From a virus: a stretch of DNA of 64,000 nucleotides. Location of the stretch: IMG/VR virus record IMGVR_UViG_3300027733_000032; one strand, 5' to 3'. Shown one piece after another: positions 1 to 64,000 of this stretch (positions within the stretch are counted from its first letter, which is position 1; each line of letters opens with the position of its first letter). A program made the translations under genes and the position numbers. The notes below the pieces were generated by a model that made no database searches, was not told where the DNA came from, and saw only the letters and a list, made by a program, of their open reading frames with translations.

Positions 1-873
1 AATTTCTGATGCTTCCTTAACTGCTTCATCTGCCGAGCAGAAATCTGATGAGAAAACATATCCATTTCCACGACGTTTTTGAGTTGGTATTTCCCACATC
101 CAACCATTTTTTAACGCTCTTGCGCGTGTGTACGGTTTAATCTGTCCGGATTCTTCCGACTGTGTTGGGAAAGCGATAGCACTGTCGCAAGGAAGATATT
201 TTCGATATGAAATAAAATCATCTTTAGAAATCTTGCTCAGAATTTCACGATTAAATCCTGTTGCATCAATAAAAAAATCGCCATCAATAAAGTCGTTAGA
301 TGAATCTATTTTTACATGTTGAATAAAACCTGATTCATCTACACCTATATCTGTTACTTCACCATCAATAAAGTGAATTTTTCTTTCTTTGGCAATACTT
401 GTTAAATATGTATTTAATTTGAAAGTATCAAAATGATATTGATTCGTTCCTAAATGCGTTTTTTCTCCAGCATCAATGATTTTATTCTCTACTAAACCAC
501 GCCAAGAAAAAGTACTTGTCAATGGCCAGTCATTCTCTAGAGCGTGGGCATATCCACCCCAGAATGTTCCTGCACTTAAACCAGTTCCACCAACACTATG
601 GAAATAGTCTGGCGTATGATTTGTCCAATTCTCATATCTGATTCCATATTTGTGTGTAATATCAGCATTTTTAATCATGTCATGAACATCTATGCCAATA
701 GAATCTTGAAAATGACGCCAATGTTCCGTTGAACCTTCGCCAACTCCAACAATTCCTTTTGCGCTAGAAAAAACCACTGTTACTTCATAACTTTTAAAAT
801 AATTTTTAATAATTAATGCCGTAACCAAGCCTGCTGTTCCAGCACCAATAATAACTATTTTTTTACGGTTCAT
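1..873 (-). CDS. Flavin-dependent halogenase (tryptophan halogenase family), 3' end outside window
   Basis: Not in ORF track. Manual translation from ATG 873 (overlaps TGA of next ORF): MNRKKIVIIGAGTAGLVTA (GxGxxG FAD motif), VGVGEGST, FIDATGF, GWMWEIPTQKRRGNGYVFSS (WxWxIP halogenase motif); open to base 1. Confidence 0.85.
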   Translation of the reverse strand, partial: MNRKKIVIIGAGTAGLVTALIIKNYFKSYEVTVVFSSAKGIVGVGEGSTEHWRHFQDSIGIDVHDMIKNADITHKYGIRYENWTNHTPDYFHSVGGTGLSAGTFWGGYAHALENDWPLTSTFSWRGLVENKIIDAGEKTHLGTNQYHFDTFKLNTYLTSIAKERKIHFIDGEVTDIGVDESGFIQHVKIDSSNDFIDGDFFIDATGFNREILSKISKDDFISYRKYLPCDSAIAFPTQSEESGQIKPYTRARALKNGWMWEIPTQKRRGNGYVFSSDFCSADEAVKEASEI

Positions 874-1565
874 TTTTTAACCACAAATGTAAAACCTGTT
901 GCTACGGGAATATGAAATAGATATTTATCTTCATCTTCTGCCAAACGTGACAAGTATTGAAAGTATGGGTGCTTGTTTTTCATTGAGTAGAGGGAGCCAA
1001 AATCGTTCACAATGTTGAGAATCATTAAAGAATTTGAAGGCAGTTTGTCCCAAACGTTGTCAATGATTGAAAAATCATGACTAACCATTTCAACATCAAT
1101 AAGTGCTATATCATAATCTTCATCAATATTTCCATTGACAAAATCTTCCATAAGCACTATTTTATCTTCACTAATTTTAATATTTTTATATTTTTCCATG
1201 TAATCAACACTCATTGTATTGACATAGTGTACATTTGGAACAATTTCATTAAGAGTAGACCCAAGAATGTAGTTCATTCCATAAAAAATAACTTTTGATG
1301 GATTTTTAATTCTTACAGCAATTTCTACAATAGAACGTGTCAATATTTCGATATCCATAGCAGAACTGGAAGCATCGCTTATTTGGTCTAGCCAATTCAG
1401 TTGAACTGAATAGCCAATTGTAGAACGACCCCTGTCGACACCAGTTGCTATTTCCGATTGCAAGAACTGTGCATTGTTTGTAACAATGGTCGATTTATCA
1501 ATATCGGAAGACATCGTATGTGAAAGTAAATTTGCCATCTGAAAAACACTGTAATTGTCATTCAT
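870..1565 (-). CDS. Putative class I SAM-methyltransferase-like protein (degenerate)
   Basis: YDIALIDVE...VWDKLPSNSLMILN...FHIPVATGFTFVVK resembles the C-terminal half of O-methyltransferase folds; no clear GxGxG motif. Confidence 0.4.
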   Translation of the reverse strand: MNDNYSVFQMANLLSHTMSSDIDKSTIVTNNAQFLQSEIATGVDRGRSTIGYSVQLNWLDQISDASSSAMDIEILTRSIVEIAVRIKNPSKVIFYGMNYILGSTLNEIVPNVHYVNTMSVDYMEKYKNIKISEDKIVLMEDFVNGNIDEDYDIALIDVEMVSHDFSIIDNVWDKLPSNSLMILNIVNDFGSLYSMKNKHPYFQYLSRLAEDEDKYLFHIPVATGFTFVVKK

Positions 1566-1827
1566 TGTCTAGTCTCCATTTTAGAACATAAAAAAGATAC
1601 CAAAATCGTCTTAAGGACATTTGATATCTACGCAATTCTGCATGCTTTTCTGCTGCAGTAGTAGAATTGGGGTCATAGTTTGCTGCGCCAAAAACATTAC
1701 TACACGATTCCATCAAGTCATCTAAAGTCAGACTTTGAATATCTGCCAAGTCAACACCAATTGTTACAGCGATTGCGACTAGTTGTTCTTGAACATAATT
1801 AAAATCATTTTGTAAGTTATAGCCCAT
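1558..1827 (-). CDS. Hypothetical protein
   Basis: ORF track 1558..1842; start moved to MGYNLQ (1827), which overlaps the upstream small ORF. Confidence 0.6.
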   Translation of the reverse strand: MGYNLQNDFNYVQEQLVAIAVTIGVDLADIQSLTLDDLMESCSNVFGAANYDPNSTTAAEKHAELRRYQMSLRRFWYLFYVLKWRLDNE

Positions 1828-1978
1828 TGTTTTTATCCTCAATTACAAAAACTATAGGTTGGTCAAGCATTGCGCAAGAAACAATGCTTTCGTCGTTTGC
1901 CTTATATCTGCCTGTAGTTAAATCAAAATTTGCATCAGTAATTTGTTCAACGTTTGATTCTTGAGGTTCTGGAGTCAT
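1817..1978 (-). CDS. Small hypothetical protein (53 aa, MTPEPQESNVEQ...)
   Basis: Below the track cutoff; ATGA overlap with the dioxygenase stop; fills the operon gap. Confidence 0.6.
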   Translation of the reverse strand: MTPEPQESNVEQITDANFDLTTGRYKANDESIVSCAMLDQPIVFVIEDKNNGL

Positions 1979-2565
1979 TGAAACCACGTCACTAATGAAT
2001 ATTTGACAGTATTGTCTTTTTCACCTACGGGTTCAGCAATATGCAAATATGGGTAATTTGATGGAAACATGATAACGCTTCCGGCTTTTGGTTGAATATT
2101 CACATTGAAACGAGGGAATACTAAATTCCCACCAGTAAAATTATCGTTTAGGAAAGCAACCAGACTTAGGCTTCGTGCATTGTTCCTGAAATGGTCATGA
2201 TGGGCATGATATTCAGCACCACCACCATACTTCAGCACGCGGTAACCTTCATCCATTTCTAAATCCAACTCAAAAACATGCCTGTAGTCCCAAACGATTG
2301 GGTCAATTTTTTCCCAAATTTTTTGCCATTCAGAAGCAAGCGGCTTAACTCTTTCAATAGCAATTTCATCAGAACCAAGGGGCATTAATTCGCATCCCAT
2401 TGATGTTCTTGTGTTGGAAATTTGACCTTCACCAGTCGCAGATTTTTCCCATCGCACATATCCCCAATCTTGAGAACATTCCTCTTCTAGGAGTTCGATG
2501 AAGTTCCCTGCATCAAAAATATTGTCGTATTGGCAAATACCAACTGCATGTTCTTTGAATTTCAT
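1975..2565 (-). CDS. 2OG-Fe(II) dioxygenase (prolyl-4-hydroxylase-like)
   Basis: RVLKYGGGAEYHAHHD (HxD), SLVAFLNDNFTGGNLVF, PKAGSVIMFPSNYPYLHIAEPV (distal His), KYSLVTW; likely start MKFKEH at 2565. Confidence 0.9.
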   Translation of the reverse strand: MKFKEHAVGICQYDNIFDAGNFIELLEEECSQDWGYVRWEKSATGEGQISNTRTSMGCELMPLGSDEIAIERVKPLASEWQKIWEKIDPIVWDYRHVFELDLEMDEGYRVLKYGGGAEYHAHHDHFRNNARSLSLVAFLNDNFTGGNLVFPRFNVNIQPKAGSVIMFPSNYPYLHIAEPVGEKDNTVKYSLVTWFQ

Positions 2566-2566
2566 G

Positions 2567-2821
2567 TTATTCGGCGATTCTTCCGCGGATTTCTTCAATT
2601 TTTTCTAATGCTTCAAGAGTACGAATAATTTGTTCGCGCCAACCAGAGTATTCTTCAGCAATATCTGTCTCTGGATTAAATGTTGTCATATCAACTAAAT
2701 CTGGGTCTAGGCCAGCGGCAACCATACTTCCGAATAATTGTTCCTTGAAACCAACTTCTCGTGTTTCGATTGCTTGTAATTTGCGTTCTGTTGTTAAAGA
2801 GTCAAAAAAACTCATTGTCAT
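2567..2821 (-). CDS. Hypothetical protein
   Basis: ORF track; tightly packed in operon. Confidence 0.6.
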   Translation of the reverse strand: MTMSFFDSLTTERKLQAIETREVGFKEQLFGSMVAAGLDPDLVDMTTFNPETDIAEEYSGWREQIIRTLEALEKIEEIRGRIAE

Positions 2822-3264
2822 CTCCTTTGTCCGTTGTGTACCATAACTTCATTCTTGCATATTTCTGTGCCATTGCGCTTCGCTATGACAATATATTTTC
2901 CTGATTTAGGAAATCTATGTTTAATGACAACGCGATGTTCTTCAATAATCTCTGGTGTTATGACACCAATGACACGAACAATATAGTCATCATTATCTAT
3001 TTCTACAAGCGTAAACTCAACTTCTTTACATGAATCAAAATCATCAACAAAGACAAAAATAAAAAGTTCATTAGTTCCTATTTTGGAATTGTAGTCTACA
3101 TATTTTTCAATTGGAATGGAAAGCAATGTTACTTGTGAGTCATCAAAATTCATAGTTTCTGTTCTTGGAGAATGCCCATTTTGTATTGGTAATATCCAGG
3201 AACGAGCAAGTTTTTCCGCATCTCCAAACATTGATTCATCTGGGCAAAAAATAACGCGCTCCAT
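2818..3264 (-). CDS. Hypothetical protein (C-terminal beta-rich, possibly Ig-like)
   Basis: ORF track; overlapping start/stop with neighbours. Confidence 0.6.
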   Translation of the reverse strand: MERVIFCPDESMFGDAEKLARSWILPIQNGHSPRTETMNFDDSQVTLLSIPIEKYVDYNSKIGTNELFIFVFVDDFDSCKEVEFTLVEIDNDDYIVRVIGVITPEIIEEHRVVIKHRFPKSGKYIVIAKRNGTEICKNEVMVHNGQRR

Positions 3265-4991
3265 TAGATATCGATTGCTTTTGTGTATGGATAATTACTA
3301 TGGCTCATCTGTGTGTTGGCTGTTCCGACGTTGCGTGCAATGATAATAACACCGCCATCACTTCCAGTCACTCCAGTTCCACCAGCGTTTGCTGTTCCCG
3401 CTGTTCCTGCAGTGCCACCAGCACCACCAGGCCAGTTCGGGTGTGGTGTGGCGGTTGGATTAGATAAAGCATTCGAACCAGTTGCTCCTGCTGCATGGTT
3501 TGCCGCTGGGAATGTGAAGTACCCGGCATTATGGAATGAAGGATGTGGGGTGGCGGTGGAGTTGGAGTTGTAGTGTGGTGCGAATGGCCCAGACGACCAC
3601 GGTGTAGCACTAGCAGGAGTAGTTCCCGCTGGTTGAGTATGATAGCCGGCGTTATGTTGTGTGTTTCCTGCATGATGTCCATGTCCTGCAGTATGGTTTC
3701 CGGCGTGATGTGATGCAGCAGCATGATTGCCGGCGTGATGTCCATGTCCAGAGTTATGATTTCCAGCATGATGAGCAGCCGCGGCGTGATGTGAACCGTG
3801 TCCTGCATTATGGTTTTTGTTTGGGTTTGCAGTGCCATTATGATTACTAAATCCGCGAGGTCCGTTTGCTGGGTGAGGGCCTGAAAGTCCGTGTGCTGCA
3901 GCATGGTGAGCGTTGGGTGTTGCGTTGTGATTTGACCAATAAACGTGTGTATTTGGGTTATGTGCGCTGTGATGGGCGTAGTTTGCTGCGGCGGTGTGTG
4001 ATGCGTTCGGTGTGGCATTGTGGTTTGTGTATGACGTGTGGACATTGGGGTTATGTGCGCCCGTGGCAGCGTTGCTGAATGGGGTGGAACTATATGTCGG
4101 ACCAACGAAAATAGAATCTACGCCATGATTGAAGGTTCCTTGATTATGAGATGCAGCAACCGAAGTTCCTGTGGTATGTCCATATATTGGTGCGCTGCCA
4201 GCAGGATGTGGATGATTTCCTGAAGGATGCCCTCCAGCATTATGGCTCGCAGGGCGCATCGGAGCCGTCGTGCCTGAACTACCAGCAGAACCAGCAGTAG
4301 CAGGGTTCCCTAAAGAGCCTGTAAATCCTCTACTTAAAATTGAGCCAGACCCAGCGACGGTTTTAGCGACAATAACAACTAGTCCACCACCAAGTCCGCC
4401 CGCGCCACCAGTACCTGCAGTGGCCGCATTGCCTGAACCTCCCGAGTTCCCAATACCGCCAGCCTGACCTGCAGTTGCGCCAGGGAAAATGCCCAGAGGA
4501 CCAGCACTGCCAGCGCCACCAGCGCCCGCATTGGTGGCAATCGTTCCAGCACTACCCGCCACTCCAAGTGAACCAGAACCAATTTTCGTTACTGTTCCAG
4601 CCCCAGTAATAAAGAATCCTGTCATTGCATCATCTAAATCATGCAAATCAGTAGAGGTAATTGCACTCGTACTAACTCCCCATGCACTTGTTGGGTTTAA
4701 GGCACTTGGTCGACCAGCAATCGTTCCACTCCCATCAGAAACGTTTGCTGCGGTACCGGTGGGAAATCCTATTGTCCCATTGTTGGTTAAAGTTCCCTGC
4801 ACAAAAACACGGAAACCGTTAGTAAACAGTGTTGCCCCAGAGTTCACCGTCAATGACGAGTAGTACATATCTCTAGTCAGATGCGTGACCGTAGGGCTAG
4901 TGATGGTGACAGCACCATCGACTCCTGTACCAAAAATAGAGTCTCCGCCAGTTTTTTGAACCAATGATTTATTTAGCCGTCTGATTCCCAT
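3264..4991 (-). CDS. Gly-rich putative virion protein with a long His/Asn/Ala-rich repeat insert
   Basis: N-terminus is paralogous to the 4993..5772 product (IFGTGVDGAVT...TRDMYY...GFRVFVQ vs IYGSGADGSVT...TRDLFF...GYRIFVQ); centre has repeats such as HHAGNH and AHNPNxH...NHNATPNA. Confidence 0.7.
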   Translation of the reverse strand: MGIRRLNKSLVQKTGGDSIFGTGVDGAVTITSPTVTHLTRDMYYSSLTVNSGATLFTNGFRVFVQGTLTNNGTIGFPTGTAANVSDGSGTIAGRPSALNPTSAWGVSTSAITSTDLHDLDDAMTGFFITGAGTVTKIGSGSLGVAGSAGTIATNAGAGGAGSAGPLGIFPGATAGQAGGIGNSGGSGNAATAGTGGAGGLGGGLVVIVAKTVAGSGSILSRGFTGSLGNPATAGSAGSSGTTAPMRPASHNAGGHPSGNHPHPAGSAPIYGHTTGTSVAASHNQGTFNHGVDSIFVGPTYSSTPFSNAATGAHNPNVHTSYTNHNATPNASHTAAANYAHHSAHNPNTHVYWSNHNATPNAHHAAAHGLSGPHPANGPRGFSNHNGTANPNKNHNAGHGSHHAAAAHHAGNHNSGHGHHAGNHAAASHHAGNHTAGHGHHAGNTQHNAGYHTQPAGTTPASATPWSSGPFAPHYNSNSTATPHPSFHNAGYFTFPAANHAAGATGSNALSNPTATPHPNWPGGAGGTAGTAGTANAGGTGVTGSDGGVIIIARNVGTANTQMSHSNYPYTKAIDI

Positions 4992-4992
4992 T

Positions 4993-5772
4993 TTACGCTA
5001 CCTGTGAATAAATAGATGTTCCCGCCGTACCACCAGTACCAGCAGTGACATCGGTTGATACACCAGACAGTAAAGTTGCAGCAGATGAAATAATAATAAC
5101 CACCCCACCACCTCCGCCTCCAGCACCAGTAGTTCCAGGCGCTTTGATGGTTGCGGTACCACTAGAAAGGCTGATATATCTTGCAGCGAGAATAACTACT
5201 CCACCGCCTGCCCCAGAAGCACCACCAGCACCACCACGTAGGAATGTTGGCGACGTAGAACTACCAGTAATTGAATATCCGCGAACTGCTTGAAATGGTT
5301 GATAGTAATAATTTGTTCCACCCGTTAGTGCCGTTGGGACTGCAGCGGTCCCAGCACCCACGCCACCCCCACCACCTCCGAGGCTATGTGTAACGCTAGT
5401 GAGTGCGGCTGCGCCTTGCTGAATGGACCCAGCAGTAGTAAAACCTGTTGTGTGACCTATCACAGAATTGTTGCCTAACATCAGAATATTCTGAACGAAA
5501 ATACGATATCCAGCAGGGTTGAGGCGAACGCTGTCCGAAAGTGTGAGATTATAAAAGAATAAATCTCTTGTCGCTGTATAGACGGAAGACGATGGGGCCA
5601 TGCTCAGAATCGTTGTTGTTCCATCTAGGGTTACGGAACCATCTGCACCTGAACCATAAATTTGGTCTGGGGCATCAAGAAAGCCGGTCAAGTTGGCGTT
5701 CGCTTTTGACGTTGTTGATGGTCCAGAGGCGACACTCAGACCACCTCCATTCGTAAAAATGAACTTTCCCAT
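4993..5772 (-). CDS. Gly-rich putative virion/fibre-associated protein
   Basis: GGGGGG...GGGVVILAA / GGGGGGVVIIIS motifs typical of phage glycine-rich fibre domains. Confidence 0.65.
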   Translation of the reverse strand: MGKFIFTNGGGLSVASGPSTTSKANANLTGFLDAPDQIYGSGADGSVTLDGTTTILSMAPSSSVYTATRDLFFYNLTLSDSVRLNPAGYRIFVQNILMLGNNSVIGHTTGFTTAGSIQQGAAALTSVTHSLGGGGGGVGAGTAAVPTALTGGTNYYYQPFQAVRGYSITGSSTSPTFLRGGAGGASGAGGGVVILAARYISLSSGTATIKAPGTTGAGGGGGGVVIIISSAATLLSGVSTDVTAGTGGTAGTSIYSQVA

Positions 5773-5773
5773 T

Positions 5774-6142
5774 TTAGTATCCTTCGTATCCGTTTAAGAT
5801 GTAATTGACTGTTACCGCACTGGCTAGTCCACGTATTTTATCCGAATATGTATCTCCGGCGGTATTATTACTATTTGTTAATACCATTGACGTTGCGATT
5901 GTTACTGTTTCGTTTGCTGCAAGCGATAATGAGTTAATGAAAATGTGCGAACTTGCTACGGCAACGTTTTTAGGTTTCAAATAGAGAGTCACCGTTTGCG
6001 CAGAACCAGATGTGTTGCATAACACAATTTCTTTAATGACCGTAGTTGTTGTTTGTCCGCTCGTATATGGAACGGTGTACATATCTCCCGCAGTTATGGC
6101 AAACGCTGCTGGACCCGTAAGTCTTGTTGGTGTTAGTGCCAT
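5774..6142 (-). CDS. Putative virion structural protein (beta-sandwich)
   Basis: TDMYTVP-like start, VIKEIVLCNTSGSAQTVTL...LAANET pattern; located in the structural operon. Confidence 0.55.
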   Translation of the reverse strand: MALTPTRLTGPAAFAITAGDMYTVPYTSGQTTTTVIKEIVLCNTSGSAQTVTLYLKPKNVAVASSHIFINSLSLAANETVTIATSMVLTNSNNTAGDTYSDKIRGLASAVTVNYILNGYEGY

Positions 6143-6345
6143 TAGATAACCTCCATGCCATATGTTGATTCAGGTCCGCCAAGTGGTGTTGATGATTGCT
6201 TATACTTGGCGTTTGATGCTGAAATTGCTGATGCAGCCTGATTGGCAGCGTCGGTAGTGTCTTGTGCTGTTTCTTCTGCACCAGAAAAATTTGCTGTTGT
6301 TTCGGTTCCAGCAGAACCATCGTATGTGTATTTAACTCGTGGCAT
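6142..6345 (-). CDS. Hypothetical protein
   Basis: ORF track; SD GGAG upstream. Confidence 0.5.
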   Translation of the reverse strand: MPRVKYTYDGSAGTETTANFSGAEETAQDTTDAANQAASAISASNAKYKQSSTPLGGPESTYGMEVI

Positions 6346-6357
6346 TATTGTCTCCTA

Positions 6358-7569
6358 TTAGTTTGTGTATCCGTAAAGTTTCCAAGAACCTGAAATTGTT
6401 GTTGCACTTGCTCCGAGACGAAAGTTAGAGAATTGAATCCCGTTGTAAGAAGTTGAGCCACCATGTATTAAGGTGCCGGTATAGTTGCCAAACGTTGAAG
6501 CGTTATGCGAACTGATGGTGGTATTGTCTGCGATAAATGGTCGACATATCTCCAGAACAACATGACTATCGGCGTTGGCAATTGCACCAACGACTCCGAG
6601 CGTGGTATTCGCACCTACATAGTTATCGGCGGAACCACCATAAGTCAAACCAGTCAGTGCATAGTAATAAGAAGCGCTGGCGGGAGTGCTTCCAGACAGT
6701 AAGTCAACAAGGAATAAGTAAAGACTTGAACTCGCTCCTTGAAGATTAGAAATTACAAGCCTGTAGTTGTCGTAGGTCGCACTAAATACTGATGTCAGGT
6801 TTGCTGTTGTTGCACCAGAGAACGTTCCACTATTCAAAAAGACAAGACCAACGTCGGCAGTTGTTGCGACAGTCCCTGCTTTGTTCGGTAGCGTCAATGT
6901 TCTATCTGCTGTAAGTGTTGTTGGCGTTAAAGTTACTTCATAAGTACTGGTTCCACCTGCACGACCAGCAAGCGCAACACCATCCTGGGTTGCCGCAGTA
7001 CGCACTGTGGCAGTACCGATAACATCTAAAGTTGTTGCTGGGTTAATGGTCCCAATGCCTACACGATTATTACTGGTATCAGTTTTGAAAGTACTTGTAC
7101 CACTAGCAATGGAACCAATAACGGTTAGTGTGCTTAGGTTTCCCACACTAGTAATTGCTGTTTGAGCAGCACCGGTAACAGTTGCTGCCGTGCCTGACGC
7201 ATTTCCTGTTACATTTCCCGTTAATGGACCAGCAAAAGCCGTAGCAGTAACAGTGCCAGAAACATCAAGAGCAGTTGTTGGTGTCGCGGTTCCAACGCCA
7301 ACACGATTGTTAGTTGAATCAACTTTCAAAGTAGTTGTGTCAACGGTTAAGTCACCAGTAACTGCAAGACTTGTCAAAGTGCCAACAGAAGTAATCGTTG
7401 TTGCTGCTGCTGGCAGTCGAGCGTTATCCAAGGTGCCCGAAGTCAATAAACTTGCATTAGTTGCAGAACCTACAGTAGAAGTCCATTTGCCGTCTACGTA
7501 AACCCACGTTTTGTCGCCAACCGTATGGGTATCGTTTGTTGCTGGTGCATTAGGAAAGTCAATAGCCAT
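6358..7569 (-). CDS. Tail fibre-like protein
   Basis: MAIDFP N-terminal module; repeated VDTTTLKVD...RVGxGT fibre-shaft motifs; C-terminal beta domain. Confidence 0.7.
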   Translation of the reverse strand: MAIDFPNAPATNDTHTVGDKTWVYVDGKWTSTVGSATNASLLTSGTLDNARLPAAATTITSVGTLTSLAVTGDLTVDTTTLKVDSTNNRVGVGTATPTTALDVSGTVTATAFAGPLTGNVTGNASGTAATVTGAAQTAITSVGNLSTLTVIGSIASGTSTFKTDTSNNRVGIGTINPATTLDVIGTATVRTAATQDGVALAGRAGGTSTYEVTLTPTTLTADRTLTLPNKAGTVATTADVGLVFLNSGTFSGATTANLTSVFSATYDNYRLVISNLQGASSSLYLFLVDLLSGSTPASASYYYALTGLTYGGSADNYVGANTTLGVVGAIANADSHVVLEICRPFIADNTTISSHNASTFGNYTGTLIHGGSTSYNGIQFSNFRLGASATTISGSWKLYGYTN

Positions 7570-7572
7570 TAT

Positions 7573-7845
7573 TTATTCTCCTTGCTCCATCCATCTACAG
7601 GTATCTTCATCTAAAATCCACTCACCCTCGGCTGGTTTAATTGGAATAAAAGCATCACGGCTTTCATCGTAGGTGTATCCAATACCAGCATAGTTCTTGC
7701 GGAAGTTGCCGTTGTAACTTGTTTGCACCCAGCGACCACCAAGGGTTTCTACAAACCAATCGTAGCCCTCGTTTGGCATATTGTTGTCTCCAACAAGCAC
7801 ACGGACAACAATATTATTTTCATCTAATTCAGCGAAATGACTCAT
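7573..7845 (-). CDS. Small conserved-type phage protein accompanying Gly-rich fibres
   Basis: MSHFAELDENNIVVRVLV...WVQTSYNGNFRKNYAGIGYTYD. Confidence 0.55.
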   Translation of the reverse strand: MSHFAELDENNIVVRVLVGDNNMPNEGYDWFVETLGGRWVQTSYNGNFRKNYAGIGYTYDESRDAFIPIKPAEGEWILDEDTCRWMEQGE

Positions 7846-8665
7846 AGTAGGTACCTCACAATGACTACTCCTGAACCGCCAGCGCCTTGGTATTGTGCGC
7901 CCATACTATTCTGTCCGCCACCTCCACCACCAGTATTTGCTGTTCCAGAAGTAGCGTTAGGATTAGTGGAGTTATTAAAATAACCGCCAGTTCCTCCACC
8001 AGTAGTACCACCCGCGCCAGCAGTACTTGTTATCGGAACAGTACTGTTTCCTGCACCTGCGCCACCCCCACCACCACCAAATGACTTAAACGAGTTCCAA
8101 GTAGACCCGGCACCACCATTAGCCCCATTTTCCGCTGTAGTTGGTGCTGCGCCAACTGCTGATGTTCCACCACCGCCTGAACCACCATATTTATTTAATA
8201 CAGTTGCGCCACCTGCAAAGGTGCTTGAACCACCAGCACCACCACTATTAGGATAGTCGCCCTTATCTCCACCGCCCCCACCTAGGGCTGTTGTGGAACT
8301 AAATGAAGAAGTAATACCTGTATTGCCATTACCGCCATGGTTGGTTGCTGCTCCGCCCCCACCAACAGTTACAACATAAGTTGCTGCAGTAATGTTTGTG
8401 GTAGAAGTTGTAAATCTACCAGCACCTCCTCCACCACCACCTCTTAGATTATCTCCATCATATGGGTCCGAGTCTCCTCCACCGCCTGAACCGCCACCAC
8501 CTACAACAAGAATATCCATACTCTTACTACCAGTAACAACAAAGTTGCCCGAAGCGTTAAAAGTATGATACCGATATCCACCACTATCCGTAGTAGTACC
8601 ACCAGTAGCAGAGAAGGCAGCCTCTCCCTTCATACTTCCAACCAAGCCAGCAAGTACGCCCGTCA

Positions 8666-8666
<1 letters not shown>
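7842..8666 (-). CDS. Glycine-rich domain virion protein
   Basis: ATGGT...YRYHTF..SG.F...ILVVGGGGSGG...ANTGGGGGG...GGSGVVIVRY pattern. Confidence 0.7.
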
Positions 8667-9841
<1,175 letters not shown>

Positions 9842-9844
9842 TAC

Positions 9845-10095
9845 TCAGTCTCCATTTCTTAATGAGCCGATATGCCACGCTTGCGCTTCAGCGACAAGTT
9901 GCTCAGGGGTAAGTCCGAGAGCGTTAGCACCATTATCTAAAGTCAATACACCTGTGACTACGAGCAAAGTTCCAAGTACACCAACTTGGTCCAATGGTTC
10001 CTGAGGTGGTTCAGGGACTTCGATGTCCTCAATAATATTGTTGTTTATTTTTGTAGGGTCGTATCCGCCTAAACCAAAAGTTACGATACGAGCCA

Positions 10096-10096
<1 letters not shown>
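9845..10096 (-). CDS. Hypothetical protein (possible fibre chaperone)
   Basis: Likely start MARIVTFG at 10096 (TAATG overlap with upstream stop). Confidence 0.5.
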
Positions 10097-13089
<2,993 letters not shown>

Positions 13090-13119
13090 TTATGTCCAGC
13101 CCCTCAGGGCATTTATTAC

Positions 13120-14793
13120 TTAGCCTGTCACTACGATTGTGTAGTCACCGAGGGCAATTGTTCCTAGGAGTGTAACACTAACAACGTCTGCGCTGGTACG
13201 GACAATGTCGCCAATAACTGTTGCGCCACTAGATACTTCGTAAATCTGAACAATGACATCTGTTGTGCCAAAAAGATGGCTAACTGTTGTCGTTGAGGTG
13301 CCAGAGATGCTGGCGGCGCAACCTTGCTTAGCAATGCGAGCAAGAGCGGGGGTAGAAGTCGTTGCTGTGCCAGCAGAAGTTGCGGTACCGAGGTTAGTAC
13401 GGGCAGTTGCAGCAGTTGAGGCACCAGTACCACCATCGGCGACAGCAATGTCTGTGCCATTCCAAACACCAGTGGCGATTGTTCCAACGGTTACGATGTC
13501 GTTATCGCCGGTGTATGTTCCACCAGCAACGGCTGCCAAAGTTGAGTTATACGCCTGGACATCTGTTCCAATGACCAAGCCAAGAGTTGAGCGTTGTGCT
13601 GCGGCATCAGCGTCATCAACTAGAGCGCGACCCGCTGCTGTGAAGTCGGCGAGCGCTGCAGCGCCAGAACCAGTGAAGTAGGGGACTTTGTTAGCAGCAG
13701 AAGTCAAACCTGCGATTGCAGCAAGGTCGGCGTCATAAGCCTGAACATCTGTACCAATTGCTAAACCAAGGTTGGTGCGGGCATCTCCAGCAGTTGAAGC
13801 CCCAGTACCACCATCTGCGATTGCAACGTCCGTGCCGTTCCAGACACCTGTCGTAATTGTTCCGAGTGTGGTAATGGTATTTTGACCAACGTAGGTTGAT
13901 GCAATATCAATAGCGTCTGAAGATACGGTGATGCGACCCGCTGTTCCAACGGCGTTAATCGTAGCCCCAGTCTTAGTAAGACCATCGCCAGCAGTGATTG
14001 ACCCAGCGCCAGAGAACTGAGCCCACTCGATTGCGTCCGTACCTACGGTAATGGCTCCGTTGCTTGTTACAACAAAACCGGCGTCAGCGTTGACAGTACC
14101 TTCTTCAACGAATGTGAAGGCACCACCAGATACTTCACCCGTGCCATCAAAGTCTGTTGCGCGAACAGCAGCGCCCGTAGACTGAACTACGTAAATACCG
14201 TTTTCGGAAGCGGTGCTTTGGTTCTTTACAAGGACACGGTTGCCAGTAGCAAGCGTTACTCCGTCAATTGTATCGCCATTTTCTAGGCCAGAAGCGAGAA
14301 GAACGGCAACGGTAGTTGCTGCACGGACCGACTGCTTAACATCCAGGCCTGAACGAGCAGCATCAACGTAGCCCTTGGTAGCAGCATGGGCATCATCCGT
14401 AGGGGTGGCAACCTTTAAATTGCCGTTTGCATCACGTTTTGCCAACTTGGAAGCAGTGGCCGAATCGGTGGCGTCGGTAATAGTATTCCACATTGCGGCA
14501 GGTAGCAAACCAGCACTATCGGTATCGGCGACATTGAGGGTAAGAGTGACGGTGCCGTTGGACTCAGAAACTGTGAGGGCCTCGGCAATTCCTGCGCCGC
14601 CACCAGAAGTAATGCTATGTACTGTCTTTCGCCATGCGCTGTTGGCATACACCATAAGGCTGTATGTCGCAGTATTGAAGTACATCCGGCCTTCAAAGTT
14701 GCCGCTACTTGGGTTGGTGGCCAATGCCTCGAATTTTGCGTTAATCAGTTGATTCTGATTGAGGTCAATATTTGTTAGAAACTTCTGAGCCAT
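13120..14793 (-). CDS. Tail fibre/decoration protein
   Basis: ATPTDDAHAATKGYVD, VLVKNQSTASENGIYV, repeated IADGGTGASTA...ARTNLG fibre motifs. Confidence 0.75.
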   Translation of the reverse strand: MAQKFLTNIDLNQNQLINAKFEALATNPSSGNFEGRMYFNTATYSLMVYANSAWRKTVHSITSGGGAGIAEALTVSESNGTVTLTLNVADTDSAGLLPAAMWNTITDATDSATASKLAKRDANGNLKVATPTDDAHAATKGYVDAARSGLDVKQSVRAATTVAVLLASGLENGDTIDGVTLATGNRVLVKNQSTASENGIYVVQSTGAAVRATDFDGTGEVSGGAFTFVEEGTVNADAGFVVTSNGAITVGTDAIEWAQFSGAGSITAGDGLTKTGATINAVGTAGRITVSSDAIDIASTYVGQNTITTLGTITTGVWNGTDVAIADGGTGASTAGDARTNLGLAIGTDVQAYDADLAAIAGLTSAANKVPYFTGSGAAALADFTAAGRALVDDADAAAQRSTLGLVIGTDVQAYNSTLAAVAGGTYTGDNDIVTVGTIATGVWNGTDIAVADGGTGASTAATARTNLGTATSAGTATTSTPALARIAKQGCAASISGTSTTTVSHLFGTTDVIVQIYEVSSGATVIGDIVRTSADVVSVTLLGTIALGDYTIVVTG

Positions 14794-14802
14794 GGTGTTT
14801 CC

Positions 14803-15156
14803 TTAGGTTAGGTAAGCAAATCCAGAAAATGCAGCACTGAATAAGATTCGCACTTGAGTACTAGATAGATATTGTATCTCACCGTAGACGACTGTATTGC
14901 TAGAATCAACAACCATTACACTAGGATTACCCCCCAAGGCATGAGTAATGGTCCACGTAGAGGACACCGATGCCTGTGTATGTACGTGTCGCGTAGTTGG
15001 CCCTGGGACAACAGACCCCGTGGCAATAGACCCTGTGGTCACGGTGACGTTATTAACTATTGTCTGTACAGTAACTAAATTTTGGTCTTCTTGATTTACG
15101 GTGACAGTATTCGGAGTATCTTGCTGAATATTAACCGTATTAGGGATACCAGTCAT
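14803..15156 (-). CDS. Putative virion structural protein
   Basis: C-terminal HTQASVSSTWTITHALGGNPSVMVVD...FSAAFSGFAYL module common in phage tail regions. Confidence 0.55.
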   Translation of the reverse strand: MTGIPNTVNIQQDTPNTVTVNQEDQNLVTVQTIVNNVTVTTGSIATGSVVPGPTTRHVHTQASVSSTWTITHALGGNPSVMVVDSSNTVVYGEIQYLSSTQVRILFSAAFSGFAYLT

Positions 15157-15677
15157 CGGGTAACCTCAGGGAGAAGCGTGAAGGCACCTTTCAAGAGTTT
15201 TGAGACTTGGCTTGATGAATTTATTATTTCCAGGTCATATACGCCGCTTGTTTCAAGTGCTGCGGTCTGTCCTGCCGTCATATTGATGGTTAGTTGTCCA
15301 CTTGGGGAGTAGGCTGTTCCCGTTCCACTCCCCACTCCAGTGGCTACAAATGATACTCCTACCGTATTACTAGCAGCGCCAATCGCCGTAAATGAAGTAT
15401 TACCTGCAGTCAAAATGACATATCTTGTACCTACAACGAAAGAACCAGCGTTGACCGTTGCTGAAGCGGTATATACGATGCCACTATTCGCTGTCGTGAG
15501 TTCAATCATGACAGTGGCCGACTCAATCGTCCGCCGTATCTGCATTCTGCCGGTAAAACCAGTAAAGTTATACGGAAGCATTGTACTTGCGTCATTGGGG
15601 TCGGGGTATTCCACCGTAATGATACGGCTGAACGTCGAGCCCTGCTCACAAGTTATGTTGTATGTTCCTGCAAGCAT
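15153..15677 (-). CDS. Putative virion (baseplate-associated) protein with an inserted AGSFVVG module
   Basis: YNITCEQGSTF...GRMQIRR...GVYDLEI...LLKGAFTLLPEVTR, interrupted by VNAGSFVVGTRYVI...ATGVGSGTGTA. Confidence 0.55.
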   Translation of the reverse strand: MLAGTYNITCEQGSTFSRIITVEYPDPNDASTMLPYNFTGFTGRMQIRRTIESATVMIELTTANSGIVYTASATVNAGSFVVGTRYVILTAGNTSFTAIGAASNTVGVSFVATGVGSGTGTAYSPSGQLTINMTAGQTAALETSGVYDLEIINSSSQVSKLLKGAFTLLPEVTR

Positions 15678-15739
15678 GGGTTATTCTCCTCTGATGCCTA
15701 CAACATTGTAGTTGAGAGAAGTATGTGCTGGTAGGACTA

Positions 15740-15955
15740 TCAGAGGATAGAGCCAGATTCCTTGTTTGAACCGACTTTTTTGAGTCCGAGTGATGCGGCA
15801 ACGATGAGTCCGGCAGCAACAACGCCAGTCTTTAGGCTGTCTGTGTTGGTCAGACCGTCAAAGTTTGCGCCAGCATTGACCCAGGCACCCAGGTACGAGG
15901 CGAGAAAAGCGGTAACTGCACGTTCTACAGTATCTTTAATAAATTTAATTGACAT
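15740..15955 (-). CDS. Putative holin
   Basis: 71 aa; two hydrophobic segments (AVTAFLASYLGAW; GVVAAGLIVAASLGL); basic C-terminus. Confidence 0.55.
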   Translation of the reverse strand: MSIKFIKDTVERAVTAFLASYLGAWVNAGANFDGLTNTDSLKTGVVAAGLIVAASLGLKKVGSNKESGSIL

Positions 15956-15976
15956 ATTTTTCTCCTATTTGTTTGT

Positions 15977-16282
15977 TTATAGACCTTCGTTCATCCAAAG
16001 ACTAATGAGTGGTCTTTGGGCTGTGTTTAATTGAGTGGCGACATACGCTTCTGTTGCGATAGTTTTCCAGCCAGTAATATTGGCATCCTCATTAACTTGC
16101 AGATATGCGGTGGCACCGCCCGTAATCGCAGCCACCATACCTTTTCGTACAGTTCCTGACGATAGGCTTGAATTTCGCGAATTAGTGTCACTAAAAGACA
16201 TGACCGTTTGCTTCATGATGTAGTCCATGAAGTCTGCAGCGGTGAGAACATCACCGGAACTAAAAACCTTATATCCAGCCAT
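15977..16282 (-). CDS. Putative virion protein
   Basis: MAGYKVFSSGDVLTAADFMDYIMKQTVMSF motif typical of actinophage minor tail proteins. Confidence 0.55.
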   Translation of the reverse strand: MAGYKVFSSGDVLTAADFMDYIMKQTVMSFSDTNSRNSSLSSGTVRKGMVAAITGGATAYLQVNEDANITGWKTIATEAYVATQLNTAQRPLISLWMNEGL

Positions 16283-16284
16283 TA

Positions 16285-19200
16285 TTACCCCAATCGAGAT
16301 GTATCAATAATACCAGCAGTGCCGCTATCAAATGTGAATTTACTAAAGTCCAGAACTACTTGACTAGTATAGTTTATTCCCATTGGACGAGTTTGCTCAA
16401 CTGCAGCCAATACTAGGGGCGAAGAAGAGGCGTAAGCGTAGCCAGTTGTGGTTGAACCAGTCAATGCACTGGCGATAACAAAATGCGTTGCCGTAGCGGC
16501 GACTATTGTCGCGTCATTGACGTTAAAAGTACCGACGGTACCTACAAAACTTACTTTATCTCCAGCAGAAAATGTATTTACAGCAGTATATCTAACATAT
16601 CCAGGAATTGCCGAACCGTTAATATCTGCTCCGTCATCAACAGCGGTCACTTTAATAAGCGGTTTTGCCGTACCTGTAATCCCAGACGTGCTGGTGGTTG
16701 CTGCAGTACTTACTTCAAATGACGGAATCAATGTTTTTGCAATTCCTCCCGATGAATAAGCCCCACCCGTAGAACCATTAAACAGTGAAAAAAAGAATTG
16801 TGTTGAACTATTTACATTTACGGTTGCCGTTCTATTAAACGAATTTGGCGTTATCCCAGTTACCGCAACCGTATCGCCGTCATTGAAATAATGAGGTGAT
16901 GACGTGTTGTAGGCAGTTGTACCATAGAATGAAGAATAAGAAGCACTGGATATGGCGATATTAGTTCCCTTGGTTGCGCTAACCGTCGCACCAGAAATAC
17001 TCCAGTCGCTACTTGATGTTCCTACACTATCAACACAGCCTACGTAGACAATGTCTCCAGGAATATAAGAATGAATCGCTTCTGTTGCGTATTGGCGACT
17101 TCCGTCAAAGTACACACCAGCAGTTGATGATTGCTCCAATAAAGCAGCATCCACATATATCTTTGGCACGTATGTAGAAGTTGAGGCGTGTGCCGTCCCC
17201 GTCCAAGCAGCCTCTGTCGCAGAAGTGGAGCCATCAAAGTAAGTGTTCAGCGTTGATGATTCTTCAACGAGAACAGCATCTAGATAGTTAATCGTGGAAG
17301 TCGTGCCGCCGCCCTCGATTGAGTCTTGATAAATACGAAATTCAAAAGTTGCGGCAGTAGCAGGACATACTCTTGTTTGGCTGAATCTTTGCCAAGATGT
17401 ATTTGGGTTGTTGGATTGGTGAATGTCATCCAGGACGAGCGTTCCAGCAGAGTTGTACCACATAAAGTTACAAACAACCGAGCCAGTGTCCACGGACTGT
17501 TTCAAGTAAAAACTTCCTGTATATGAAGACCCAACGTTACAGACAATTCTTGTCGCTTGTGTTGCAAGTACTGCGGTAGAACTTGTGTAACTCATAGAGA
17601 GAGACGCTATGCCCTTAAAAGAATGAGCGGTAGTTCTAGAGTAAGTACCTGTAATTGCCCAGCCTGTTGTGTCTACCCCAAATGACGGATTGGGTACCAA
17701 GTTCACACGAGGTGGCAATGTGGACGTTGAGTTGTTTGCCGTACCTGTCCATGTTGCACCGGGTCTTGTTCCGTCAAAGTAACTCTGCACTGTTGCCGAC
17801 TGCTCTAGTAATACGCTGTCTATCTGATGAGCGTCACTGATAGCACCTGTGCCTGTTGATGTCAAAATAAGCAGAACATTGGTAGTGCTGGCAGGGACTG
17901 TGCCTGTTGCTGATAGGCGAGTAGATGTTGCACAAGTAGAAGAAGTACCCGACACAACAGATATGAGAGTACCGCCGTTGTAGAATTGTATATCCCATCT
18001 GTACGAGCGTGAGCCAACTGTACGCAAACAATAAGCAGAGACAGTCAGGGTTGAACCCTCTGTCGGTGTCGCATAAGTAAAGTACGGACCGTATGACGCT
18101 GTGCTTGATGCTACCGAAGTAGCAGAATACGAACCAGTGCCACCTGTAATTGTTCCTGCTGTTGCTGTAAAACTTGAAACAAACGGAGACCAACTTGTCG
18201 TATTGTTAGACTCGAACGAAGGGTTTAAGCATAAGTTCGTGCGGATGAGAAGAGCCTCCATTGAGCCCGACAGACGAGCAACAAGGAGTATGGTGCCCGT
18301 GGCAGTCACGTTCTTGGTAGTAGAGAGACGCACCCACGAACCAGCAACGAGAGTGGCATTACTCTGCGAAACTGCCGAAACTGTTGCAGTACCACCTTCT
18401 TGGTCTACGCTGACAGTTCTACCTGCAAGAATTGAGTCTGCTGGAATATAAACATACATCGAGAAAGTATGAAGACCTGTTGTCAAAACTGTTGGCGATA
18501 CATAGGCAATATTACTGTCAGTTGTTGAACCGAAAGTAATTTTATAAGAGGCCGTGCCCCTTAAATCAAAGTCCGTAGACCGAACAGCAGGTGACTGTGC
18601 GGAATTCCACCCTGTTGTATCAGTTTCAAACGATGGGTTCGTTATTAGATTATAACGAACGCTGGTGATGTTGACGGCATCGCCAGAAATACCAAGCGTT
18701 TCTGTAAAAAGTGTTTGTATTTTTACGTTAAATGAACCTTGATTGGAAAAGGCAACAAATTTATTGCCAGTTAAGTAGCGCGATACGGTTTCTCTAACTG
18801 CTTCAAGGGAACCCGCCTTGGTACCAAAGTATCTATTCTCTAGTTGCCACTGATGGAAGTCGTATTGAGAGTCTTCCCATGTTGTGATTGCCCCATCGGA
18901 AAAATCGCGAGCATAGATGTTGTCAATCAACGTGCGTCCAGTAAATTGTCCAAGCCAACGCCTATTTACTGCAGTAACTGATTGCCTATCAACAAGTTCG
19001 CTGTATATAAATTTTTCCGTACCATCTGCGTAGGCTGGTATTTCTGAAAGGTCGTATTTAAAAAGTTGTGTGTATAATTCAGAAATATTATTTACGTTTG
19101 TCATTAATGCACTTATTAATTTTGCCAATGGATAACTCGGAGTCGACGTTGAATCTATATCTTTATATACCTGAGGAATGACGGTATTTGATGCACGCAC

Positions 19201-20019
19201 TGACCACTCGCGCTGAAAAGCAAGTTCATCAATAAGTACTGGAAATGCAAAGTAAATTTCGCTGCCGATTGAGTGCCCACTAATTGTGTATGTAATATCG
19301 CACGAGACATCTTCTCCACTATATTTTAAAAATGGACTAGAACCCGTATCTGTTTCTGGAATTATATAGGCATATCCGTCACTGAGTGTTGATGAGTAGT
19401 TTCCAGTTGCCGTGCTTGCAACAGTAAACGTATTGGACGTTGCGCTGGTTACAGTAACCCCGTTAAGTTCGTAAGTATTTGGACTAATGCCATGTGTTCG
19501 TATGACATCCCCAATGGAAAATGTATTGAATCCTGTAAATGTCACCGTAGAGCCAGTTCCAACCGCATTTGTTATTTGGGCGGTCTTGCCACGCTTCAAT
19601 AAAATTGAGCCAGTTCGTACTGCGTTAAATCTATCGACAACCGTGGACGTGCTTGCCGATGAAAATTTCATACTACCACTAACTGGTGATGTTATTTTTA
19701 ATTCTCCGGATACTTCGAGTTCAACGTTCGAACTTACAAGGCCATGCGAGAGGTATGAAATTTCACTTAGCGGCCTATCATTTGTACCAGGTATGGATTG
19801 GTTAAGTAATCGCAATAAAATAACATTAGTGTTTGTTGGCGTTATTTTTATTGTATAAAAACTTGGCAATATATATGGGGTAGATACAATGCTTATTGAC
19901 GCATTAGTTGAGGTCCAGTCGACTAAGGGACCATATGTCTCCAGTTCCCTATCCGCTCCATTGGCATCAGCAATTGATAATGCGTTGTTATATGAAAGTA
20001 AATTTACTGTTTCCGACAT
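16285..20019 (-). CDS. Baseplate wedge/tail protein (gpI-like) carrying CBM-like and FCCH-like inserts
   Basis: Follows baseplate J; RWLGQFTG...KAGSLEAVRE...RPMG core; three NLxxNPSFE...W carbohydrate-binding-like repeats. Confidence 0.65.
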   Translation of the reverse strand: MSETVNLLSYNNALSIADANGADRELETYGPLVDWTSTNASISIVSTPYILPSFYTIKITPTNTNVILLRLLNQSIPGTNDRPLSEISYLSHGLVSSNVELEVSGELKITSPVSGSMKFSSASTSTVVDRFNAVRTGSILLKRGKTAQITNAVGTGSTVTFTGFNTFSIGDVIRTHGISPNTYELNGVTVTSATSNTFTVASTATGNYSSTLSDGYAYIIPETDTGSSPFLKYSGEDVSCDITYTISGHSIGSEIYFAFPVLIDELAFQREWSVRASNTVIPQVYKDIDSTSTPSYPLAKLISALMTNVNNISELYTQLFKYDLSEIPAYADGTEKFIYSELVDRQSVTAVNRRWLGQFTGRTLIDNIYARDFSDGAITTWEDSQYDFHQWQLENRYFGTKAGSLEAVRETVSRYLTGNKFVAFSNQGSFNVKIQTLFTETLGISGDAVNITSVRYNLITNPSFETDTTGWNSAQSPAVRSTDFDLRGTASYKITFGSTTDSNIAYVSPTVLTTGLHTFSMYVYIPADSILAGRTVSVDQEGGTATVSAVSQSNATLVAGSWVRLSTTKNVTATGTILLVARLSGSMEALLIRTNLCLNPSFESNNTTSWSPFVSSFTATAGTITGGTGSYSATSVASSTASYGPYFTYATPTEGSTLTVSAYCLRTVGSRSYRWDIQFYNGGTLISVVSGTSSTCATSTRLSATGTVPASTTNVLLILTSTGTGAISDAHQIDSVLLEQSATVQSYFDGTRPGATWTGTANNSTSTLPPRVNLVPNPSFGVDTTGWAITGTYSRTTAHSFKGIASLSMSYTSSTAVLATQATRIVCNVGSSYTGSFYLKQSVDTGSVVCNFMWYNSAGTLVLDDIHQSNNPNTSWQRFSQTRVCPATAATFEFRIYQDSIEGGGTTSTINYLDAVLVEESSTLNTYFDGSTSATEAAWTGTAHASTSTYVPKIYVDAALLEQSSTAGVYFDGSRQYATEAIHSYIPGDIVYVGCVDSVGTSSSDWSISGATVSATKGTNIAISSASYSSFYGTTAYNTSSPHYFNDGDTVAVTGITPNSFNRTATVNVNSSTQFFFSLFNGSTGGAYSSGGIAKTLIPSFEVSTAATTSTSGITGTAKPLIKVTAVDDGADINGSAIPGYVRYTAVNTFSAGDKVSFVGTVGTFNVNDATIVAATATHFVIASALTGSTTTGYAYASSSPLVLAAVEQTRPMGINYTSQVVLDFSKFTFDSGTAGIIDTSRLG

Positions 20020-20020
20020 T

Positions 20021-21709
20021 CTAAATTGCCTCTAACGAGTACGTAACACTAACCCCGGAAGAAGGTATATTAGGCAAGAAGCCTCTGTTCTTAAAAACAA
20101 GAGAAGTTGTGCTTGTGGAGTTCATCCCATCAAAGTGGAGATATGCGCTACCAGTCTTTGAAGTAGTCGTAGCAATGCAAGGATTTGCTATAACGAAATG
20201 AGTTGCGTTTGCTGCAATGATAGTTGAATTTGTAAAATCATAATATGCGGTTCCGGTTGTGGTTGAGCCAGTTGCTGTTGATGAAATTGTGAAATACGAA
20301 CTGCTCGCGTTTGTGACTACGGCGCGGGTGAAGTCAAATCCCGTTCCACCACAATCAATTGTGACAATATCGCCAACGGTTAGTGAGTTGGTGGTGGTGG
20401 CAAAACGCAATGTCCCTGCGGTAGTAGTCCCACCTAGGTTCGTATTCGGTGCCACGGCAGTAATGGTGATTGTATTAATGTTCGTCGTTATATCAACTTC
20501 TTGGCCAGCAACAAAACTATTAGACGCTGTAAATCGAACGTATCCTGTTACGGCAGTATCAGTCAAAGATTTGCCAGTTTGAATTTCTGTAACAGACACG
20601 GCTGCGGGTGGGGTTAGGGTTACAGAATTAACGTAGAGAACTTCTGGCATCTCGGAAATAATAGAGGCAATACCATTTGTCCGTATCTGTGGACTACTGA
20701 CACTCAATTCACTCTGCGGCCATGAACCAACGCTGTAGTAAGCAGCAATTAGTATTTTTATTTCATCAACAACGTCACTTGCGGTATATTTTGCATTCAA
20801 AACTGCATTTACGGCAACCGTTGGTGATGACAGTATGAAATTAGAAACGGTTATTGTTATGCCAGCAATACACCTATCCGCTGCCCATGTTTGGATTTCT
20901 GATAGTTCTGAGTTTGTTAGCGCCGCTCCATTGCCATATACGTAAATAGCAATATATCCAGGTACGGCCACCGCCGCCGTTGATGTTGATGATAAGGAGT
21001 TTGTGACATCGTAAACTTTGCAACGCTGAACATTGATAAAACTTGTCAAAATGGCGGACTGCAATTGTTTTGCTGTTGAAAAAGTTTGGGTGAGGCTTTC
21101 TAGGTAAGTCAAGGCAGCATCAAGAAATTCTCCATCACCCATTGGGTTGACGCCGTTAACAAACGAGGTAACAGTGACGGAATTTATGTCAGTGTCAATG
21201 CTCAATGGAAGTAATATATCCCCGGCGGCAAGTACTGGGATTTGTCCAGCAAAAGTGCATTTAACGGAGATATTAGCAGATGGGCTAGTAGGCGATGTTG
21301 TTGATGCTATTGCAGTATCTTCAATCGCCTCAAATACATAATCTTCATATGTGGAGGTTCCAGGCAAGATATATCTATAGCGAAACTGAGTCCCTGCAGG
21401 TATTGTCATTCCATCATATCCATAAAGCGTTACCGCAAGAATTGCCGTGGACTTAGAACCCGCATTTCTCTCATATCCCGCCATAGATACGAGGCCCTCC
21501 ATGAGTCGACTTGGGAGCCTGTTGACGGAGTTGGCGATAATTGTAGAGGTATACGAAAAAGCCTGAAACAATACATCCTCTACAGTCCCTTGGCGCAGCA
21601 CGAATTCCGGAAGTAATAGACGGGCCGAATTGACCGATGCTCGGTAAAGGGCAGTAGGCTCAGAATCGTAAACTGTTAAATCTATATAGCGTGAAAAATC
21701 GGCGGACAT
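20021..21709 (-). CDS. Baseplate J-like protein
   Basis: N-terminal FVLRQGTVEDVLFQAFSY..NRLP; AGTQF; C-terminal VLYVNSVTL; position next to gp25-like gene. Confidence 0.75.
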   Translation of the reverse strand: MSADFSRYIDLTVYDSEPTALYRASVNSARLLLPEFVLRQGTVEDVLFQAFSYTSTIIANSVNRLPSRLMEGLVSMAGYERNAGSKSTAILAVTLYGYDGMTIPAGTQFRYRYILPGTSTYEDYVFEAIEDTAIASTTSPTSPSANISVKCTFAGQIPVLAAGDILLPLSIDTDINSVTVTSFVNGVNPMGDGEFLDAALTYLESLTQTFSTAKQLQSAILTSFINVQRCKVYDVTNSLSSTSTAAVAVPGYIAIYVYGNGAALTNSELSEIQTWAADRCIAGITITVSNFILSSPTVAVNAVLNAKYTASDVVDEIKILIAAYYSVGSWPQSELSVSSPQIRTNGIASIISEMPEVLYVNSVTLTPPAAVSVTEIQTGKSLTDTAVTGYVRFTASNSFVAGQEVDITTNINTITITAVAPNTNLGGTTTAGTLRFATTTNSLTVGDIVTIDCGGTGFDFTRAVVTNASSSYFTISSTATGSTTTGTAYYDFTNSTIIAANATHFVIANPCIATTTSKTGSAYLHFDGMNSTSTTSLVFKNRGFLPNIPSSGVSVTYSLEAI

Positions 21710-22005
21710 TAATATCTCCTGGAATACGTAAAAGCGACATCTCTCTCGCCCTGATTGGATTCATTTGTCTCTATGGACAGGAGGCGTATTTCCGGAACGT
21801 ACCGAGAGGCCTGAATCATGAACTGACCCTTGTCAATACTGTTAAAGGTGGGGTCAAAAACGCCAAATTGTGGGGTAATGGGCAGTACTCTGGGCTCAGT
21901 TCGTGCCGTGATACTCAATAACTGCTTATAGTATTCATCTGAGTCATCGGCAAGTTTCCTGAAACCAGTATTATCGTACTCAATAGGAAGTTTAATTGTG
22001 TCCAT
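21709..22005 (-). CDS. Baseplate wedge gp25/GPW-like protein
   Basis: LLSITARTEPRVLPITPQFGV.DP.F; 98 aa; position between spike and J. Confidence 0.7.
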   Translation of the reverse strand: MDTIKLPIEYDNTGFRKLADDSDEYYKQLLSITARTEPRVLPITPQFGVFDPTFNSIDKGQFMIQASRYVPEIRLLSIETNESNQGERDVAFTYSRRY

Positions 22006-22055
22006 GCGCGCTCCTAGTCCACATTAATCTTACACTGCAAGCACCATCGTGGGGC

Positions 22056-22205
22056 TTATTCGGCGTTTAGCGTTGTGCTTTTCTCTGATATTTCACGCAT
22101 TGTGCCGATTGTTGCCTCAAGGACAGCAATTCGCTGCGCTTGTGCTGCAATCTGGTTTGTCAAAGATTCAATAATCTTATTGACATCAATCTGTACGTCA
22201 CTCAT
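22056..22205 (-). CDS. Small coiled-coil protein (49 aa, MSDVQIDVNKIIESLTNQIAAQAQRIAVLE...)
   Basis: Manual translation; heptad pattern; SD GGAG upstream. Confidence 0.6.
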   Translation of the reverse strand: MSDVQIDVNKIIESLTNQIAAQAQRIAVLEATIGTMREISEKSTTLNAE

Positions 22206-22430
22206 TTATTCTCCAATTTCTGTGCTTATTAAATTGACTAGTTCGTCAATCGATATGGATGTTAGCAAAGTTTCATCAGGGATGTCTATGCCAAACCTTA
22301 ATTCAAGTTTTAAGACAATCTCCGCTACGTCCAGTTCTGAGCATTGAAGTGGCTCCGAATATTCCCCAACTTCGGGGATAACCGTCAGTGCGCACTCTGC
22401 TACTGCCGTGGTCAATTCTCCTAGCGTCAT
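22206..22430 (-). CDS. Acyl-carrier-protein-like protein lacking the phosphopantetheine serine
   Basis: LQCSELDVAEIVLKLELRFGIDIPDE aligns without gaps to ACP [26 protein letters not shown]; acidic, 74 aa. Confidence 0.7.
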   Translation of the reverse strand: MTLGELTTAVAECALTVIPEVGEYSEPLQCSELDVAEIVLKLELRFGIDIPDETLLTSISIDELVNLISTEIGE

Positions 22431-24204
22431 CTGTTCTCCAATGCTGCAACTCTTACTTCAAGTTCTTTGATTGCCGCAATCGCGATAGCGGACATTGACA
22501 ACCCATCAAGACCACTGAAGTTTCCTTCAGCATCTATGCGCCCTGCTTGCGGCACTACTTCTGCCACTTCTTCGGCAATAAATCCAATCTGACCCTTATC
22601 CCAGTCTAAGTAACGAGGACACGGACTCTCTATTGAGCCCTGGCAATCTCTGCCACATTTATGAATGAGGTCTTCACCAAACCAGGGGTCAATACCTGCA
22701 TTCTGCCTTGCGCTATTCAAACGTTCCAACGCCTTTACGCGTGTCTCCGTTATTGGCAACTGAGCCATATAATCGTCGTGAATCCACTTATAGGTGACTG
22801 GTCGTAGTTGTTTAACAATATCAAGACTGTTAATAAGTTCTAAACCATTTACTGCCGAACCCGCAGATTGTGGTTTTACAGGCCAATTACTAATGTCTTG
22901 TTTTAATGAACGTGATGACGTGTTTACAATAATTGCATAAAAATTTGAATATGCACTGTCATTATAGTTTCGCAAATATACGTTGTCAACGGAAGCACCT
23001 ACACGGAATTGTGGGGCAATACCAGAAGCATGCAGAGCAATCGATACAGCAGAGCCCCCACTGCCCGCTCTAATGTTGGTGGTTGTGTAGTCAGTAGTGA
23101 CTTCCCTAGTAGAATATATAGTTCCACTGGACGTTATTGATGTGGCAGAAACTGTTCCCCCACTCTGATTCGTAGCAGTAGTGGCAGAAGTGGCAGAAGT
23201 TGCAGTAGCAGCGTTGCCAGTAGTGTTATCGGAAGTTCTCGCACTGTCAACACGAACACCATAAGTATAGGTACCATTCCAGCCCATAAGAGTTGGATAT
23301 GTGCTCGTCCAAGCAATCGCAGCATTAGTATTATTTACTGCACCACCCGAAGGAGAAGTTGACTGAGAGGCATCAAATATTGTATGACTATTTCCATAGT
23401 TTTTCCACGCAAGTTGACCAACAGTGGCAGAGATTGTTCCGTTGGTACTCCAGTTGGCTCTATCAGTAGAAAGATTAGTTGCCGTAGAAGCGTTGCCCGT
23501 CAGCGCAGCAGTAATAGTACCTGCCGTGAAGTTTCCCGAACCATCACGAGCAACAATCGCACTGAATGTATTAGCACTTGTAGCAGTTGTTTTTGAGTTT
23601 GCGATAGAGCCAGCAAGCATCGTATTTGTTACCGTGCCAGTATCGCCAGTAGTAATAACCGTTCCCGTAGTTGCAGGGAAAGTCACAGTCACGGAGCCAG
23701 TTATTGCGGTTGGTTGAATAACTAAAGTTCCGCTAGTGGAGCCGGGCATTGAGATACTAGTAATGCCAGTTAAGCCAAGATTTGCAGATGAACGATTTAG
23801 CGTAATTGCGGTTGTTCCAACGTATGTCGTATCGCCAAGAAGGGCTACCGTGCCCGTGTTATTGGGTAAAGTAATTGTTCTATCGGCTGTGGGGTCAGTA
23901 ACAGTTAATGTTGTTTCGTGAAGATTGTCGGTACCTTCAAAAATAACACTTCCGGTTGTGTAGATATTTCCACGAACATCCAGCGTCTCGGTCGGTGAGG
24001 CAGTACCAATTCCAACACGGTCGGTGGATGAGTCGACCTTGAGTGTTGTTGTGTCAACAGTGATATCGCCAGTAACGTTAAGACTCGCCAGAGTCATAGT
24101 GCTCGTAAAAGCGATAGTCCATTTACCGTCTGCGTAAATCCATGTCTTGTCACCAAACGTATAGGTGTCGTTATCTACTGGGGAGTTAGGAAAATCAATA
24201 GCCA

Positions 24205-24205
<1 letters not shown>
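22427..24205 (-). CDS. Tail fibre with C-terminal intramolecular chaperone (peptidase S74)
   Basis: MAIDFP module; TSSRSLKQDI...LRPVTYKW...GFIAEEVAEVVP...AAIKELEVRVAALE. Confidence 0.85.
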
Positions 24206-27021
<2,816 letters not shown>

Positions 27022-27022
27022 T

Positions 27023-28309
27023 TTAAAGCAATACGTTCGTGTTTGCGGCTTCGCCTACTGGAATTTGAGTAATGTACTTTGCTTCTCTTTCTGGCTTTCT
27101 GAATGTTATTTGCACGGGGTCCGTGGACATGTGTGGATACGAGACTTCTGTAATCAAATAATAATCGTTAAAAGTCGGTATGCCATCAACGTATATCGTC
27201 ATACCAGGGCGGAGAAAAATCCCATTTGTTCTATCCAGAGTTAAAGAACCTTCTACTTCGTAAATGTCATTGTCGGACCTTCTGAAAGTTGGCATTGACA
27301 AAGGTATTAGTGCTTCGGGATACTTTACAGCGGAAAAAATATCACCCGTATCGGCATCGAACAACCACCTCGGAGAACCAGGAAGCGACCCAGGTATAGT
27401 TGCATTGTACGATTCGTAAAAATCTATTTTCTTCTGCGTTGGATACCAATCTTGCGGTATGGCGGGCCAGTGCACATACCAATAATTCATTGCCTTCATA
27501 TCAAAAACATTTGTCTTTGGGTTAAAAATATCAGCACTGGGATTATATTCCGGCCCCCATAGCCCATATATGTATTGATTGGAAGTAAAAAACAATGTCC
27601 CATTGGCCTCAAATAGGGAAAACTTTGCAGATGAGGCAAGGCTACTGAGTACGTCCCATAGCGAATCGGCCTGCTTGTCTGTTCCACCCTTGCTTATTTG
27701 TTTACTTTTTGATGTTTTTTGAACGAAAGATTTTAAATTATATTCTGCTGCGGCTTGAGACACATAAACATGCCCCTCCCCTTTTATGCTACTGGGCTTT
27801 TTGTCTCGTTTCATTTGCTGAATTGCCTTGGTTCTTGCCTCTACGGTTATTGCTGGTGATGCACCAGAGCCAGGGGCAATACTCACCGAAGCAACTTCAT
27901 ATACTTGAGTAACCCAACCAATGTATTTGGTCTTTTCTTCAGCAACTTTATCAAGAGCAAAAGTAGGGCCAGATGGATGGTCGGATATTTGCCCTGTAGG
28001 ACCAACCGGCACATCTTGACCAAAATTTTCATATATTTCTGGCGTAGAACTTTTGAATAAAATATTTTGACCGATATTAAAATAGTTACTTTTGAGCATT
28101 CGGAACTCGGGGTCAAATAACTGGATTGAAATTTGCGGACACAAATCCATTGAATAACTCACGTTTATTGATATGAGCGATTCCGCTATGGGGAATGCGA
28201 GTTCATCACTTATATTCAACCATGAAATAACAAAATCTTGGTCCTGTGAACCAGTGAGTTCATATTCTTTCCCAGTTTGCCTTTCGACTATTTTGAATTC
28301 TGCTGTCAT
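27023..28309 (-). CDS. Baseplate hub (gp27/gpD-like)
   Basis: [22 protein letters not shown]...[10 protein letters not shown]...[10 protein letters not shown]...[24 protein letters not shown]. Confidence 0.7.
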
Positions 28310-28311
28310 TT

Positions 28312-29715
28312 TTATGTCGCCGAAGCGTCCGTATATACTGCAGTCGTTCTATTGGGGCCACCAGTAGCAACAAGTGAAAGTCTGGCATATTCTACGGGTC
28401 CTCCACCCGCCGTAGTGGTCTTGGGGACAGGAAGCGGTGGGGCCCCAATCGGCGCAAGATAAACGACAGAAACGCGTTCAACTGGGACCTCGGTAAATGT
28501 CATCTCAATTTGTGCCACAGATATCCCCGATGGGGTGCTTGCAGTCCCAGTCGTAAAATCCGTAGCACGTCGTGTGGCCGTCACACTCATATCATTTATC
28601 ACAAACTCTAGCCCACGTCCAAGGTCTTTGCCACGCCGTAATTGTATTGTCAAAAGTTCATCCATGTTAATGAATGTAATCGGAACTTTACGTTGAGCCA
28701 TTTGTCTCAATTTCTGAATCTGTGGTTCTACTGCAATACTCATACCGTCTGGGACAATCGCACCACCAGTCTCAACTCGGTCCGAAGCAATAATGAAACT
28801 CATGCTAACTTTCATTAATGGCCATCTAGCCCAATCTATAAACGGCAGATTTTCGGCACGAGGTATTTCTACCCATTCACTAGCAAGACCATCATATTTG
28901 ATATTTTGTGGAATATAACGGAATAAAAATTCATCCGTGTATGTATTTCCATTAGGATTTAACCATGTTTGTACAAAACCTGGCTTGGTCGATTTTGAAG
29001 TTGCGACACCAGCATAACCAATTGGCATCCTGACAACCAATCGTACTGCCGAATCCATCTCGTATGCCGTAGATGTGTCTGTGTCGTTTGTTCCGTTTCC
29101 AGTCCCACCTCCACCTCCGCCCCCACCATTCCCTGTTCCTGTTTGGTTATTTATGGACGCGTAGTAGGCGTCTCCAGGATTAACGTAGTTGCCACTCACG
29201 TCCCGAGCCAATGTATCCGCATTGAAGTTGCGTCCATTCGTAGGGCCGCTCGCCGCACTACTAGTGCCACCCTGCTGAAAACTTGCATCGCGTCGAGTTT
29301 TTAGTTCTCTATATCTTGTAAGGCTAATAACAGGATAGTTGTTATCCTTAACCGCATTGTATTTACGGAAAAGTTGATTACTCTTCGCCGAGCCAGAATC
29401 TGGATATGTGGAAATACGTAGATAAAAATTATAATCTCCTGCGCCTATTGCGCCGTTATTGGTTGGGTCAAGCAATTTCCATAACGAACACGCATACAGA
29501 TTGGACATATGATTGCCCGGTCCCTTAACTAGACCAACGCTTCCAGTTTTTACCCATTTTGTTTTAGTTGCCTCGTTCGTATCCCCCTGCCTATCCGTAG
29601 TTTTGTAGCCATCAATTGCTGCACGTGGACTCCACGGGTCTAGTTTTTCAATAAAATACATAGGCCACTCCGTTGAAGTGGTTACCCGACCGCCAGAAAG
29701 TCCATCCTCAAGCAT
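28312..29715 (-). CDS. Tail tube initiator-like protein (contractile-tail tube-initiation domain at C-terminus)
   Basis: FLFRYIPQNIKY..LASEWVEIPR..P.IDW...LMKVSMSF..., located immediately after the tape measure gene. Confidence 0.6.
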   Translation of the reverse strand: MLEDGLSGGRVTTSTEWPMYFIEKLDPWSPRAAIDGYKTTDRQGDTNEATKTKWVKTGSVGLVKGPGNHMSNLYACSLWKLLDPTNNGAIGAGDYNFYLRISTYPDSGSAKSNQLFRKYNAVKDNNYPVISLTRYRELKTRRDASFQQGGTSSAASGPTNGRNFNADTLARDVSGNYVNPGDAYYASINNQTGTGNGGGGGGGGTGNGTNDTDTSTAYEMDSAVRLVVRMPIGYAGVATSKSTKPGFVQTWLNPNGNTYTDEFLFRYIPQNIKYDGLASEWVEIPRAENLPFIDWARWPLMKVSMSFIIASDRVETGGAIVPDGMSIAVEPQIQKLRQMAQRKVPITFINMDELLTIQLRRGKDLGRGLEFVINDMSVTATRRATDFTTGTASTPSGISVAQIEMTFTEVPVERVSVVYLAPIGAPPLPVPKTTTAGGGPVEYARLSLVATGGPNRTTAVYTDASAT

Positions 29716-32700
29716 TAGCGTCTCTCCGCGTTACTTTTACCCGTTGCGGCAATTTTTCTCATGACTACATTTGCAATATCTTCGGCATTCGTGCCACTGA
29801 TATTAAACGAATAATTATTGGTCGTGTTCCCGAGGCCGGATGAATCTCCTTGTGAACCAGCAGCACCAACGGCTGTGTACGAATCGCCAATAGCATTTCC
29901 ACCCTGTGGTGGGACAACGTGCAAATGTCGCGTATCTCCGGCACCGTGGAATTCAGCAAAACCACCAGAACTATTTGTCGAGTCTCTATAAGAGACGAGG
30001 TTTTGTCCGGTAATATCCAGCGCCCTACCCGTTACGTGGTCGGACTTCAATGAACCAAGAGCGTAGTTTCTGTAAGACGAGGTAATACTCCTCTTGCCTG
30101 CGAGGCGTGAATTGACGGAATTATGTGAACTCAATGTATTGCCGAGGTTACTCATTGTTGAGTCACCAATACGCCCGCGAGGTGTTCGTGTATCGCCGCC
30201 CTTGCCGATTGCTTCAATTAATAAATCAACAGACGCCTTGAAGGCTTCAGAGGCACCGGCCAAAGTCGTTGCTGCGTCCGCCATCGGGTCAGCGATTGCT
30301 TCTATCTTCAATCGGAACGCATCCCCATTTGCAGTTGCTATTGACGCTATTACGCTCTTCAGTGCATCTACATTTTTGGGGTCCGTCATATCTCGCGCAG
30401 AAGCGTTTTCTATCGCCATTCGCTGAGTGTCCGTAGTACCTGCTAAGAAACCTGACAGCCCTGCTGTGTCGCCGCCCACCAACCCCTGCCCAGACTTTCC
30501 TAGATTTGATGTAACCATCTGAGTAAGGTCGGACAAGGCTCCACGACTGTTTTCTCCGATAAAGCCTTGCAGTTGATTGCCGTCCTTTGTTGTGGCCAGC
30601 ATGTTGAGTACCGGTTCGAGGCCCTCAAGAGCGCCACCAACTTGAGAAAATGCCGTGCCGCCTTTACCAAACATTTTTTCAAATTCTGCAGTGGCTTTAA
30701 TTTGGTCGCCACCATAGAACGTAGTGAGCGCAGTGGATTGGTCTTGCAGGAACTGCAATACGTCTTGTTGACCTAGTCCGCCAGCATTGAATTTATCTCG
30801 TAATCCGAAGGCATTGACGTCTAATTGTTTTTCTGCTTCTATGGAGTCGATTTTACTAGTAAAATATTTTTGTGATGTTTCTCCAAGGCGATTTGACGCA
30901 GAGGCCATCATCTCACGACGCGTATCAATCATTGCTTCGGATAGTTTTTTGATTTGGTCAATCGACTTGGCAGTTGCGTCATATAGGTCAACACCCACCG
31001 CATCTGCCATTTCATTAATTTTGTCTGTCGACACACCAAAAATCTTTGAGAATCTATCAACTTTCTTGATTGATGTATCTTGAATAAATGTAAATGCATC
31101 TGAGTTACGTTGAGTAGTCTCTTCTAATGTTTTGAAAAACTCTTTAATATTCCCCTTTGCCTTTTTGTATTCTTCTTCTGTCATGTCTTTGGCAAATCCA
31201 CTCTTTGCCTTGTACATCACATCAAGCAAGTCCTTTTGTGCGTTGGTTCCAGCCCTGGCTGCGTTCATTATCTGAAAACTAGCGCCGCCCCCTTCTCCAT
31301 CGCCAATCATGCTCTTCTTGCCTGATTTGTCTTCCGCTACTCCCAATTTACTCATTGCTGCAGCCCTGGCACGACTGCCAGCCTGCGCATCAAAAACACT
31401 CTGTTTCATTTTATCTGCCGTCACACTCATGGCCTGACGACGCTTCGCTTCAGTGAATTCGCCACCACGCTTTAGTCTGCCCAGGGCGTCGACCATGCCA
31501 CCAATGGTGTCTTTCATGACGTCTTCAGCAACTGCTTTAGCGCTTGCAATTGCTTCTTTTTTACGTTTCTTGGCAGCGCCAATAAATCCAGTAATGGCAC
31601 CACCAATTAAACCAACCGCCAGACCTGCAACAGGGTTGACCATTGATATAGCACTACCAAGGGCGATGGCGCCTTGTGCTGCTTCGGGGGCCACGCTAGA
31701 TAACAAACCAAGTGCCGCAGATGCACCCATCGCCGTACTTGCTTTGTTATTTATGCCTTTGAAGTTCTTGTAGCCAGCCTCGCCAACCTTGCCGTGTTCG
31801 CCACCAAAAATTCGCTTATAGGTGACCGTTTCGCGTGCTTGACGGAACATATTGGTCTTTTGACTGAGTCTATCCTTGAGTGTTCCAGTTCCATAGCCAC
31901 CAGGAGCGCCAACATTTTGAGGCGTAGCAATGGTGGCTCTATTGAGCCAATTGTTCTTGACACGTTGTGGTATTGGACTACCAGGAACTGCGCGCTCAAG
32001 ATATGGGAGTTTTTTGTATTCGTCGTACGAGATTAATTGCTTACTTGCAGCGCCGCCCGCACCACCGAAGGCACGCGATACGCGTTTTTCCTCAGAGCGT
32101 GCGGCATGTGCTGCGAGTTTCTGCTCGGATGTCATTCCTTGTGTTGCTCGACCAATGCTATTTAATTGTTTAGAACGGGCCGATGCCATACCAGCACTAG
32201 TAATTGGCATACCATTGGGGCCTAGGAGTCCGCCTGCGGATGTTACTCCCGCAGCACCCGGAACTCCACCTACGCCACCAACAGCATTTTGTCCCATTGC
32301 TGCTTGTCTGCGAGCCTTGTTCGCTGCTCGCTGTTGCTGCAGTGCAGTCTGGCCACCAGAAGTGGCCTGTCCTTTAGGCGTAAAACCGGTGACCGTGACA
32401 TTATCTGCCTTGACTGTCATCAATTTTGTTGAGGGCATGACGCCGCCGATGTGTTTGGTCATGCTTCGTTTTGCACCCATTAGGCCAGCAATTACGGCAA
32501 ATGAACCAAACCCACTACCACCGAACATGCCTTTTATGCCGCCAATCAGCGATGTAAAAATGTCAAATATTCTCGTGACACCATCAATGATTTTATTTAT
32601 AAACGGCAATGCGTCTACAAAAGTTTCACGAACACTTCCTGCGTACTTCATAAATACGGTAATGAAATTTCCAATTGCAGTACCGAACTGCAGGAAGTCA

Positions 32701-34001
32701 TCTTTATTTTTTACTATTAAGTCATTCATGTTGCCGAAACCATCTTTAAACATTGTTCCGAGTGGGCGGAATATATTGCCAATCGCTTGCTCCAGAACTC
32801 TTGCACCATCAATCAATGGTCGCAATTTATCTATGACCATATCCCAGCCATCTCTGAATTTGCCCCACCAACCACCCATTCTGCTGAATATTCCTTCAGA
32901 TTGTGGCCCCCATTTGTGAACAAAATTAACAAAAAATTGAGCGGCTCTGTCGACCATTGAAACAATCTTGTCAAATAAACCTTGATTCCCCCCGAAGGCA
33001 GTAATATCACCGCTCAGTTGAATAACTGTGCGTTTAAATATACTTACAAGTTTGTCCAAAGTTTCTTTTGCTGGCTTAAGGAATGGTCCACCTATGTCAG
33101 CGAACATTGTTTTAATTGAGGCGAAAGATGCCTTGAATCGATTAAGCAACGTATCGTTAACTGCAGCCAATTGACCACTCACACCACCCATTGATGCCAG
33201 TTCGCCACTGTTAATCGCGGCTTTTAATTCCTCTACTGTGTCGATGCCCTTTTTCTTTGCTGTCTCCAATGCCTTGGTCATCTGTGGTCCCATGGCTTTT
33301 GCTGCTTCGGTGACCTTCGAGAATGATGCTTTGGGGTCCTGTAGGGCCGCTACGAGGTCGCCAGCAGCCTTCATGCCCTGTTCTAGCGGTTGCCCGGCGG
33401 CGGCAAAGTCACCAAGGCCCTTAAGTAAGTTCTGTGATGCTGCGGTGAACGTACTGGTCTTGGAAATGGACGCAAAAGCCCCCTGGAGGGCCTCTGCGCC
33501 AGCAGCAGCCAGATTGGTGTCATTCATGAGTGAACGCATAGTCACGGAGACTTGCTGGTAGTTTTTCCCACCCTGAAAAGCGAACATTGATTGTTGCTGC
33601 TCTCGCATCGCTGCTGCTGCGGTAGATATTGCAACACCCACTGCGAGGGCTGCTCCTGCAGCACCTTTAGCGACCCATTGGAAGGCTTTCATGGACATAT
33701 TTCCAAGAACGAACGCTCCATGTACCGCCATCATCGCCGCACCAAGGGCAGCGACTTGGACGGTGGCCAACTTTGCGCTCATGCTGACAAATTTTCCGAT
33801 TGCCTTACCGGTTCCGACAACCATTTTATCAACGGAGTCAAAGTGTTTTTTCCACTTAATATTATTTTGGTCAAGAGCGTGAGTTGTCTGTTTCCCGTAT
33901 AGGGCTGCCTTTGCAGACAGTTTGTCCATTTTGTGGCCAACATTATCTAACTTTTGTTCACCCTTTGTTATGATTCTTACCAAAAGGTTGTTAGTAGCCA
34001 T
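29715..34001 (-). CDS. Tape measure protein with C-terminal Zn-peptidase (M15/DD-peptidase-like) domain
   Basis: 1428 aa, Ala/Gly-rich and helical, located after the tail chaperone; C-terminal SDHVTGRALD...HLHV (H-x6-D...H). Confidence 0.85.
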   Translation of the reverse strand: MATNNLLVRIITKGEQKLDNVGHKMDKLSAKAALYGKQTTHALDQNNIKWKKHFDSVDKMVVGTGKAIGKFVSMSAKLATVQVAALGAAMMAVHGAFVLGNMSMKAFQWVAKGAAGAALAVGVAISTAAAAMREQQQSMFAFQGGKNYQQVSVTMRSLMNDTNLAAAGAEALQGAFASISKTSTFTAASQNLLKGLGDFAAAGQPLEQGMKAAGDLVAALQDPKASFSKVTEAAKAMGPQMTKALETAKKKGIDTVEELKAAINSGELASMGGVSGQLAAVNDTLLNRFKASFASIKTMFADIGGPFLKPAKETLDKLVSIFKRTVIQLSGDITAFGGNQGLFDKIVSMVDRAAQFFVNFVHKWGPQSEGIFSRMGGWWGKFRDGWDMVIDKLRPLIDGARVLEQAIGNIFRPLGTMFKDGFGNMNDLIVKNKDDFLQFGTAIGNFITVFMKYAGSVRETFVDALPFINKIIDGVTRIFDIFTSLIGGIKGMFGGSGFGSFAVIAGLMGAKRSMTKHIGGVMPSTKLMTVKADNVTVTGFTPKGQATSGGQTALQQQRAANKARRQAAMGQNAVGGVGGVPGAAGVTSAGGLLGPNGMPITSAGMASARSKQLNSIGRATQGMTSEQKLAAHAARSEEKRVSRAFGGAGGAASKQLISYDEYKKLPYLERAVPGSPIPQRVKNNWLNRATIATPQNVGAPGGYGTGTLKDRLSQKTNMFRQARETVTYKRIFGGEHGKVGEAGYKNFKGINNKASTAMGASAALGLLSSVAPEAAQGAIALGSAISMVNPVAGLAVGLIGGAITGFIGAAKKRKKEAIASAKAVAEDVMKDTIGGMVDALGRLKRGGEFTEAKRRQAMSVTADKMKQSVFDAQAGSRARAAAMSKLGVAEDKSGKKSMIGDGEGGGASFQIMNAARAGTNAQKDLLDVMYKAKSGFAKDMTEEEYKKAKGNIKEFFKTLEETTQRNSDAFTFIQDTSIKKVDRFSKIFGVSTDKINEMADAVGVDLYDATAKSIDQIKKLSEAMIDTRREMMASASNRLGETSQKYFTSKIDSIEAEKQLDVNAFGLRDKFNAGGLGQQDVLQFLQDQSTALTTFYGGDQIKATAEFEKMFGKGGTAFSQVGGALEGLEPVLNMLATTKDGNQLQGFIGENSRGALSDLTQMVTSNLGKSGQGLVGGDTAGLSGFLAGTTDTQRMAIENASARDMTDPKNVDALKSVIASIATANGDAFRLKIEAIADPMADAATTLAGASEAFKASVDLLIEAIGKGGDTRTPRGRIGDSTMSNLGNTLSSHNSVNSRLAGKRSITSSYRNYALGSLKSDHVTGRALDITGQNLVSYRDSTNSSGGFAEFHGAGDTRHLHVVPPQGGNAIGDSYTAVGAAGSQGDSSGLGNTTNNYSFNISGTNAEDIANVVMRKIAATGKSNAERR

Positions 34002-34027
34002 CTTGGATATCCTTACACAATAAAAGA

Positions 34028-34228
34028 CTAGGGTTTATTACGTTTAGCCTCGCGGTCTTGCCTATCGCGGTCGTTCTCTATAACTTTAGCACACGCCATC
34101 AGTAGTAGCCATTCGTCTTCTGTGGTGTTAAGTAATTCGAGCGGATTGACATGCCATAATTCCGCTAGTCTGGCGGAATTTATGACAAACGGGTCTTCAA
34201 CTAGTTCGTCGAAGACCCTTTCGTAGGG
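34028..34228 (-). CDS. Tail assembly chaperone frameshift extension (gpGT-like), -1 frame
   Basis: PYERVFDELVEDPFVINSARLAELWHVNPLELL...EAKRNKP*; no usable start codon; overlaps the end of the 34201..34731 ORF. Confidence 0.8.
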   Translation of the reverse strand, partial: PYERVFDELVEDPFVINSARLAELWHVNPLELLNTTEDEWLLLMACAKVIENDRDRQDREAKRNKP

Positions 34229-34731
34229 TCCTCTGTCTCGACAGTGTCGGAGTATCCTGCAGCATCAAGAATCGCTAGTGCGGCAGACTCTAAGTGAGGG
34301 TCAACCCCGAAAAAAGCGCGTACAGCATCAGGAACAGGACGAGTAGTCTCTGTTGTCGACATAATGATGTCCGAAGCAAAATTTAGACGATTTCCGTCTT
34401 CATCCATTACTTCCTCGTCATCCATAAGAATGCCCGTGGTTGAATTACCAATAACGTAGCAAGCAAACTTTGTTGAGTCCATACCAGCCTTGGTGTCTTC
34501 ACCGGAGTTGCGGCGCCAAGCACGAATCTGATTTTGAGAAATATTCGGAGAAATACGCAACTTGACGCCAGGTCGAGATGGAACTTCTAGGAGTACCGCA
34601 GGACGTTCAACCTTAGTTGAAATTGCATCCTTGAGGCGGTCGAGAGTGGTCTCGCCCTTGGGCTTGGATGTTGACTTGCCAGCCTTTGGTGTTGCTGATG
34701 TGTCGTCTGAGTAAAGTGATTCTGCTGTCAT
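34201..34731 (-). CDS. Tail assembly chaperone (gpG-like)
   Basis: Located between tube and tape measure genes; ends EDPTKGSSTN*. Confidence 0.8.
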   Translation of the reverse strand: MTAESLYSDDTSATPKAGKSTSKPKGETTLDRLKDAISTKVERPAVLLEVPSRPGVKLRISPNISQNQIRAWRRNSGEDTKAGMDSTKFACYVIGNSTTGILMDDEEVMDEDGNRLNFASDIIMSTTETTRPVPDAVRAFFGVDPHLESAALAILDAAGYSDTVETEDPTKGSSTN

Positions 34732-34739
34732 AAGTCATG

Positions 34740-34748
34740 AACTTAGCA
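34740..34748 (-). promoter_or_regulatory. Extended -10 element TGCTAAGTT, probably leaderless, for the tail chaperone gene
   Basis: TGn-TAnnnT 8 nt upstream of ATG 34731; no SD. Confidence 0.4.
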
Positions 34749-34809
34749 CATACAAATCTGCCATAGTGAAACAAAACCTAATTTTATAACTAGAATAAGT
34801 TATTACTTA

Positions 34810-35286
34810 TTAGGAACTTGAACCAGAGGCAACAGTAGAGACACTGAAGGTCATTGAGAATGTGGCCGGAGCACCAGAAGACGAGTCGCCATCAGGCTCG
34901 GTAATGCCTACGAGGAGGGCTCGTGGGTACACTCGGTCGGCACCAATAACTTCGATGTCGCAGTTATAGGTCTTTACGTTGACGTTATAGTACGACTTGC
35001 CAACGAGAGTACGAAGGTTGCGAATCTTGCGAGCAAGACCAGTTGCACCGTCCGAAAGTTCTTGAATGAATTCGTCGTCATAGTGAGCCGTGAGGGTAAT
35101 GTCACCAATTTCAAAAGGAGCACACAGTACTGTGGGGAACTGAGCGCCACCTTCGTAAATCTTTTCAACGGAAGCCGTGATTTCGCCACCAGAAACCTGG
35201 GCGAAACGGAATCCTTCCCACTTAGGGTGAGTGGTGTCTACTGGCGCAATGTCTGCCAGGATTTGCCTCTGAGATACCTTTGCCAT
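34810..35286 (-). CDS. Tail tube protein
   Basis: 158 aa after the sheath; FAQVSGGEITASVEKIY.GG...GDITLT...LLVGITEPDGDSSS. Confidence 0.8.
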   Translation of the reverse strand: MAKVSQRQILADIAPVDTTHPKWEGFRFAQVSGGEITASVEKIYEGGAQFPTVLCAPFEIGDITLTAHYDDEFIQELSDGATGLARKIRNLRTLVGKSYYNVNVKTYNCDIEVIGADRVYPRALLVGITEPDGDSSSGAPATFSMTFSVSTVASGSSS

Positions 35287-35312
35287 TTAATCCTCCGATA
35301 TTCTTAATAAAC

Positions 35313-37106
35313 TCAGACCACTGAGGTGGTCAGATTGGACTTGATGATGTCAACTTGAATTGAGTCACCAATACTTGAAACACGCAAACCGACGCGTGCT
35401 GTCACCGTTCCGTCAACTAGTTGAGCGAGCGGATTGAGTGAATTGTCACACTTCACCGTGTAGCCATAGTCAATGCGACGACCATTGACATCGAATGCCT
35501 CATACAAGGCTCCAAGTGTCCGCAAGGGCTCCATAACTGAAACCAATTTTGCTTCGATTGTTGCAAAAACGCTGTTTCGTCCATCGATAACCGTGAACAA
35601 AACATCTTCGAGTGTTCTGTTTGCCTCAACGACTACATGGTTGACCACGTCCTGGGCATTGATGTAACGGAAGTTCGCCGTATCTAGAGACAACGAACGA
35701 GCACCATAGATGCGCACAAGGTTGTTAATAACTCTGATGGCATTGACTGCGCTTGCATCAAGTTGATTGCCAACTGTTGAGTCATATGACGCATAGACTC
35801 CATTAATAAATCTGGCATTAGAGATGATTCCCGCTCCGGGCTGGTGTGGCCCAATCTGGTTATGGGCACGACTACGTGCGCCTGCAACATATCCTGTTGG
35901 CGGAATGAAGCGATTGACGCCGTTGGTTCCAGTTGGTGCGGATACCCACGGTGCATACATTGCGATGTGTTCTGCATTCTCTGAAATCTGGATTCCTTCT
36001 GCGATGTCGCCAAGGTCCGTGGACGAGGTTGTCGTCTTGGCTGCATGAACGATAGCAATTCTGCTCTTTGCGTTACAGTGAGCAATTAGGGCAACCGTAA
36101 ATGCATCCAGAGTACCACCAGAGTACGTTGCTGGTGATTCTGGGCATGCGACAACGCCTGCGCCGTATGCATCAAGGAAGTCATCTAGGGCAGAAGCGTA
36201 TTCGTTTGCGCCTGGGGACGTCGTGCCATCGCTACCCGCAGTACCAAGCGAGCCACCAGCAGGGCCAAATGAGCGTGCTGAAAAGATATCTGGCAATACG
36301 TAAAATGCTGAAGTTCCAGCGACGCCAACGATATTGGTGACCGAGCCAGCCGTAAATGTGAGCGTCGAAGAAACTGTAATAGAAGTAGCCGAAACAATGC
36401 TGGCAACCGTCATGGCTCCTAAACCAAAGGAACCAGGGGACCCGGGGGTGGCGGTAATTACCTGTCCTACCGTCAAGTTGGCAGTACTGCTCATGGCCGT
36501 AATTGTTGCGGTGTATGGTCCAGAACCAGTAACCGAACCAACCGTGCCTGTCGTACTAACTATCAAACTGGATGATGCTAATTCCGCATCAGTGGCAGTG
36601 ATGAGTTGAGAAACCACCGGATGAGTATTGATTTTTCCACAAATTTGTGCATTTGTAGTACAAGAACCCGTTGACATTAAGAGAGTGGTGCCATCATAGA
36701 TGCTTACAACTCTAGAATTCGTAACGTTTCCAGCGGTCACGGCGACTCTCAGGGCATTTGCCGAAGCGCCAGGACCCTGAGCGGTCAAAGTAATTGATGT
36801 AACGGGCGATGCGGCGGCGTTCTTGAGCAATGATGTTGCTGTCGCAGTGCTGGTGGTGTTTGGAACACGGGAAATATAGCAGCGTGTGCCACCTTCTTCA
36901 AAGAAAGATTCCACTGTTGAATGCAGGAAGGAGCCGCTCGTGTATCCGCCATACTTTAATTCAAAGTCTTCGAGGCTAGTAACTAAAAGCGCCTCATCAA
37001 CGGGTCCACGTAGTGCCTGCCCCACAAAGAATGCTTGAGATGTTTCACGAATTGTAGTATTTGCAGGACCAGTACGTACTGCGGTTGAAATTTGGATACC
37101 GGGCAT
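35313..37106 (-). CDS. Tail sheath protein
   Basis: MPGIQI...AFFVGQALRGP...YGGY...FFEEGGTRCYISRV; C-terminal PPTGYVAG...VNAIR...IYGARSL...RYINAQD. Confidence 0.9.
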   Translation of the reverse strand: MPGIQISTAVRTGPANTTIRETSQAFFVGQALRGPVDEALLVTSLEDFELKYGGYTSGSFLHSTVESFFEEGGTRCYISRVPNTTSTATATSLLKNAAASPVTSITLTAQGPGASANALRVAVTAGNVTNSRVVSIYDGTTLLMSTGSCTTNAQICGKINTHPVVSQLITATDAELASSSLIVSTTGTVGSVTGSGPYTATITAMSSTANLTVGQVITATPGSPGSFGLGAMTVASIVSATSITVSSTLTFTAGSVTNIVGVAGTSAFYVLPDIFSARSFGPAGGSLGTAGSDGTTSPGANEYASALDDFLDAYGAGVVACPESPATYSGGTLDAFTVALIAHCNAKSRIAIVHAAKTTTSSTDLGDIAEGIQISENAEHIAMYAPWVSAPTGTNGVNRFIPPTGYVAGARSRAHNQIGPHQPGAGIISNARFINGVYASYDSTVGNQLDASAVNAIRVINNLVRIYGARSLSLDTANFRYINAQDVVNHVVVEANRTLEDVLFTVIDGRNSVFATIEAKLVSVMEPLRTLGALYEAFDVNGRRIDYGYTVKCDNSLNPLAQLVDGTVTARVGLRVSSIGDSIQVDIIKSNLTTSVV

Positions 37107-37204
37107 GGCACCTTCCTAACTCATCATGGCATTAAACTATCTATGCCTACTTGTTCAAATTGTTATCGCAAGATTTGTTACTCTCAATAGAGAATAGCAA
37201 AATA

Positions 37205-37642
37205 TCATGCTGTTTCTTGCACCTCGGTGCCTTTATTTTCATCAGGAATATCAGTAATGTCAGTTTCCTGGAGCGCCAATGGTTCTGTTTCATCGGTATT
37301 TTTTGGCTCTTCTTCACTTGCTGTTTCCAATAATTCCGATACGTCAGCATTATCATCTGACTTAATCGTCTTTTTCAGTTTCTTGAGGTTGTTATTAACT
37401 GGCTTTTCTTCGGGCACTACTTCAACTTTTTCGCCTCTGAGAACAGCAATGAGACCTTGTAATTCTTGCTTTTCCAAAGATGCATCCAACTCAGCCACGG
37501 CAACAACAGTTTCTGCTCTGACGTAATGTAGGTTGTTTGTCAAATAAATCCAGTCGTTGGAGATGTTGGTAATGACGCAATATCCAGCATTGAGGTAATT
37601 CTGCTCCTCGCCTTTACTGATTTCAATAAACTTATGCAACAT
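37205..37642 (-). CDS. Hypothetical protein with acidic disordered tail
   Basis: ORF track; SD GGAGG upstream. Confidence 0.6.
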   Translation of the reverse strand: MLHKFIEISKGEEQNYLNAGYCVITNISNDWIYLTNNLHYVRAETVVAVAELDASLEKQELQGLIAVLRGEKVEVVPEEKPVNNNLKKLKKTIKSDDNADVSELLETASEEEPKNTDETEPLALQETDITDIPDENKGTEVQETA

Positions 37643-37681
37643 ATGGTCCTCCAGGGGTTTACACGTATTTTACACGATTAT

Positions 37682-38530
37682 TTAATTCAGGGAAGTAAAG
37701 GCAACTGCAACACCACTTGAAACATAGGAACCCAGGGAACCAACGATTCCTCCAACGGTAAAAGTTGTCGCAGTTCTTGCGGTTATTGTTTCTGCCGAAA
37801 TACCAAAAGTTGCTGGATTAATGCCAGTTACCGTAACTCTTTGCCCAACAGAGAAATTATTGACAGCAGTATAGGTGACGTTAGTTCCGCTCTTGGTTGC
37901 ATTGGTCACTATCGCCGAACGTGATTCAGATAGTCCAAATGATTCTACTGTCAGGTCAATATTGCTAACTATGCCGATTGGTTCACGCATGACTACTTCA
38001 TCTATTGATAGGTCGTAGCCAATATAGGCACCAGCCATGACTCGGTCACCCTTGAGGAGCGTCAAGTCGGAATATTCTTCGGTGATACTAGACTCGTCAA
38101 TCATGACCTTGAAGGTCTGGCGTGGGTCCGTAGCCTTAAGGCATGGGTAGTCGAGAATTGCCGAGCGAACGACCGTCGTGAGCCTGTCTCGCATGAGCGT
38201 TACCTCTTCTGGGCCATAATTGCTGTCGGTCCTGTCAGAACGAACCCAGACGTACGTACGCATATTGTAATTGACCCGATAGAGAGGGTTATTTCTGTCG
38301 AACCCTATTCTTTCCAGTCCAGACATTGACATTGCAACAGTGATGATTGTTGGCCACTCGTCTAGCGCAATAGGCTCATAGGTTGTGTACTTGACTGGAC
38401 TCGGCAATGCAATGTCATCAAGATTCCAGCCATTCCTATAACTAACAAGGCGCGTAGGAAGGTTGACAGCCAAGTACGAACTCACATAGGACTTAGCAAA
38501 ATGCGAGCCATGCATTAAGTCAATTGTCAT
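37682..38530 (-). CDS. Tail terminator/completion-like protein with C-terminal FCCH-like module
   Basis: Position between neck and sheath genes; C-terminal IVTNATKSGTNVTYTAVNNFSVGQRVTVTG module. Confidence 0.6.
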   Translation of the reverse strand: MTIDLMHGSHFAKSYVSSYLAVNLPTRLVSYRNGWNLDDIALPSPVKYTTYEPIALDEWPTIITVAMSMSGLERIGFDRNNPLYRVNYNMRTYVWVRSDRTDSNYGPEEVTLMRDRLTTVVRSAILDYPCLKATDPRQTFKVMIDESSITEEYSDLTLLKGDRVMAGAYIGYDLSIDEVVMREPIGIVSNIDLTVESFGLSESRSAIVTNATKSGTNVTYTAVNNFSVGQRVTVTGINPATFGISAETITARTATTFTVGGIVGSLGSYVSSGVAVAFTSLN

Positions 38531-38535
38531 TTTTG

Positions 38536-38991
38536 TTACTCGCTCTCATGAATATAGTCGACTGCCCATTTGCCCCATTTATCATTCGCTCCCTTGGGCT
38601 CGAATACAATTTGGCGTCTAGGCATTTTCGATGTTCCCATTTGGTGAAACTTGGCGTACGGTACATCGGTGCCAAATACAGCATAATGTTTACGAATAAT
38701 ATTCGGCTTGCCTTTAAGACTACGCAGGCTTCTAAATAGGGTTTTGCCTGAACGCATCATTATTGGATTTGGGTCATTTTTTATTTTCCACGCCGAATAT
38801 TCTGGGTCCAGGGCGTCCCATTTTGCCCCAGATTCTAAGCCGCCAACCATGAAGTTGTTTGCCCAAATTTGTTCCAGGTCTTCACGAATTTTCTTAAATA
38901 CAGGGCCATAATCGCCTGTTCGCTTTTTGGCTTCCTTGATGAAATCTTCTATTTCGCCGTTCTCATATGACATTTTTATTTGAAATTGCAT
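38536..38991 (-). CDS. Neck/virion morphogenesis protein
   Basis: WDALDPEY...K...IMMRSG.L..SL...AVFGTDVPYAKFHQMGTSKMPRR motif. Confidence 0.75.
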   Translation of the reverse strand: MQFQIKMSYENGEIEDFIKEAKKRTGDYGPVFKKIREDLEQIWANNFMVGGLESGAKWDALDPEYSAWKIKNDPNPIMMRSGKTLFRSLRSLKGKPNIIRKHYAVFGTDVPYAKFHQMGTSKMPRRQIVFEPKGANDKWGKWAVDYIHESE

Positions 38992-38998
38992 AACACCA

Positions 38999-39859
38999 CT
39001 ACGAGACCCTCACGCGCTTGTATCGCTTTATCGAAGCCAGTTCTCGGTCAGAAAAACCAGTCTCTAATGGAGCAACGTTACGTGACTCCAAATCTTTAAT
39101 ACCGACTACATCGTCGTGCATGTTTTGCATTTCACGAGTCGCAGCACGCAAAATTAGAAGTTTGAAAATTGCTATTTCGGTTCCATCTAACCCAGCATCG
39201 TAGGTAATTTCAAAAATGTCATTAGCAAATCCACGGAAAATATCAATACCGTAGCGACGAACGACATAGTCGTGTCCGGTTGCTGCTGCCGTGCCGCCAG
39301 AAGTATAAGCACCAAAAGTGCCAGCAACTCCGCCGACCGTAAAGGTGTTCGTCGTTACTGCTGTTATCTCTTTGTTCTGGAGATTGTAGACAGTTGGAAC
39401 AATCCCTGTCGTAAGGACGGTTTGTCCCTTTGTGAACTTATGTCCATTGGCGGTAAAGGTAACATTTGTTCCACTCTTTACTGCGCCGGTCACCGTTGCC
39501 ACCCTGTCTATACCTTCTCCGAAGAATGTTCCAGCCGTAGACGTATTCTTAATTTGAACGCTATGTACTTTAGTTACTGGCGAGTTGCGTAAATAGATTG
39601 TTGGTGACGGCTGAGAGTACGTCAATGGATTCATTGTGGTGCTGGTGGAAGTATTGTAGAAAAATGAGTCAGTGGGCATGCCGACGTGGTTGATAGGCAG
39701 GGTGACTTCCTCTACAAACGTGCTTACCTCAATCGGCCTACGCAAATAAGCCTCTATTTCGCTCTGAAGGCCTGCTAGTACCATTTCTGCTGCATCTTGC
39801 TGACGCAGGGAGAATCTGATGTCCATATAGGAAGTGAGGTCGCTAATAGTAACTAACAT
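38999..39859 (-). CDS. Head-tail adaptor protein with inserted FCCH-like module
   Basis: MLVTISDL...EAYLRR...YLRNSPVTKV...EITYDAG...LILRAATRE. Confidence 0.7.
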   Translation of the reverse strand: MLVTISDLTSYMDIRFSLRQQDAAEMVLAGLQSEIEAYLRRPIEVSTFVEEVTLPINHVGMPTDSFFYNTSTSTTMNPLTYSQPSPTIYLRNSPVTKVHSVQIKNTSTAGTFFGEGIDRVATVTGAVKSGTNVTFTANGHKFTKGQTVLTTGIVPTVYNLQNKEITAVTTNTFTVGGVAGTFGAYTSGGTAAATGHDYVVRRYGIDIFRGFANDIFEITYDAGLDGTEIAIFKLLILRAATREMQNMHDDVVGIKDLESRNVAPLETGFSDRELASIKRYKRVRVS

Positions 39860-39892
39860 AAATCACTCCTATTTTGATGTATTAAAATATTT

Positions 39893-40036
39893 TTATCGTG
39901 TGCGCTTAACTACGCCCACAGGACCTTTTCCTCTACCGAATAGGTTCGCCGCTTTGGCAAATCCACCAGATACTGTTTGGCGGAGTTTTCCAACAGCGCG
40001 ATTAACAGCACTTCTAATTTTTCCTTGTGGGTCCAT
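39893..40036 (-). CDS. Small, highly basic 47-aa peptide
   Basis: Manual translation MDPQGKIRSAVNRAVGKLRQTVSGGFAKAANLFGRGKGPVGVVKRTR; SD AAGGAG upstream. Confidence 0.65.
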   Translation of the reverse strand: MDPQGKIRSAVNRAVGKLRQTVSGGFAKAANLFGRGKGPVGVVKRTR

Positions 40037-40103
40037 TTTGGGCTCCTTTAAAATTTACTCATGTAATAGAAAGTCTACCATGACATGGCCTTGCTAATAA
40101 TGA

Positions 40104-40664
40104 TTATCTATCAGCATTGGGCGGGCGTTCTATGGAGATTCTACCCTCTTCTACCGTCCCAGAAGGGGCCTCCACGGGAACCCATGCTCGTGAATAAGTA
40201 TGATTTTTTATATCCCTATGAATGATGAGTGTTCCGTCAAGCATGAGTTCAAGTTCGTGAAATTTCATACAGAACTTTGAAACAAAACCAGTTTCGTCAA
40301 GTTTTTTGGTCTTACCTAAAGTCCGAACCACGCGAGATAGTTTTTTTGCAACAATTGAACCACGCCCACGATTAACCTGAACGTGGATAATCATTGCGTC
40401 CAATTCGGAACATTCTATGTACGTCACAGGGATTCCTTCAGTGAACATCGCAGCCAAGTGAGGATTTCCTTTAATGAGGCGCACTCTTTGTGTACCATCA
40501 ATGATTTTATTAGTTTCCTTATGAACAATAATTGGAGACAATAAACCCGTTGTTCCTATCGAATCAGCAAGAACGAGCAAGTCTGGTCTGAGAATGTACG
40601 TTGACGTCCAGTCGAATTCTAATAAGTCATTGATATTCACAATGTCAATTTTCATATCATTCAT
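40104..40664 (-). CDS. ParB/sulfiredoxin-like nuclease-domain protein (IbrB-like)
   Basis: LADSIGTTGLLSPIIV...IIDGTQRV...NRGRG; partner of the PAPS-reductase-like gene. Confidence 0.8.
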   Translation of the reverse strand: MNDMKIDIVNINDLLEFDWTSTYILRPDLLVLADSIGTTGLLSPIIVHKETNKIIDGTQRVRLIKGNPHLAAMFTEGIPVTYIECSELDAMIIHVQVNRGRGSIVAKKLSRVVRTLGKTKKLDETGFVSKFCMKFHELELMLDGTLIIHRDIKNHTYSRAWVPVEAPSGTVEEGRISIERPPNADR

Positions 40665-42759
40665 CTTCTTCTTGTTGTAGAGCGGCCAGTCGTACTGAGT
40701 GAGCCTTGGTTTTTGGTCCGACAGGAGAAACCGACGAGACTGTTAGTGAGTTGAGTAGCAAATTGCGAACCAGCCAGTTCATGGGATATGAATAGGGGTC
40801 GGATGCATGCTTTTTCCTAAATTCTGCAGCGTACGACATCGCTCGCCTCTTAAAATCTTCGCCCCAGATATAGGTTTCAATAAATTCCCTAATCTCTGGC
40901 CACCCACCATCTGCGGTTTCTCGGATTAGTTTTTCAATATCAAAATCTGGATACCAGCGTCGCTGTGCGTCGATTTCCGGCCAACACTGCCAGAGCCCAT
41001 CGTAGAATTCTGGTTCCGTCGCAACAACATCACCAATCCGACGAATTGCCACAGCGTGCAATGGAATGCCGACTCGCTTGTTTGAATTGGTCAATGTGGC
41101 GAGGTCGTAATATTCGCAATATTCTGCGCCATGTTCTTCTGAAAGAAACTTGAAAACATCATCAACTTGCCAGTCGTAAATAATCTTTGCAAACTTCATC
41201 GGCAAACCCTTTTTAGACTTGTAGGGGGTAACGATGTAACTTTCATGCAATTTCTGAACAACCGAGCGATATCTGACCATCGACTCGGCAGCACGTACTC
41301 CAGTAATGAAGGCTATGTTGCCAGTCTTTCCCTGAGTCGTGTAATAATCAATATGCTCTGGCAGGGGGCTACGATGGTCTAAGCCGAAGTGGTAAGCCGT
41401 AATTGCCCATTCTGGCATTGGGCGATACAGATTGCATAATTGCATTCGATGCTCGTGCCACAATAATTCGACCATTCGCCTACCAAGAGACCAAACCTCT
41501 GTCCCCGTAGGCAAACAATTCCCCGTGAGAATATGGTCAGCCAGAACAAACGAATGCGTTTTATCTACAACAGCGCAGTAAACTTCATCGCTTCCATCAT
41601 CTTCAACGGAAACAACCTTCCATAAACGCTTACGTCGATTAGTAGATTTAGCAGAAGACAGCCACCTATCTTTGTGATGAGGGATAATGAAAAATTCTGA
41701 AGTTAAATCTTCGCGAGCAATAGTCATTTGCCAAGACTCAGACTCGGCGTTCCCATAAGTGCCGACCACGGCTTTATTTATGCCATGAGTGAAAATTCCT
41801 AGATTCGTACATACTGTCCGGAAAAACTCTAAGTTTTTCTTTTTGGATGATGCGATTGTTACTTTTCCTTCTTTGGATACACACCCATCAGCGGCAAAAT
41901 ATCCAGAAAGCCACCCATAAAGATAGGATGGGGACTCATCGAGTGATGGATAGTCTTTAAAAAAGAAAGGAAGACCAATAGCGCGTGGCTGCTGAATTTC
42001 ATCCTTGCGCGCTCCTGCGCTCGTAGATGTTATGTGACCATCAAAATATTGTTTCATGACAGTATCTTTGTCACCATGAAAAGTTACTTGGCATCCATTC
42101 GAAGACTTATTGCCGTCACCAAATACAAATCCATGAGCAATGCCGAAAGGACTAGGTAATTTGACGTGTCTAAATTTCCAAGCACCAACCAAGCAGTCAC
42201 CTGGCCTTAGGTCTTGAGTTAATCGTTCAATTTTTTCTTCTTTTTGTTTCCCAAGTTCCGTCCATCTATTCCGCACGAACCAGCGGTGGTCGGGCGTCGC
42301 TCTGATTGTCTTGGTGACGCCATTGCGCATTAATGTGACCTTCTGAACATTACGATGACCAAAGTGGCGAATTGGGGCAGTAACCCACACACCCTTATTG
42401 GTCATTAGTTCGTGTTCTTCACCTGCTAGGTCCCTAATCGGAAATGTTCCGCGTCGTGTAATAACTTCAGTATCACCATCGACGCAATACCACTCCATAT
42501 CTACCCAGTCGTAATCCCTTACTTTCATGACATAGTCAAGTAGTACAGGGCTGACCATTTCTTCGTCACGGAAAATTACTTTGACTGGACCAAGTCCGCG
42601 TTCTTCGTGGATTTCTTTGGCTAAATAAAGAACGGCGCTAGAATCTTTACCGCCAGAAAATTGAACACAGACAGTATCGAAGGTGTCGTAAACGTGGCGG
42701 ATACGCTGCCGTGCAGCCTCTACGCACGAAATATCCAGAAACATGCGTTGCCGAGTCAT
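40657..42759 (-). CDS. PAPS-reductase-like PP-loop protein (IbrA/DndC-like) containing an intein
   Basis: VQFSGGKDS PP-loop, FRDEE, ITGVRAAES..RY, PIYDW-like KIIYDWQ. Confidence 0.85.
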   Translation of the reverse strand: MTRQRMFLDISCVEAARQRIRHVYDTFDTVCVQFSGGKDSSAVLYLAKEIHEERGLGPVKVIFRDEEMVSPVLLDYVMKVRDYDWVDMEWYCVDGDTEVITRRGTFPIRDLAGEEHELMTNKGVWVTAPIRHFGHRNVQKVTLMRNGVTKTIRATPDHRWFVRNRWTELGKQKEEKIERLTQDLRPGDCLVGAWKFRHVKLPSPFGIAHGFVFGDGNKSSNGCQVTFHGDKDTVMKQYFDGHITSTSAGARKDEIQQPRAIGLPFFFKDYPSLDESPSYLYGWLSGYFAADGCVSKEGKVTIASSKKKNLEFFRTVCTNLGIFTHGINKAVVGTYGNAESESWQMTIAREDLTSEFFIIPHHKDRWLSSAKSTNRRKRLWKVVSVEDDGSDEVYCAVVDKTHSFVLADHILTGNCLPTGTEVWSLGRRMVELLWHEHRMQLCNLYRPMPEWAITAYHFGLDHRSPLPEHIDYYTTQGKTGNIAFITGVRAAESMVRYRSVVQKLHESYIVTPYKSKKGLPMKFAKIIYDWQVDDVFKFLSEEHGAEYCEYYDLATLTNSNKRVGIPLHAVAIRRIGDVVATEPEFYDGLWQCWPEIDAQRRWYPDFDIEKLIRETADGGWPEIREFIETYIWGEDFKRRAMSYAAEFRKKHASDPYSYPMNWLVRNLLLNSLTVSSVSPVGPKTKAHSVRLAALQQEEDE
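41518..42486 (-). mobile_element. Intein (323 aa) with LAGLIDADG homing endonuclease
   Basis: Begins CVDGDTEVIT (block A); LAGLIDADG-like AHGFVFGDG and YGWLSGYFAADG; ends VYCAVV...HSFVLADHILTGN followed by Cys+1. Confidence 0.9.
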
Positions 42760-42768
42760 GATTTAATC

Positions 42769-43176
42769 CTATTGCCCCTGTTGCTCTTCATTTAAGTCGA
42801 CAATAGCAGTAATGTGACGCATGGACCATCCATCGTTGAGAAATTCACTGCTTAGGGTCTTGACGAGACCCGATTTATTAATCATCAGATAGCCATGTTT
42901 GCCAGTTTTCTCACATGTCATTGAACATATTTTTTCGTGTTTACGAACAACGGCATTCATGCTTTCCACGTTGTGTGGGTTGGAGGGGTTGTAGTAATAA
43001 CGCAAACCACCAAATTTTTCTTTTATTTGAAAAATGGTATATCCGGGGTCAAGTAACGAAAGTTCCTTATCGCACATAGATATGATTCTCCACCAACCCT
43101 CATCACATGAAATATGAGTCCCATATTCTGGGTTAATGCGCAACAATACTGGTTGCAGATAATCTGGATAATCCAT
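42769..43176 (-). CDS. Conserved-type phage hypothetical protein
   Basis: CDEGWW...FQIKEKFGGLRYY...TCEKTG motif. Confidence 0.65.
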   Translation of the reverse strand: MDYPDYLQPVLLRINPEYGTHISCDEGWWRIISMCDKELSLLDPGYTIFQIKEKFGGLRYYYNPSNPHNVESMNAVVRKHEKICSMTCEKTGKHGYLMINKSGLVKTLSSEFLNDGWSMRHITAIVDLNEEQQGQ

Positions 43177-43177
43177 A

Positions 43178-43393
43178 TTAATCCTTTTTACGAAGGTCCA
43201 ACTTGAAGGTTAGCACTCCATCTTCAAGTGTTGCTTCGCAGTCGCCTATCATCGCAAAATCCTGAAAATCCACCTTTGCCTGATTGACAAAAAGGGCACG
43301 TTCCGGTCCAGCCACTGGTGGTAATGGGCGTTTTTTCACAGCCTCTGCTCGCTCGCGAAAACGGGCTAAAATTTCATTTGGGTCCAGCATCAT
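43178..43393 (-). CDS. Small hypothetical protein, possibly host-derived
   Basis: MMLDPNEILARFRERAEAVKKRPLPPVAG...; start moved to 43393. Confidence 0.6.
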   Translation of the reverse strand: MMLDPNEILARFRERAEAVKKRPLPPVAGPERALFVNQAKVDFQDFAMIGDCEATLEDGVLTFKLDLRKKD

Positions 43394-43592
43394 ATTCTTC
43401 TTTTGTAGCACGTAGTACAAGCGTTTCTTTATCGCGTGAAATTGGGTCTCCTGCAGGCCACTCCTCTTCCATGGGTATTTCCAATGTATACCAGGTGCGA
43501 TTTTCCATTTCCGTAATTTTGTATTTACGTCTTCTTTCTACCGTTGATTTAAGACGAATCTTGTCAATATCTTCATTATGAGACATTATCAA
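43374..43592 (-). CDS. Hypothetical protein
   Basis: ORF track; overlaps neighbours in operon. Confidence 0.45.
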   Translation of the reverse strand: MIMSHNEDIDKIRLKSTVERRRKYKITEMENRTWYTLEIPMEEEWPAGDPISRDKETLVLRATKEEYDAGPK

Positions 43593-43863
43593 TCATTTCA
43601 TATAGGGCCTCAAATGCCATCTGATTGGATGAGCAAAAAACGCTATCTGATAATTTTATAATGTAATCACCCAAGTGTGCCTTCATCTCCATATCGACTC
43701 CCTTGAGTAAGATAATCAAATCTGGCCTACTTTCATCACCATTGCGTGGGACGACAGTTAGTAAACCACCGCACCAGTCGGCCACCTCACGTTGATTTAA
43801 TGGCATAAAACGCATAGCCTCAACATCGAGGCCGATTCGACGGTACCTTTGGACAGTTAGCAT
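43576..43863 (-). CDS. Hypothetical protein
   Basis: YRR...VEAMRF...EVADWCGG...AHLGDYIIK...FE..YE pattern common in phages. Confidence 0.6.
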   Translation of the reverse strand: MLTVQRYRRIGLDVEAMRFMPLNQREVADWCGGLLTVVPRNGDESRPDLIILLKGVDMEMKAHLGDYIIKLSDSVFCSSNQMAFEALYEMIDNVS

Positions 43864-43864
43864 A

Positions 43865-44026
43865 TTAGGCGTTGTTCTTCTTTAGAATTTCCAAAACTTC
43901 CGCCAGAAGAACTTTGATTTCCTTCAATGTTTCGTGTGATTCACGAGCAGGCCCCCCAGCAAGGTAGGCATTGCGTTGTGCTTCCATGCGTGCATTTTCC
44001 TTAATTGCTGATGCATTGCGTTCCAT
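43865..44026 (-). CDS. Small hypothetical protein (53 aa, MERNASAIKENARMEAQ...)
   Basis: Manual translation; fills the gap between neighbours exactly. Confidence 0.55.
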   Translation of the reverse strand: MERNASAIKENARMEAQRNAYLAGGPARESHETLKEIKVLLAEVLEILKKNNA

Positions 44027-44028
44027 GA

Positions 44029-44283
44029 CTATTCCTCCACTGTTGTTTTTTTATGACTGGCTGGCTTCCTGAACTCCATCATTAACTCTTCAAGAATTTT
44101 CTGACTGACATGCTCAGGAGTATTGCCCTTAATGGCAGACATTAGTTTTTCACTAAACAATATTTCTTTTTTGAGTTGTTCGGTAAGGAAATAAACGTCA
44201 TTTCTCAATGCAAAAACATCGTTAGAAAGGGCCTCGTACTCTCTACGTAAACCACTGAGGACGTATTCGGCATCACTGCTCAT
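44029..44283 (-). CDS. Hypothetical coiled-coil protein
   Basis: ORF track. Confidence 0.5.
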   Translation of the reverse strand: MSSDAEYVLSGLRREYEALSNDVFALRNDVYFLTEQLKKEILFSEKLMSAIKGNTPEHVSQKILEELMMEFRKPASHKKTTVEE

Positions 44284-44557
44284 TTAGAACTCCTACATCG
44301 TTAAAATTTGTTGAGACATGGCCATTGACTCCCACATCGTAGACTGTTTCAATCCAGACCTGAGCACCACAAGATAATGGAGTGCTCGGCTGATAAACAA
44401 CACGAGCAACAACATTTCCGAGACCATCACAAATCTCAACTTCATCACAATACGCCGCTTTAGCACTACGCGTTTTTCTTACGCTTAGCGGCGGCTGTTC
44501 TGCTTGATGTTTTTTATTTGAACGAATCGTATTGCTATTTACGTGAACTATTGCCAT
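44273..44557 (-). CDS. Conserved-type phage hypothetical protein
   Basis: IVHVNSNTIRSN.K....PP...EVEI...VVYQP..PLSCGAQVWIET. Confidence 0.6.
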   Translation of the reverse strand: MAIVHVNSNTIRSNKKHQAEQPPLSVRKTRSAKAAYCDEVEICDGLGNVVARVVYQPSTPLSCGAQVWIETVYDVGVNGHVSTNFNDVGVLNEQ

Positions 44558-44566
44558 TTTGTGAGA

Positions 44567-46498
44567 CTACTTGATTGGGCAGGCACCAGTAGCGCAATCA
44601 TCCAATTCAACCAAACCATCAAATGCTGGACGATGTAGGGGAACGGAGAAATCAATCCTGCTCAGCGACTTCTCATAGGCCTCTTTGGTGCATTCTTCAT
44701 ATGGTGGCAATGGGAAGTTGTGGTCCGTATGAAGAAGGAATGAAACCGACTTCACAGAATTGTCGTAATTCTTTGAGAGCCACTCTTTGATTTCCGAAAG
44801 TTCTTCCTTGCGATAATACACGGTCACCGAAACAGCATTGTCTGCCCATTCGGTCTGCATTTTCTTGACCCACTCAAGTTGAGCCACCGCAGTCATGCTG
44901 CTTGCCAGCACAGAGCCCTCAGGGGACTCACAGGGGAATTCAACAACAAAGCGAGTGTGGTCTTCACGACCATCGATTCCAACGTCGTAGCAGACCTTGT
45001 AGCCGCGCTTGCGGCAAGCCTCAACCAATGGGTCAGATGAACCAAAGCGGACGCGACGAATATAATACGGCGCGAATGCTGGGTGAATCCCTGGCGTGAC
45101 GCCAGGAAGCAATGAAAGCGTCCCTGAGGGCTGTACGGTTGTCAGACGAACCGAGACGGGCAATCCATTCTCTTTTGAATACTGAGCGTCAAGCGCCTCT
45201 AGGTAGTCGTATGCATCGGCCAACCACGAAATTTTATCCTCTGAGCACTGAAGGATTCCCGTAATAGACTGGCCTAGACGAGCATTCTTTTGGACAATTT
45301 TGGTCGTCTTCTCGTATGGGTAGTTCATGCGAGTAATTTGCTTTTGAGTTTTGTATAGCAAATATGAGATGTCCTTAAATTGTTCTGAAGAAGCAATATT
45401 TGGGAGGAAAATCGTTGAGAGGTTGCATGATTCACCATCACCTAGTGCAATTTCAGCACAAGGATTAAATCCTTCAATGGTCGGGTCAGCCTTGAGTTGT
45501 CCTACGCGACCGAACTTGCGGGCAAGTTTGCGATTAACTAGGCCATAGGGCTCTCCGGTGCCGTCATAACCCTTCCATAGTTCTGCAGCAATCTCGTCAT
45601 AGCCATCTGCGTAGATGCTGTTATTACTGTTTGCTCGCCATGCGGGAACATTTCCGGAACCCCAGTTCTTTGCACGGAGAAACAGCACGTCATCAGGGTC
45701 ACCGATGGCGATTTGCGCCGAACGACGCGACGAACCCGACACAACGATACGACCAATGATGTTGCAAATGTCCAAAACGTCAATGGAGCGAAGTTTCTTG
45801 CCAACACGATTTTCAAGGACTTTACAAATGTCCGAGATGCCATCAATGAGAGCACCAGGGCCCGATGCAGTCCCACCGAACTTCTTCAGTGGGGCGCCGT
45901 ATTCGCGAACAAGAATCGTCGAATACGTAAATGAACGACCTGTTTCAAAATATGACTTCAGCACTGAATGAAGTAGGCGACGCCATCCTTGACGACTATC
46001 GGGAACGATAATGTCTGCATCATTAGTACGTTCGTGACTAATCGTGATTCCGCCCTTAACTTTGGGCAAATCATGAATCTTTGAGCGTTCAACAGAGAAG
46101 CCGACTCCGCCACCAAGCATGAGGTAATCGAAAAGAAGTTCAAAGTCTTCAATCTTCTCGATGTTGGTGAAGTAACAGTTATTGAGACTCGTGCCTGAGA
46201 ATTCTTTTGTCAAGGTTGTCCCAAGTTGCCACAATGAGCGACCCGCAAATGAACAACGAAGGTTGAACATGTGGTCAAAAAGACGTTCTGCTTCTTCCTG
46301 AGTATATGGAACGCCAATATCAATAGCGCCGTTAATGACTCGTTGAAGTGTTTCTACCCAAGTTTCCGTATCTCCATTATCTTTTTTGCGACTATAAGTA
46401 CGCAGAAAAACGATTTCCCCCATTCCGTTAAATCCCCATGGTGGTGTTTGCTCTGAGTAATTACGTACAAATTCATCGGAAATCCGGGTCATAGCCAT
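44567..46498 (-). CDS. nrdJ: Class II (adenosylcobalamin-dependent) ribonucleotide reductase, monomeric RTPR type
   Basis: GFNPCAEI catalytic motif, GESCNL, TTVQPSGT, C-terminal CATGACPIK; no small subunit nearby. Confidence 0.9.
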   Translation of the reverse strand: MAMTRISDEFVRNYSEQTPPWGFNGMGEIVFLRTYSRKKDNGDTETWVETLQRVINGAIDIGVPYTQEEAERLFDHMFNLRCSFAGRSLWQLGTTLTKEFSGTSLNNCYFTNIEKIEDFELLFDYLMLGGGVGFSVERSKIHDLPKVKGGITISHERTNDADIIVPDSRQGWRRLLHSVLKSYFETGRSFTYSTILVREYGAPLKKFGGTASGPGALIDGISDICKVLENRVGKKLRSIDVLDICNIIGRIVVSGSSRRSAQIAIGDPDDVLFLRAKNWGSGNVPAWRANSNNSIYADGYDEIAAELWKGYDGTGEPYGLVNRKLARKFGRVGQLKADPTIEGFNPCAEIALGDGESCNLSTIFLPNIASSEQFKDISYLLYKTQKQITRMNYPYEKTTKIVQKNARLGQSITGILQCSEDKISWLADAYDYLEALDAQYSKENGLPVSVRLTTVQPSGTLSLLPGVTPGIHPAFAPYYIRRVRFGSSDPLVEACRKRGYKVCYDVGIDGREDHTRFVVEFPCESPEGSVLASSMTAVAQLEWVKKMQTEWADNAVSVTVYYRKEELSEIKEWLSKNYDNSVKSVSFLLHTDHNFPLPPYEECTKEAYEKSLSRIDFSVPLHRPAFDGLVELDDCATGACPIK

Positions 46499-46563
46499 AT
46501 CTTTCTAGTTGGTTGAGGCAGGTGGAAAGAAGATTGTAGACGACGCGAAAATAAAGAAAGTGT

Positions 46564-46875
46564 CTACAGTAGACCTAATCTTTTTGCTTCGTCTTGCGAA
46601 ATATTTTCGCCCTTCTTGTATACCAGAACTCGCGCCTTCGTGTATGGCGTTATCGGCTTTTCTTCCCAAATATCTTCTTCAACGAACACAGTTATCCCGC
46701 CTCCGCCAGATGAAGATGCATCAAATCCAATAATATGCTTAGGCGGTGTGCCGTCGGTACAATCGCCGGTTGGATGACCGCACACAGGACAAGCCTGTCG
46801 GTCGGCTCTTGAAATTCTAATACCGTCAATACCCGAGTTGCTAATTCCATGATATTCAGAAAAATAAAGGTCCAT
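46564..46875 (-). CDS. Hypothetical protein with CPVCGHPTGDC Zn motif
   Basis: ORF track; TACGAT 6 nt upstream of ATG. Confidence 0.6.
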   Translation of the reverse strand: MDLYFSEYHGISNSGIDGIRISRADRQACPVCGHPTGDCTDGTPPKHIIGFDASSSGGGGITVFVEEDIWEEKPITPYTKARVLVYKKGENISQDEAKRLGLL

Positions 46876-46893
46876 TGACCAATCGTACCAGAG

Positions 46894-46969
46894 TGCCCCT
46901 GGCGGGATTTGAACCCGCGTGTCACCCCTACGGTTTCTACGCTTTATAAGAGCGGGCCGATACAGGGGC
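46894..46969 (-). tRNA. Atypical tRNA-like RNA: UAU anticodon loop, no D-arm, enlarged variable arm
   Basis: GCCCCTG/CAGGGGC acceptor stem + A discriminator; T-arm GCGGG-TTCAAAT-CCCGC; CGCT-CTTATAA-AGCG anticodon arm; CCA not encoded. Confidence 0.7.
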
Positions 46970-46975
46970 CTGTTC

Positions 46976-47608
46976 TTAAAATTCTTCTACATTAAATCCA
47001 TCCAGATGCATGGCATGAATCATTGCATCCATCTCCTCGTCGGAGTATTCGTTCATTGGGGCGAGACTCAGGGCCTCCCTTAACATTTTAGGAACTGGGG
47101 CAGTCCTCATGATTTCGTCAAGATTTCTCGTATATCCAGTAGTTTCGCCCCATTCAATGGAGCGCCCTATCTCGTAAGAGTAAGGGACGGTGGCGATTGT
47201 GGTCTGAGTCTCCCCTGTAACTTCATTAATTTCGCAATGCGTCACGGTAATACACTCCTTGACTATATTTTTGCCATCTGCAAATGCTTTACGTAAATCT
47301 GCGCCGTTGAGACGTGTCTTGTCAAATGTTTCAAAACCTTCGGCCACTAGCGATATCGCGTCCACCGCCCACGCCACCCTAATGGCATTGCACATTGCCT
47401 GGCATCGAGGGATTCTCTCAAGAACCGGCACGCGCATGTATTCGTTGCGCAACTGAGCAACCATGGATAGTCGACCTTCGCGCCATCCAAAAAAATTGAA
47501 TGCCAAATCCTCCCCTAATCCATATTCTTCAACCATTAAATCTTTTGCCACTTGGGCACTTGTAATGGTAAGAGCAATTTTGCTCATGTCATCAGGGTAT
47601 TCTTCCAT
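46976..47608 (-). CDS. Hypothetical protein
   Basis: ORF track; TAGTTT 6 nt upstream of ATG. Confidence 0.6.
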   Translation of the reverse strand: MEEYPDDMSKIALTITSAQVAKDLMVEEYGLGEDLAFNFFGWREGRLSMVAQLRNEYMRVPVLERIPRCQAMCNAIRVAWAVDAISLVAEGFETFDKTRLNGADLRKAFADGKNIVKECITVTHCEINEVTGETQTTIATVPYSYEIGRSIEWGETTGYTRNLDEIMRTAPVPKMLREALSLAPMNEYSDEEMDAMIHAMHLDGFNVEEF

Positions 47609-47656
47609 CTCGCAAAACTAATCGATGCAATAGTTCCGCCGTTGCAACTACGGCGT

Positions 47657-47665
47657 TGCTATCAT
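47657..47665 (+). promoter_or_regulatory. Extended -10 element TGCTATCAT (leaderless) driving the plus-strand island
   Basis: TGn-TAnnnT 7 nt upstream of ATG 47673; no SD. Confidence 0.5.
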
Positions 47666-47672
47666 TCCAAAT

Positions 47673-48068
47673 ATGAGCAACAAAAACACCCCCAACAAAA
47701 AGACATCAACCACAAAGGTTGCTGCCAAAAAGAAGACTACCCAGAAGAAGGTTGCACAAAAGAAGGCAGCCCCCGTGAAGTCCGTAGCCAAAAAGGCTGC
47801 AGCAGCACAGGCAAATTCTTCATCGGCGGCCCCAGTGAAGAAGAAGGCTGGCCGACCACCGAAGTCTATAGTGCCAAAGGCTGCCTCTACTCTTGTAGTG
47901 CCAACCGGCGTCGAACTCCCGTCGGCAACCTCAACCACCGCTGCGACTGGTTCAGTTGCAGATTCGGTAGTGATGAGCCTGTCGTGGCAAAAGGCGGCTG
48001 CCAAGCCAACTAAATCGCAACGATTCAAGAACTTCTTCCGTCTATCGGGCCGCAAGAACAAATCCTGA
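47673..48068 (+). CDS. Histone H1-like Lys/Ala-rich basic protein
   Basis: KVAAKKKTTQKKVAQKKAAPVKSVAKKAAA, KKKAGRPPK (AT-hook-like GRP). Confidence 0.65.
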   Translation: MSNKNTPNKKTSTTKVAAKKKTTQKKVAQKKAAPVKSVAKKAAAAQANSSSAAPVKKKAGRPPKSIVPKAASTLVVPTGVELPSATSTTAATGSVADSVVMSLSWQKAAAKPTKSQRFKNFFRLSGRKNKS

Positions 48069-48133
48069 AGAAAAAGCAAACCAACTAGTGAATGGCTAAT
48101 TTGGGCTATCATTTAGTCCAGGAGGTATGCTTT

Positions 48134-48313
48134 ATGAAGAAGAAAATTGATGCCATTAGTGAGGCTGCAGCAATCATAGGTGCCGACCCCTCAACATTAA
48201 ATGAGGAACAAGCGCAGAAAATACTGCGCTCAATGGTTATGTCAAACGAAAGTATACGTATTCGTAAGGCAAAGAACAATATTGGGAAAATCAAGGACAA
48301 GGGCAATGAGTGA
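48134..48313 (+). CDS. Hypothetical protein
   Basis: SD GGAGG upstream; MKKKIDA start. Confidence 0.55.
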   Translation: MKKKIDAISEAAAIIGADPSTLNEEQAQKILRSMVMSNESIRIRKAKNNIGKIKDKGNE

Positions 48314-48578
48314 GTTAGTTTCGCGCGTACACAAGTTAAGTGATGAAATTATTTACCTCAAAGAGCGAGTTCTTGAAGAGCAACGCAAATATGTGGACGA
48401 AGTGGACCACTCCGACCAACTTGCTCATTTCTTGACCATACTGCACGACGGCAAAAAATGTATTTCATTTTGTTCTTTTTGCGACATTATTCGAACTCAC
48501 GAAACAAGACGCATGGCGGACGCCGTTGACTCATCTGCGCCAAACTCAACATCAACACAAATAGTCGTCAACCCGTAG
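48306..48578 (+). CDS. Hypothetical protein
   Basis: MSELVSRVHK start overlaps the previous stop. Confidence 0.55.
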   Translation: MSELVSRVHKLSDEIIYLKERVLEEQRKYVDEVDHSDQLAHFLTILHDGKKCISFCSFCDIIRTHETRRMADAVDSSAPNSTSTQIVVNP

Positions 48579-48584
48579 GAAGCG

Positions 48585-48929
48585 ATGCATCTCAGTACGC
48601 TAGAGGACTATATTGCCGAATTGGCCAATCATTCCCTAGAAGGAACAAGCGAATTCCAGTCTAACGACGAGATAGTTCGGCGATTAATGGACATTCTTAT
48701 TGTTGAAGAGTCACGAATTCCTGATTTCATCATAAATGGCGACCACTTTTATGATTATGATACGGAATCGGATAATGAAGATTTCTTTGTCCCAGCAATA
48801 AAAGAAGATTTTTTGCAAATGGAGAAAATTATGAAAAAAATAATTTGGGTGATGATGACTACTTTTGTCGGCATTGCATGTTTTCTCTATGGTTTTTTTA
48901 GCGCGCCACAGAAGGTTATTAAAAAATGA
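48585..48929 (+). CDS. Hypothetical protein with C-terminal transmembrane segment
   Basis: IIWVMMTTFVGIACFLYGFF. Confidence 0.55.
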   Translation: MHLSTLEDYIAELANHSLEGTSEFQSNDEIVRRLMDILIVEESRIPDFIINGDHFYDYDTESDNEDFFVPAIKEDFLQMEKIMKKIIWVMMTTFVGIACFLYGFFSAPQKVIKK

Positions 48930-49255
48930 TTGCTAATACAGAACCAGAACCACTAATTGTTCTTGCTTTGGGACAAAAAAAGCCACAGCCAGTAATCAGT
49001 TGCTCCTACCAAGGAATTGAATTCACACATAACGGTGGCAGGTGGGGCGCAAGGCGTGAGTATGACACCGAGACAATCTCATTGTTTACTATCAAAGAGT
49101 ACGAAGGAAGCAACACTCGCACCCACTCGCTTGTTGCGGTCATTCCATCAGGACATCCGCTATTGGGGAATTTCGACTCTTACTCGGAGTTCTCGGCAAT
49201 CGTGAAGTATCTAATCGAGCACTATTCTGTAGAAAAGTATATTGAGGCATCGTGA
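48926..49255 (+). CDS. Hypothetical protein
   Basis: ATGA overlap with previous gene. Confidence 0.5.
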   Translation: MIANTEPEPLIVLALGQKKPQPVISCSYQGIEFTHNGGRWGARREYDTETISLFTIKEYEGSNTRTHSLVAVIPSGHPLLGNFDSYSEFSAIVKYLIEHYSVEKYIEAS

Positions 49256-49470
49256 ATAACGAAGAATTGTTTGAAGAAAACGAATTCATTGACCTAGACA
49301 ACCCCAATAACGCCCCAGTTCATTTTGCTATGGAACGCTGGAATATTTGCATGTCGTGCGACAGGCTTTTAAAAGTTACTCGCCAATGCAAAGAGTGTGG
49401 ATGCTTTATGAAGGTTAAGGTCAGACTCAAGAACTCATCGTGCCCATTGGGCAAATGGGGACAAGCCTAA
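49252..49470 (+). CDS. Small Cys-rich (Zn-binding) phage protein
   Basis: RWNICMSC...QCKECGCFM..K.....SCPLGKW. Confidence 0.7.
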   Translation: MNNEELFEENEFIDLDNPNNAPVHFAMERWNICMSCDRLLKVTRQCKECGCFMKVKVRLKNSSCPLGKWGQA

Positions 49471-49473
49471 TTC

Positions 49474-50277
49474 TCAGCACTCTGAGTGTGCATCTATAAA
49501 GGAAATCAATTTCCCTGCAGTTGTATCTCCGTCGTATGCTGATTCATTTCTAAGCCACTTGATAAAGTCGTACCAACGGCGCTGCTGCTCTGGTTCATCA
49601 AAGACAATGGTGTATTGAACAACCGCCTTGGGAGCATTAGGTACTTGCATCTGATTGGTTACAAGTCCGCTACCACGCACGGCGACGTCGTCGTGTGAGA
49701 CGTTTGAAGGGGCAACAATCTGTCGCTCACCTTCATCGTCCTCTCTTACTAAAGAAGAAAGAATGTGGGCCCCAATGTCCGCAATAGGTTGAATTACAGG
49801 GGTCATATATTCGGAGCGTGATGCTTGTTCTGGCATACGTTCCTGTTCGTACATATTCTCTTCCATGGATGCAATTTCAAAATCGTCCCAACCGAGGCCA
49901 TCGAGAAGTTCTGAATAATCCTCAACGATTTCACCAAGAAGGTCGGTAATAAGAGCGGAGTCAGAGCGACCAAGTTCAGATGTTCTGTTGTCTGCCAACG
50001 CAAACGCAACAGCCCTAGAGTCATCGGCGTCATATTGGATTGCGGCAATATGGGTCCAACCCAATTTCTTAGCCGCCATGACCTGATGGTTCCCAGCAAT
50101 GATTGTGGAGGTTCCATCGTCATTGGGTCTGACGACAATCGGTCGTAACTGTCCGAACTCTGCATATGAGGCCATAATTGCATTGACATTTCCGGTTCTT
50201 GGGTTTCCACTGAGATGTTCCAAGGTCGTTATGTCCACAGCAAAATCTTCTAAGGATTTATCAATTTTATGATTCAT
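49474..50277 (-). CDS. ParB-N-terminal-domain protein
   Basis: NPRTGNVNAIMASYAEFGQLRPIVV...IIAGNHQVMAAKKLGW...ALADNRT. Confidence 0.85.
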   Translation of the reverse strand: MNHKIDKSLEDFAVDITTLEHLSGNPRTGNVNAIMASYAEFGQLRPIVVRPNDDGTSTIIAGNHQVMAAKKLGWTHIAAIQYDADDSRAVAFALADNRTSELGRSDSALITDLLGEIVEDYSELLDGLGWDDFEIASMEENMYEQERMPEQASRSEYMTPVIQPIADIGAHILSSLVREDDEGERQIVAPSNVSHDDVAVRGSGLVTNQMQVPNAPKAVVQYTIVFDEPEQQRRWYDFIKWLRNESAYDGDTTAGKLISFIDAHSEC

Positions 50278-50333
50278 TATTATTCTCCATTTCTCATGAA
50301 CCTAACCACTTTAACTCTAGCAATTTAACGCCA

Positions 50334-50681
50334 TTACGGCCCTACCTGAGCCCTTACGTTTGCATTGAGCGTACGCATTGCATCAATCGACGTACGAAGG
50401 GAGAGGAGTTTTTCACGTTTGGCCTTAACTAGGCTTTCAGAAATCTTATAATCAAAATGTTCGTCAGCAAGTTTATATTCTGCCCAAGCCTCACGTTCTT
50501 TGATTGAACCTTTTGCAGAGAGATATTCTTTCGCCCAGTTCGATTTATACAATGCTTCTTTTTTTGCAGCGTCACCAGCAAGTTTTTCAAATGCTTCAGT
50601 CTCTTCTTCTAGCATGTCGAGGAGGCGGAGCATCTCGTTTTCAATATCAATTTGACTGATTGGTCCATTACGTATTCCCAT
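50334..50681 (-). CDS. Conserved-type helical phage protein adjacent to the resolvase
   Basis: ORF track; overlaps RuvC stop. Confidence 0.6.
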   Translation of the reverse strand: MGIRNGPISQIDIENEMLRLLDMLEEETEAFEKLAGDAAKKEALYKSNWAKEYLSAKGSIKEREAWAEYKLADEHFDYKISESLVKAKREKLLSLRTSIDAMRTLNANVRAQVGP

Positions 50682-51204
50682 GAGGAGCGCCCGTTTCCAT
50701 TATCGGTGACCAATCAACATTCTTCAATGCATCAAGGCTCACTTTTGGCCAATCATAGTGCCCCATACCCAGTGCTGTCCAGCCCATCTCCTCTAGCAAC
50801 CATGCGTCAACCTCGTCATCGGCACCCTTACCAGACCAAACTATCCCAGTTCGTGCAGAGACAGCAGAAATGACTTCAGTCTTTGCGGCGTTCCCTCGCC
50901 CTGTAGCAAACTTTGCTCGACAAGTTGGCGGAACGTCTACGTGAGGGATGCCCAATTCAAACAACATTAGACGAATAACGCCACCCAATTCACCTATTTT
51001 GTGCGACTGTGAATTTCTAGCAGCAAAAGCATAACCCTCAACAACAACGCAAGTTACCTGATTTTCTACAATAATTCTATTAACTTCTTTGCGAATATCG
51101 TAAAGGCGCTGAGATTCTTTGGTCTTGACGGCAATTGAACCTGTTTTATTATTAATTGCCCATCCTGTTGATGTCAAAGATAAATCAAGTCCCAATATAC
51201 TCAC
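50668..51204 (-). CDS. ruvC: RuvC-like Holliday junction resolvase
   Basis: ILGLDLSLTSTG, VVVEGY, IGELGGVI, PPT..KFATG.GNA.K, DDEVDA; likely GTG start at 51204. Confidence 0.85.
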   Translation of the reverse strand: MSILGLDLSLTSTGWAINNKTGSIAVKTKESQRLYDIRKEVNRIIVENQVTCVVVEGYAFAARNSQSHKIGELGGVIRLMLFELGIPHVDVPPTCRAKFATGRGNAAKTEVISAVSARTGIVWSGKGADDEVDAWLLEEMGWTALGMGHYDWPKVSLDALKNVDWSPIMETGAPHGNT

Positions 51205-51253
51205 AGTGAGAGCATAGTGCATATTCTCAATATGAAATGAACGCATAAATAGC

Positions 51254-51284
51254 AAAAACGGCGGAGGATAATCCTCACGCCGTT
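51254..51284 (-). terminator. Intrinsic terminator after the 51341..51697 gene
   Basis: AACGGCG-GAGGAT/ATCCTC-A-CGCCGTT hairpin followed by a T-run on the minus strand. Confidence 0.65.
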
Positions 51285-51340
51285 CTCACTACTACCTTGT
51301 CGGGTTTAGTTCTTGTTTATAAAACTATTGTACATTAATT

Positions 51341-51697
51341 TTAATAGTCAAAATCTACCCATATACCAATAGTCAAATCTTCTCCTGGAATTTCCGTTCC
51401 AACCCTGTCAATATCGACCACGATAATATCGCCTAAGGCAAATTTATTATTAGCCGCCGTTCCCGCAGCCGAAGAATATGCCCCTACCGCTATGGTTGGC
51501 CTGTTTGCTTGGGTGGTAAATACTGTCGTATCCGCGATGTTGATGTCGACAATGATTGTTGCACCAGATGCTGGAGTACCCACTGAGGTGTATACGCCAA
51601 TAATTTTTCCGCTAGCAGGCATTCTTGCCGAGGTGCGTCTTTTTGCTGCGGATAGTTCTCCACCAACACATAGGGTTATTAGTTGTTTGGCCATCAT
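51341..51697 (-). CDS. Putative capsid decoration/structural protein
   Basis: RMPASGKII.V...VGT...GATIIVDIN...TTVF...RPTIA...GDIIVVDID.VG...PG.DL; paralogous to 51786..52424. Confidence 0.5.
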   Translation of the reverse strand: MMAKQLITLCVGGELSAAKRRTSARMPASGKIIGVYTSVGTPASGATIIVDINIADTTVFTTQANRPTIAVGAYSSAAGTAANNKFALGDIIVVDIDRVGTEIPGEDLTIGIWVDFDY

Positions 51698-51731
51698 CTT
51701 TTTTCTTATTTAATAGTTAAGTGATAAAGCA

Positions 51732-51759
51732 GAAAGCGGGAGGTCTCCCTCCCGCTTTC
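51732..51759 (-). terminator. Intrinsic terminator / strong hairpin after the 51786..52424 gene
   Basis: Perfect 12-bp stem GAAAGCGGGAGG / CCTCCCGCTTTC with a 4-nt loop. Confidence 0.7.
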
Positions 51760-51785
51760 ATACAAATTACTGAATTATTTACGAA

Positions 51786-52424
51786 TTAGAAGCGGCCAGC
51801 GTCAAGTCCGCCAACTGCAAGCGTTGTAGACGCTGCTTCCTTGTATCTGATTGCAAGCGTGTAACCAGAACCGGCGACTGTCGAGCCAACTGAATCACAG
51901 TCAAAAGAAAGAACTGCGCCTCTTGGAACGATGACTGGCGAGGTGGTGCAGACGATAGTTCCGCCACTGCTATAGGTACCTGGAGTGCCAACGACGCCAG
52001 TAACAGTGACTGTCGTCGAAGTAACTGCAGAAACCTGCTTGTCGGTAAAGTTGTAAGGCACTGCGCTACCTGCTGAAACAGTGACTCCCGAAACAGTAAC
52101 CTTGTCGCCGACCTTGAAAAGGTGACCAGCGGCAACGGTGTAAACAGCGGTTGGTCCGGCACCATTGACGGCACCGCTGATGGTGCCATTCTTGCGAATG
52201 ACAGCGGCTGTAGCCGGCACGAATGTCGTGGCGGATACGGAAAGACCAGCGGCAAGGATGCTGGTTCCGTCAGATTCAATGTCGAAAGTCGCAGCGGAGC
52301 CAGTGGGGGCGGTGTTTAACTGCAACGTCGCGCTAAGAATTTCTGCGCTGAACGGCATTACGAGTGCAACCTTTTGAGCAGCGGTCAGTGCTGCTGTATC
52401 ATTAAAAACAAATGCTAGCGTCAT
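51786..52424 (-). CDS. Putative capsid decoration protein with inserted FCCH-like module
   Basis: Core paralogous to 51341 ORF; insert ISGAVNGAGPTAVYTVAAGHLFKVGDKVTVSGV... Confidence 0.5.
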   Translation of the reverse strand: MTLAFVFNDTAALTAAQKVALVMPFSAEILSATLQLNTAPTGSAATFDIESDGTSILAAGLSVSATTFVPATAAVIRKNGTISGAVNGAGPTAVYTVAAGHLFKVGDKVTVSGVTVSAGSAVPYNFTDKQVSAVTSTTVTVTGVVGTPGTYSSGGTIVCTTSPVIVPRGAVLSFDCDSVGSTVAGSGYTLAIRYKEAASTTLAVGGLDAGRF

Positions 52425-52611
52425 TATTTTCTCCTACTTTTAAGGGCCCTTTCTGGGCTATTAAAACTTTACTACAAAATGATTGACCGTTAGCAGAAGT
52501 ATTGCATTAATCCCAGGAATGTTTTGCTGGGCTAAGTTTGAATGGTGACGAAAGATGATTCATAATTTTCTAGGAGCAAGTAGGATATAATGAAAATAAA
52601 AGGATGTTCGC

Positions 52612-52908
52612 ATGCCAGGACCACTCGTAGTCAAGCACTCACACGTAACCTTGTCAAACACGACCGCTGCCGCCGCCCTATTTGATGATGGTGATGATGT
52701 GAATTATAGTGTTACTTTTATTGTTCAAAATATTCATGCAACAGCAATAGTGTATATTGGCGGCGCTAGCGTCACATCTTCTAATTATGGCATCAAAATA
52801 GCACCTAACGAAAAAATTGATTTTACAGAAATGCCTCGATACCCTGGTATTTATGCCATCAGTGATACTAATGCATCAAAAATATCAGTAATGCGGATGA
52901 GTAAGTAA
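52612..52908 (+). CDS. Putative small virion beta-sandwich protein
   Basis: IVQNIHATAIVYIGGASVTSSNYGIKI motif; TATAAT upstream. Confidence 0.55.
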   Translation: MPGPLVVKHSHVTLSNTTAAAALFDDGDDVNYSVTFIVQNIHATAIVYIGGASVTSSNYGIKIAPNEKIDFTEMPRYPGIYAISDTNASKISVMRMSK

Positions 52909-52931
52909 TTAAGATTATTTACAAACAGGCA

Positions 52932-53231
52932 CTAAGCCCAAGAATGTTTAGCCAAGCCAAGTTCGAACGCCAAGGCAGGGTGGTTCCCTATCCTCATATG
53001 GCACGAGCGGCACACGCACAATAAATTTGATTCATCAATAATTGAACCGCCCTGGGAGCGCCTAACGAGTTCATGTACATCGACGCTACCCATTCTTACG
53101 TAGGTCGCCTTTTCGTCATGCTTGGCGAAAACAGGACACGCTTGGCAGTATGGGAATTTTTCAAGCATTCGTACAACGACTTTTCTTCGCTCTACATATT
53201 CTGCTTCTTTTTTCTTGCTTCTAAAACGCAT
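52932..53231 (-). CDS. HNH endonuclease-like protein
   Basis: CQAC...VDVHELVRRSQGG...SNLLCVCRSCH; likely start MRFRSKK. Confidence 0.75.
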   Translation of the reverse strand: MRFRSKKKEAEYVERRKVVVRMLEKFPYCQACPVFAKHDEKATYVRMGSVDVHELVRRSQGGSIIDESNLLCVCRSCHMRIGNHPALAFELGLAKHSWA

Positions 53232-53241
53232 AACTGCCTTT

Positions 53242-53802
53242 CTATAGGGATGATACGTCGATATTATCAAATTCCCACTTGTTTTGAAGCGACGCCCAGA
53301 GTGCTTCATCTATCGAAGTTGGCTCCATATCGTTTTCTGTCAACAGTTGACGATGTGCAGAAATTGCACGTTTCAGGAATTCGACTTGTTCCCAGCCAGT
53401 TGAGTGCATGATTGAGCCGGTTTCAATCATTTTCGTTATTTCATCAAGTTTTTTATTAACATGAAACTTGAAACGTTCAATTTTTGTTCGCTTGTTCTTA
53501 TATGAATGCTCTGCCTGCTGGAGTAAATTTCTCTTACTCCCGTAGCGAGACTCAATCTCTGAAAAACGCCGAAAATCAGCAGTCTCGTCTTCGTGCAAAT
53601 CTTCCAGTTGTTCTTCGAGATTATTAATTAACACAAGCAGGCACTTCTGCCACTTCTGCCAATTTTCTTTTTCCATAAGGATGCTTTTTTGCGATGACGA
53701 TAATTTGTTTTTCACATCCTCCGCAACCATATAGGCAAACATGTCGTCACTAATCATTCTGTTCATTTCTTCCATCCTGGACATATCGTCTTGTAAGCAC
53801 AC
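53242..53802 (-). CDS. Hypothetical coiled-coil protein
   Basis: ORF track. Confidence 0.55.
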   Translation of the reverse strand: MCLQDDMSRMEEMNRMISDDMFAYMVAEDVKNKLSSSQKSILMEKENWQKWQKCLLVLINNLEEQLEDLHEDETADFRRFSEIESRYGSKRNLLQQAEHSYKNKRTKIERFKFHVNKKLDEITKMIETGSIMHSTGWEQVEFLKRAISAHRQLLTENDMEPTSIDEALWASLQNKWEFDNIDVSSL

Positions 53803-54554
53803 CAGTCACATAGGCGCGTTTTATTGTATTTAAATTCACCAGTTCTACATGCCTCTTCTACCATTTCATGGCTTTCGGATACATATTGAATGATTCCCTC
53901 ATTGCTTTCTTCGGTTAATTGATAGGTGAAATTGACCCCATCCTTAAGATACAACAACTGAAGTTCGGTGATATTTGGGACTTCTTTTGATAATAGTGCA
54001 GCATAAATTCTTAATTGAATGAATTTATCTTCAACATAGTTTTTGCTAGGTTTTTTGCCAGTCTTGTAGTCGGAAATTCTAACTTTTCCATCCTCTATGC
54101 CCTCGTAGCGGTCGATAAAACCTTTAACTGTGGCTTTCCCCAGAGGACCATTGAGTTCACTTTCTATCCCTTGAGGAAACACTTCTTTTGGATTTTCGAC
54201 TTTCCATAAATTCTCAAGACACCACCATGCGCTCCAACGGAATTTAAGCATTTCGTCGGCGCGAACATAGCCACGAATTCTATTTTCCCAATCCGAACGA
54301 TGCCATACCGTTGACGCAAGCGATTTTACGGATGTAATTGTTCTTTCTTCATTGGGTAGCACATAGAAGTCCTCTAATATTTCATGAACAAAGTTGCCCA
54401 GCAGGGTGGCCGACGATGGCTGGTCGGGGATTTTGTCAATCTTGTTGAACTTGAACTTCAATGGGCACTGCCTGAAGGTACTCATTGAAGATGGCGACAA
54501 ATATGGTGGCATTGCATAAACAAAGCCAGTGGGGATTTCCTTTTCCTCACTCAC
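53763..54554 (-). CDS. PD-(D/E)XK RecB/Cas4-like exonuclease
   Basis: LSPSS...QCP...GNFVHEILE...KGFIDR...ISDYKTGK...QLRIYA...CDWCAYKTIC (Fe-S Cys); likely GTG start at 54554. Confidence 0.85.
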   Translation of the reverse strand: MSEEKEIPTGFVYAMPPYLSPSSMSTFRQCPLKFKFNKIDKIPDQPSSATLLGNFVHEILEDFYVLPNEERTITSVKSLASTVWHRSDWENRIRGYVRADEMLKFRWSAWWCLENLWKVENPKEVFPQGIESELNGPLGKATVKGFIDRYEGIEDGKVRISDYKTGKKPSKNYVEDKFIQLRIYAALLSKEVPNITELQLLYLKDGVNFTYQLTEESNEGIIQYVSESHEMVEEACRTGEFKYNKTRLCDWCAYKTICPGWKK

Positions 54555-55407
54555 CCTTATCGTGCATGAGTTCTGAGCCAGGGAAAAGAATCTTCGTGGA
54601 CTGCTCAATGAGCGCCATGACTCCATGAATAGTTACTGTTTCTCGCGTTGGCTTCGGCTGTCCATTGGCGAACTCGCCCCAGAATCGGGAAAGTTCCTCC
54701 TTTTGCGTAGAGTCAAACTGCTTGCTCAATTCAATGAACTTCGACCAAAGTGCGGAGATTTTGGGGTCTACTTCAATAACCGGATTACTTACGGCATGGT
54801 CACGCTCGATTTCAAGACTAAGCGCCTCGTCGGAACGAGCAAGATATAGAGCCACGCCAAGTTGCTGGGCGGCCTTTTTTAGCGCATCAGAAACAGCGCC
54901 CTTGAATTCATCACCAAGGTCAACAATGTCGCCTTGTTTTGTGCGCTTAATTTTCTGACCGCCGAAACCGTCTTTTTGGACCATTCTGAAGTTGTCATCC
55001 ATATGGATATTTAATCGAACATGAGCCACGATGAAATCTGGGTCAAGGGCATCCCTTTCGCATCTAATAATTTCGGATGACCACCCGTGTATCCCGAAAA
55101 TCCTATTCAAACGTGCAATTACTTCGCTGACAGGAATGTAAACAAGAGTCGTACCACCCTTACGAAGTTCGCGCTCCATCTCTGGGGGAAAGGGTTCGCT
55201 GAGTTCGGCCTGAATGCGCTCGTTCTCAATTTTTAATTCCCGTGCAAACTTTGCTTGGCGCTCGTCAGTCTTGCGCCAATGCTCCTCTTCCCAATTATCG
55301 TCACGTGAAGCAATATCATGAGCAATATTCATTTTCTTTATCCCCTTATCGTTAATTATGTTGTCGGTTTCCGACTGTTCTGATTGTTGTTTTTTGGCAG
55401 ACGCCAC
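54547..55407 (-). CDS. Rad52/Rad22-family single-strand annealing protein (Sak-like)
   Basis: LVYIP...VIARLNRIFGIHGWS...KGAVSDALKKAAQQLGVALYL. Confidence 0.85.
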   Translation of the reverse strand: MASAKKQQSEQSETDNIINDKGIKKMNIAHDIASRDDNWEEEHWRKTDERQAKFARELKIENERIQAELSEPFPPEMERELRKGGTTLVYIPVSEVIARLNRIFGIHGWSSEIIRCERDALDPDFIVAHVRLNIHMDDNFRMVQKDGFGGQKIKRTKQGDIVDLGDEFKGAVSDALKKAAQQLGVALYLARSDEALSLEIERDHAVSNPVIEVDPKISALWSKFIELSKQFDSTQKEELSRFWGEFANGQPKPTRETVTIHGVMALIEQSTKILFPGSELMHDKGE

Positions 55408-55907
55408 TACAGTTTTTCTTTACTAATAACAACGCTGATTTTTCCTTCAGATTTTTGGCAATAATCATCAGCACTAATACCAATTTTATTTAATTCCCCA
55501 ACTCGCCAATAAGAGGGGGCCGCATATTCCAGCATCTTCTGCATCATTTCCAGGGGAGACGCTAACACTTCTCCCGTATCAATGTCAATAGATGATTGAT
55601 AAACGCGATTGGAAACTTCTGCAGCAAGACCCTTGTGGTCCCATGACTTCCTGTCACTACCAATTCTTCTTTCGGCAAGGAAGCCGTCGGGAAGGGACAC
55701 AAACGATTCGTTCATACGGTCCGCCACCAATGTCTCTGTGTGTTCATTCAACATTGCAATATCCTTTTTCAAGGAATTAATTGCTGAATAGATTAAACAA
55801 GACTCTGTGATGTCTGCGCCATCCGATGTTATTGCATCGACGATATCGGCACTCGCTTCTCCAATAAGTCGGCGGATTTCCTCAATTAACTCAACTGGAG
55901 TAGCCAT
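55407..55907 (-). CDS. Hypothetical protein in the recombination module
   Basis: ORF track; RKSWDH...SYWRV..L..IGI..DDYC. Confidence 0.6.
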   Translation of the reverse strand: MATPVELIEEIRRLIGEASADIVDAITSDGADITESCLIYSAINSLKKDIAMLNEHTETLVADRMNESFVSLPDGFLAERRIGSDRKSWDHKGLAAEVSNRVYQSSIDIDTGEVLASPLEMMQKMLEYAAPSYWRVGELNKIGISADDYCQKSEGKISVVISKEKL

Positions 55908-55930
55908 AGTACCTTCCTGGTTGCAACTTC

Positions 55931-57235
55931 CTAGACGATGATACCTATGCGCTTGCGCTGTGGCAACCCCAAGCCCGTCAAATGTGTAAAACCTCCAACC
56001 ACGGAGTCAACCTGGTCGTCGTGGTCGCAGGCTTCCGGGAAAGATGAAAGTTCATCCATCCAATCCGTAAGCCAAGTTGCCCGCACGCACCGGACGTTGC
56101 CATTCGCCACTGCTGCGGCAAACGGCATTGCTCGTGTCGTTTTATCACCAGTTGAACGAATTCCCATGAAATCGTAACCACTCAGTACGTATCGGGCATA
56201 TTGGTCGACTAAAGCCTTACCTGATGAGCCTGGCTCCTGCTCCATGCGTATTGCTACAGCGTGACCATCTTCGTATGCCGTTTGAGCAATCAACTGCTCA
56301 ACTTTCTCCCCACGCACTCGCGCTTTCTTTACGTCAAGCACGTAGGTTATGCCTTGGTCAAACAAAACCAAGGTGCCGACTGTCCAGTCTGGATTGGGGT
56401 TGCTGTGTGAAGGCTCTGTGGCAGCAAGGTCCCAGAATCGTACAGCCCTGGCGGACGTGGTAATTTTTGGCATATCCTCGTTGTCGATAATTACTATATT
56501 TTCACGGTCAAACATCGACCCAAGTGTGGTTGCCCACCAGTCACCATCTTCTAGGCGCTTTCGTTCCACTGGGTCCAATGCTTGAAGTGCGGCGCGATAG
56601 GAGTCAGCGTCAATTCCGGGGTTGTCGGTCAGTTTTGATGGGACGAATATTCTACCCTTGTCATGCCCTTCAACGATAAAACGTTGCCGAACCCAGTTAG
56701 GCGCAGGGTTGCATGCTGAACGCATTCTCAATGGGACTTGGGATAGTGGTCCAGATACTGGTCGACGGAGACGAGAGAACATGTATCGATAATCATTTTC
56801 TCGTATTTCCGTAACTTCGTCCATCCCAATAAATTGGAATTCGGCACCTTTGTAGCGCAGGTAGTCTTGTTGATTGTTGAGATAACCAAAAGAAATTCTA
56901 GCGCCCGACGGGAATACTGCCGTATAGTTATTCGCGTTCCAGCGAACGTCATCATATGGGGCCATCCAGTTAATAAACCGGTCCATGATGGCTCCAGGGA
57001 GAGCAAGGTCGGCATACGTACGGCGGAAAATGATTGCTGAATAATTAGGTATATCTACATACTGAAGAGCGGACATAAGGAGTGCGGACGACTTGCCCCC
57101 GCCTGCTGCTCCGCCAAATAGGGCTTCTAGTGAGTAGGTGCGCAGGAAAACCTTTTGAGTCATTGATGCTTCTTCTGGGCAGAAAGGCGGCAGTTTTGGC
57201 TGCAAAAAAGCAAGTACACTATTCCAATCTGTCAT
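55931..57235 (-). CDS. terL: Terminase large subunit
   Basis: LFGGAAGGGKS (Walker A), FIGMDE (Walker B), RSACNP, RFWDLAA, DHDDQVDS nuclease motif. Confidence 0.9.
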   Translation of the reverse strand: MTDWNSVLAFLQPKLPPFCPEEASMTQKVFLRTYSLEALFGGAAGGGKSSALLMSALQYVDIPNYSAIIFRRTYADLALPGAIMDRFINWMAPYDDVRWNANNYTAVFPSGARISFGYLNNQQDYLRYKGAEFQFIGMDEVTEIRENDYRYMFSRLRRPVSGPLSQVPLRMRSACNPAPNWVRQRFIVEGHDKGRIFVPSKLTDNPGIDADSYRAALQALDPVERKRLEDGDWWATTLGSMFDRENIVIIDNEDMPKITTSARAVRFWDLAATEPSHSNPNPDWTVGTLVLFDQGITYVLDVKKARVRGEKVEQLIAQTAYEDGHAVAIRMEQEPGSSGKALVDQYARYVLSGYDFMGIRSTGDKTTRAMPFAAAVANGNVRCVRATWLTDWMDELSSFPEACDHDDQVDSVVGGFTHLTGLGLPQRKRIGIIV

Positions 57236-57315
57236 GTTCTACCTCTGAGGCTAATTTTTGTATTAGATTGCCGTTACAAGAAACCGACAACAATGGACGA
57301 GAAACACATTAACAC

Positions 57316-57525
57316 ATGAAAAATATTCTACGCCGCCTGCTCGGCCCATGGGACCCAGCATCACTACTAGGTCGTTTATTCATGCGTTCCACAGCCGCCA
57401 ATGTAATGATGGTATTGTTTATATTATTGACTAGCGTTGGAACAGTATTAATCTCGCCTCCCGTGGGCCTCATTGTAGCGGGTGTAACTTGTGGAATCTA
57501 CGGCTATTTGTTGGGCTCTGAATAA
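57316..57525 (+). CDS. Small membrane protein upstream of the portal
   Basis: Two hydrophobic segments; usual position in HK97-type head modules. Confidence 0.55.
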   Translation: MKNILRRLLGPWDPASLLGRLFMRSTAANVMMVLFILLTSVGTVLISPPVGLIVAGVTCGIYGYLLGSE

Positions 57526-57527
57526 TT

Positions 57528-59558
57528 ATGGCATGGAATAAGACAGAAACAAAATCACTCATCCCTGGTCCGACTAGGGCCATTCTTGGGCCTGGTGCTC
57601 CGATTGCACAAAACCCATCCTTTGAAGGCAAGGGATACCGTGACCCGTGGGACATTGAACGTGCCTACAAAGAGGGAATGCAGAAAGTTACTTGGGTTTC
57701 CCGTTGCATTGACGCAATTGCCGGGAATCAGGCACGCCTTCCAATTATTCTTCGTAAGAACAACTCTCCTGATGGCCAGATTGTAAGCAAGGGCAGGAGC
57801 GGGAAGTCAACAATATTAGACCTCTTAAATACCAAGTCCAATATTGGTGAAAATTCATACATTTTTAGGTACAGAATGTCATCTCAGATTTTGCTGGGAA
57901 CTCGTGGTGCCTTTATTGAAAAAGTGCGTGGGCGAGATGGTGGGATTATTGGACTAAACCTGCTCCCGCCGCAGCATACAAGCCCTATTCCCGACCCTAA
58001 AACTTTTGTTTCTGGATACGAAGTCCTTATGCCGAATGGCGACAAGGTAATCATGAAACCTCAGGACGTATGCTGGATTCGTAGGCCACACCCAATTGAC
58101 CCGTATCTTTCCTTGACTCCAATGGAATCTGCTGGTGTTGCCATTGAAATTGAAAACTTAGCCAAACTATATAACCGCAACTTCCTTCTCAATGACGGTA
58201 GACCCGGTGGGCTTCTTGTTCTTCGTGGAGAGATTGACGATGATGATAAAGAAGAATTGAGAAGTCGATTCAGAGGAAATATTGGACGAGTTGGCTCAAC
58301 TACGGTAGTTAGTGCGGATGATGGCGTTGATTTCGTGGATACCTCATCAAGCCCAAGAGATGCCGCCTATATCCAAATGCGTCAAATTACAAAAGAGGAA
58401 ATTCTTGCCTCTTTCGGAGTCCCCGAATCAGTCATTGGCAACGCCTCTGGCAGAACTTTCAGCAATGCGAGTGAAGAAATCCGTGTTTTCTGGAATGAAA
58501 CGATGGGGCCACACTTGGAAATTCTTGCCAGAGCACTCGACGAACTAGACGATGACCATTACGTCGATTTTGACACTTCGTCTGTCCCTGTTTTGATTAT
58601 GGCCAAACAAGAGGTTGAGCGTTATAGCCTAGAAGAATTCAGAAGCGGAATGATAAGTCTAAACGAATATAGGACTGTGACTGGCAGGGAAAAAGTTGAG
58701 TCAGAACTGGCCGACAGCCTCCTAATGAACCCCAACCTGACCCCAATCGGCAATACGGAAAAGCCCATGGCCCCACCACAGCAGGGTATGCCCATGCCGG
58801 GGGCACAGCCAGGAATGCCGCCGGGAATGCCGGGAATGCCACCAGAAGCAGCAGGAATGCCCCCAGGGGCGCCAGATGCAAATACGATGAGCGGTGCACT
58901 TGCCATGGAGCAAGCCGGGGGAATGGCCACTCCAGGAGGCGCTCCTGCGATACCCCCAGAGATGACTGGAGGCCCTGCGGCTGCCGGTCCGGGAGCGTTC
59001 GGTCAAATGTCCATGAATCCTGCGGAAATGCAGTTCAAAGAAGACATTAGTGAAGTTTCGCTCAATCGCTGGACCGAGATATTAGATAGAAGTCTCGAAC
59101 GAGTTATGGAGCGTAGTCAGCGTGTTGTTTTAGAAAAATTGAGTGGTCAAAAATCAAAGAAATCCCTAGCCCAGGGTGTTCTTGACATAAATTCAATTCT
59201 TCAAACCGATGTTTGGACCAGACAGATGGACGAGGACATTCGACCCGTTCTGTCTGCCATTATAAAAGACTCAAAAATCAATCATGCGGAGAAGTGGGCA
59301 ATGTATACGCCCCCCACAAACGAAGAAACTGCCGTAAACATAGATGCTCAAATGGGAAGAATAAAATCCCTTTATGATTCCTGCGTAGCAACACTTTCAG
59401 AATCTATATTCAACTCTTACGGGATAAGTAGTGATGATGAGCGGTATACCGCTTTACGGACGTCTGTTAATACCGTCTTTACGGACATGTTAGCCAACCA
59501 GCGTCCACGCATTGCTTCCTCAGAGGCAAAACGCGCATGGGAATTCTGCCGCCCATAA
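57528..59558 (+). CDS. Portal protein (HK97 family) with Pro/Gly/Met-rich insert and C-terminal extension
   Basis: WVSRCIDAIA..A.LP, LLNTKSN, NG.PGGLL, I..SFGVP..VIG..S..TFSNA. Confidence 0.9.
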   Translation: MAWNKTETKSLIPGPTRAILGPGAPIAQNPSFEGKGYRDPWDIERAYKEGMQKVTWVSRCIDAIAGNQARLPIILRKNNSPDGQIVSKGRSGKSTILDLLNTKSNIGENSYIFRYRMSSQILLGTRGAFIEKVRGRDGGIIGLNLLPPQHTSPIPDPKTFVSGYEVLMPNGDKVIMKPQDVCWIRRPHPIDPYLSLTPMESAGVAIEIENLAKLYNRNFLLNDGRPGGLLVLRGEIDDDDKEELRSRFRGNIGRVGSTTVVSADDGVDFVDTSSSPRDAAYIQMRQITKEEILASFGVPESVIGNASGRTFSNASEEIRVFWNETMGPHLEILARALDELDDDHYVDFDTSSVPVLIMAKQEVERYSLEEFRSGMISLNEYRTVTGREKVESELADSLLMNPNLTPIGNTEKPMAPPQQGMPMPGAQPGMPPGMPGMPPEAAGMPPGAPDANTMSGALAMEQAGGMATPGGAPAIPPEMTGGPAAAGPGAFGQMSMNPAEMQFKEDISEVSLNRWTEILDRSLERVMERSQRVVLEKLSGQKSKKSLAQGVLDINSILQTDVWTRQMDEDIRPVLSAIIKDSKINHAEKWAMYTPPTNEETAVNIDAQMGRIKSLYDSCVATLSESIFNSYGISSDDERYTALRTSVNTVFTDMLANQRPRIASSEAKRAWEFCRP

Positions 59559-59682
59559 ATAGTATACTGAAACTCAATACACTAATTTCAGTAAACTAGA
59601 CATATTTCCAACATAGTTATCATTAGTTGCAGAATACTCACACCTACTGAAACTATCATTGTCAATAGACGCTAGGAGAGAT

Positions 59683-61143
59683 ATGTCGCAAAATACCACG
59701 TCAGATATCAATTTCAAGGCACTTAATGGGCAGTTCAATATTGATGAGGCCCAAGGAATCGTCGAATGTTTTGTTGCTGCTATTGGCAACAAGGACAGCG
59801 TAGGCGACGTAATTGTCTCGGGGGCGTTTAATGAAAGTCTCAAGCGTCGCAAGCCTCGCGTAGTTTGGGGACACAGTTGGAATGACCCCATCGGTAAGGT
59901 CATCGAGATTTACGAAGTACCCGCAAACGACCCGCGACTGCCAGCAAAGATGAAGCAGGCCGGAGTTGGTGGAGTTTATGCACGCGTTCAGTTTAATCTC
60001 GCAACTGAAAAAGGAAGAGAAGCATTCTCTAGCGTTGCATTCTTTGGTCCAGAACAAGAATGGTCAATTGGCTACAAGACACTCAATGCCACTTTCGACC
60101 CAAATGTACAGGCTAACATTTTAAGAGAAGTCGAACTTTATGAAGTAAGTCCTGTTCTCCATGGTGCCAATCAGTTGACCGCCACCATCTCCGTAAAGAG
60201 CGAAGAGGGTGAAAAGTGTGGCGTTCCAATGGGTATGCCAAATTCCCCTCATATGTACGGTGGTACCCCTGCCCCCTCTGCAATACCACGGATTGTCTCC
60301 GTTGATGCCAACAGGCTTTCTCCAATACGAGTCATTAGTGGAGTTGCCCAGCAGGCCCGACCCGACCATAGCAATAATTCACGTGAAGATATTTTTGGTG
60401 AAGGAGAGGCGAGAACACTTTCGGATGAAGCACGGAATATGCTTGCCATGGAATTAATGACGCGTTCCCGTGCGAATCTTGATGTTGTTTATGCAACAGA
60501 AAATTCCGTAGTATTCAACCGCGAGGTTGGGCAAGGAAACCACATTACATACCGTCTTTCGTATTACAGAGACCCGGATAGTGGCGAATATATGTTTGGC
60601 AAGCCCGAAAAAATGGGCAGTCATAGCGATGACAGTAGAATTGCCTCGCCAACCGTAGTCCCATCACAGATGCCTTCGATGCCAATGATGGTCAAACCAC
60701 AGGCCGTCAATCCGTACTCGATGAGCGGAATGCCTTCTGCTGTTCCCCAGATGGGTAATTATGGAATGGAAAAGTCACTTGATTTTGGCGCAGATACAGC
60801 GGCAGATTTTGTTCTTTCAGGAATTCAAAACGGCTCTATTTCTTCGTCTACCGGAAATGAAAAAATTGACGCAGTTATTGACATTCTCAAGGGAATGACC
60901 GGGAAGTCGGATAATCAGCAGGTATTTACCATTGCGTGTGAACCACATGAGGCTTTCTATATTAAGTCAGCAATCGACCCGGTTCTCGAATACCACCGCC
61001 TTGATGTAGAAATCGACGAATACGGTATTCATGTCGTCAATGGGCTATCCACTGAATCAATTAGCGCATTAACCAAGGCCGCAGAATCTATCGAAACTAT
61101 CACCACTAAGGCTGGTGGTTCAAAAAAATACAAGCGCCCTTAG
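59683..61143 (+). CDS. Prohead maturation protease (HK97 family) with C-terminal extension
   Basis: IGNKDSVGDVIVSGAF, VVWGHSWNDPIGK (His), WSIGY (Ser), LYEVSPVLHGAN; likely start ATG 59683 with SD AGGAG. Confidence 0.9.
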   Translation: MSQNTTSDINFKALNGQFNIDEAQGIVECFVAAIGNKDSVGDVIVSGAFNESLKRRKPRVVWGHSWNDPIGKVIEIYEVPANDPRLPAKMKQAGVGGVYARVQFNLATEKGREAFSSVAFFGPEQEWSIGYKTLNATFDPNVQANILREVELYEVSPVLHGANQLTATISVKSEEGEKCGVPMGMPNSPHMYGGTPAPSAIPRIVSVDANRLSPIRVISGVAQQARPDHSNNSREDIFGEGEARTLSDEARNMLAMELMTRSRANLDVVYATENSVVFNREVGQGNHITYRLSYYRDPDSGEYMFGKPEKMGSHSDDSRIASPTVVPSQMPSMPMMVKPQAVNPYSMSGMPSAVPQMGNYGMEKSLDFGADTAADFVLSGIQNGSISSSTGNEKIDAVIDILKGMTGKSDNQQVFTIACEPHEAFYIKSAIDPVLEYHRLDVEIDEYGIHVVNGLSTESISALTKAAESIETITTKAGGSKKYKRP

Positions 61144-64000
61144 TTTTCGGCCTTGGGTTAAGTCTCGAATCTAAGGGCCTAGGGCCAAAAATTGGAACAC
61201 GACTTAGTGGTGGGCTTCGTGCAGCACCGCCAGGAATGTCATTTGTTGACATAACAGGAACCGTTGACGCAGATACAGACGGAATAGTGTTTGAAGGCAA
61301 GCCCGGTCTTGAACGACCCATAATCCCTAGATTCCTTGTACCTAAGAATCTTGCTCGCAAAATTTCTTCACTCACCGAAGGCGACGCCCTAGAAATAGAA
61401 AAGCAACGACGCAGTGGTGACGGCAATATTTCCTTTGACGAAACAAAACTTCGCTCAATTATTGAAAAAATTGGCGGAGACGTCAACTCCTTGAAGCCCG
61501 TGGACGATACAGCCGAAACCGGCATGCGTAGTGCGAACGCCTCAGACGGCCCGGATTTCCAAGAACCACCGATTGCCGATGTACCAGAACAGTTTGATGG
61601 TTTCTGGACCCCAGACGAAGAACAATTGCGCGACCTAGATAAGCGTTCTGGTCGCAGGACACCTCCTCCTCCTCCTGCCAATATCGGGCAGAAGTATGTA
61701 ATTTCACGGGATGATGATGGCGTTTATTTTGCGGAGAATATTTCAGCAGAAGATGTTTGGTCGCTTCGTTCCGGTGCATCAAAAGCGCCGAAGCGTCCTT
61801 TCTTTGCCCCACGTGGAGGCGGGAATAAGCCAGATAACGGCGAAGGTTATTACTTCTCTACAAACGGAAAACGCTATTGGGGCAAGTATGGCGCAGCGGG
61901 AGCGTTGGTCCGTCGTAAAAATTCAGACGGAGAATACGAATATTTTCTAGCGAGACGCGCTGATGGTATGTCGGTCGGTGGTGGCAAGTGGTCATTCCCT
62001 GGTGGGGCACACAAAGATAAAGAAAATTCAAAACTTCCAGGTGCTACTGCGATTGAAGAATTTGGCGAAGAGGTTGGTGGAGATATCTCTACACTCAAAC
62101 CAATTCACACCTACACAGACCAGGTTGCCCCTGACTGGAAATACGACACTTACGTGTTTGAGGTTGGGCCGGATGAACTGAATGACTTACGGTCGATGGA
62201 CGGCGAAAGCACTGATACGGGTTGGTTTACGGCATCTGACATTATACAAATGGCAGAAGACGACAAACTTCTAGAGTCATTCAAACGTTCAGCAAAAGAA
62301 GTATTTGCTCTTTCTGGAGATGAAGTCAAGGGCAATAAAACTACAAGAAAAATTAAAAAAACATTGAAGAAAATTAGTGGCGAAAAAGTTACTTCTTGGC
62401 AAGAAAAGATAAAAAAATACGAACCAATTGAACCAGAAGATTATTTTGATATCAATAATGAAATGCAGTCTGATTTTGGTATTTCTATTGGCCAAGTGAT
62501 GCAGGATGAATACGATGAAGGCGCATCTATTAAGGAGATTGCGGAAAACTGGGGAATTTCAGCCCATGAAGTTGAAAAATTGCTTAGTGAAAATAAAAAG
62601 GGCGGAATGTCATCAACTTCCGTCGGACAAATCATGCAGGATGAATACGACGAGGGTGCGTCAATAAAAGAAATTGCAGAAAATTGGGATATAACGACTC
62701 AAGAAGTTGAAGATTTTATGAGTCGACCACCTTCTGTCGGGATGTCATCTGCCAAAACGAATAGAGATTCACGAGGGCGCGACGCAACGCCAGCAAAAAA
62801 GAAAAAATTAGACTCCGTTATAGATTTTGTTATAGACAAAATTAGTCCAGTCACAGTAATCCAAGCATATATAGATTTTTCTGATAGACGACAGGAAAAA
62901 AAGAATCCAAGCCTTACGGCTGAACGTCTTGCAAGAGAAGAAAAAATGAAGTCAGGAGTCGATAAAGCAGGCAAATCAGGCATATCTATTGCTACAAAAA
63001 TGGCATTACCAGAGTACAAGACGCTTATGGAGAAAGTTTCCCTAAATGGGGAGACTGTTCTGGCAAGTACATCAGCAAGAACTGCCGAAGTTCAAAAACT
63101 TATCGACAATTTGGCATCAAAAGTTGATGGTGATTTGGATGGAATGGATTTCTCCAAAGGAAACTTCTCTGGCATTGATTTTAAAAATTACTCATTACGT
63201 AACGCAAGTTTCTTTGGCTCCACTCTTGATAAATCTAATTTTTCTGGATGCATTATTGACAGCGCCACTTTTGAAGATGCTTCTTTAATTGATGCAAATT
63301 TAAGCAAGATAAGTCAAGCATGGCGCATCGATTTCTCGGGAGCGAATCTAACAAATGCAGATTTAACCAAACTCAATATGCACTCCGCTCTATTGAACGA
63401 AACAAACCTTGAAGGGGCAAAACTTGATGGAGTAAATCTAATCATGGCTGACATTAGGGATATGGATTTCTCTAACGCTCGAAGCATGAGGGGTGTCTTG
63501 CTAGAAGAAGTACAGGGAGAAGGTGCAAACTTTGGTGGTCTCGATATGACCAACTCATCCTTTGTCTCCGCAAACTTGACAAACACTAATTTTAGTAATG
63601 CAAATTTAACTCGTTCAGATTTAAGAAACGCAAAACTGGATAAGGCTGATTTTAGTGGCGCAAACATGGAGGGTATTGAACTAGAAAAACCAGGTTTATC
63701 TCCATCCAGCATGAAAGAAACAAAATTTGACAATATGCCGACCAAGGGCGAAGAGGGCACCCCTTCGGGTATGAGTTCCCTTACGCGTCCCTATCGTGAT
63801 ACCAGTGATGAAGAGTTAAAGGCCCTGTACGAAAAATATTTACGTTACCTAGGCGGCCCTGGGGACAAGGGTGACAGCGATTTTACATACATGCGACGGT
63901 CAAAAGAATATGACAAAATTAAGAAAGAAATTGCTCGGCGTGAGAAAGATGGCAAAAAACCAAGCAAGGGAATGAGTTCTGAAACAAAGTTGCCAGGAAA
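61110..64000 (+). CDS. Giant multidomain protein in the -1 frame of the protease (NUDIX, 2x HTH, pentapeptide repeats; GM[SR]S linkers), runs off the window
   Basis: Manually translated: no stop from 61110 to 64000; RYWGKYGAAG...PGG...EEFGEEVG NUDIX; duplicated DEYDEGASIKEIAENW HTH; A(D/N)LxxA pentapeptide array. Confidence 0.85.
61122..61178 (+). promoter_or_regulatory. Predicted programmed -1 ribosomal frameshift signal
   Basis: In-frame A-AAA-AAA (61122-61128), 7-nt spacer, stem GCCCTTAG (61136-43) / CTAAGGGC (61171-78). Confidence 0.7.

Follow-up and report, generated by a model that had tools for sequence, protein, structure and literature searches.

What kind of RNA does this virus encode at positions 46894 to 46969 on the minus strand of the record IMGVR_UViG_3300027733_000032, and can it be a tRNA if it has no D hairpin? 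The whole stretch of DNA that was analysed, 64,000 nt long, is referred to as the window. The preliminary description had recognized here a perfect acceptor stem, a perfect T-arm and an anticodon loop with UAU, and indeed the minus strand at 46894 to 46969 matches the quoted sequence exactly. From 5' to 3', the element consists of GCCCCUG, UAUCGGCC, CGCU-CUUAUAA-AGCG, UAGAAACCGUAGGGGUGACAC, GCGGG-UUCAAAU-CCCGC, CAGGGGC and A. The acceptor stem (GCCCCUG/CAGGGGC) is made of seven Watson-Crick pairs, the T-arm (GCGGG-UUCAAAU-CCCGC) has a stem of 5 bp, and the anticodon loop CUUAUAA sits on a 4-bp stem (CGCU/AGCG) that is preceded by a C.U mismatch. Acceptor stem, discriminator and the 5-bp T-stem with its UUCRANY loop are those of a canonical tRNA, and so is the anticodon arm with its 7-nt loop, its U33 and its purine at position 37. 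What the element lacks is the D stem-loop hairpin between positions 9 and 26, where the alignment to RF00005 leaves 4 nt.

The checks proposed in the preliminary description gave different answers. The Infernal search of Rfam returned the tRNA model: RF00005 aligns with the element from end to end, leaving out the D-arm and adding 17 nt as an insert, and scores 37.6 bits, above the gathering score of 29 (E 2.5e-4); this is the sole Rfam match in the 64-kb window. ARAGORN in bacterial mode called no tRNA in the whole 64-kb window. A covariance model built from phage homologs (R1, 130 members) found the element as its sole match in the window, with 85.3 bits and an E value of 2e-22. No match was returned by a near-identity search of GenBank phages with 6 kb around the element or by an exact 30-mer scan of IMG/VR.

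The first sign of an additional helix came from a homologous locus (L061), in which CGG at RNA positions 11-13 is changed to CCC together with a change of CCG at 37-39 to GGG (RNA position p = 46970 minus the window coordinate). Pattern scans of IMG/VR that left 11-13 and 37-39 free yielded more than 100 distinct elements with UAU, and two alignments were made, A3 with 102 distinct sequences (MAFFT) and A4 with 130 distinct sequences. With the anticodon also freed in the pattern, two further IMG/VR scans and a stem filter, the collection comprises at least 271 distinct sequences on about 380 contigs, drawn from IMG/VR, metagenomes and cultured phages. The helix 11-13:37-39, which encloses the anticodon arm, is 99.5 to 99.7% paired in the 102 and 130 sequences, and all three of its pairs covary. 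Pair by pair, the types among the 102 sequences are CG (89), AU (12) and UA (1); GC (45), CG (43) and UA (12); and CG (54) and GC (48), and the strands occur as CCC...GGG, CUC...GAG and ACC...GGU in L061 and many others. The acceptor, anticodon and T stems also covary; in the acceptor stem, this holds for 7/7 pairs, with 98.6 to 98.7% paired in the 102 and 130 homologs, and shuffled and slid controls score far lower (102 sequences). Consistent with this, RNAalifold returned the same structure from the alignment alone, including the helix 11-13:37-39. The features of the element are as follows.

46894 to 46969, minus strand: whole putative tRNA-Ile(UAU) gene with a permuted D-arm, 76 nt; 37.6 bits with RF00005, 85.3 bits with model R1.
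46963 to 46969, minus strand: acceptor 5' strand, RNA 1-7 (GCCCCUG); pairs with 46895-46901, 7/7 pairs covary.
46960 to 46962, minus strand: U8, A9 and U10; U8 and A9 are invariant (A3, A4), U10 faces U40 as the analog of 22:13.
46957 to 46959, minus strand: RNA 11-13 (CGG), the partner of 37-39; takes the role of 23-25, the 3' strand of the canonical D-stem.
46955 to 46956, minus strand: C14 and C15; C14, the analog of 26, is invariant, and C15, the analog of 27, faces U31 (A3, A4).
46940 to 46954, minus strand: anticodon arm with stem 16-19/27-30 (CGCU/AGCG); UAU lies at 46946-46948, 4/4 pairs covary, 99.8% paired.
46934 to 46939, minus strand: linker U31 A32 G33 A34 A35 A36; corresponds to 43-45 and three further nucleotides that lead back to the D-stem, and its GAAA does not vary.
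46931 to 46933, minus strand: RNA 37-39 (CCG), in place of the D-stem 5' strand (canonical 10-12); covaries with 11-13.
46919 to 46930, minus strand: U40, the D-loop look-alike A41 G42 G43 G44 G45 U46 G47 A48 C49 A50, and C51, the Levitt partner of G42.
46902 to 46918, minus strand: T-arm GCGGG-UUCAAAU-CCCGC; 4/5 pairs covary; G53, U54, U55, C56 and A58 are invariant.
46894 to 46901, minus strand: acceptor 3' strand CAGGGGC and discriminator A76; CCA is not encoded, the next bases are CUC.

From the linker onward, the window reads UAGAAA CCG U AGGGGUGACAC, which fits the family pattern of N-GAAA, U and A-R-N(1-3)-GG-N..C-A-Y before the T-stem. The consensus that follows the helix, U-A-R-N(1-3)-G-G-N-(N)-N-C-A-Y, equals the D-loop consensus A14 R15 .. 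G18 G19 .. A21, and A41, G44, G45, C49 and A50 are invariant in the family alignments. Furthermore, R42 and the base just ahead of the T-stem covary in the manner of the 15:48 Levitt pair, being G:C or A:U in 93 to 95% of the sequences (GC 64, AU 31 and other 7 in A3; AU 99 and GC 23 in A4). The core nucleotides U8, A14, R15:Y48, G18 G19, A21, U54 U55 C56 and A58 are all present, in permuted order. The GAAA of the linker is constant in all loci found via the neighbouring protein, where the pattern did not impose it (later pattern scans did). The Arg-type members of A4 have a fifth anticodon-stem pair, formed by U in column 15 with A or G in column 31. As judged by covariation, the D-arm is not missing but built from pieces in a different chain order. 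The earlier label of a D-arm-less RNA with an oversized variable arm has to be given up: the D-stem is rebuilt as 11-13:37-39 and its loop, AG.GGUGA, follows the helix, and since the 21-nt stretch supplies a D-stem strand and the D-loop, it is not a variable arm.

Folding of single sequences gives another picture. For the RNA of the window, ViennaRNA (nearest-neighbour model) finds a competing fold of -30.5 kcal/mol, compared to -26.5 kcal/mol for the family structure, and the single-sequence minimum free energy (MFE) fold keeps the helix 11-13:37-39 in just 22 of 271 members. The MFE fold of the window, in which CGCUCUUAU pairs with GUAGGGGUG, was rejected because relatives carry C43 and A17, which break this pairing.

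The chain order was addressed by exchanging blocks 10-36 and 37-50 in silico in the 271 family members and counting ARAGORN calls. In the native order, 0/271 were called; after the blocks were swapped back, 271/271 were called, 257 of them at full length with the same anticodon. With the swap boundary shifted by +3 or -3, the calls numbered 81/271 and 1/271, respectively. The window's own swapped sequence is called by ARAGORN as tRNA-Ile(tat), 1-76. In canonical numbering, the order of the chain is [1-9][22-45][10-21][48-76]. In tRNAs, residue 9 lies in the groove by 22/23, residue 45 lies beside 10, and A21 stacks by 48. If this geometry holds here, the three new joins (9->22, 45->10 and 21->48) would connect residues that are neighbours in space.

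Which amino acid such an RNA might carry can be read from the family. The scans imposed UAW, CU, GAAA and UA, and the anticodon census is a lower bound that applies to the GAAA subtype: at least 105 distinct sequences have UAU, at least 47 GAU, at least 28 CAU, at least 42 ACG, at least 29 UCU, at least 12 CCU, at least 7 UCG and at least 1 CCG. Among the matches listed, there are no amino acid families beyond Ile-type (UAU, GAU, CAU) and Arg. Every anticodon found can be reached from UAU via single-base steps, and loop positions U33, A37 and A38 are kept across the family while 34-36 vary. A20 is the hallmark identity base of ArgRS, and A73 and the anticodon are identity elements of IleRS. 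The counterpart of position 20 is the base that follows GG. Among the matches listed, 91/91 members with an Arg anticodon have A there, whereas Ile/CAU members have U in 172/180 and never A; the window has U. As discriminator, again among the matches listed, 180/180 Ile/CAU-type members have A, and Arg forms have G, A or U. So strict a coupling between identity bases and anticodon would be difficult to account for if synthetases did not read the permuted RNAs. The CAU members probably have Ile identity. Model R1 gives permuted genes 80 to 90 bits and the canonical tRNAs of two phage genomes at most 26.5 bits. The gene in the window is a typical representative of this large phage family, in which the same scaffold appears to serve for Ile and Arg tRNAs.

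The surroundings of the gene in the window are phage-like, with a class II ribonucleotide reductase (RNR), a PAPS reductase split by an intein, and ParB-like and RuvC-like genes. By RNR, the cultured phages closest to the window are Panino, a phage of Maribacter, and a Manatee Spring virus, each with 47% identity; neither is syntenic here. Two genes border the element.

46976 to 47608, minus strand: upstream gene for a 210-aa protein with no assigned function; it ends with its stop codon 6 nt ahead of the tRNA and marks the syntenic slot.
46564 to 46875, minus strand: downstream gene for a 103-aa protein; it starts 18 nt after the tRNA (ORF list).

Since the two genes flank it closely on the same strand, the tRNA lies inside an operon, and the gene order 210-aa gene, element, 103-aa gene is also found in L006, L010, L013, L016 and L017. 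The 210-aa protein has no Pfam, PHROG or NCBIfam match, its confident structural model (pLDDT 85.6) matches nothing in Foldseek at E<=0.001, and VIA-align places it closest to pilin-like folds, with a Z score of 6.1 that does not rise above background. Its homologs, taken from IMG/VR, JGI metagenomes and Logan/ENA assemblies (P0001-P0033), were used to follow the slot. In 13 metagenome contigs, a near-identical 76-nt element follows the same gene, while the flanks have diverged and the neighbouring protein is 77 to 94% identical, which speaks against a chance match; over all contigs that share the element, the identity of this protein ranges from 77 to 98%. Just four positions of the element vary, even compared with relatives whose neighbouring protein is 77 to 79% identical, and two of the four form a compensatory anticodon-stem pair, G17:C29 in the window and A17:U29 in the closest relatives. 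We count this as support for purifying selection acting on the element in the window's lineage. In more distant relatives, the slot holds, on either strand, a canonical tRNA-Ile(UAU), the permuted form, once a tRNA-Met(CAU), or nothing; the canonical tRNA-Ile(UAU) occupies it in L001, L002 and L023-L032. In a tree of the neighbouring protein, canonical and permuted forms are interleaved, which needs at least four switches. The two forms thus take each other's place in one genomic niche, and no simpler argument can be made for their having the same function.

Taken together, we propose that the element is very probably a working phage tRNA-Ile(UAU) that reads AUA on a permuted core. In our model, the chain would run from the acceptor 5' strand through U8 A9, the strand of the D-stem 3' half, position 26, the anticodon arm and the N-GAAA linker to the strand of the D-stem 5' half, the D-loop (with the analogs of A14 R15 .. 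G18 G19 .. A21), Y48, the T-arm and the acceptor 3' strand, and the permuted RNA would fold into the L shape. RNase P and 3' nucleases would cut the tRNA from the operon transcript, a host enzyme would add CCA, since none is encoded in the window, and the host IleRS would charge the RNA via the anticodon, A37 A38 and A73. The charged tRNA would then supply AUA decoding to the phage. ATA is used 232 times in the ORFs of the window, which is 12.6 per 1000 codons and 21% of the Ile codons. Among Ile codons of short related loci, ATA has a share of 0.23 with the permuted form, 0.27 with the canonical form and 0.31 with none; its use is thus not raised where the tRNA is present, in a weak and confounded comparison. 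Counted against a decoder are the competing folds of single sequences, the anticodon stem of just four Watson-Crick pairs with a C.U mismatch and a window without an encoded CCA. An altered core may be tolerated by the translation machinery; the synthetase, EF-Tu and ribosomes of Escherichia coli accept a synthetic tRNA without the whole D-arm (PMC11551756).

The distribution of the family points in the same direction. Among the matches listed, 183 of 383 family instances have a canonical tRNA gene no more than 300 nt away, in every case in the same orientation, and CCA follows the discriminator in 89/383, compared to a chance expectation of 1/64 (a 14-fold excess). Identity bases that track the anticodon, together with the encoded CCA, provide indirect support for charging. 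The preliminary description had offered a rearranged Ile(AUA) decoder as one of several options. This option is now favoured over the others because of the conserved loop, the compensated stems, the slot shared with canonical tRNAs, the tRNA arrays and the CCA enrichment; what did not stand is the loss of the D-arm, which is relocated, and the RNA is not a one-off.

Cultured carriers include Streptomyces phages of cluster BE, Microbacterium phage A3Wally and a Bacteroides crAss-like phage. In the latter, Kehishuvirus 'tikkala' (host Bacteroides cellulosilyticus), an Ile(GAU) member at 95577-95653 fills a blank, tRNA-sized gap in an array of 20 tRNAs. Streptomyces phage Mildred21 has four copies, of which Ile(GAU) and Arg(ACG) are unannotated, Arg(UCG) is annotated as 'tRNA-Phe(gaa)' and a variant as 'tRNA-OTHER'. 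Permuted loci of this phage lie at 73703-73779, 91367-91442 and 94857-94933, and a variant without GAAA at 86379-86453. The reading behind the GenBank name 'tRNA-Phe(gaa)' of this one member, with GAA of the invariant UNGAAA as the anticodon, was rejected: Ile and Arg forms alike have an unchanged GAAA that is not part of any hairpin, and it is the loop at 20-26 that holds the varying anticodon. Mildred21 also carries canonical Ile(GAU), Ile(UAU) and Arg(CCU) genes. Because phages like this one have canonical isoacceptors too, the permuted copies may do something other than plain decoding, and since some phages carry both types, a role in escaping tRNA-directed defences is imaginable, beside or instead of decoding. 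This second wiring of the tRNA core, widely spread among phages and still charged by host IleRS or ArgRS and used by ribosomes, might evade such defences or the phage's own attack on host tRNAs and would then be a counter-defence adaptation; this is a tentative suggestion that we consider somewhat doubtful.

A step further, the RNA could be a tRNA-shaped decoy or shield with little part in translation, which mimics tRNA-Ile or tRNA-Arg against anticodon nucleases or outlasts a purge of host tRNAs that the phage itself drives. Nearly all carriers of the family are viruses, as would suit a decoy: in 185,579 prokaryote genomes, 14 of 120 pattern matches pass the stem filters, all on contigs of metagenome-assembled genomes (MAGs) or uncultured isolates, and most of the pattern matches there failed these filters and were set aside as chance. 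Besides the canonical isoacceptors next to permuted ones in some phages, Mildred21 encodes tRNA repair gear (an RNA ligase, a polynucleotide kinase, a Ro-like protein and a CCA-adding enzyme), and an altered core could plausibly change recognition by nucleases. However, the synthetase identity marks are strictly kept, with A20 just in company of Arg anticodons and A73 with Ile; CCA is encoded 14 times above chance among the matches listed; and canonical and permuted genes interchange at one slot. These marks count against a decoy because charging needs them and the baiting of nucleases does not. A nuclease-resistant tRNA that still decodes would fit the permuted tRNA-Ile proposed here, and we consider a decoy with little translation unlikely.

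A role as an RNA processing signal, in which the acceptor/T module recruits RNase P or RNase Z between the 210-aa and 103-aa genes (tRNA punctuation) and the remainder of the RNA serves no purpose, would suit the position of the element within an operon on its own strand (6 nt from the upstream and 18 nt from the downstream gene), where no promoter-like or terminator-like site specific to the element was found. However, an acceptor/T minihelix would suffice for this purpose, which leaves unexplained why the anticodon loop does not vary and its stem covaries, why the analogs of the D-stem and the Levitt pair covary, why identity bases are linked to the anticodon and why, among the matches listed, half of the members lie in tRNA arrays. 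All operon-embedded tRNAs are processed in this way anyway, and as the purpose of the element, punctuation is very improbable.

An RNA that truly has no D-arm would carry a class II-like hairpin, ACCG-UAG-CGGU, and would be flexible and non-L-shaped like mitochondrial tRNA-Ser(AGY). Most close relatives can indeed form a 4-bp hairpin of 36-39 with 43-46, and ViennaRNA picks the variable-arm hairpin for L008, but in the 102 sequences, the hairpin 36-39/about 43-48 is 67.6% paired, with its middle pairs broken in 54 and 57 of 102 and no compensation, and the window breaks its closing pair. The helix 11-13:37-39 needs the same bases and covaries fully, which leaves the hairpin scarcely credible. 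Decay of a tRNA into a pseudogene, or a remnant of an integration site whose loop is not conserved, as the preliminary description had considered, might be read from the lack of an ARAGORN call and from the canonical tRNA-Ile(UAU) at the same slot in relatives, but it can practically be dismissed: the loop is conserved, the element is near-invariant amid diverging flanks, compensatory changes occur in all stems, both acceptor strands are present, and homologs are numerous, with more than 270 distinct versions on more than 380 contigs that include lytic cultured phages.

In this natural and abundant family, the core segments stand in a new order, with every helix and tertiary nucleotide retained. 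If these RNAs are charged and used, the L shape can be attained by more than one chain topology, IleRS and ArgRS tolerate the new one, and standard finders undercount phage tRNAs (ARAGORN called 0/383 family instances among the matches listed, and GenBank leaves such genes blank or, in one case, misnames the gene tRNA-Phe). If the counter-defence reading is true, the family would be natural proof that the segment order of a tRNA is not fixed. As a compact natural scaffold, the family could serve tRNA engineering, and it gives a testable lead on conflicts between phage and host over tRNAs. Since members are carried by cultured phages with known hosts, the key experiments are feasible now.

No description of the permuted layout was found in open-access full texts and bioRxiv, which leaves room for an earlier report elsewhere, and a 2020 review of non-canonical tRNAs has no such permuted case. 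Recent literature treats bacterial-type tRNAs as cloverleaves throughout (PMC11551756). The closest counterpart is the canonical tRNA-Ile(UAU), as found in the slot genes and in gene 109 of Mildred21, with which the element shares the loop CUUAUAA, the discriminator A, the 7/5 geometry, a length of 75 to 78 nt, the slot and the core nucleotides. The two differ in that blocks 10-21 and 22-45 are in opposite order in the element; as a result, the anticodon arm lies inside its D-stem, and a variable loop of its own is missing. A departure from the textbook order of segments is also known from permuted and split tRNA genes (Cyanidioschyzon merolae, Nanoarchaeum; mentioned in PMC13092985), in which the break lies between two halves and processing restores a canonical tRNA. 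In the element, by contrast, the acceptor ends are at the ends of the gene and two internal blocks are swapped. Since no bulge-helix-bulge or other splicing signal was seen in the element, the mature RNA should keep the permuted order.

D-armless tRNAs (mitochondrial tRNA-Ser(AGY), nematode mitochondrial tRNAs and the synthetic 'mini HisT') have neither a D-stem nor the elbow contact of G18 G19 and take a Y or boomerang shape (PMC7609411, PMC11551756). The element is not of this mitochondrial type because it keeps D-stem and GG, relocated, and it is phage-encoded and of normal length. Allo-tRNAs and (8/4) tRNAs are likewise non-canonical, and come from metagenomes and phages, and allo-tRNAs often have the anticodon UAU (Mukai et al. 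2017, PMC5389517). Allo-tRNAs differ from the element in their 8/4 or 9/3 acceptor/T arrangement; they have serine identity and a long V-arm, and their D-stem, which stands at its usual place, is long and carries a tetraloop (PMC5389517). In the element, the acceptor/T branch is 7/5 and fully covarying, a V-arm hairpin is absent, and the identity marks are of the Ile type. Finally, the class II tRNAs for Leu, Ser and Tyr resemble the element in having about 20 nt between the anticodon stem and the T-stem, but in the element this stretch forms no covarying hairpin and provides instead one strand of the D-stem and the D-loop.

The slot for tRNA-Ile(UAU), held in relatives of this virus by either a canonical tRNA gene or a permuted one (D-stem halves and D-loop in exchanged chain order), is marked by a neighboring protein gene.

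Window 46976-47608, minus strand: gene for a 210-aa protein, marker of the tRNA-Ile slot, with homologs in phage contigs

This gene is kept across many phage contigs, both freshwater and marine, and its product belongs to no family found in Pfam, PHROG, and NCBIfam searches. The AlphaFold model of the protein is confident (pLDDT 85.6), and structure comparison with it revealed no clear relative, the top hits (Z 6.1) being pilin-like folds. One homolog, in a single JGI record, is named "galactitol-specific PTS IIB," for which our analysis gave no support. Elsewhere in the window, a second gene is split by an intein that carries a homing-endonuclease domain of the LAGLIDADG type; its Pfam matches are PAPS_reduct, Intein_splicing, and LAGLIDADG_3, and its PHROG match is 2302.

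Window 40657-42759, minus strand: PAPS reductase-like gene, 700 aa, with Pfam and PHROG matches

In one relative, the slot where others carry tRNA-Ile(UAU) is occupied by a canonical gene with a CAU anticodon, consistent with one way of reading AUA having taken over from another.

L035 2177-2252, plus strand: canonical tRNA-Met/Ile2-type gene, anticodon CAU

Within the permuted genes, loop position 38 is C instead of A (CUUAUAC) in at least four UAU members, among them the following three.

L461 2645-2721: permuted UAU member
L506 10762-10838: permuted UAU member
L496 4663-4739: permuted UAU member

Among the matches listed, and apart from a single GAU member with U38, C38 is the only recurrent change in an otherwise fixed anticodon loop.

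As to annotation, ARAGORN in mitochondrial mode called 50- to 58-nt "mtRNA-Ile(tat)" fragments within many permuted genes (L033, L068 to L088, and others) and none in the window's subtype; through such fragments, permuted genes could turn up in annotations as odd partial calls. The following entries are from two named phages.

Kehishuvirus "tikkala" (L670, OQ198717.1) 93727-97360: annotated array of 20 tRNAs
Streptomyces phage Mildred21 (L683, MF155946.1) 91367-91442, 73703-73779, and 94857-94933: permuted Arg(UCG), Ile(GAU), and Arg(ACG) genes
Mildred21 86379-86453: gene 147, "tRNA-OTHER," variant with an Arg(UCU) loop

The "tikkala" array covers 18 amino acids, Arg and Tyr being absent, and its sole tRNA-sized blank, between tRNA-Trp and tRNA-Met, is filled by a permuted Ile(GAU) gene; with covariance model R1, built from permuted members, the phage gave no hit to a permuted gene for Arg. 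Gene 147 of Mildred21 lacks the GAAA linker on which our pattern scans were anchored and reached just 45 bits with R1, and additional rewired-tRNA subtypes probably exist beyond the reach of such scans. In the GenBank record of Mildred21, neither the permuted Ile(GAU) gene nor the permuted Arg(ACG) gene is annotated, and the permuted Arg(UCG) gene is labelled "tRNA-Phe(gaa)," the GAA apparently having been taken from the invariant UUGAAA linker. Therefore, the published tRNA counts of cluster BE phages are probably too low, with one isotype wrong.

Follow-up and report, generated by a model that had tools for sequence, protein, structure and literature searches.

A programmed -1 frameshift at positions 61122-61128 very probably joins the prohead protease of this uncultured freshwater phage to a giant multi-enzyme cargo, which, judging from the gene arrangement, may enter the prohead in this way and be cleaved. 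The signal itself, its conservation and the coding signature of the cargo frame from the junction onward are evident in the sequence of the window (the whole stretch of 64,000 nucleotides analysed, IMG/VR record IMGVR_UViG_3300027733_000032) and in its comparison with related loci. The first-pass annotation, made from the DNA letters, had already proposed this fusion, which is now supported by relatives with an in-frame arrangement, by a conserved heptamer and hairpin, and by a coding signature in the -1 frame.

The Protease Gene and Its Genomic Context

The protease gene lies in the head module, which starts with the portal gene directly 5' of it:

57528..59558, + strand: portal protein gene, start of the head module
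59683..61143, + strand: prohead protease-scaffold gene of the S78 (HK97 gp4-like) family, 486 aa (short product, S), with its TAG stop at 61141-61143

The portal protein is recognized by Pfam Phage_portal (E = 1.1e-45) and by phrog_2662 (E = 6.8e-62). The protease matches Pfam Peptidase_S78 (PF04586) with 46.9 bits against a cut-off of 21, over residues 31-183 of a 494-aa ORF, a numbering that applies when the ORF is read from TTG 59659; the phrog_80 "head maturation protease" profile matches it as well (E = 3e-27). The most likely start codon is ATG 59683, preceded by AGGAG at a distance of 4 nt, rather than TTG 59659, and this corrects the gene model. His64, Ser128 and His160, the candidate catalytic residues, are unvarying among 22 relatives, and a search of the protease against PDB sequences gave no match. 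The AlphaFold model of the short form S has a mean pLDDT of 49 with a low-confidence protease domain, and values of about 75-80 are reached only in two small domains, at about residues 245-315 and 415-475.

A blastn search of the region against the INPHARED phages gave no match, and the similarity to cultured phages is restricted to the protease domain, for which actinophages show about 39% identity. One of these homologues, encoded by Gordonia phage GMA6, is 484 aa long and has the capsid gene directly after it. A relative of the window's virus (G003) has its major capsid gene (phrog_10, E = 1e-63) downstream, and the protease-giant gene together with three further giant ORFs lies between this gene and the portal gene.

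The Probable Frameshift Site

The 3' end of the protease gene, which reads TCA AAA AAA TAC AAG CGC CCT TAG in the zero frame, contains or adjoins the following elements:

61114..61119, + strand: GGTGGT, resembling a Shine-Dalgarno sequence and located 2 nt before the heptamer
61122..61128, + strand: slippery heptamer A_AAA_AAA in the protease (zero) frame, a run of seven A's
61129..61135, + strand: spacer of 7 nt between heptamer and hairpin
61136..61178, + strand: candidate stimulatory hairpin, with an 8-bp outer stem and inner pairs, enclosing the zero-frame stop
61179..61186, + strand: 3' arm of a possible second stem (H-type pseudoknot), complementary to 61149-61156

The in-frame heptamer was placed correctly, in every coordinate, by the first-pass annotation, which had also described a stem of 8 bp that begins 7 nt downstream and buries the protease stop. 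This stem is formed by GCCCTTAG (61136-61143) with CTAAGGGC (61171-61178), the 5' arm containing the stop codon, and the TTCGG/TCGAA extension suggested for it is present in the minimum-free-energy fold. The segment 61129-61180 folds with -18.4 kcal/mol, compared to -12.0 +/- 2.5 in shuffled sequences (z = -2.5; 2 of 200 as good). Similarly, the 50 nt 3' of the heptamer reach -19.1, compared to -8.2 +/- 3.5 for 290 windows within +/-1.5 kb, only 0.3% of which are as stable.

For the second stem, and with it a possible pseudoknot, the complementarity is present, with GGCCTTGG (61149-56) facing CTAGGGCC (61179-86) over 8 bp, two of which are G-U. In L002, a member of the same clade, the position that corresponds to 61181 is a T, which disrupts one pair and is not compensated. 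No Rfam family matches the site, where the search returned only a chance, sub-threshold match to a CRISPR repeat at 61272-61297.

As to the upstream element, GGTGG is unvarying in two alignments (A2 and A3), and the short-ORF superclade uses GGT for the two Gly codons in 16/16 and 15/16 sequences, while other conserved Gly codons are free to vary. In dnaX, an SD-like element 10-14 nt upstream reportedly favours -1 shifting. At a distance of 2 nt, GGTGG sits nearer to the heptamer than this favoured spacing, and for this reason it was counted against the frameshift reading.

Conservation of the Site in Related Loci

The site was compared across 63 related loci, corresponding to 31 distinct junctions, and each of the 63 has A_AAA_AAA or G_GGA_AAA in frame at the junction, with a constant distance between heptamer and leader motif. 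The junctions are of two types. In type A (7 distinct junctions), which has the layout of the window, the zero frame is closed by a stop within 0-4 codons while the -1 frame continues. In type B (24 junctions) it is the zero frame that continues, and a -1 stop follows after 1, 4 or 9 codons, usually after one; a -1 stop within one codon is found by chance at 15-22% of the positions in these ORFs, so that taken alone it gives only modest support. The type B majority encodes the protease and the giant in a single in-frame ORF, with an overall range of 1,170-4,421 aa; the lengths found include 3,658 aa, 4,421 aa and about 1,170-1,260 aa. The -1 product of the window aligns with these in-frame relatives straight across the junction.

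A comparison with related phages had been suggested in the first-pass annotation as a check on the heptamer and the hairpin, and both are kept in 31/31 distinct junctions, with a stem sequence that differs between lineages. The 50 nt after the heptamer rank among the stablest local folds in almost all lineages, with a median background fraction of 0.003, and the 5' arm of the hairpin (GCCC...) begins in the same alignment column in all three type A lineages. Within the close clade of the window the stem is unvarying, and hence gives no covariation signal there, while the stems of the other type A lineages differ from it. For the short-ORF superclade, pairing is found in 94% of the cells of the stem alignment, and one pair alternates between G-C and C-G (9 versus 8 sequences); in the same superclade, synonymous change is suppressed from codon -3 to codon +8 around the heptamer. 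Finally, type A is a single, deeply diverged clade with good support (99/95), which indicates that its layout has been maintained and is not a recent lesion.

The same fusion would also result if the slip occurred at the RNA level, by an RNA polymerase that adds one A on the run of seven. This transcriptional slippage could contribute, since all three type A lineages use runs of seven or eight A's and none of them has G_GGA_AAA. However, many relatives do have G_GGA_AAA, with only four A's, and yet keep the hairpin at the spacing expected for frameshifting. Four A's are too short for polymerase slippage, and efficient slippage usually needs nine or more, as in Thermus dnaX and in IS elements; the runs of the window (seven) and of a type A relative (L003, eight) are both shorter than the homopolymer of about nine or more A/T expected at such a site. 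In addition, the hairpins that stimulate transcriptional slippage lie upstream of the run, whereas that of the window lies downstream. Slippage of the polymerase is thus regarded as improbable, and a shift of the ribosome as the preferred explanation.

Probable Translation of the -1 Frame

The frameshift would give access to one long reading frame:

61128..64000, + strand: -1 frame cargo ORF (long product, L), an extension of the protease that runs past the end of the window

As the first-pass annotation had described, the -1 frame is shut by TAA at 61107-61109 and is then open, from 61110 to the end of the window (963 codons). Its first ATG, at 61236, is directly abutted by AGGA (spacing 0), which is not a usable Shine-Dalgarno arrangement; in many other genes of the window, a GGAG or AGGA precedes the start by about 4-9 nt. 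No ATG, GTG or TTG is found in this frame between 61110 and 61236. In the closest relative, which is 93% identical, the product continues for at least 2,886 aa after the equivalent of this ATG.

Further support comes from the 36 codons between the heptamer and the ATG. Read in the -1 frame, 13 of the codon changes between the window and L003 are synonymous and 17 are non-synonymous, against 3/30 and 2/30 in the other two frames, and the figures for codons 16-36 are 13/6 against 0/19 and 2/18. By this measure of sequence divergence, the stretch before the ATG evolves as coding sequence, and does so in the -1 frame only.

These data also bear on the idea that the giant is made independently of the protease, with a start at ATG 61236 or with reinitiation after termination close to the protease stop, in which case the heptamer and the hairpin would be relics of an in-frame ancestor. 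Most type A members do retain the ATG, a TTG follows the stop of L003 by 2 nt, and in three relatives (L003, L065 and L070) a TTG of the leader is preceded by AGGAGG or AGGTGG. On the other hand, the 36 codons 5' of the ATG not only evolve as -1-frame coding sequence but also align with the in-frame relatives; the window offers no canonical start before an ATG that lacks a usable ribosome-binding arrangement and is replaced by TTA (Leu) in L003; and the heptamer and the hairpin are kept across a deep clade. An independent start is accordingly considered very unlikely, and translation through the frameshift is retained as the probable source of the giant. If so, start-less giants of this kind would be mis-called from an internal ATG during annotation, with the loss of about 36 conserved codons and of the link to the protease.

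A more trivial explanation is that the run of A's is misread, so that a real run of eight encodes a simple in-frame fusion, a case that the first-pass annotation had raised, or that the giant is a pseudogene. Homopolymers are error-prone in assembly and sequencing, and the contigs of one run (X9) show six A's. The run length was checked in assembled contigs: seven A's are present in the window and four other distinct IMG sequences from within its clade, as well as in independent Logan contigs of three further studies, which represent strain variants. The six A's of X9 come from three short, low-depth contigs of a run that also has a 1-nt deletion inside the protease; they are treated as indel noise, although a variant is also possible, and six A's would not restore the frame in any case. 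For L003, with its run of eight, an in-frame fusion would need nine. Moreover, the -1 ORF is open for more than 2,000 codons in every locus of the type A clade that is long enough (L001-L003). Both an artefact and a pseudogene are therefore scarcely credible compared with a conserved frameshift.

Organization of the Cargo

Two kinds of element recur along the cargo:

61164..61508, + strand: shared "leader" module with which the cargo begins; it contains the motifs K.LGPKIG.RL.GGLRAAP.GM and D.D.DGIVFEG
61521, 62604, 62739, 63768 and 63969 (span 61521..63980), + strand: five G-M-[S/R]-S motifs that link the modules and are candidate sites of cleavage

The leader module is conserved across the in-frame relatives, and in related genomes the same module also follows unrelated N-terminal parts of about 200-250 aa in other cargo genes. 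In the first 963 aa of the cargo, Pfam recognizes a NUDIX domain, two HTH units and pentapeptide repeats, and the giants of relatives carry further, different domains. The linker motif G-M-[S/R]-S is found five times in the cargo of the window, against 0.07 expected from shuffles, an enrichment of about 70-fold in the giants; it occurs 11 and 15 times in the giants of relatives and 0-1 times in the large proteins of the window that are not giants.

The presence of a capsid protein within the giants was also considered and then rejected. The idea came from a weak phrog_10 match in the giant of one relative (L004, E = 6e-5). This match was absent when the full-length giant was scanned (L052), and the true capsid gene is a separate ORF of 435 aa.

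Proposed Expression and Delivery of the Cargo

In the proposed mechanism, most ribosomes would start at ATG 59683 and stop at TAG 61141, producing the 486-aa short form S. A fraction of them would pause on A_AAA_AAA against the hairpin located 7 nt downstream, and both Lys-tRNAs would slip back by one base into the -1 frame. The product, predicted as ...GGSKK-IQAPLVF... at the junction, would run into the giant cargo ORF to give the long form L, probably of about 3,400 aa; the junction peptide given by the first-pass annotation is the one expected from such a tandem slip. The efficiency of the frameshift would thus fix the S:L ratio. In most relatives the site would be used in reverse, with L as the zero-frame product and S arising from a -1 shift onto a stop that is usually one codon on.

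The long form could enter the prohead through its protease-scaffold part, since this part is a complete head-assembly protein in ordinary relatives. Once there, the protease may cut the cargo at the G-M-[S/R]-S linkers into its modules (NUDIX hydrolase, HTH units, pentapeptide-repeat domain and others), and the freed modules might be ejected into the host together with the DNA.

A broader scenario, which is offered tentatively and is about as open to doubt as to belief, extends this mechanism to a family of freshwater phages of about 150 kb. Here, one recoding switch would set the number of giant effector polyproteins per capsid, working in the gag-pol manner in one clade and in the dnaX manner in all others; the protease would carry its cargo in covalently and cut it at G-M-[S/R]-S into host-directed enzymes, and the leader module would mark further giant cargo genes for the same route.

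Relation to Known Systems

A literature search turned up no description of frameshifting in a gene for a prohead protease or scaffold, and the closest parallels come from other genes. The tau/gamma products of E. coli dnaX (A_AAA_AAG) likewise depend on a heptamer of Lys codons, a downstream hairpin and an upstream SD-like element, which yield two products, one long and one short, from a single start codon. This logic is matched exactly by the type B relatives, where the -1 stop usually comes one codon after the heptamer. In the clade of the window, in contrast, the polarity is reversed and the shift leads to the long product; furthermore, GGTGG is 2 nt from the heptamer, whereas the dnaX element is about 10 nt away, and the gene encodes a virion protease-cargo protein and not a replication protein. 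If the proposal holds, one recoding signal can be rewired in evolution, so that the shift either extends or truncates the product.

In function, the layout of the window comes closest to the Gag-Pol and Gag-Pro-Pol proteins of retroviruses and of the yeast L-A totivirus. There, a -1 shift near the end of the assembly protein adds enzymes that have no start of their own, a fixed minority is brought into the particle, and the protease of the polyprotein cuts it. Those are eukaryotic RNA viruses, whereas a dsDNA tailed phage is considered here; in addition, a protease-scaffold takes the place of the coat protein as carrier, and presumed host-directed effectors that of the replicase as cargo. Should the analogy be correct, phages would use the retroviral Gag-Pol strategy to bring giant effector polyproteins into the capsid, with a stoichiometry fixed by frameshifting, covalent carriage and self-processing.

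Among phages, the tail assembly chaperones G/GT (Xu, Hendrix and Duda 2004) also involve a conserved -1 shift in the late genes of tailed phages that gives a minor extended product. The lambda heptamer, G_GGA_AAG, resembles the G_GGA_AAA of the relatives. Those genes, however, belong to the tail module, and their extension is small and carries no giant cargo.

The cargo itself recalls the polyvalent proteins of phages and conjugative elements, which are giant and combine many unrelated effector domains. Their genes sit among the head genes, packaging and injection are predicted for them, and an assemblin-like (prohead-type) peptidase is part of some of these proteins (Iyer et al. 2017, PMC5512222). 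The giant of the window shares this trait, with several unrelated effector-type domains in one polypeptide whose gene lies in the head module, and differs in that a protease-scaffold is N-terminal and joined via a recoding site. From the protease-scaffold fusion and the gene context, the cargo is predicted to travel inside the capsid and to reach the host. Mutation of the heptamer or of the stem would then be a simple handle on cargo dose for the study of injected polyvalent proteins.

Other viruses face the same problem, namely to set the ratio of protease-bearing to protease-free protein and to load internal proteins that are later trimmed by the prohead protease. Lambda C/Nu3 and herpesvirus UL26/UL26.5 are nested protease/scaffold genes, and the internal proteins of T4 have a capsid-targeting sequence. 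These systems use internal starts or short targeting peptides, and not frameshifting or a covalent fusion of cargo and protease.

Gene layout and signal at the protease junction

The genes and signal elements that bear on the proposed frameshift are the following.

55931-57235, minus strand: terminase gene
57528-59558, plus strand: portal gene
After the portal gene, plus strand: ORF encoding a Peptidase_S78 prohead-protease domain at its N-terminus, then a long C-terminal extension
61122-61128, protease frame: slippery heptamer A_AAA_AAA, seven A's
7 nt, between heptamer and stem: spacer
61136-43 paired with 61171-78: stem, GCCCTTAG with CTAAGGGC, which has further pairs inside it and buries the stop codon

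Many other genes of the window carry GGAG or AGGA about 4-9 nt upstream of their ATG, and by this rule the protease, preceded by AGGAG, starts at ATG 59683 and is 486 aa long. Its gene ends with the codons TCA AAA AAA TAC AAG CGC CCT TAG. In the -1 frame, TAA at 61107 is the last stop, and 963 open codons follow up to the window end. Before ATG 61236 the -1 frame has no ATG, GTG or TTG, and ATG 61236 is itself abutted by AGGA at a spacing of zero. The first-pass annotation had proposed that a programmed -1 frameshift fuses the protease to a giant protein encoded downstream, and every element that it described, namely the heptamer, spacer, stem, buried stop, -1 frame and context of ATG 61236, proved correct.

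The region 61129-61180 folds with -18.4 kcal/mol, against -12.0 ± 2.5 for dinucleotide shuffles (2/200 as good), and the 50 nt 3' of the heptamer with -19.1, against -8.2 ± 3.5 for 290 windows within 1.5 kb on each side (0.3% as stable). A possible second stem (61149-56 with 61179-86) may turn the structure into a pseudoknot. No family matched the slip site in a search of Rfam. Just 5' of the heptamer lies GGTGG(T) (61114-61119), which is complementary to the 3' end of 16S rRNA and is invariant at the same position in all relatives, synonymous third positions included. In dnaX, SD-like stimulation of -1 shifting acts over a larger spacing than that between GGTGG(T) and the heptamer here.

Relatives and their two layouts

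Scanning IMG/VR with the protease retrieved 29 full-length relatives at 44-93% identity, and searching metagenomes with the aligned junction region added 47 further loci. In type A, which comprises the window and loci L001/L061/L062, L002, L063, L003, L065/L067 and L070, the protease frame ends 0-4 codons past the heptamer and the giant lies in the -1 frame, open for >2,000 codons in L001-L003, the only loci long enough to show this. In type B, that is, all remaining relatives, protease and giant share one frame, with fusions of 3,658 aa (L052), 4,421 aa (L053) and about 1,170-1,260 aa (L019-L029), and it is the -1 frame that meets a stop after 1, 4 or 9 codons. A zero-frame A_AAA_AAA or G_GGA_AAA occurs in 63/63 loci that carry the protease (31 distinct junction sequences), and its distance to a conserved motif further downstream is fixed, at 145-151 nt in one superclade and at 76 nt in the other. 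As a result, the position at which the short product stops hardly differs between lineages, whether the zero frame or the -1 frame terminates it; in nearly all, its C-terminus is GG-x-KK or GGGK, with no more than a few further residues.

A maximum-likelihood tree built from the protease-scaffold part places the 7 distinct type A sequences together in a single clade (support 99/95) that is nested within type B, and the path from the window to L003 and to L065 is about 0.8-0.9 changes per site. A single switch of polarity that has since been maintained for long is in keeping with a working arrangement and not with a recent frameshift lesion.

A stable hairpin follows the heptamer by about 5-7 nt in nearly every lineage, with a sequence that varies by lineage, and a median of 0.003 of local background windows fold as well (31 junctions). 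In the three type A lineages the 5' arm begins at the identical column, with GCCC; the 3' arm is distant in the window's clade and nearby in L003 and L065, with different inner pairs. Heptamer and hairpin are retained across the 31 junctions; covariation is absent from the window's close clade because the stem is invariant there. In the short-ORF superclade, an 8-bp stem has 94% of its cells paired, against only 34-60% in slid controls, and one pair is G-C in 9 sequences and C-G in 8. A codon-level alignment of this superclade shows synonymous change nearly abolished from codon -3 to +8. Near the heptamer GGT is used in 16/16 and 15/16 cases, AAA in 16/16 and CGC in 16/16; elsewhere, Gly, Arg and Pro residues of equal conservation are encoded by three or four different codons.

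Translation from the junction

The giant might instead start on its own at ATG 61236. The hypothetical -1 product of the window, however, aligns with the in-frame relatives uninterrupted across the junction, and the conserved residues K.LG.KIG.RL.GGLRAAP.G fall 5' of this first ATG. Codon changes were counted between the window and the type A locus L003, and comparisons with L065 gave the same frame pattern.

Synonymous/non-synonymous changes, window versus L003, in the 36 codons between heptamer and ATG
Frame; all 36 codons; codons 16-36
-1 (giant); 13/17; 13/6
Zero (protease); 3/30; 0/19
+1; 2/30; 2/18

In L003, the codon equivalent to ATG 61236 is TTA. The coding signature of the -1 frame, the alignment through the junction and this TTA exclude an untranslated spacer between heptamer and ATG, and such comparative evidence argues strongly against an independent start at 61236.

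Slippage of the ribosome or of the polymerase

Besides the window, four distinct sequences of its clade (L001, L002, L063, L062) have the run of seven A's; L003 has eight, and nine are required for an in-frame fusion. Logan contigs of X5, X6 and X7, which come from three further studies, span the run with no indel and show up to 16 differences elsewhere, and the seven A's are thus kept in independent assemblies. In run X9, from a lake metagenome, three short, low-depth Logan contigs have six A's at 61122, and this run also lacks 1 nt at 61008, within the protease. Six A's would leave the protease and giant frames unjoined, and this reading is probably indel noise.

As every type A lineage has a run of A7-A8, transcriptional slippage could make some contribution; it is unlikely to be the main route. 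In many lineages the heptamer is G_GGA_AAA, with no more than four A's, and the hairpin downstream of it keeps the spacing of classical frameshift sites. These lineages point to ribosomal slippage as the mechanism of the family.

With the heptamers and hairpins of the relatives, the -1-frame coding signature and the alignment through the junction all in support, we consider it likely that a programmed -1 ribosomal frameshift makes the protease-cargo fusion. The fusion would be a minority product, set by frameshift efficiency, which may enter the prohead and whose cargo modules may be delivered to the host. The mechanistic likeness of the window's clade is to Gag-Pol and the lambda G/GT chaperone, and that of the type B relatives is to dnaX. 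A full-text literature search found frameshifts only at tail chaperone genes and an IS3-type transposase, and none in a gene for a prohead protease or a scaffold. The giants match the description of polyvalent proteins by Iyer et al. 2017 (PMC5512222), which are predicted to be packaged and injected; there, assemblin-like peptidases are described in some members, stated to be always C-terminal, and frameshifting is nowhere mentioned.

The two products and the cargo

In the cultured Gordonia phage GMA6, the protease domain is 39% identical, the homologue is 484 aa long and the capsid gene follows directly. The short form is thus the equivalent of a complete, ordinary protease-scaffold protein, and a protease gene with the capsid gene directly behind it is the usual arrangement, from which the cargo-bearing family deviates. 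The GMA6 homologue is Orf19 (L104, KR063280.1 15585-18546), annotated as hypothetical, an S78 protease plus extension.

On G003, a contig of a relative, the order is portal, protease-giant 1 (3,658 aa), a 631-aa ORF, giant 2 (2,723 aa), three mid-sized ORFs, giant 3 (about 2,500 aa), giant 4 (2,281 aa) and the major capsid protein (435 aa; phrog_10 match, E = 1e-63); the giants therefore lie inside the head module. Head-module cargo takes up roughly 33 kb within its 7-50 kb region (L052, L102, L103), the whole phage being ~150 kb.

The cargo starts with a leader module of about 115-130 aa. Its loop D.D.DG.(I/V)F(E/D)G (61260-61300), invariant in all clades, is one that we take to resemble an EF-hand-type calcium-binding loop, and no match in a Pfam search covered it. 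The leader, as K.LGPK.G.RL..GLR.AP.GM.FVD.TG..DAD.DGIVFEG, is also present in further long genes of related genomes (L058-L060, L064, L066, L068, L069, L071-L074; motif at about nt 1300-1630 of each), where it is preceded by unrelated N-terminal parts of 200-250 aa. One 125-kb contig has a second leader copy 26.5 kb away from the protease; no second copy was found within the 64-kb window. After the leader, the window's cargo contains a NUDIX domain, two near-identical HTH units and a pentapeptide-repeat array, and the domain sets of the giants differ among relatives.

A motif between cargo modules

The motif G-M-[S/R]-S separates cargo modules (window sites 61521, 62604, 62739, 63768 and 63969). 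It also occurs in the giants of L054, L052, L102 and L103, and is absent from the L053 and L020 lineages.

Occurrences of G-M-[S/R]-S, observed and expected from shuffles
First 963 cargo residues of the window; 5; 0.07
L054 giant; 11; 0.14
L052 giant; 15; 0.21
Four other large window proteins; 0-1 each; 0.01-0.13

A plausible role for the motif is that of a cleavage code read by the fused protease, which would then cut between modules. A GMSS motif ends each of the tandem near-identical HTH units (...GQ.MQDEYDEGASIKEIAENW..., about 62490-62750), and the pair may stem from recent duplication of a module that the putative linker motif delimits.

Follow-up and report, generated by a model that had tools for sequence, protein, structure and literature searches.

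A recurrent, lineage-specific four-residue peptide in a phage polyprotein coupled to an S78 prohead protease: a candidate cleavage signal

The prohead protease gene and its junction with the polyprotein ORF

We analyzed a stretch of viral DNA of 64,000 nucleotides (IMG/VR record IMGVR_UViG_3300027733_000032), which is called the window in this study. The genes for terminase, portal protein and S78 protease and the polyprotein ORF follow one another in this order, and those for sheath, tube, chaperone and tape-measure protein are located elsewhere in the window. The polyprotein is therefore phage-encoded and lies in a late or virion gene context. Features of the locus are listed in Table 1. The C-terminal extension of the portal protein is rich in Gly-Met-Pro.

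The phages of this group are all uncultured, and the phage of the window is a freshwater one. Their host group is probably Actinomycetota, because the capsid protein of the group is 45-49% identical to the capsid proteins of Brevibacterium and Gordonia myophages and a homologous capsid protein (P0247) is assigned by its label to a Pontimonas MAG. A nucleotide search of the window against the phage collection found nothing, and the junction and leader described below had no match among 50,697 phage records. In a protein search with the 921-aa fragment of the polyprotein we obtained only pentapeptide-repeat matches.

Table 1. Features of the portal, protease and polyprotein region of the window.
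Feature	Position	Strand	Basis or remark
Portal protein, 676 aa	57528..59558	+	PF04860, E 1e-45
S78 (HK97-type) prohead serine protease, 486 aa from ATG 59683	59683..61143	+	PF04586; phrog_80 head maturation protease
Junction peptide, -1 frame, upstream of annotated ATG	61110..61235	+	conserved as protein
A7 run, putative -1 slip site, reads A_AAA_AAA in protease frame	61122..61128	+	A7/A8 at end of protease ORF, five loci
Predicted hairpin, 4 nt downstream of slip site	61133..61180	+	folding of 61118-61200
Leader, aa 1-95	61236..61520	+	most conserved polyprotein unit
Site 1, GMRS (aa 96-99)	61521..61532	+	
Module A: N-terminal extension, NUDIX hydrolase (aa 221-340), HTH-1 (aa 420-455)	61533..62603	+	PF00293 and HTH matches
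Site 2, GMSS (aa 457-460)	62604..62615	+	
HTH-2 cassette, about 41 aa	62616..62738	+	HTH match aa 466-497
Site 3, GMSS (aa 502-505)	62739..62750	+	
Module C: helical region, then pentapeptide-repeat array (about aa 630-836)	62751..63767	+	PF00805, E 7e-28
Site 4, GMSS (aa 845-848)	63768..63779	+	GIAS here in L001
Helical cassette, about 65 aa	63780..63968	+	missing from L001
Site 5, GMSS (aa 912-915)	63969..63980	+	

The PF04586 match of the protease was well above the cut-off (E 4.5e-12, 46.9 bits vs 21). The list of ORFs starts this gene at TTG 59659. We took ATG 59683 as the start; it is preceded by AGGAG, and the gene caller picked the same start in locus L052. The protease domain covers about aa 31-183 (TTG numbering) and is followed by an extension of roughly 300 aa. 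The protease looks active, because H72, S136 and E162, which we take to be the catalytic residues of the Peptidase S78 family, were invariant in 11 relatives. A search of the protease sequence against PDB found no relative.

A run of seven or eight A residues is present at the end of the protease ORF in the window and in L001, L002, L003 and L059. In these five loci, down to 62% protease identity, the frame of the giant protein downstream of the run is always -1 and overlapping. The folded region had a minimum free energy of -22.9 kcal/mol (z-score -2.05 vs shuffles). The sequence features of a programmed -1 frameshift are present, namely a slippery heptamer, an overlapping -1 ORF, a downstream structure and conservation across loci. 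The predicted frameshift product would equally come from transcriptional slippage on the A run.

The predicted polyprotein ORF is without a convincing start of its own. We did not find a Shine-Dalgarno sequence at useful spacing before its annotated ATG, and L003 has Leu at the position of the Met with which the polyprotein of the window would "start". The junction peptide upstream of this position includes GGLRA (61209-61223; GGLRS in L003 and P0038) and is conserved as protein in both frameshifted and directly fused relatives. In-frame fusions, in which a single ORF of at least 3,658 aa encodes the protease, junction, leader and polyprotein, occur in L004, L005, L009, L011 and L018, and the protease frame likewise continues in L007, L010, L014 and L016. 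The leader, which lies at about aa 490-588 in the fused proteins, keeps 65-76% identity across lineages in which the other modules fall below 40% or are absent.

The G-M-x-S peptide and the modules of the polyprotein

The ORF starting at 61236 is the N-terminus of the full polyprotein P0001 (3,430 aa), which extends past the window to aa 3430. P0001 is a chain of unrelated units: a leader, NUDIX with HTH, another HTH, a pentapeptide array, a small helical cassette and others. The original prediction described five copies of a G-M-[S/R]-S linker in the window and read them as protease recognition sites between modules. We found all five where they had been located, in the + frame from 61236 and with the codon variety that had been described. 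PGMSF at 61233, which had been regarded as a weaker copy, is not one. It is part of the junction/leader sequence GGLR[AST]A-P-x-G-[ML]-x-[FW]-VD, and all lineages conserve this sequence, irrespective of the linker peptide that they have.

There were 5 GM[SR]S in the 921 residues encoded in the window, while 0.03 were expected (shuffle mean; the maximum was 2 and 0 of 3000 shuffles reached 5). When the motif was counted over the full ORF, P0001 contained 17 G-M-x-S vs 0.75 expected, 12 of them past the end of the window, and 17 of its 21 Gly-Met dipeptides continued as x-Ser. In the rest of the coding sequence of the window (16,759 residues) we found 6 G-M-x-S, only 1 of which was GM[SRAGM]S. 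The enrichment seen in the full protein extends to its orthologues. GGA, GGC, GGG and GGT are all used for Gly at the 17 sites, and so are all six codons for Ser; with such codon turnover the constraint acts on the protein, as had been proposed from the first five copies. The motif was 100% conserved among P0001, P0002 and P0003, compared with 88% for the background, and its flanks were less hydrophobic than average (0.19 vs 0.27, P<2e-4). The third position is almost free in the lineage of the window and in L002, where S, R, A, G, M, P, L, E and T occur.

Every site of this lineage contains ATG and the annotated ORF start reads G-M-S-F, as would fit a motif that is a by-product of internal translation starts at Met; recombination or repeat elements acting on the DNA would be another such origin. 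We consider this explanation highly improbable. There is no Met at the homologous sites of the STRS, SSRS, GARS, GFAS and GSKS lineages. An SD-like 4-mer precedes 2 of 17 Met residues of the motif vs 8 of 88 other Met residues. Codon use varies at all positions of the motif, and recombination cannot be guided by 12 degenerate bases. Internal starts and DNA repeats were rejected on these three grounds.

The position of the copies at module boundaries was also borne out: the sites of the window follow the leader, HTH-1, HTH-2, the pentapeptide array and the 65-residue helical cassette, and all five fall outside the Pfam matches (NUDIX, both HTH, pentapeptide). Along P0001 the 17 copies separate the units and lie within polar stretches. 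Eight of 21 ends of homology blocks were located at most 20 aa from a site (P about 0.01-0.02). Cassettes are gained and lost at motif sites, and the indels run from motif to motif; for instance, the HTH-2 cassette is missing from L002 through a deletion of this kind. In giant 2, the second giant protein of the window phage, the 65-aa helical cassette of the window occurs twice in tandem, at aa 3025-3090 and aa 3096-3166; the identity is 77-83%, and GMRS is found at aa 3029 and aa 3163. The NUDIX/HTH module A was also found at different positions in other giant proteins, aa 2765-3004 of P0001 is a unit widely shared among them, and further P0001 units are shared piecewise. Tandem HTH arrays in P0111 and P0142 were unrelated to the motif.

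We predicted structures for the 921 window residues with four homologues (pLDDT 33) and for the junction and leader with ten sequences (pLDDT 52). Sites were placed in coil or low-confidence stretches in both, and these models are too poor to serve as evidence.

Lineage versions of the peptide and its candidate reader

The peptide differs between lineages of these phages. We observed the versions GM[SR]S, GMRS/GFRS/GLRS, STRS, SSRS, G[SAL]RS, GARS, GLAS, GFAS and GSKS. The orthologous site after the leader reads GLRS in L002, SSRS in L003, SKRS or STRS in the STRS lineage and GMRS in the fused lineage. Further giant proteins of each phage carry that phage's own version: giant 2 has 7 G-M-x-S in the window phage and STRS five times in the STRS phage. 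In the 125-kb contig G001, 50 of 52 G[MLF]RS fall into four giant ORFs located between the genes for protease and capsid protein. This interval consists of five ORFs (12,089 aa in total, about 29% of the contig), that is, the four code-bearing giants and one ORF of 934 aa without the code. As the peptide switches throughout the giants of a phage, including the orthologous boundary after the leader, the concerted lineage-wide change points to one trans-acting reader.

The tape-measure protein of the window phage (29715-34001, minus strand) contains GMAS and GMTS in a Gly-rich linker, and its orthologues have GMRS (G001) and ASRS (G002) in the same place. These copies are suggestive, yet within chance for low-complexity sequence.

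We also compared 105 giant proteins that share modules with P0001. The recurrent peptide was present in 28 of 30 proteins with the junction/leader and in 4 of 75 without it, and the six discordant cases are all explainable. Many giant NUDIX-bearing proteins (P0050-P0192) without a recurrent tetrapeptide served as a negative control.

These comparisons bear on the question of whether the peptide is cut at all. In one giant working chain it could serve as a flexible joint that is conserved, or else for docking or modification (e.g. as a phospho-acceptor of the kinase-like module, or by binding a capsid-interior or host factor). Packaging without processing is indeed known for some polyvalent proteins, e.g. 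the N4 virion RNA polymerase (PMC5512222). The Arg-Ser of most lineages resembles a basophilic kinase site, and cassettes are copied together with their flanking motif, so part of the motif similarity is inherited. However, a plain linker needs no four conserved positions through full codon turnover, and it would not switch at all sites of all giants of a genome. Moreover, the motif is bound to the protease-coupled architecture and is absent from leaderless giant proteins bearing the same NUDIX and aa 2765-3004 modules. We consider an uncut peptide unlikely.

Enrichment, position at module boundaries, concerted lineage change and coupling to a prohead protease together favour the reading of the peptide as a cleavage site. 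We think that the G-M-x-S copies are cut by the S78 prohead protease inside the procapsid, which would process a cargo polyprotein built onto the protease with a logic similar to that of Gag-Pro-Pol; we put the probability of this reading at roughly 55%. The comparative data thus clearly favour predicted cleavage, the core of the original prediction, on the strength of sequence comparison. Its alternative, assembly or packaging tags, was supported by none of our results.

According to the S78 reading, some ribosomes would slip at the A7 run and produce a protease-polyprotein fusion, and the protease part would bring the chain into the assembling procapsid. The S78 protease, activated there, would cut each G-M-x-S and probably also the conserved GGLR[AS] of the junction. 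About 18 separate proteins would be freed, kept in the head, and would enter the host along with the DNA. The scissile bond may be x|S, as in HK97, with a basic P1 in most lineages and Ser at P1'. It may also follow the invariant Ser, with a hydrophobic P3, a free P2 and a small P1. A P3-x-P1 pattern is typical of the T4, phiKZ-type and herpesvirus proteases of the assemblin fold. The free third position of the G-M-x-S lineages speaks for a cut after Ser.

Several observations count against the S78 protease as the reader. Characterised HK97-type enzymes have a basic P1, with which the free third position agrees poorly. Between lineages that have different residues at positions 1-2 of the peptide, the S78 domains still share 72-84% identity, and the enzyme thus shows no obvious counterpart to a change of specificity. 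In the capsid proteins of related phages, about 97 aa of delta-like sequence at the N-terminus are followed by x-[F/G/A]-K-[S/T] (about aa 97-101) and then [ILV]-G, and Lys is present at the predicted end of the delta domain in 94 of 112 capsid proteins of the phage group. This site fits a general x-x-(K/R)-S pattern; it nevertheless does not vary along with the linker peptide, and FK-S occurs in the GMRS lineage as well as in the SSRS lineage. Giant 2 lacks a fusion to the protease, and its entry into the head is thus left unexplained by the S78 reading.

Giant 2 itself contains a second candidate for the reader, a zincin-like metallopeptidase that would cut the sites in the head or after ejection, according to the polyvalent model of Iyer et al. 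Its module has HVMWHELGH (HExxH) at aa 562 and is flanked by GFSS (aa 443) and GMLS (aa 1095). Language-model leads to the ATLF, Peptidase_M90 and Mx1 zincins were weak (scores at most 0.82). The module is kept in the STRS lineage and in G001 at 36-38% identity, compared with about 83% for the S78 domain between the same phages, and it therefore evolves at a rate that would let it keep up with a changing peptide. A thermolysin-like enzyme would readily accept the hydrophobic second position (M, L, F) as P1', and release of domains by an MPTase has a precedent (PMC5512222). On the other hand, the module matched no Pfam family even at E up to 1, and the G002 match does not reach the HExxH region. 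The STRS, SSRS, GSRS, GARS and GSKS lineages are without a hydrophobic residue at position 2. Cutting by the zincin would leave the fusion or frameshift of the polyprotein onto the S78 protease unexplained, and a cut before packaging would separate cargo from carrier. We find cutting by this module quite unlikely.

Relation to known systems and possible significance

Polyvalent proteins of phages and conjugative elements were described by Iyer, Burroughs, Anand, de Souza and Aravind in 2017 as being processed by embedded peptidases (PMC5512222). As in these proteins, many unrelated effector-type domains lie in one polypeptide here (NUDIX, two HTH and a pentapeptide array within 921 aa), which is encoded among head genes; the prediction for polyvalent proteins is that they are packaged and delivered and that a peptidase frees the single units. 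The usual processing enzyme there is the zincin-like MPTase, while assemblin-like peptidases are rare and "always at the C termini" (PMC5512222). In contrast, the assemblin-like S78 protease of our phages is N-terminal and joined by frameshift or fusion, and a four-residue peptide that differs between lineages is found at every joint. The word "linker" has 0 occurrences in PMC5512222, hence no recurring linker peptide was described there. The same paper likens polyvalent proteins to the polyproteins of RNA viruses.

A short, phage-specific motif read by the head-maturation protease in the procapsid, on capsid and cargo proteins, is known from T4, phiKZ and SPN3US, and our peptide resembles it in this respect. 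The cleavage motif of T4 gp21 is L/I-x-E. The prohead proteases SPN3US gp245 and phiKZ gp175 cut at A/S/G-x-E, with Ser favoured at P1' in SPN3US, and 13 of the 14 sites mapped in 9 SPN3US proteins remove N-terminal propeptides from separate gene products (PMC10052503). Here, however, a single chain would be divided at about 17 sites into unrelated enzymes, and the protease, a member of the S78/HK97 family, has a covalent link to its substrate.

Our protease shares the Pfam family and the conserved His, Ser and Glu with HK97 gp4 and phi12 gp32. These are free proteins of about 25 kDa that digest a delta domain or scaffold, and the maturation cut of HK97 is K103|S104. To our knowledge, no HK97-type maturation protease carries or dissects a multi-enzyme polyprotein. 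Phi12 gp32 (Peptidase S78) cuts at R128|L129 and K87|Q88, and cleavage of the phi12 capsid protein and of Ccm follows R or K (PMC8569155). Similar to these cuts after Lys or Arg, most of our lineages have x-x-R-S, and the capsid proteins have K-S at the predicted end of the delta domain.

The likeness to retroviral Gag-Pro-Pol is by analogy only, as the putative frameshift and the predicted cutting were read from sequence. In retroviruses a structural or protease part is made in excess, a minority fusion produced by -1 frameshift takes the enzymes into the particle, and the embedded protease cuts after assembly. The protease fold and the capsid are unrelated to ours, and the cargo here would be host-directed effectors rather than replication enzymes.

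Since processed polyvalent proteins (PMC5512222) and motif trimming by prohead proteases of the T4 and phiKZ/SPN3US type (PMC10052503) were already known, calling this an undescribed system, as was done originally, overstates the case. What appears new is the explicit lineage-specific peptide between modules, together with the N-terminal coupling to a protease with frameshift.

If the peptide does signal cutting, the sequence would directly show where about 18 effectors in P0001, and dozens per genome in relatives, begin and end. An unannotatable ORF of 380 kDa would then become a catalogue of candidate injected host-takeover and anti-defence proteins. An HK97-type protease would be able to act as both carrier and processor of cargo, and from this a simple rule would follow for how foreign proteins can be loaded into capsids. 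The lineage versions would form a natural set of protease/site pairs for studying how specificity changes.

The wider picture, to which we would give slightly less than even odds, is of a widespread group of freshwater phages, probably on actinobacteria, whose head protease is extended by frameshift or fusion into polyproteins of several thousand residues. After assembly, cutting at a four-residue code specific to the phage would turn these into dozens of injected enzymes, and the code would drift with its reader. More than 3,100 related capsid-protein clusters were scored in public metagenomes; therefore, this phage group is not a rare curiosity.

Recurrence and placement of the peptide

The original prediction listed five GM[SR]S sites in the polyprotein, and both their coordinates and their codons were correct. 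We calculated an expectation of 0.03 such sites per 921 residues, and five were reached in none of 3000 shuffles. When the count was extended over the full reading frame, P0001, the 3,430-aa giant protein of the window phage, contained 17 G-M-x-S sites versus 0.75 expected, and 17 of its 21 Gly-Met dipeptides continued as x-Ser. The rest of the window coding sequence (16,759 residues) held G-M-x-S six times and GM[SRAGM]S once. Across the 17 sites, each of the four Gly codons and each of the six Ser codons, TCN and AGY alike, was in use; it is therefore the peptide, rather than the DNA, that is constrained. Among three close relatives the motif was 100% conserved, versus 88% for the background. 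The 24 residues flanking the motif had a hydrophobicity of 0.19, lower than the average of 0.27 (P<2e-4). The motif observation is confirmed and considerably extended.

The sites were also predicted to mark module boundaries, and this placement held: they follow the leader (aa 96), HTH-1 (457), HTH-2 (502), the pentapeptide array (845) and a helical unit of 65 residues (912). None of the window sites falls inside a Pfam match. Related locus L002 lacks exactly the HTH-2 cassette bounded by two motifs, and the 65-residue cassette, located at 63768-63980 in the window, is missing from L001. The second giant protein of the window phage (giant 2) carries this cassette twice in tandem; GMRS copies lie near the ends, at aa 3029 and aa 3163. 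In P0001, unit 2765-3004 is flanked by sites 2745 and 3010, and homology block 1885/1887-2405 begins at site 1887. Homology blocks tend to start or stop near sites: for blocks common to P0001 and distant giant proteins, 8 of 21 ends lay at most 20 aa from a site (P about 0.01-0.02).

A 1,428-aa ORF has two conserved halves joined by a Gly-rich linker, which contains GMAS (aa 604) and GMTS (aa 622). Orthologues in the related phage contigs G001 and G002 have GMRS (aa 620) and ASRS (aa 625), respectively, at the same linker. The ORF lies downstream of sheath, tube and chaperone genes and is therefore presumably the tape-measure protein. Its GMAS and GMTS may be due to chance or may be a tail-protein processing site.

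Coupling of the polyprotein to the prohead protease

The portal, protease and polyprotein genes are consecutive at the 3' end of the window. The polyprotein ORF is the N-terminus of P0001, whose full length was obtained from the protein collection and from L052, a 130-kb contig of the window phage. Downstream in L052 are a 598-aa protein, for which we found no family match (a PepSY match reached just E 0.7), and giant 2, an ORF of 3,429 aa.

Features of the window and of related contigs
Feature	Coordinates	Strand	Remarks
Collagen triple-helix repeat ORF	10096-13074	-	PF01391, E 3.5e-72
Collagen triple-helix repeat ORF	24205-27021	-	PF01391, E 2.7e-13
1,428-aa ORF	29715-34001	-	GMAS, GMTS
PAPS-reductase-like gene	40657-42759	-	
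Ribonucleotide reductase gene	44567-46498	-	
Portal gene	57528-59558	+	PF04860
Low-complexity run of portal protein	58700-58930		GMPPGMPGMPP…
S78/HK97-type prohead protease gene	59659/59683-61143	+	PF04586
GMPS of protease extension	60703-60714		aa 349-352 from ATG 59683
Junction peptide, giant frame	61110-61235		frame open from 61110
Folded stretch	61118-61200		MFE -22.9 kcal/mol
A_AAA_AAA	61122-61128		
Polyprotein ORF	61236-63998+	+	NUDIX, two HTH units, pentapeptide array; exits window
Giant 2, L052	22182-30293		3,429 aa
Giant 2, locus L074	11827-21797		
Protease-capsid interval, G001 (L061-L067)	10876-52704		five ORFs of 934-3,661 aa

Between the tail and head modules we noted the PAPS-reductase-like and ribonucleotide reductase genes. 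The collagen-repeat ORFs are probably tail fibres. The portal protein has a long C-terminal extension with a Gly-Met-Pro-rich run.

The giant frame is -1 relative to the protease and overlaps the last 34 nt of its gene. The A_AAA_AAA heptamer lies inside this overlap, and a hairpin starts 4 nt after it. The A7/A8 run and the -1 overlap are kept in L001, L002, L003 (62% protease identity) and the STRS phage L059. The -1-frame peptide before the annotated ATG is conserved as protein (…GPKIG-x-RL-x-GGLR[AST]A-P-x-G-M-S-F-VDITG…) in both frameshifted and directly fused relatives. In L003 the polyprotein 'start' Met is replaced by Leu, and no Shine-Dalgarno sequence was found at useful spacing before 61236. 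A -1 frameshift or transcriptional slippage at the A7 run is the probable route by which the prohead protease would be fused to the polyprotein. In L004, L005, L009, L011 and L018 the protease frame is a single ORF of at least 3,658 aa; in L007, L010, L014 and L016 it continues to the locus end, and several database proteins are likewise continuous. All fused cases have the protease, then the same junction and leader, in one ORF.

We scored 105 giants of at least 1,500 aa, all with modules in common with P0001, for the junction/leader and for a recurrent peptide. The peptide was present in 28 of 30 giants with the junction/leader versus 4 of the 75 that lack it (Fisher P=6e-19, which overstates independence because the giants compared are relatives of one another). 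Of the 30, the two exceptions bear a variant (GSKSTT; G.RS-RS); the four positives in the group of 75 are either truncated at the N-terminus or fused directly to the protease. As a control, we followed the NUDIX and aa 2765-3004 modules into giants that are not protease-coupled, and there the code was absent.

The C-terminal extension of the protease itself carries GMPS, a form that serves as linker in L002; it has no counterpart in the STRS and GMRS lineages. This GMPS could be an autoprocessing site.

Lineage-specific versions of the peptide

An unbiased scan for enriched 4-mers, covering 47 homologous giants as well as the giant ORFs from about 50 related loci, yielded one dominant tetrapeptide per lineage.

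Dominant linker peptides by lineage (L, loci; P, proteins; G, contigs)
Members	Peptide	Sites per protein
Window phage, L001	GM[SR]S	
L002	G-M-x-S, x nearly any residue	
L004/L009/G001 group	GMRS, also GFRS, GLRS	up to 23
P0004-P0014, L059	STRS	8-13
L003, G002	SSRS	
P0037, P0038	G[SAL]RS	
L025, L028, L029	GARS	
L027	GLAS	
P0041	GFAS	
P0036	GSKS-T	

The final Ser is the sole position common to all lineages, and the third position is mainly Arg or Lys. The leader is strongly conserved, and the site that directly follows it is orthologous from lineage to lineage; depending on the lineage, this site reads GMRS, GLRS, SSRS, SKRS/STRS or again GMRS. In each phage the second giant protein carries the version typical of that phage: there are seven G-M-x-S in giant 2 of the window phage, and five STRS plus xTRS variants in that of the STRS phage. 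In G001 (125 kb), four giant ORFs in the interval from protease to capsid gene account for 50 of 52 G[MLF]RS. The ORFs of this interval sum to 12,089 aa, about 29% of the contig, and the 934-aa ORF is without the motif. Such a change reaches all joints in all giants of a genome, with the codons scrambled, and points to a trans-acting reader of the peptide.

On these wholly comparative grounds, a cleavage code would be the best explanation of the motif. We estimate a probability of about 0.7 that the sites are proteolytic processing sites of some kind, and consider it unlikely that they are not cut.

Candidate enzymes and known systems

His72, Ser136 and Glu162 of the S78 domain are invariant, and therefore the protease is probably active. 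Characterised members of the S78 family cleave after Lys or Arg. The HK97 cut is at K103|S104. A phi12 protease of the S78 family cuts at R128|L129 and K87|Q88, i.e. after Arg/Lys (PMC8569155). In capsid proteins of related phages (L054-L058, P0194-P0313), the coiled-coil N-terminus spans about 97 residues and leads into the motif x-[F/G/A]-K-[S/T]-[ILV]-G; of 112 sequences, 94 have its Lys and 90 have Ser. The conserved Lys-Ser/Thr that ends this delta-like N-terminus of the HK97-fold proteins is probably the maturation cut, and the motif fits x-x-(K/R)-S as a general pattern. In metagenomes, related capsid clusters numbered more than 3,100, one of them labelled as originating from a Pontimonas MAG.

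We somewhat favour the S78 prohead protease as the putative cutter of the linker sites. Three observations count against it as a strict four-position reader: the enzyme is 72-84% identical between lineages of differing peptide, changes in the linker peptide are not mirrored at the capsid site, and the third position is free in G-M-x-S lineages. The free third position suggests an alternative register with the cut after the invariant Ser, in which P3 would be M/L/F/T/S, P2 free and P1 Ser. T4 gp21 and herpesvirus assemblin also have a P3-x-P1 layout. The A-x-E of SPN3US gp245 is laid out likewise (PMC10052503).

The chief alternative to S78 as the cutter is a zincin-like module of giant 2 (HVMWHELGH at aa 562), to which we assign a rather low probability. 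It is conserved in the STRS lineage and G001 at 36-38% identity, and is therefore diverging much faster than S78; zincins are also the type that Iyer et al. proposed for polyvalent proteins. However, the module has no Pfam match and leads to ATLF/M90-type zincins are weak, the covalent link to S78 would be left unexplained, and the hydrophobic P1' needed by thermolysin-like enzymes is absent in most lineages.

In the usage of Iyer et al. 2017 (PMC5512222), P0001 would be classed as a polyvalent protein, and these authors predicted that embedded peptidases release the domains of such proteins. In that work assemblin-like peptidases are rare and C-terminal, and a linker peptide is undescribed. 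Motif-directed processing of head-internal proteins is established in T4 and phiKZ/SPN3US-type phages, but there it is mostly propeptide removal from separate proteins (PMC10052503). We did not find a protease-frameshift-polyprotein with a recurring joint peptide described in the literature.

The closest cultured phages by capsid (45-49% identity) were Brevibacterium phage Cantare and Gordonia phages GMA6 and Chidiebere. In Cantare (L075) and Chidiebere (L076), cargo-like genes sit between portal and protease as ORFs of their own; both phages have an RNA ligase there, and Chidiebere additionally has an HTH protein of 971 aa and a VIP2-like ADP-ribosyltransferase. The polyprotein may represent a gene set of this kind in fused form.
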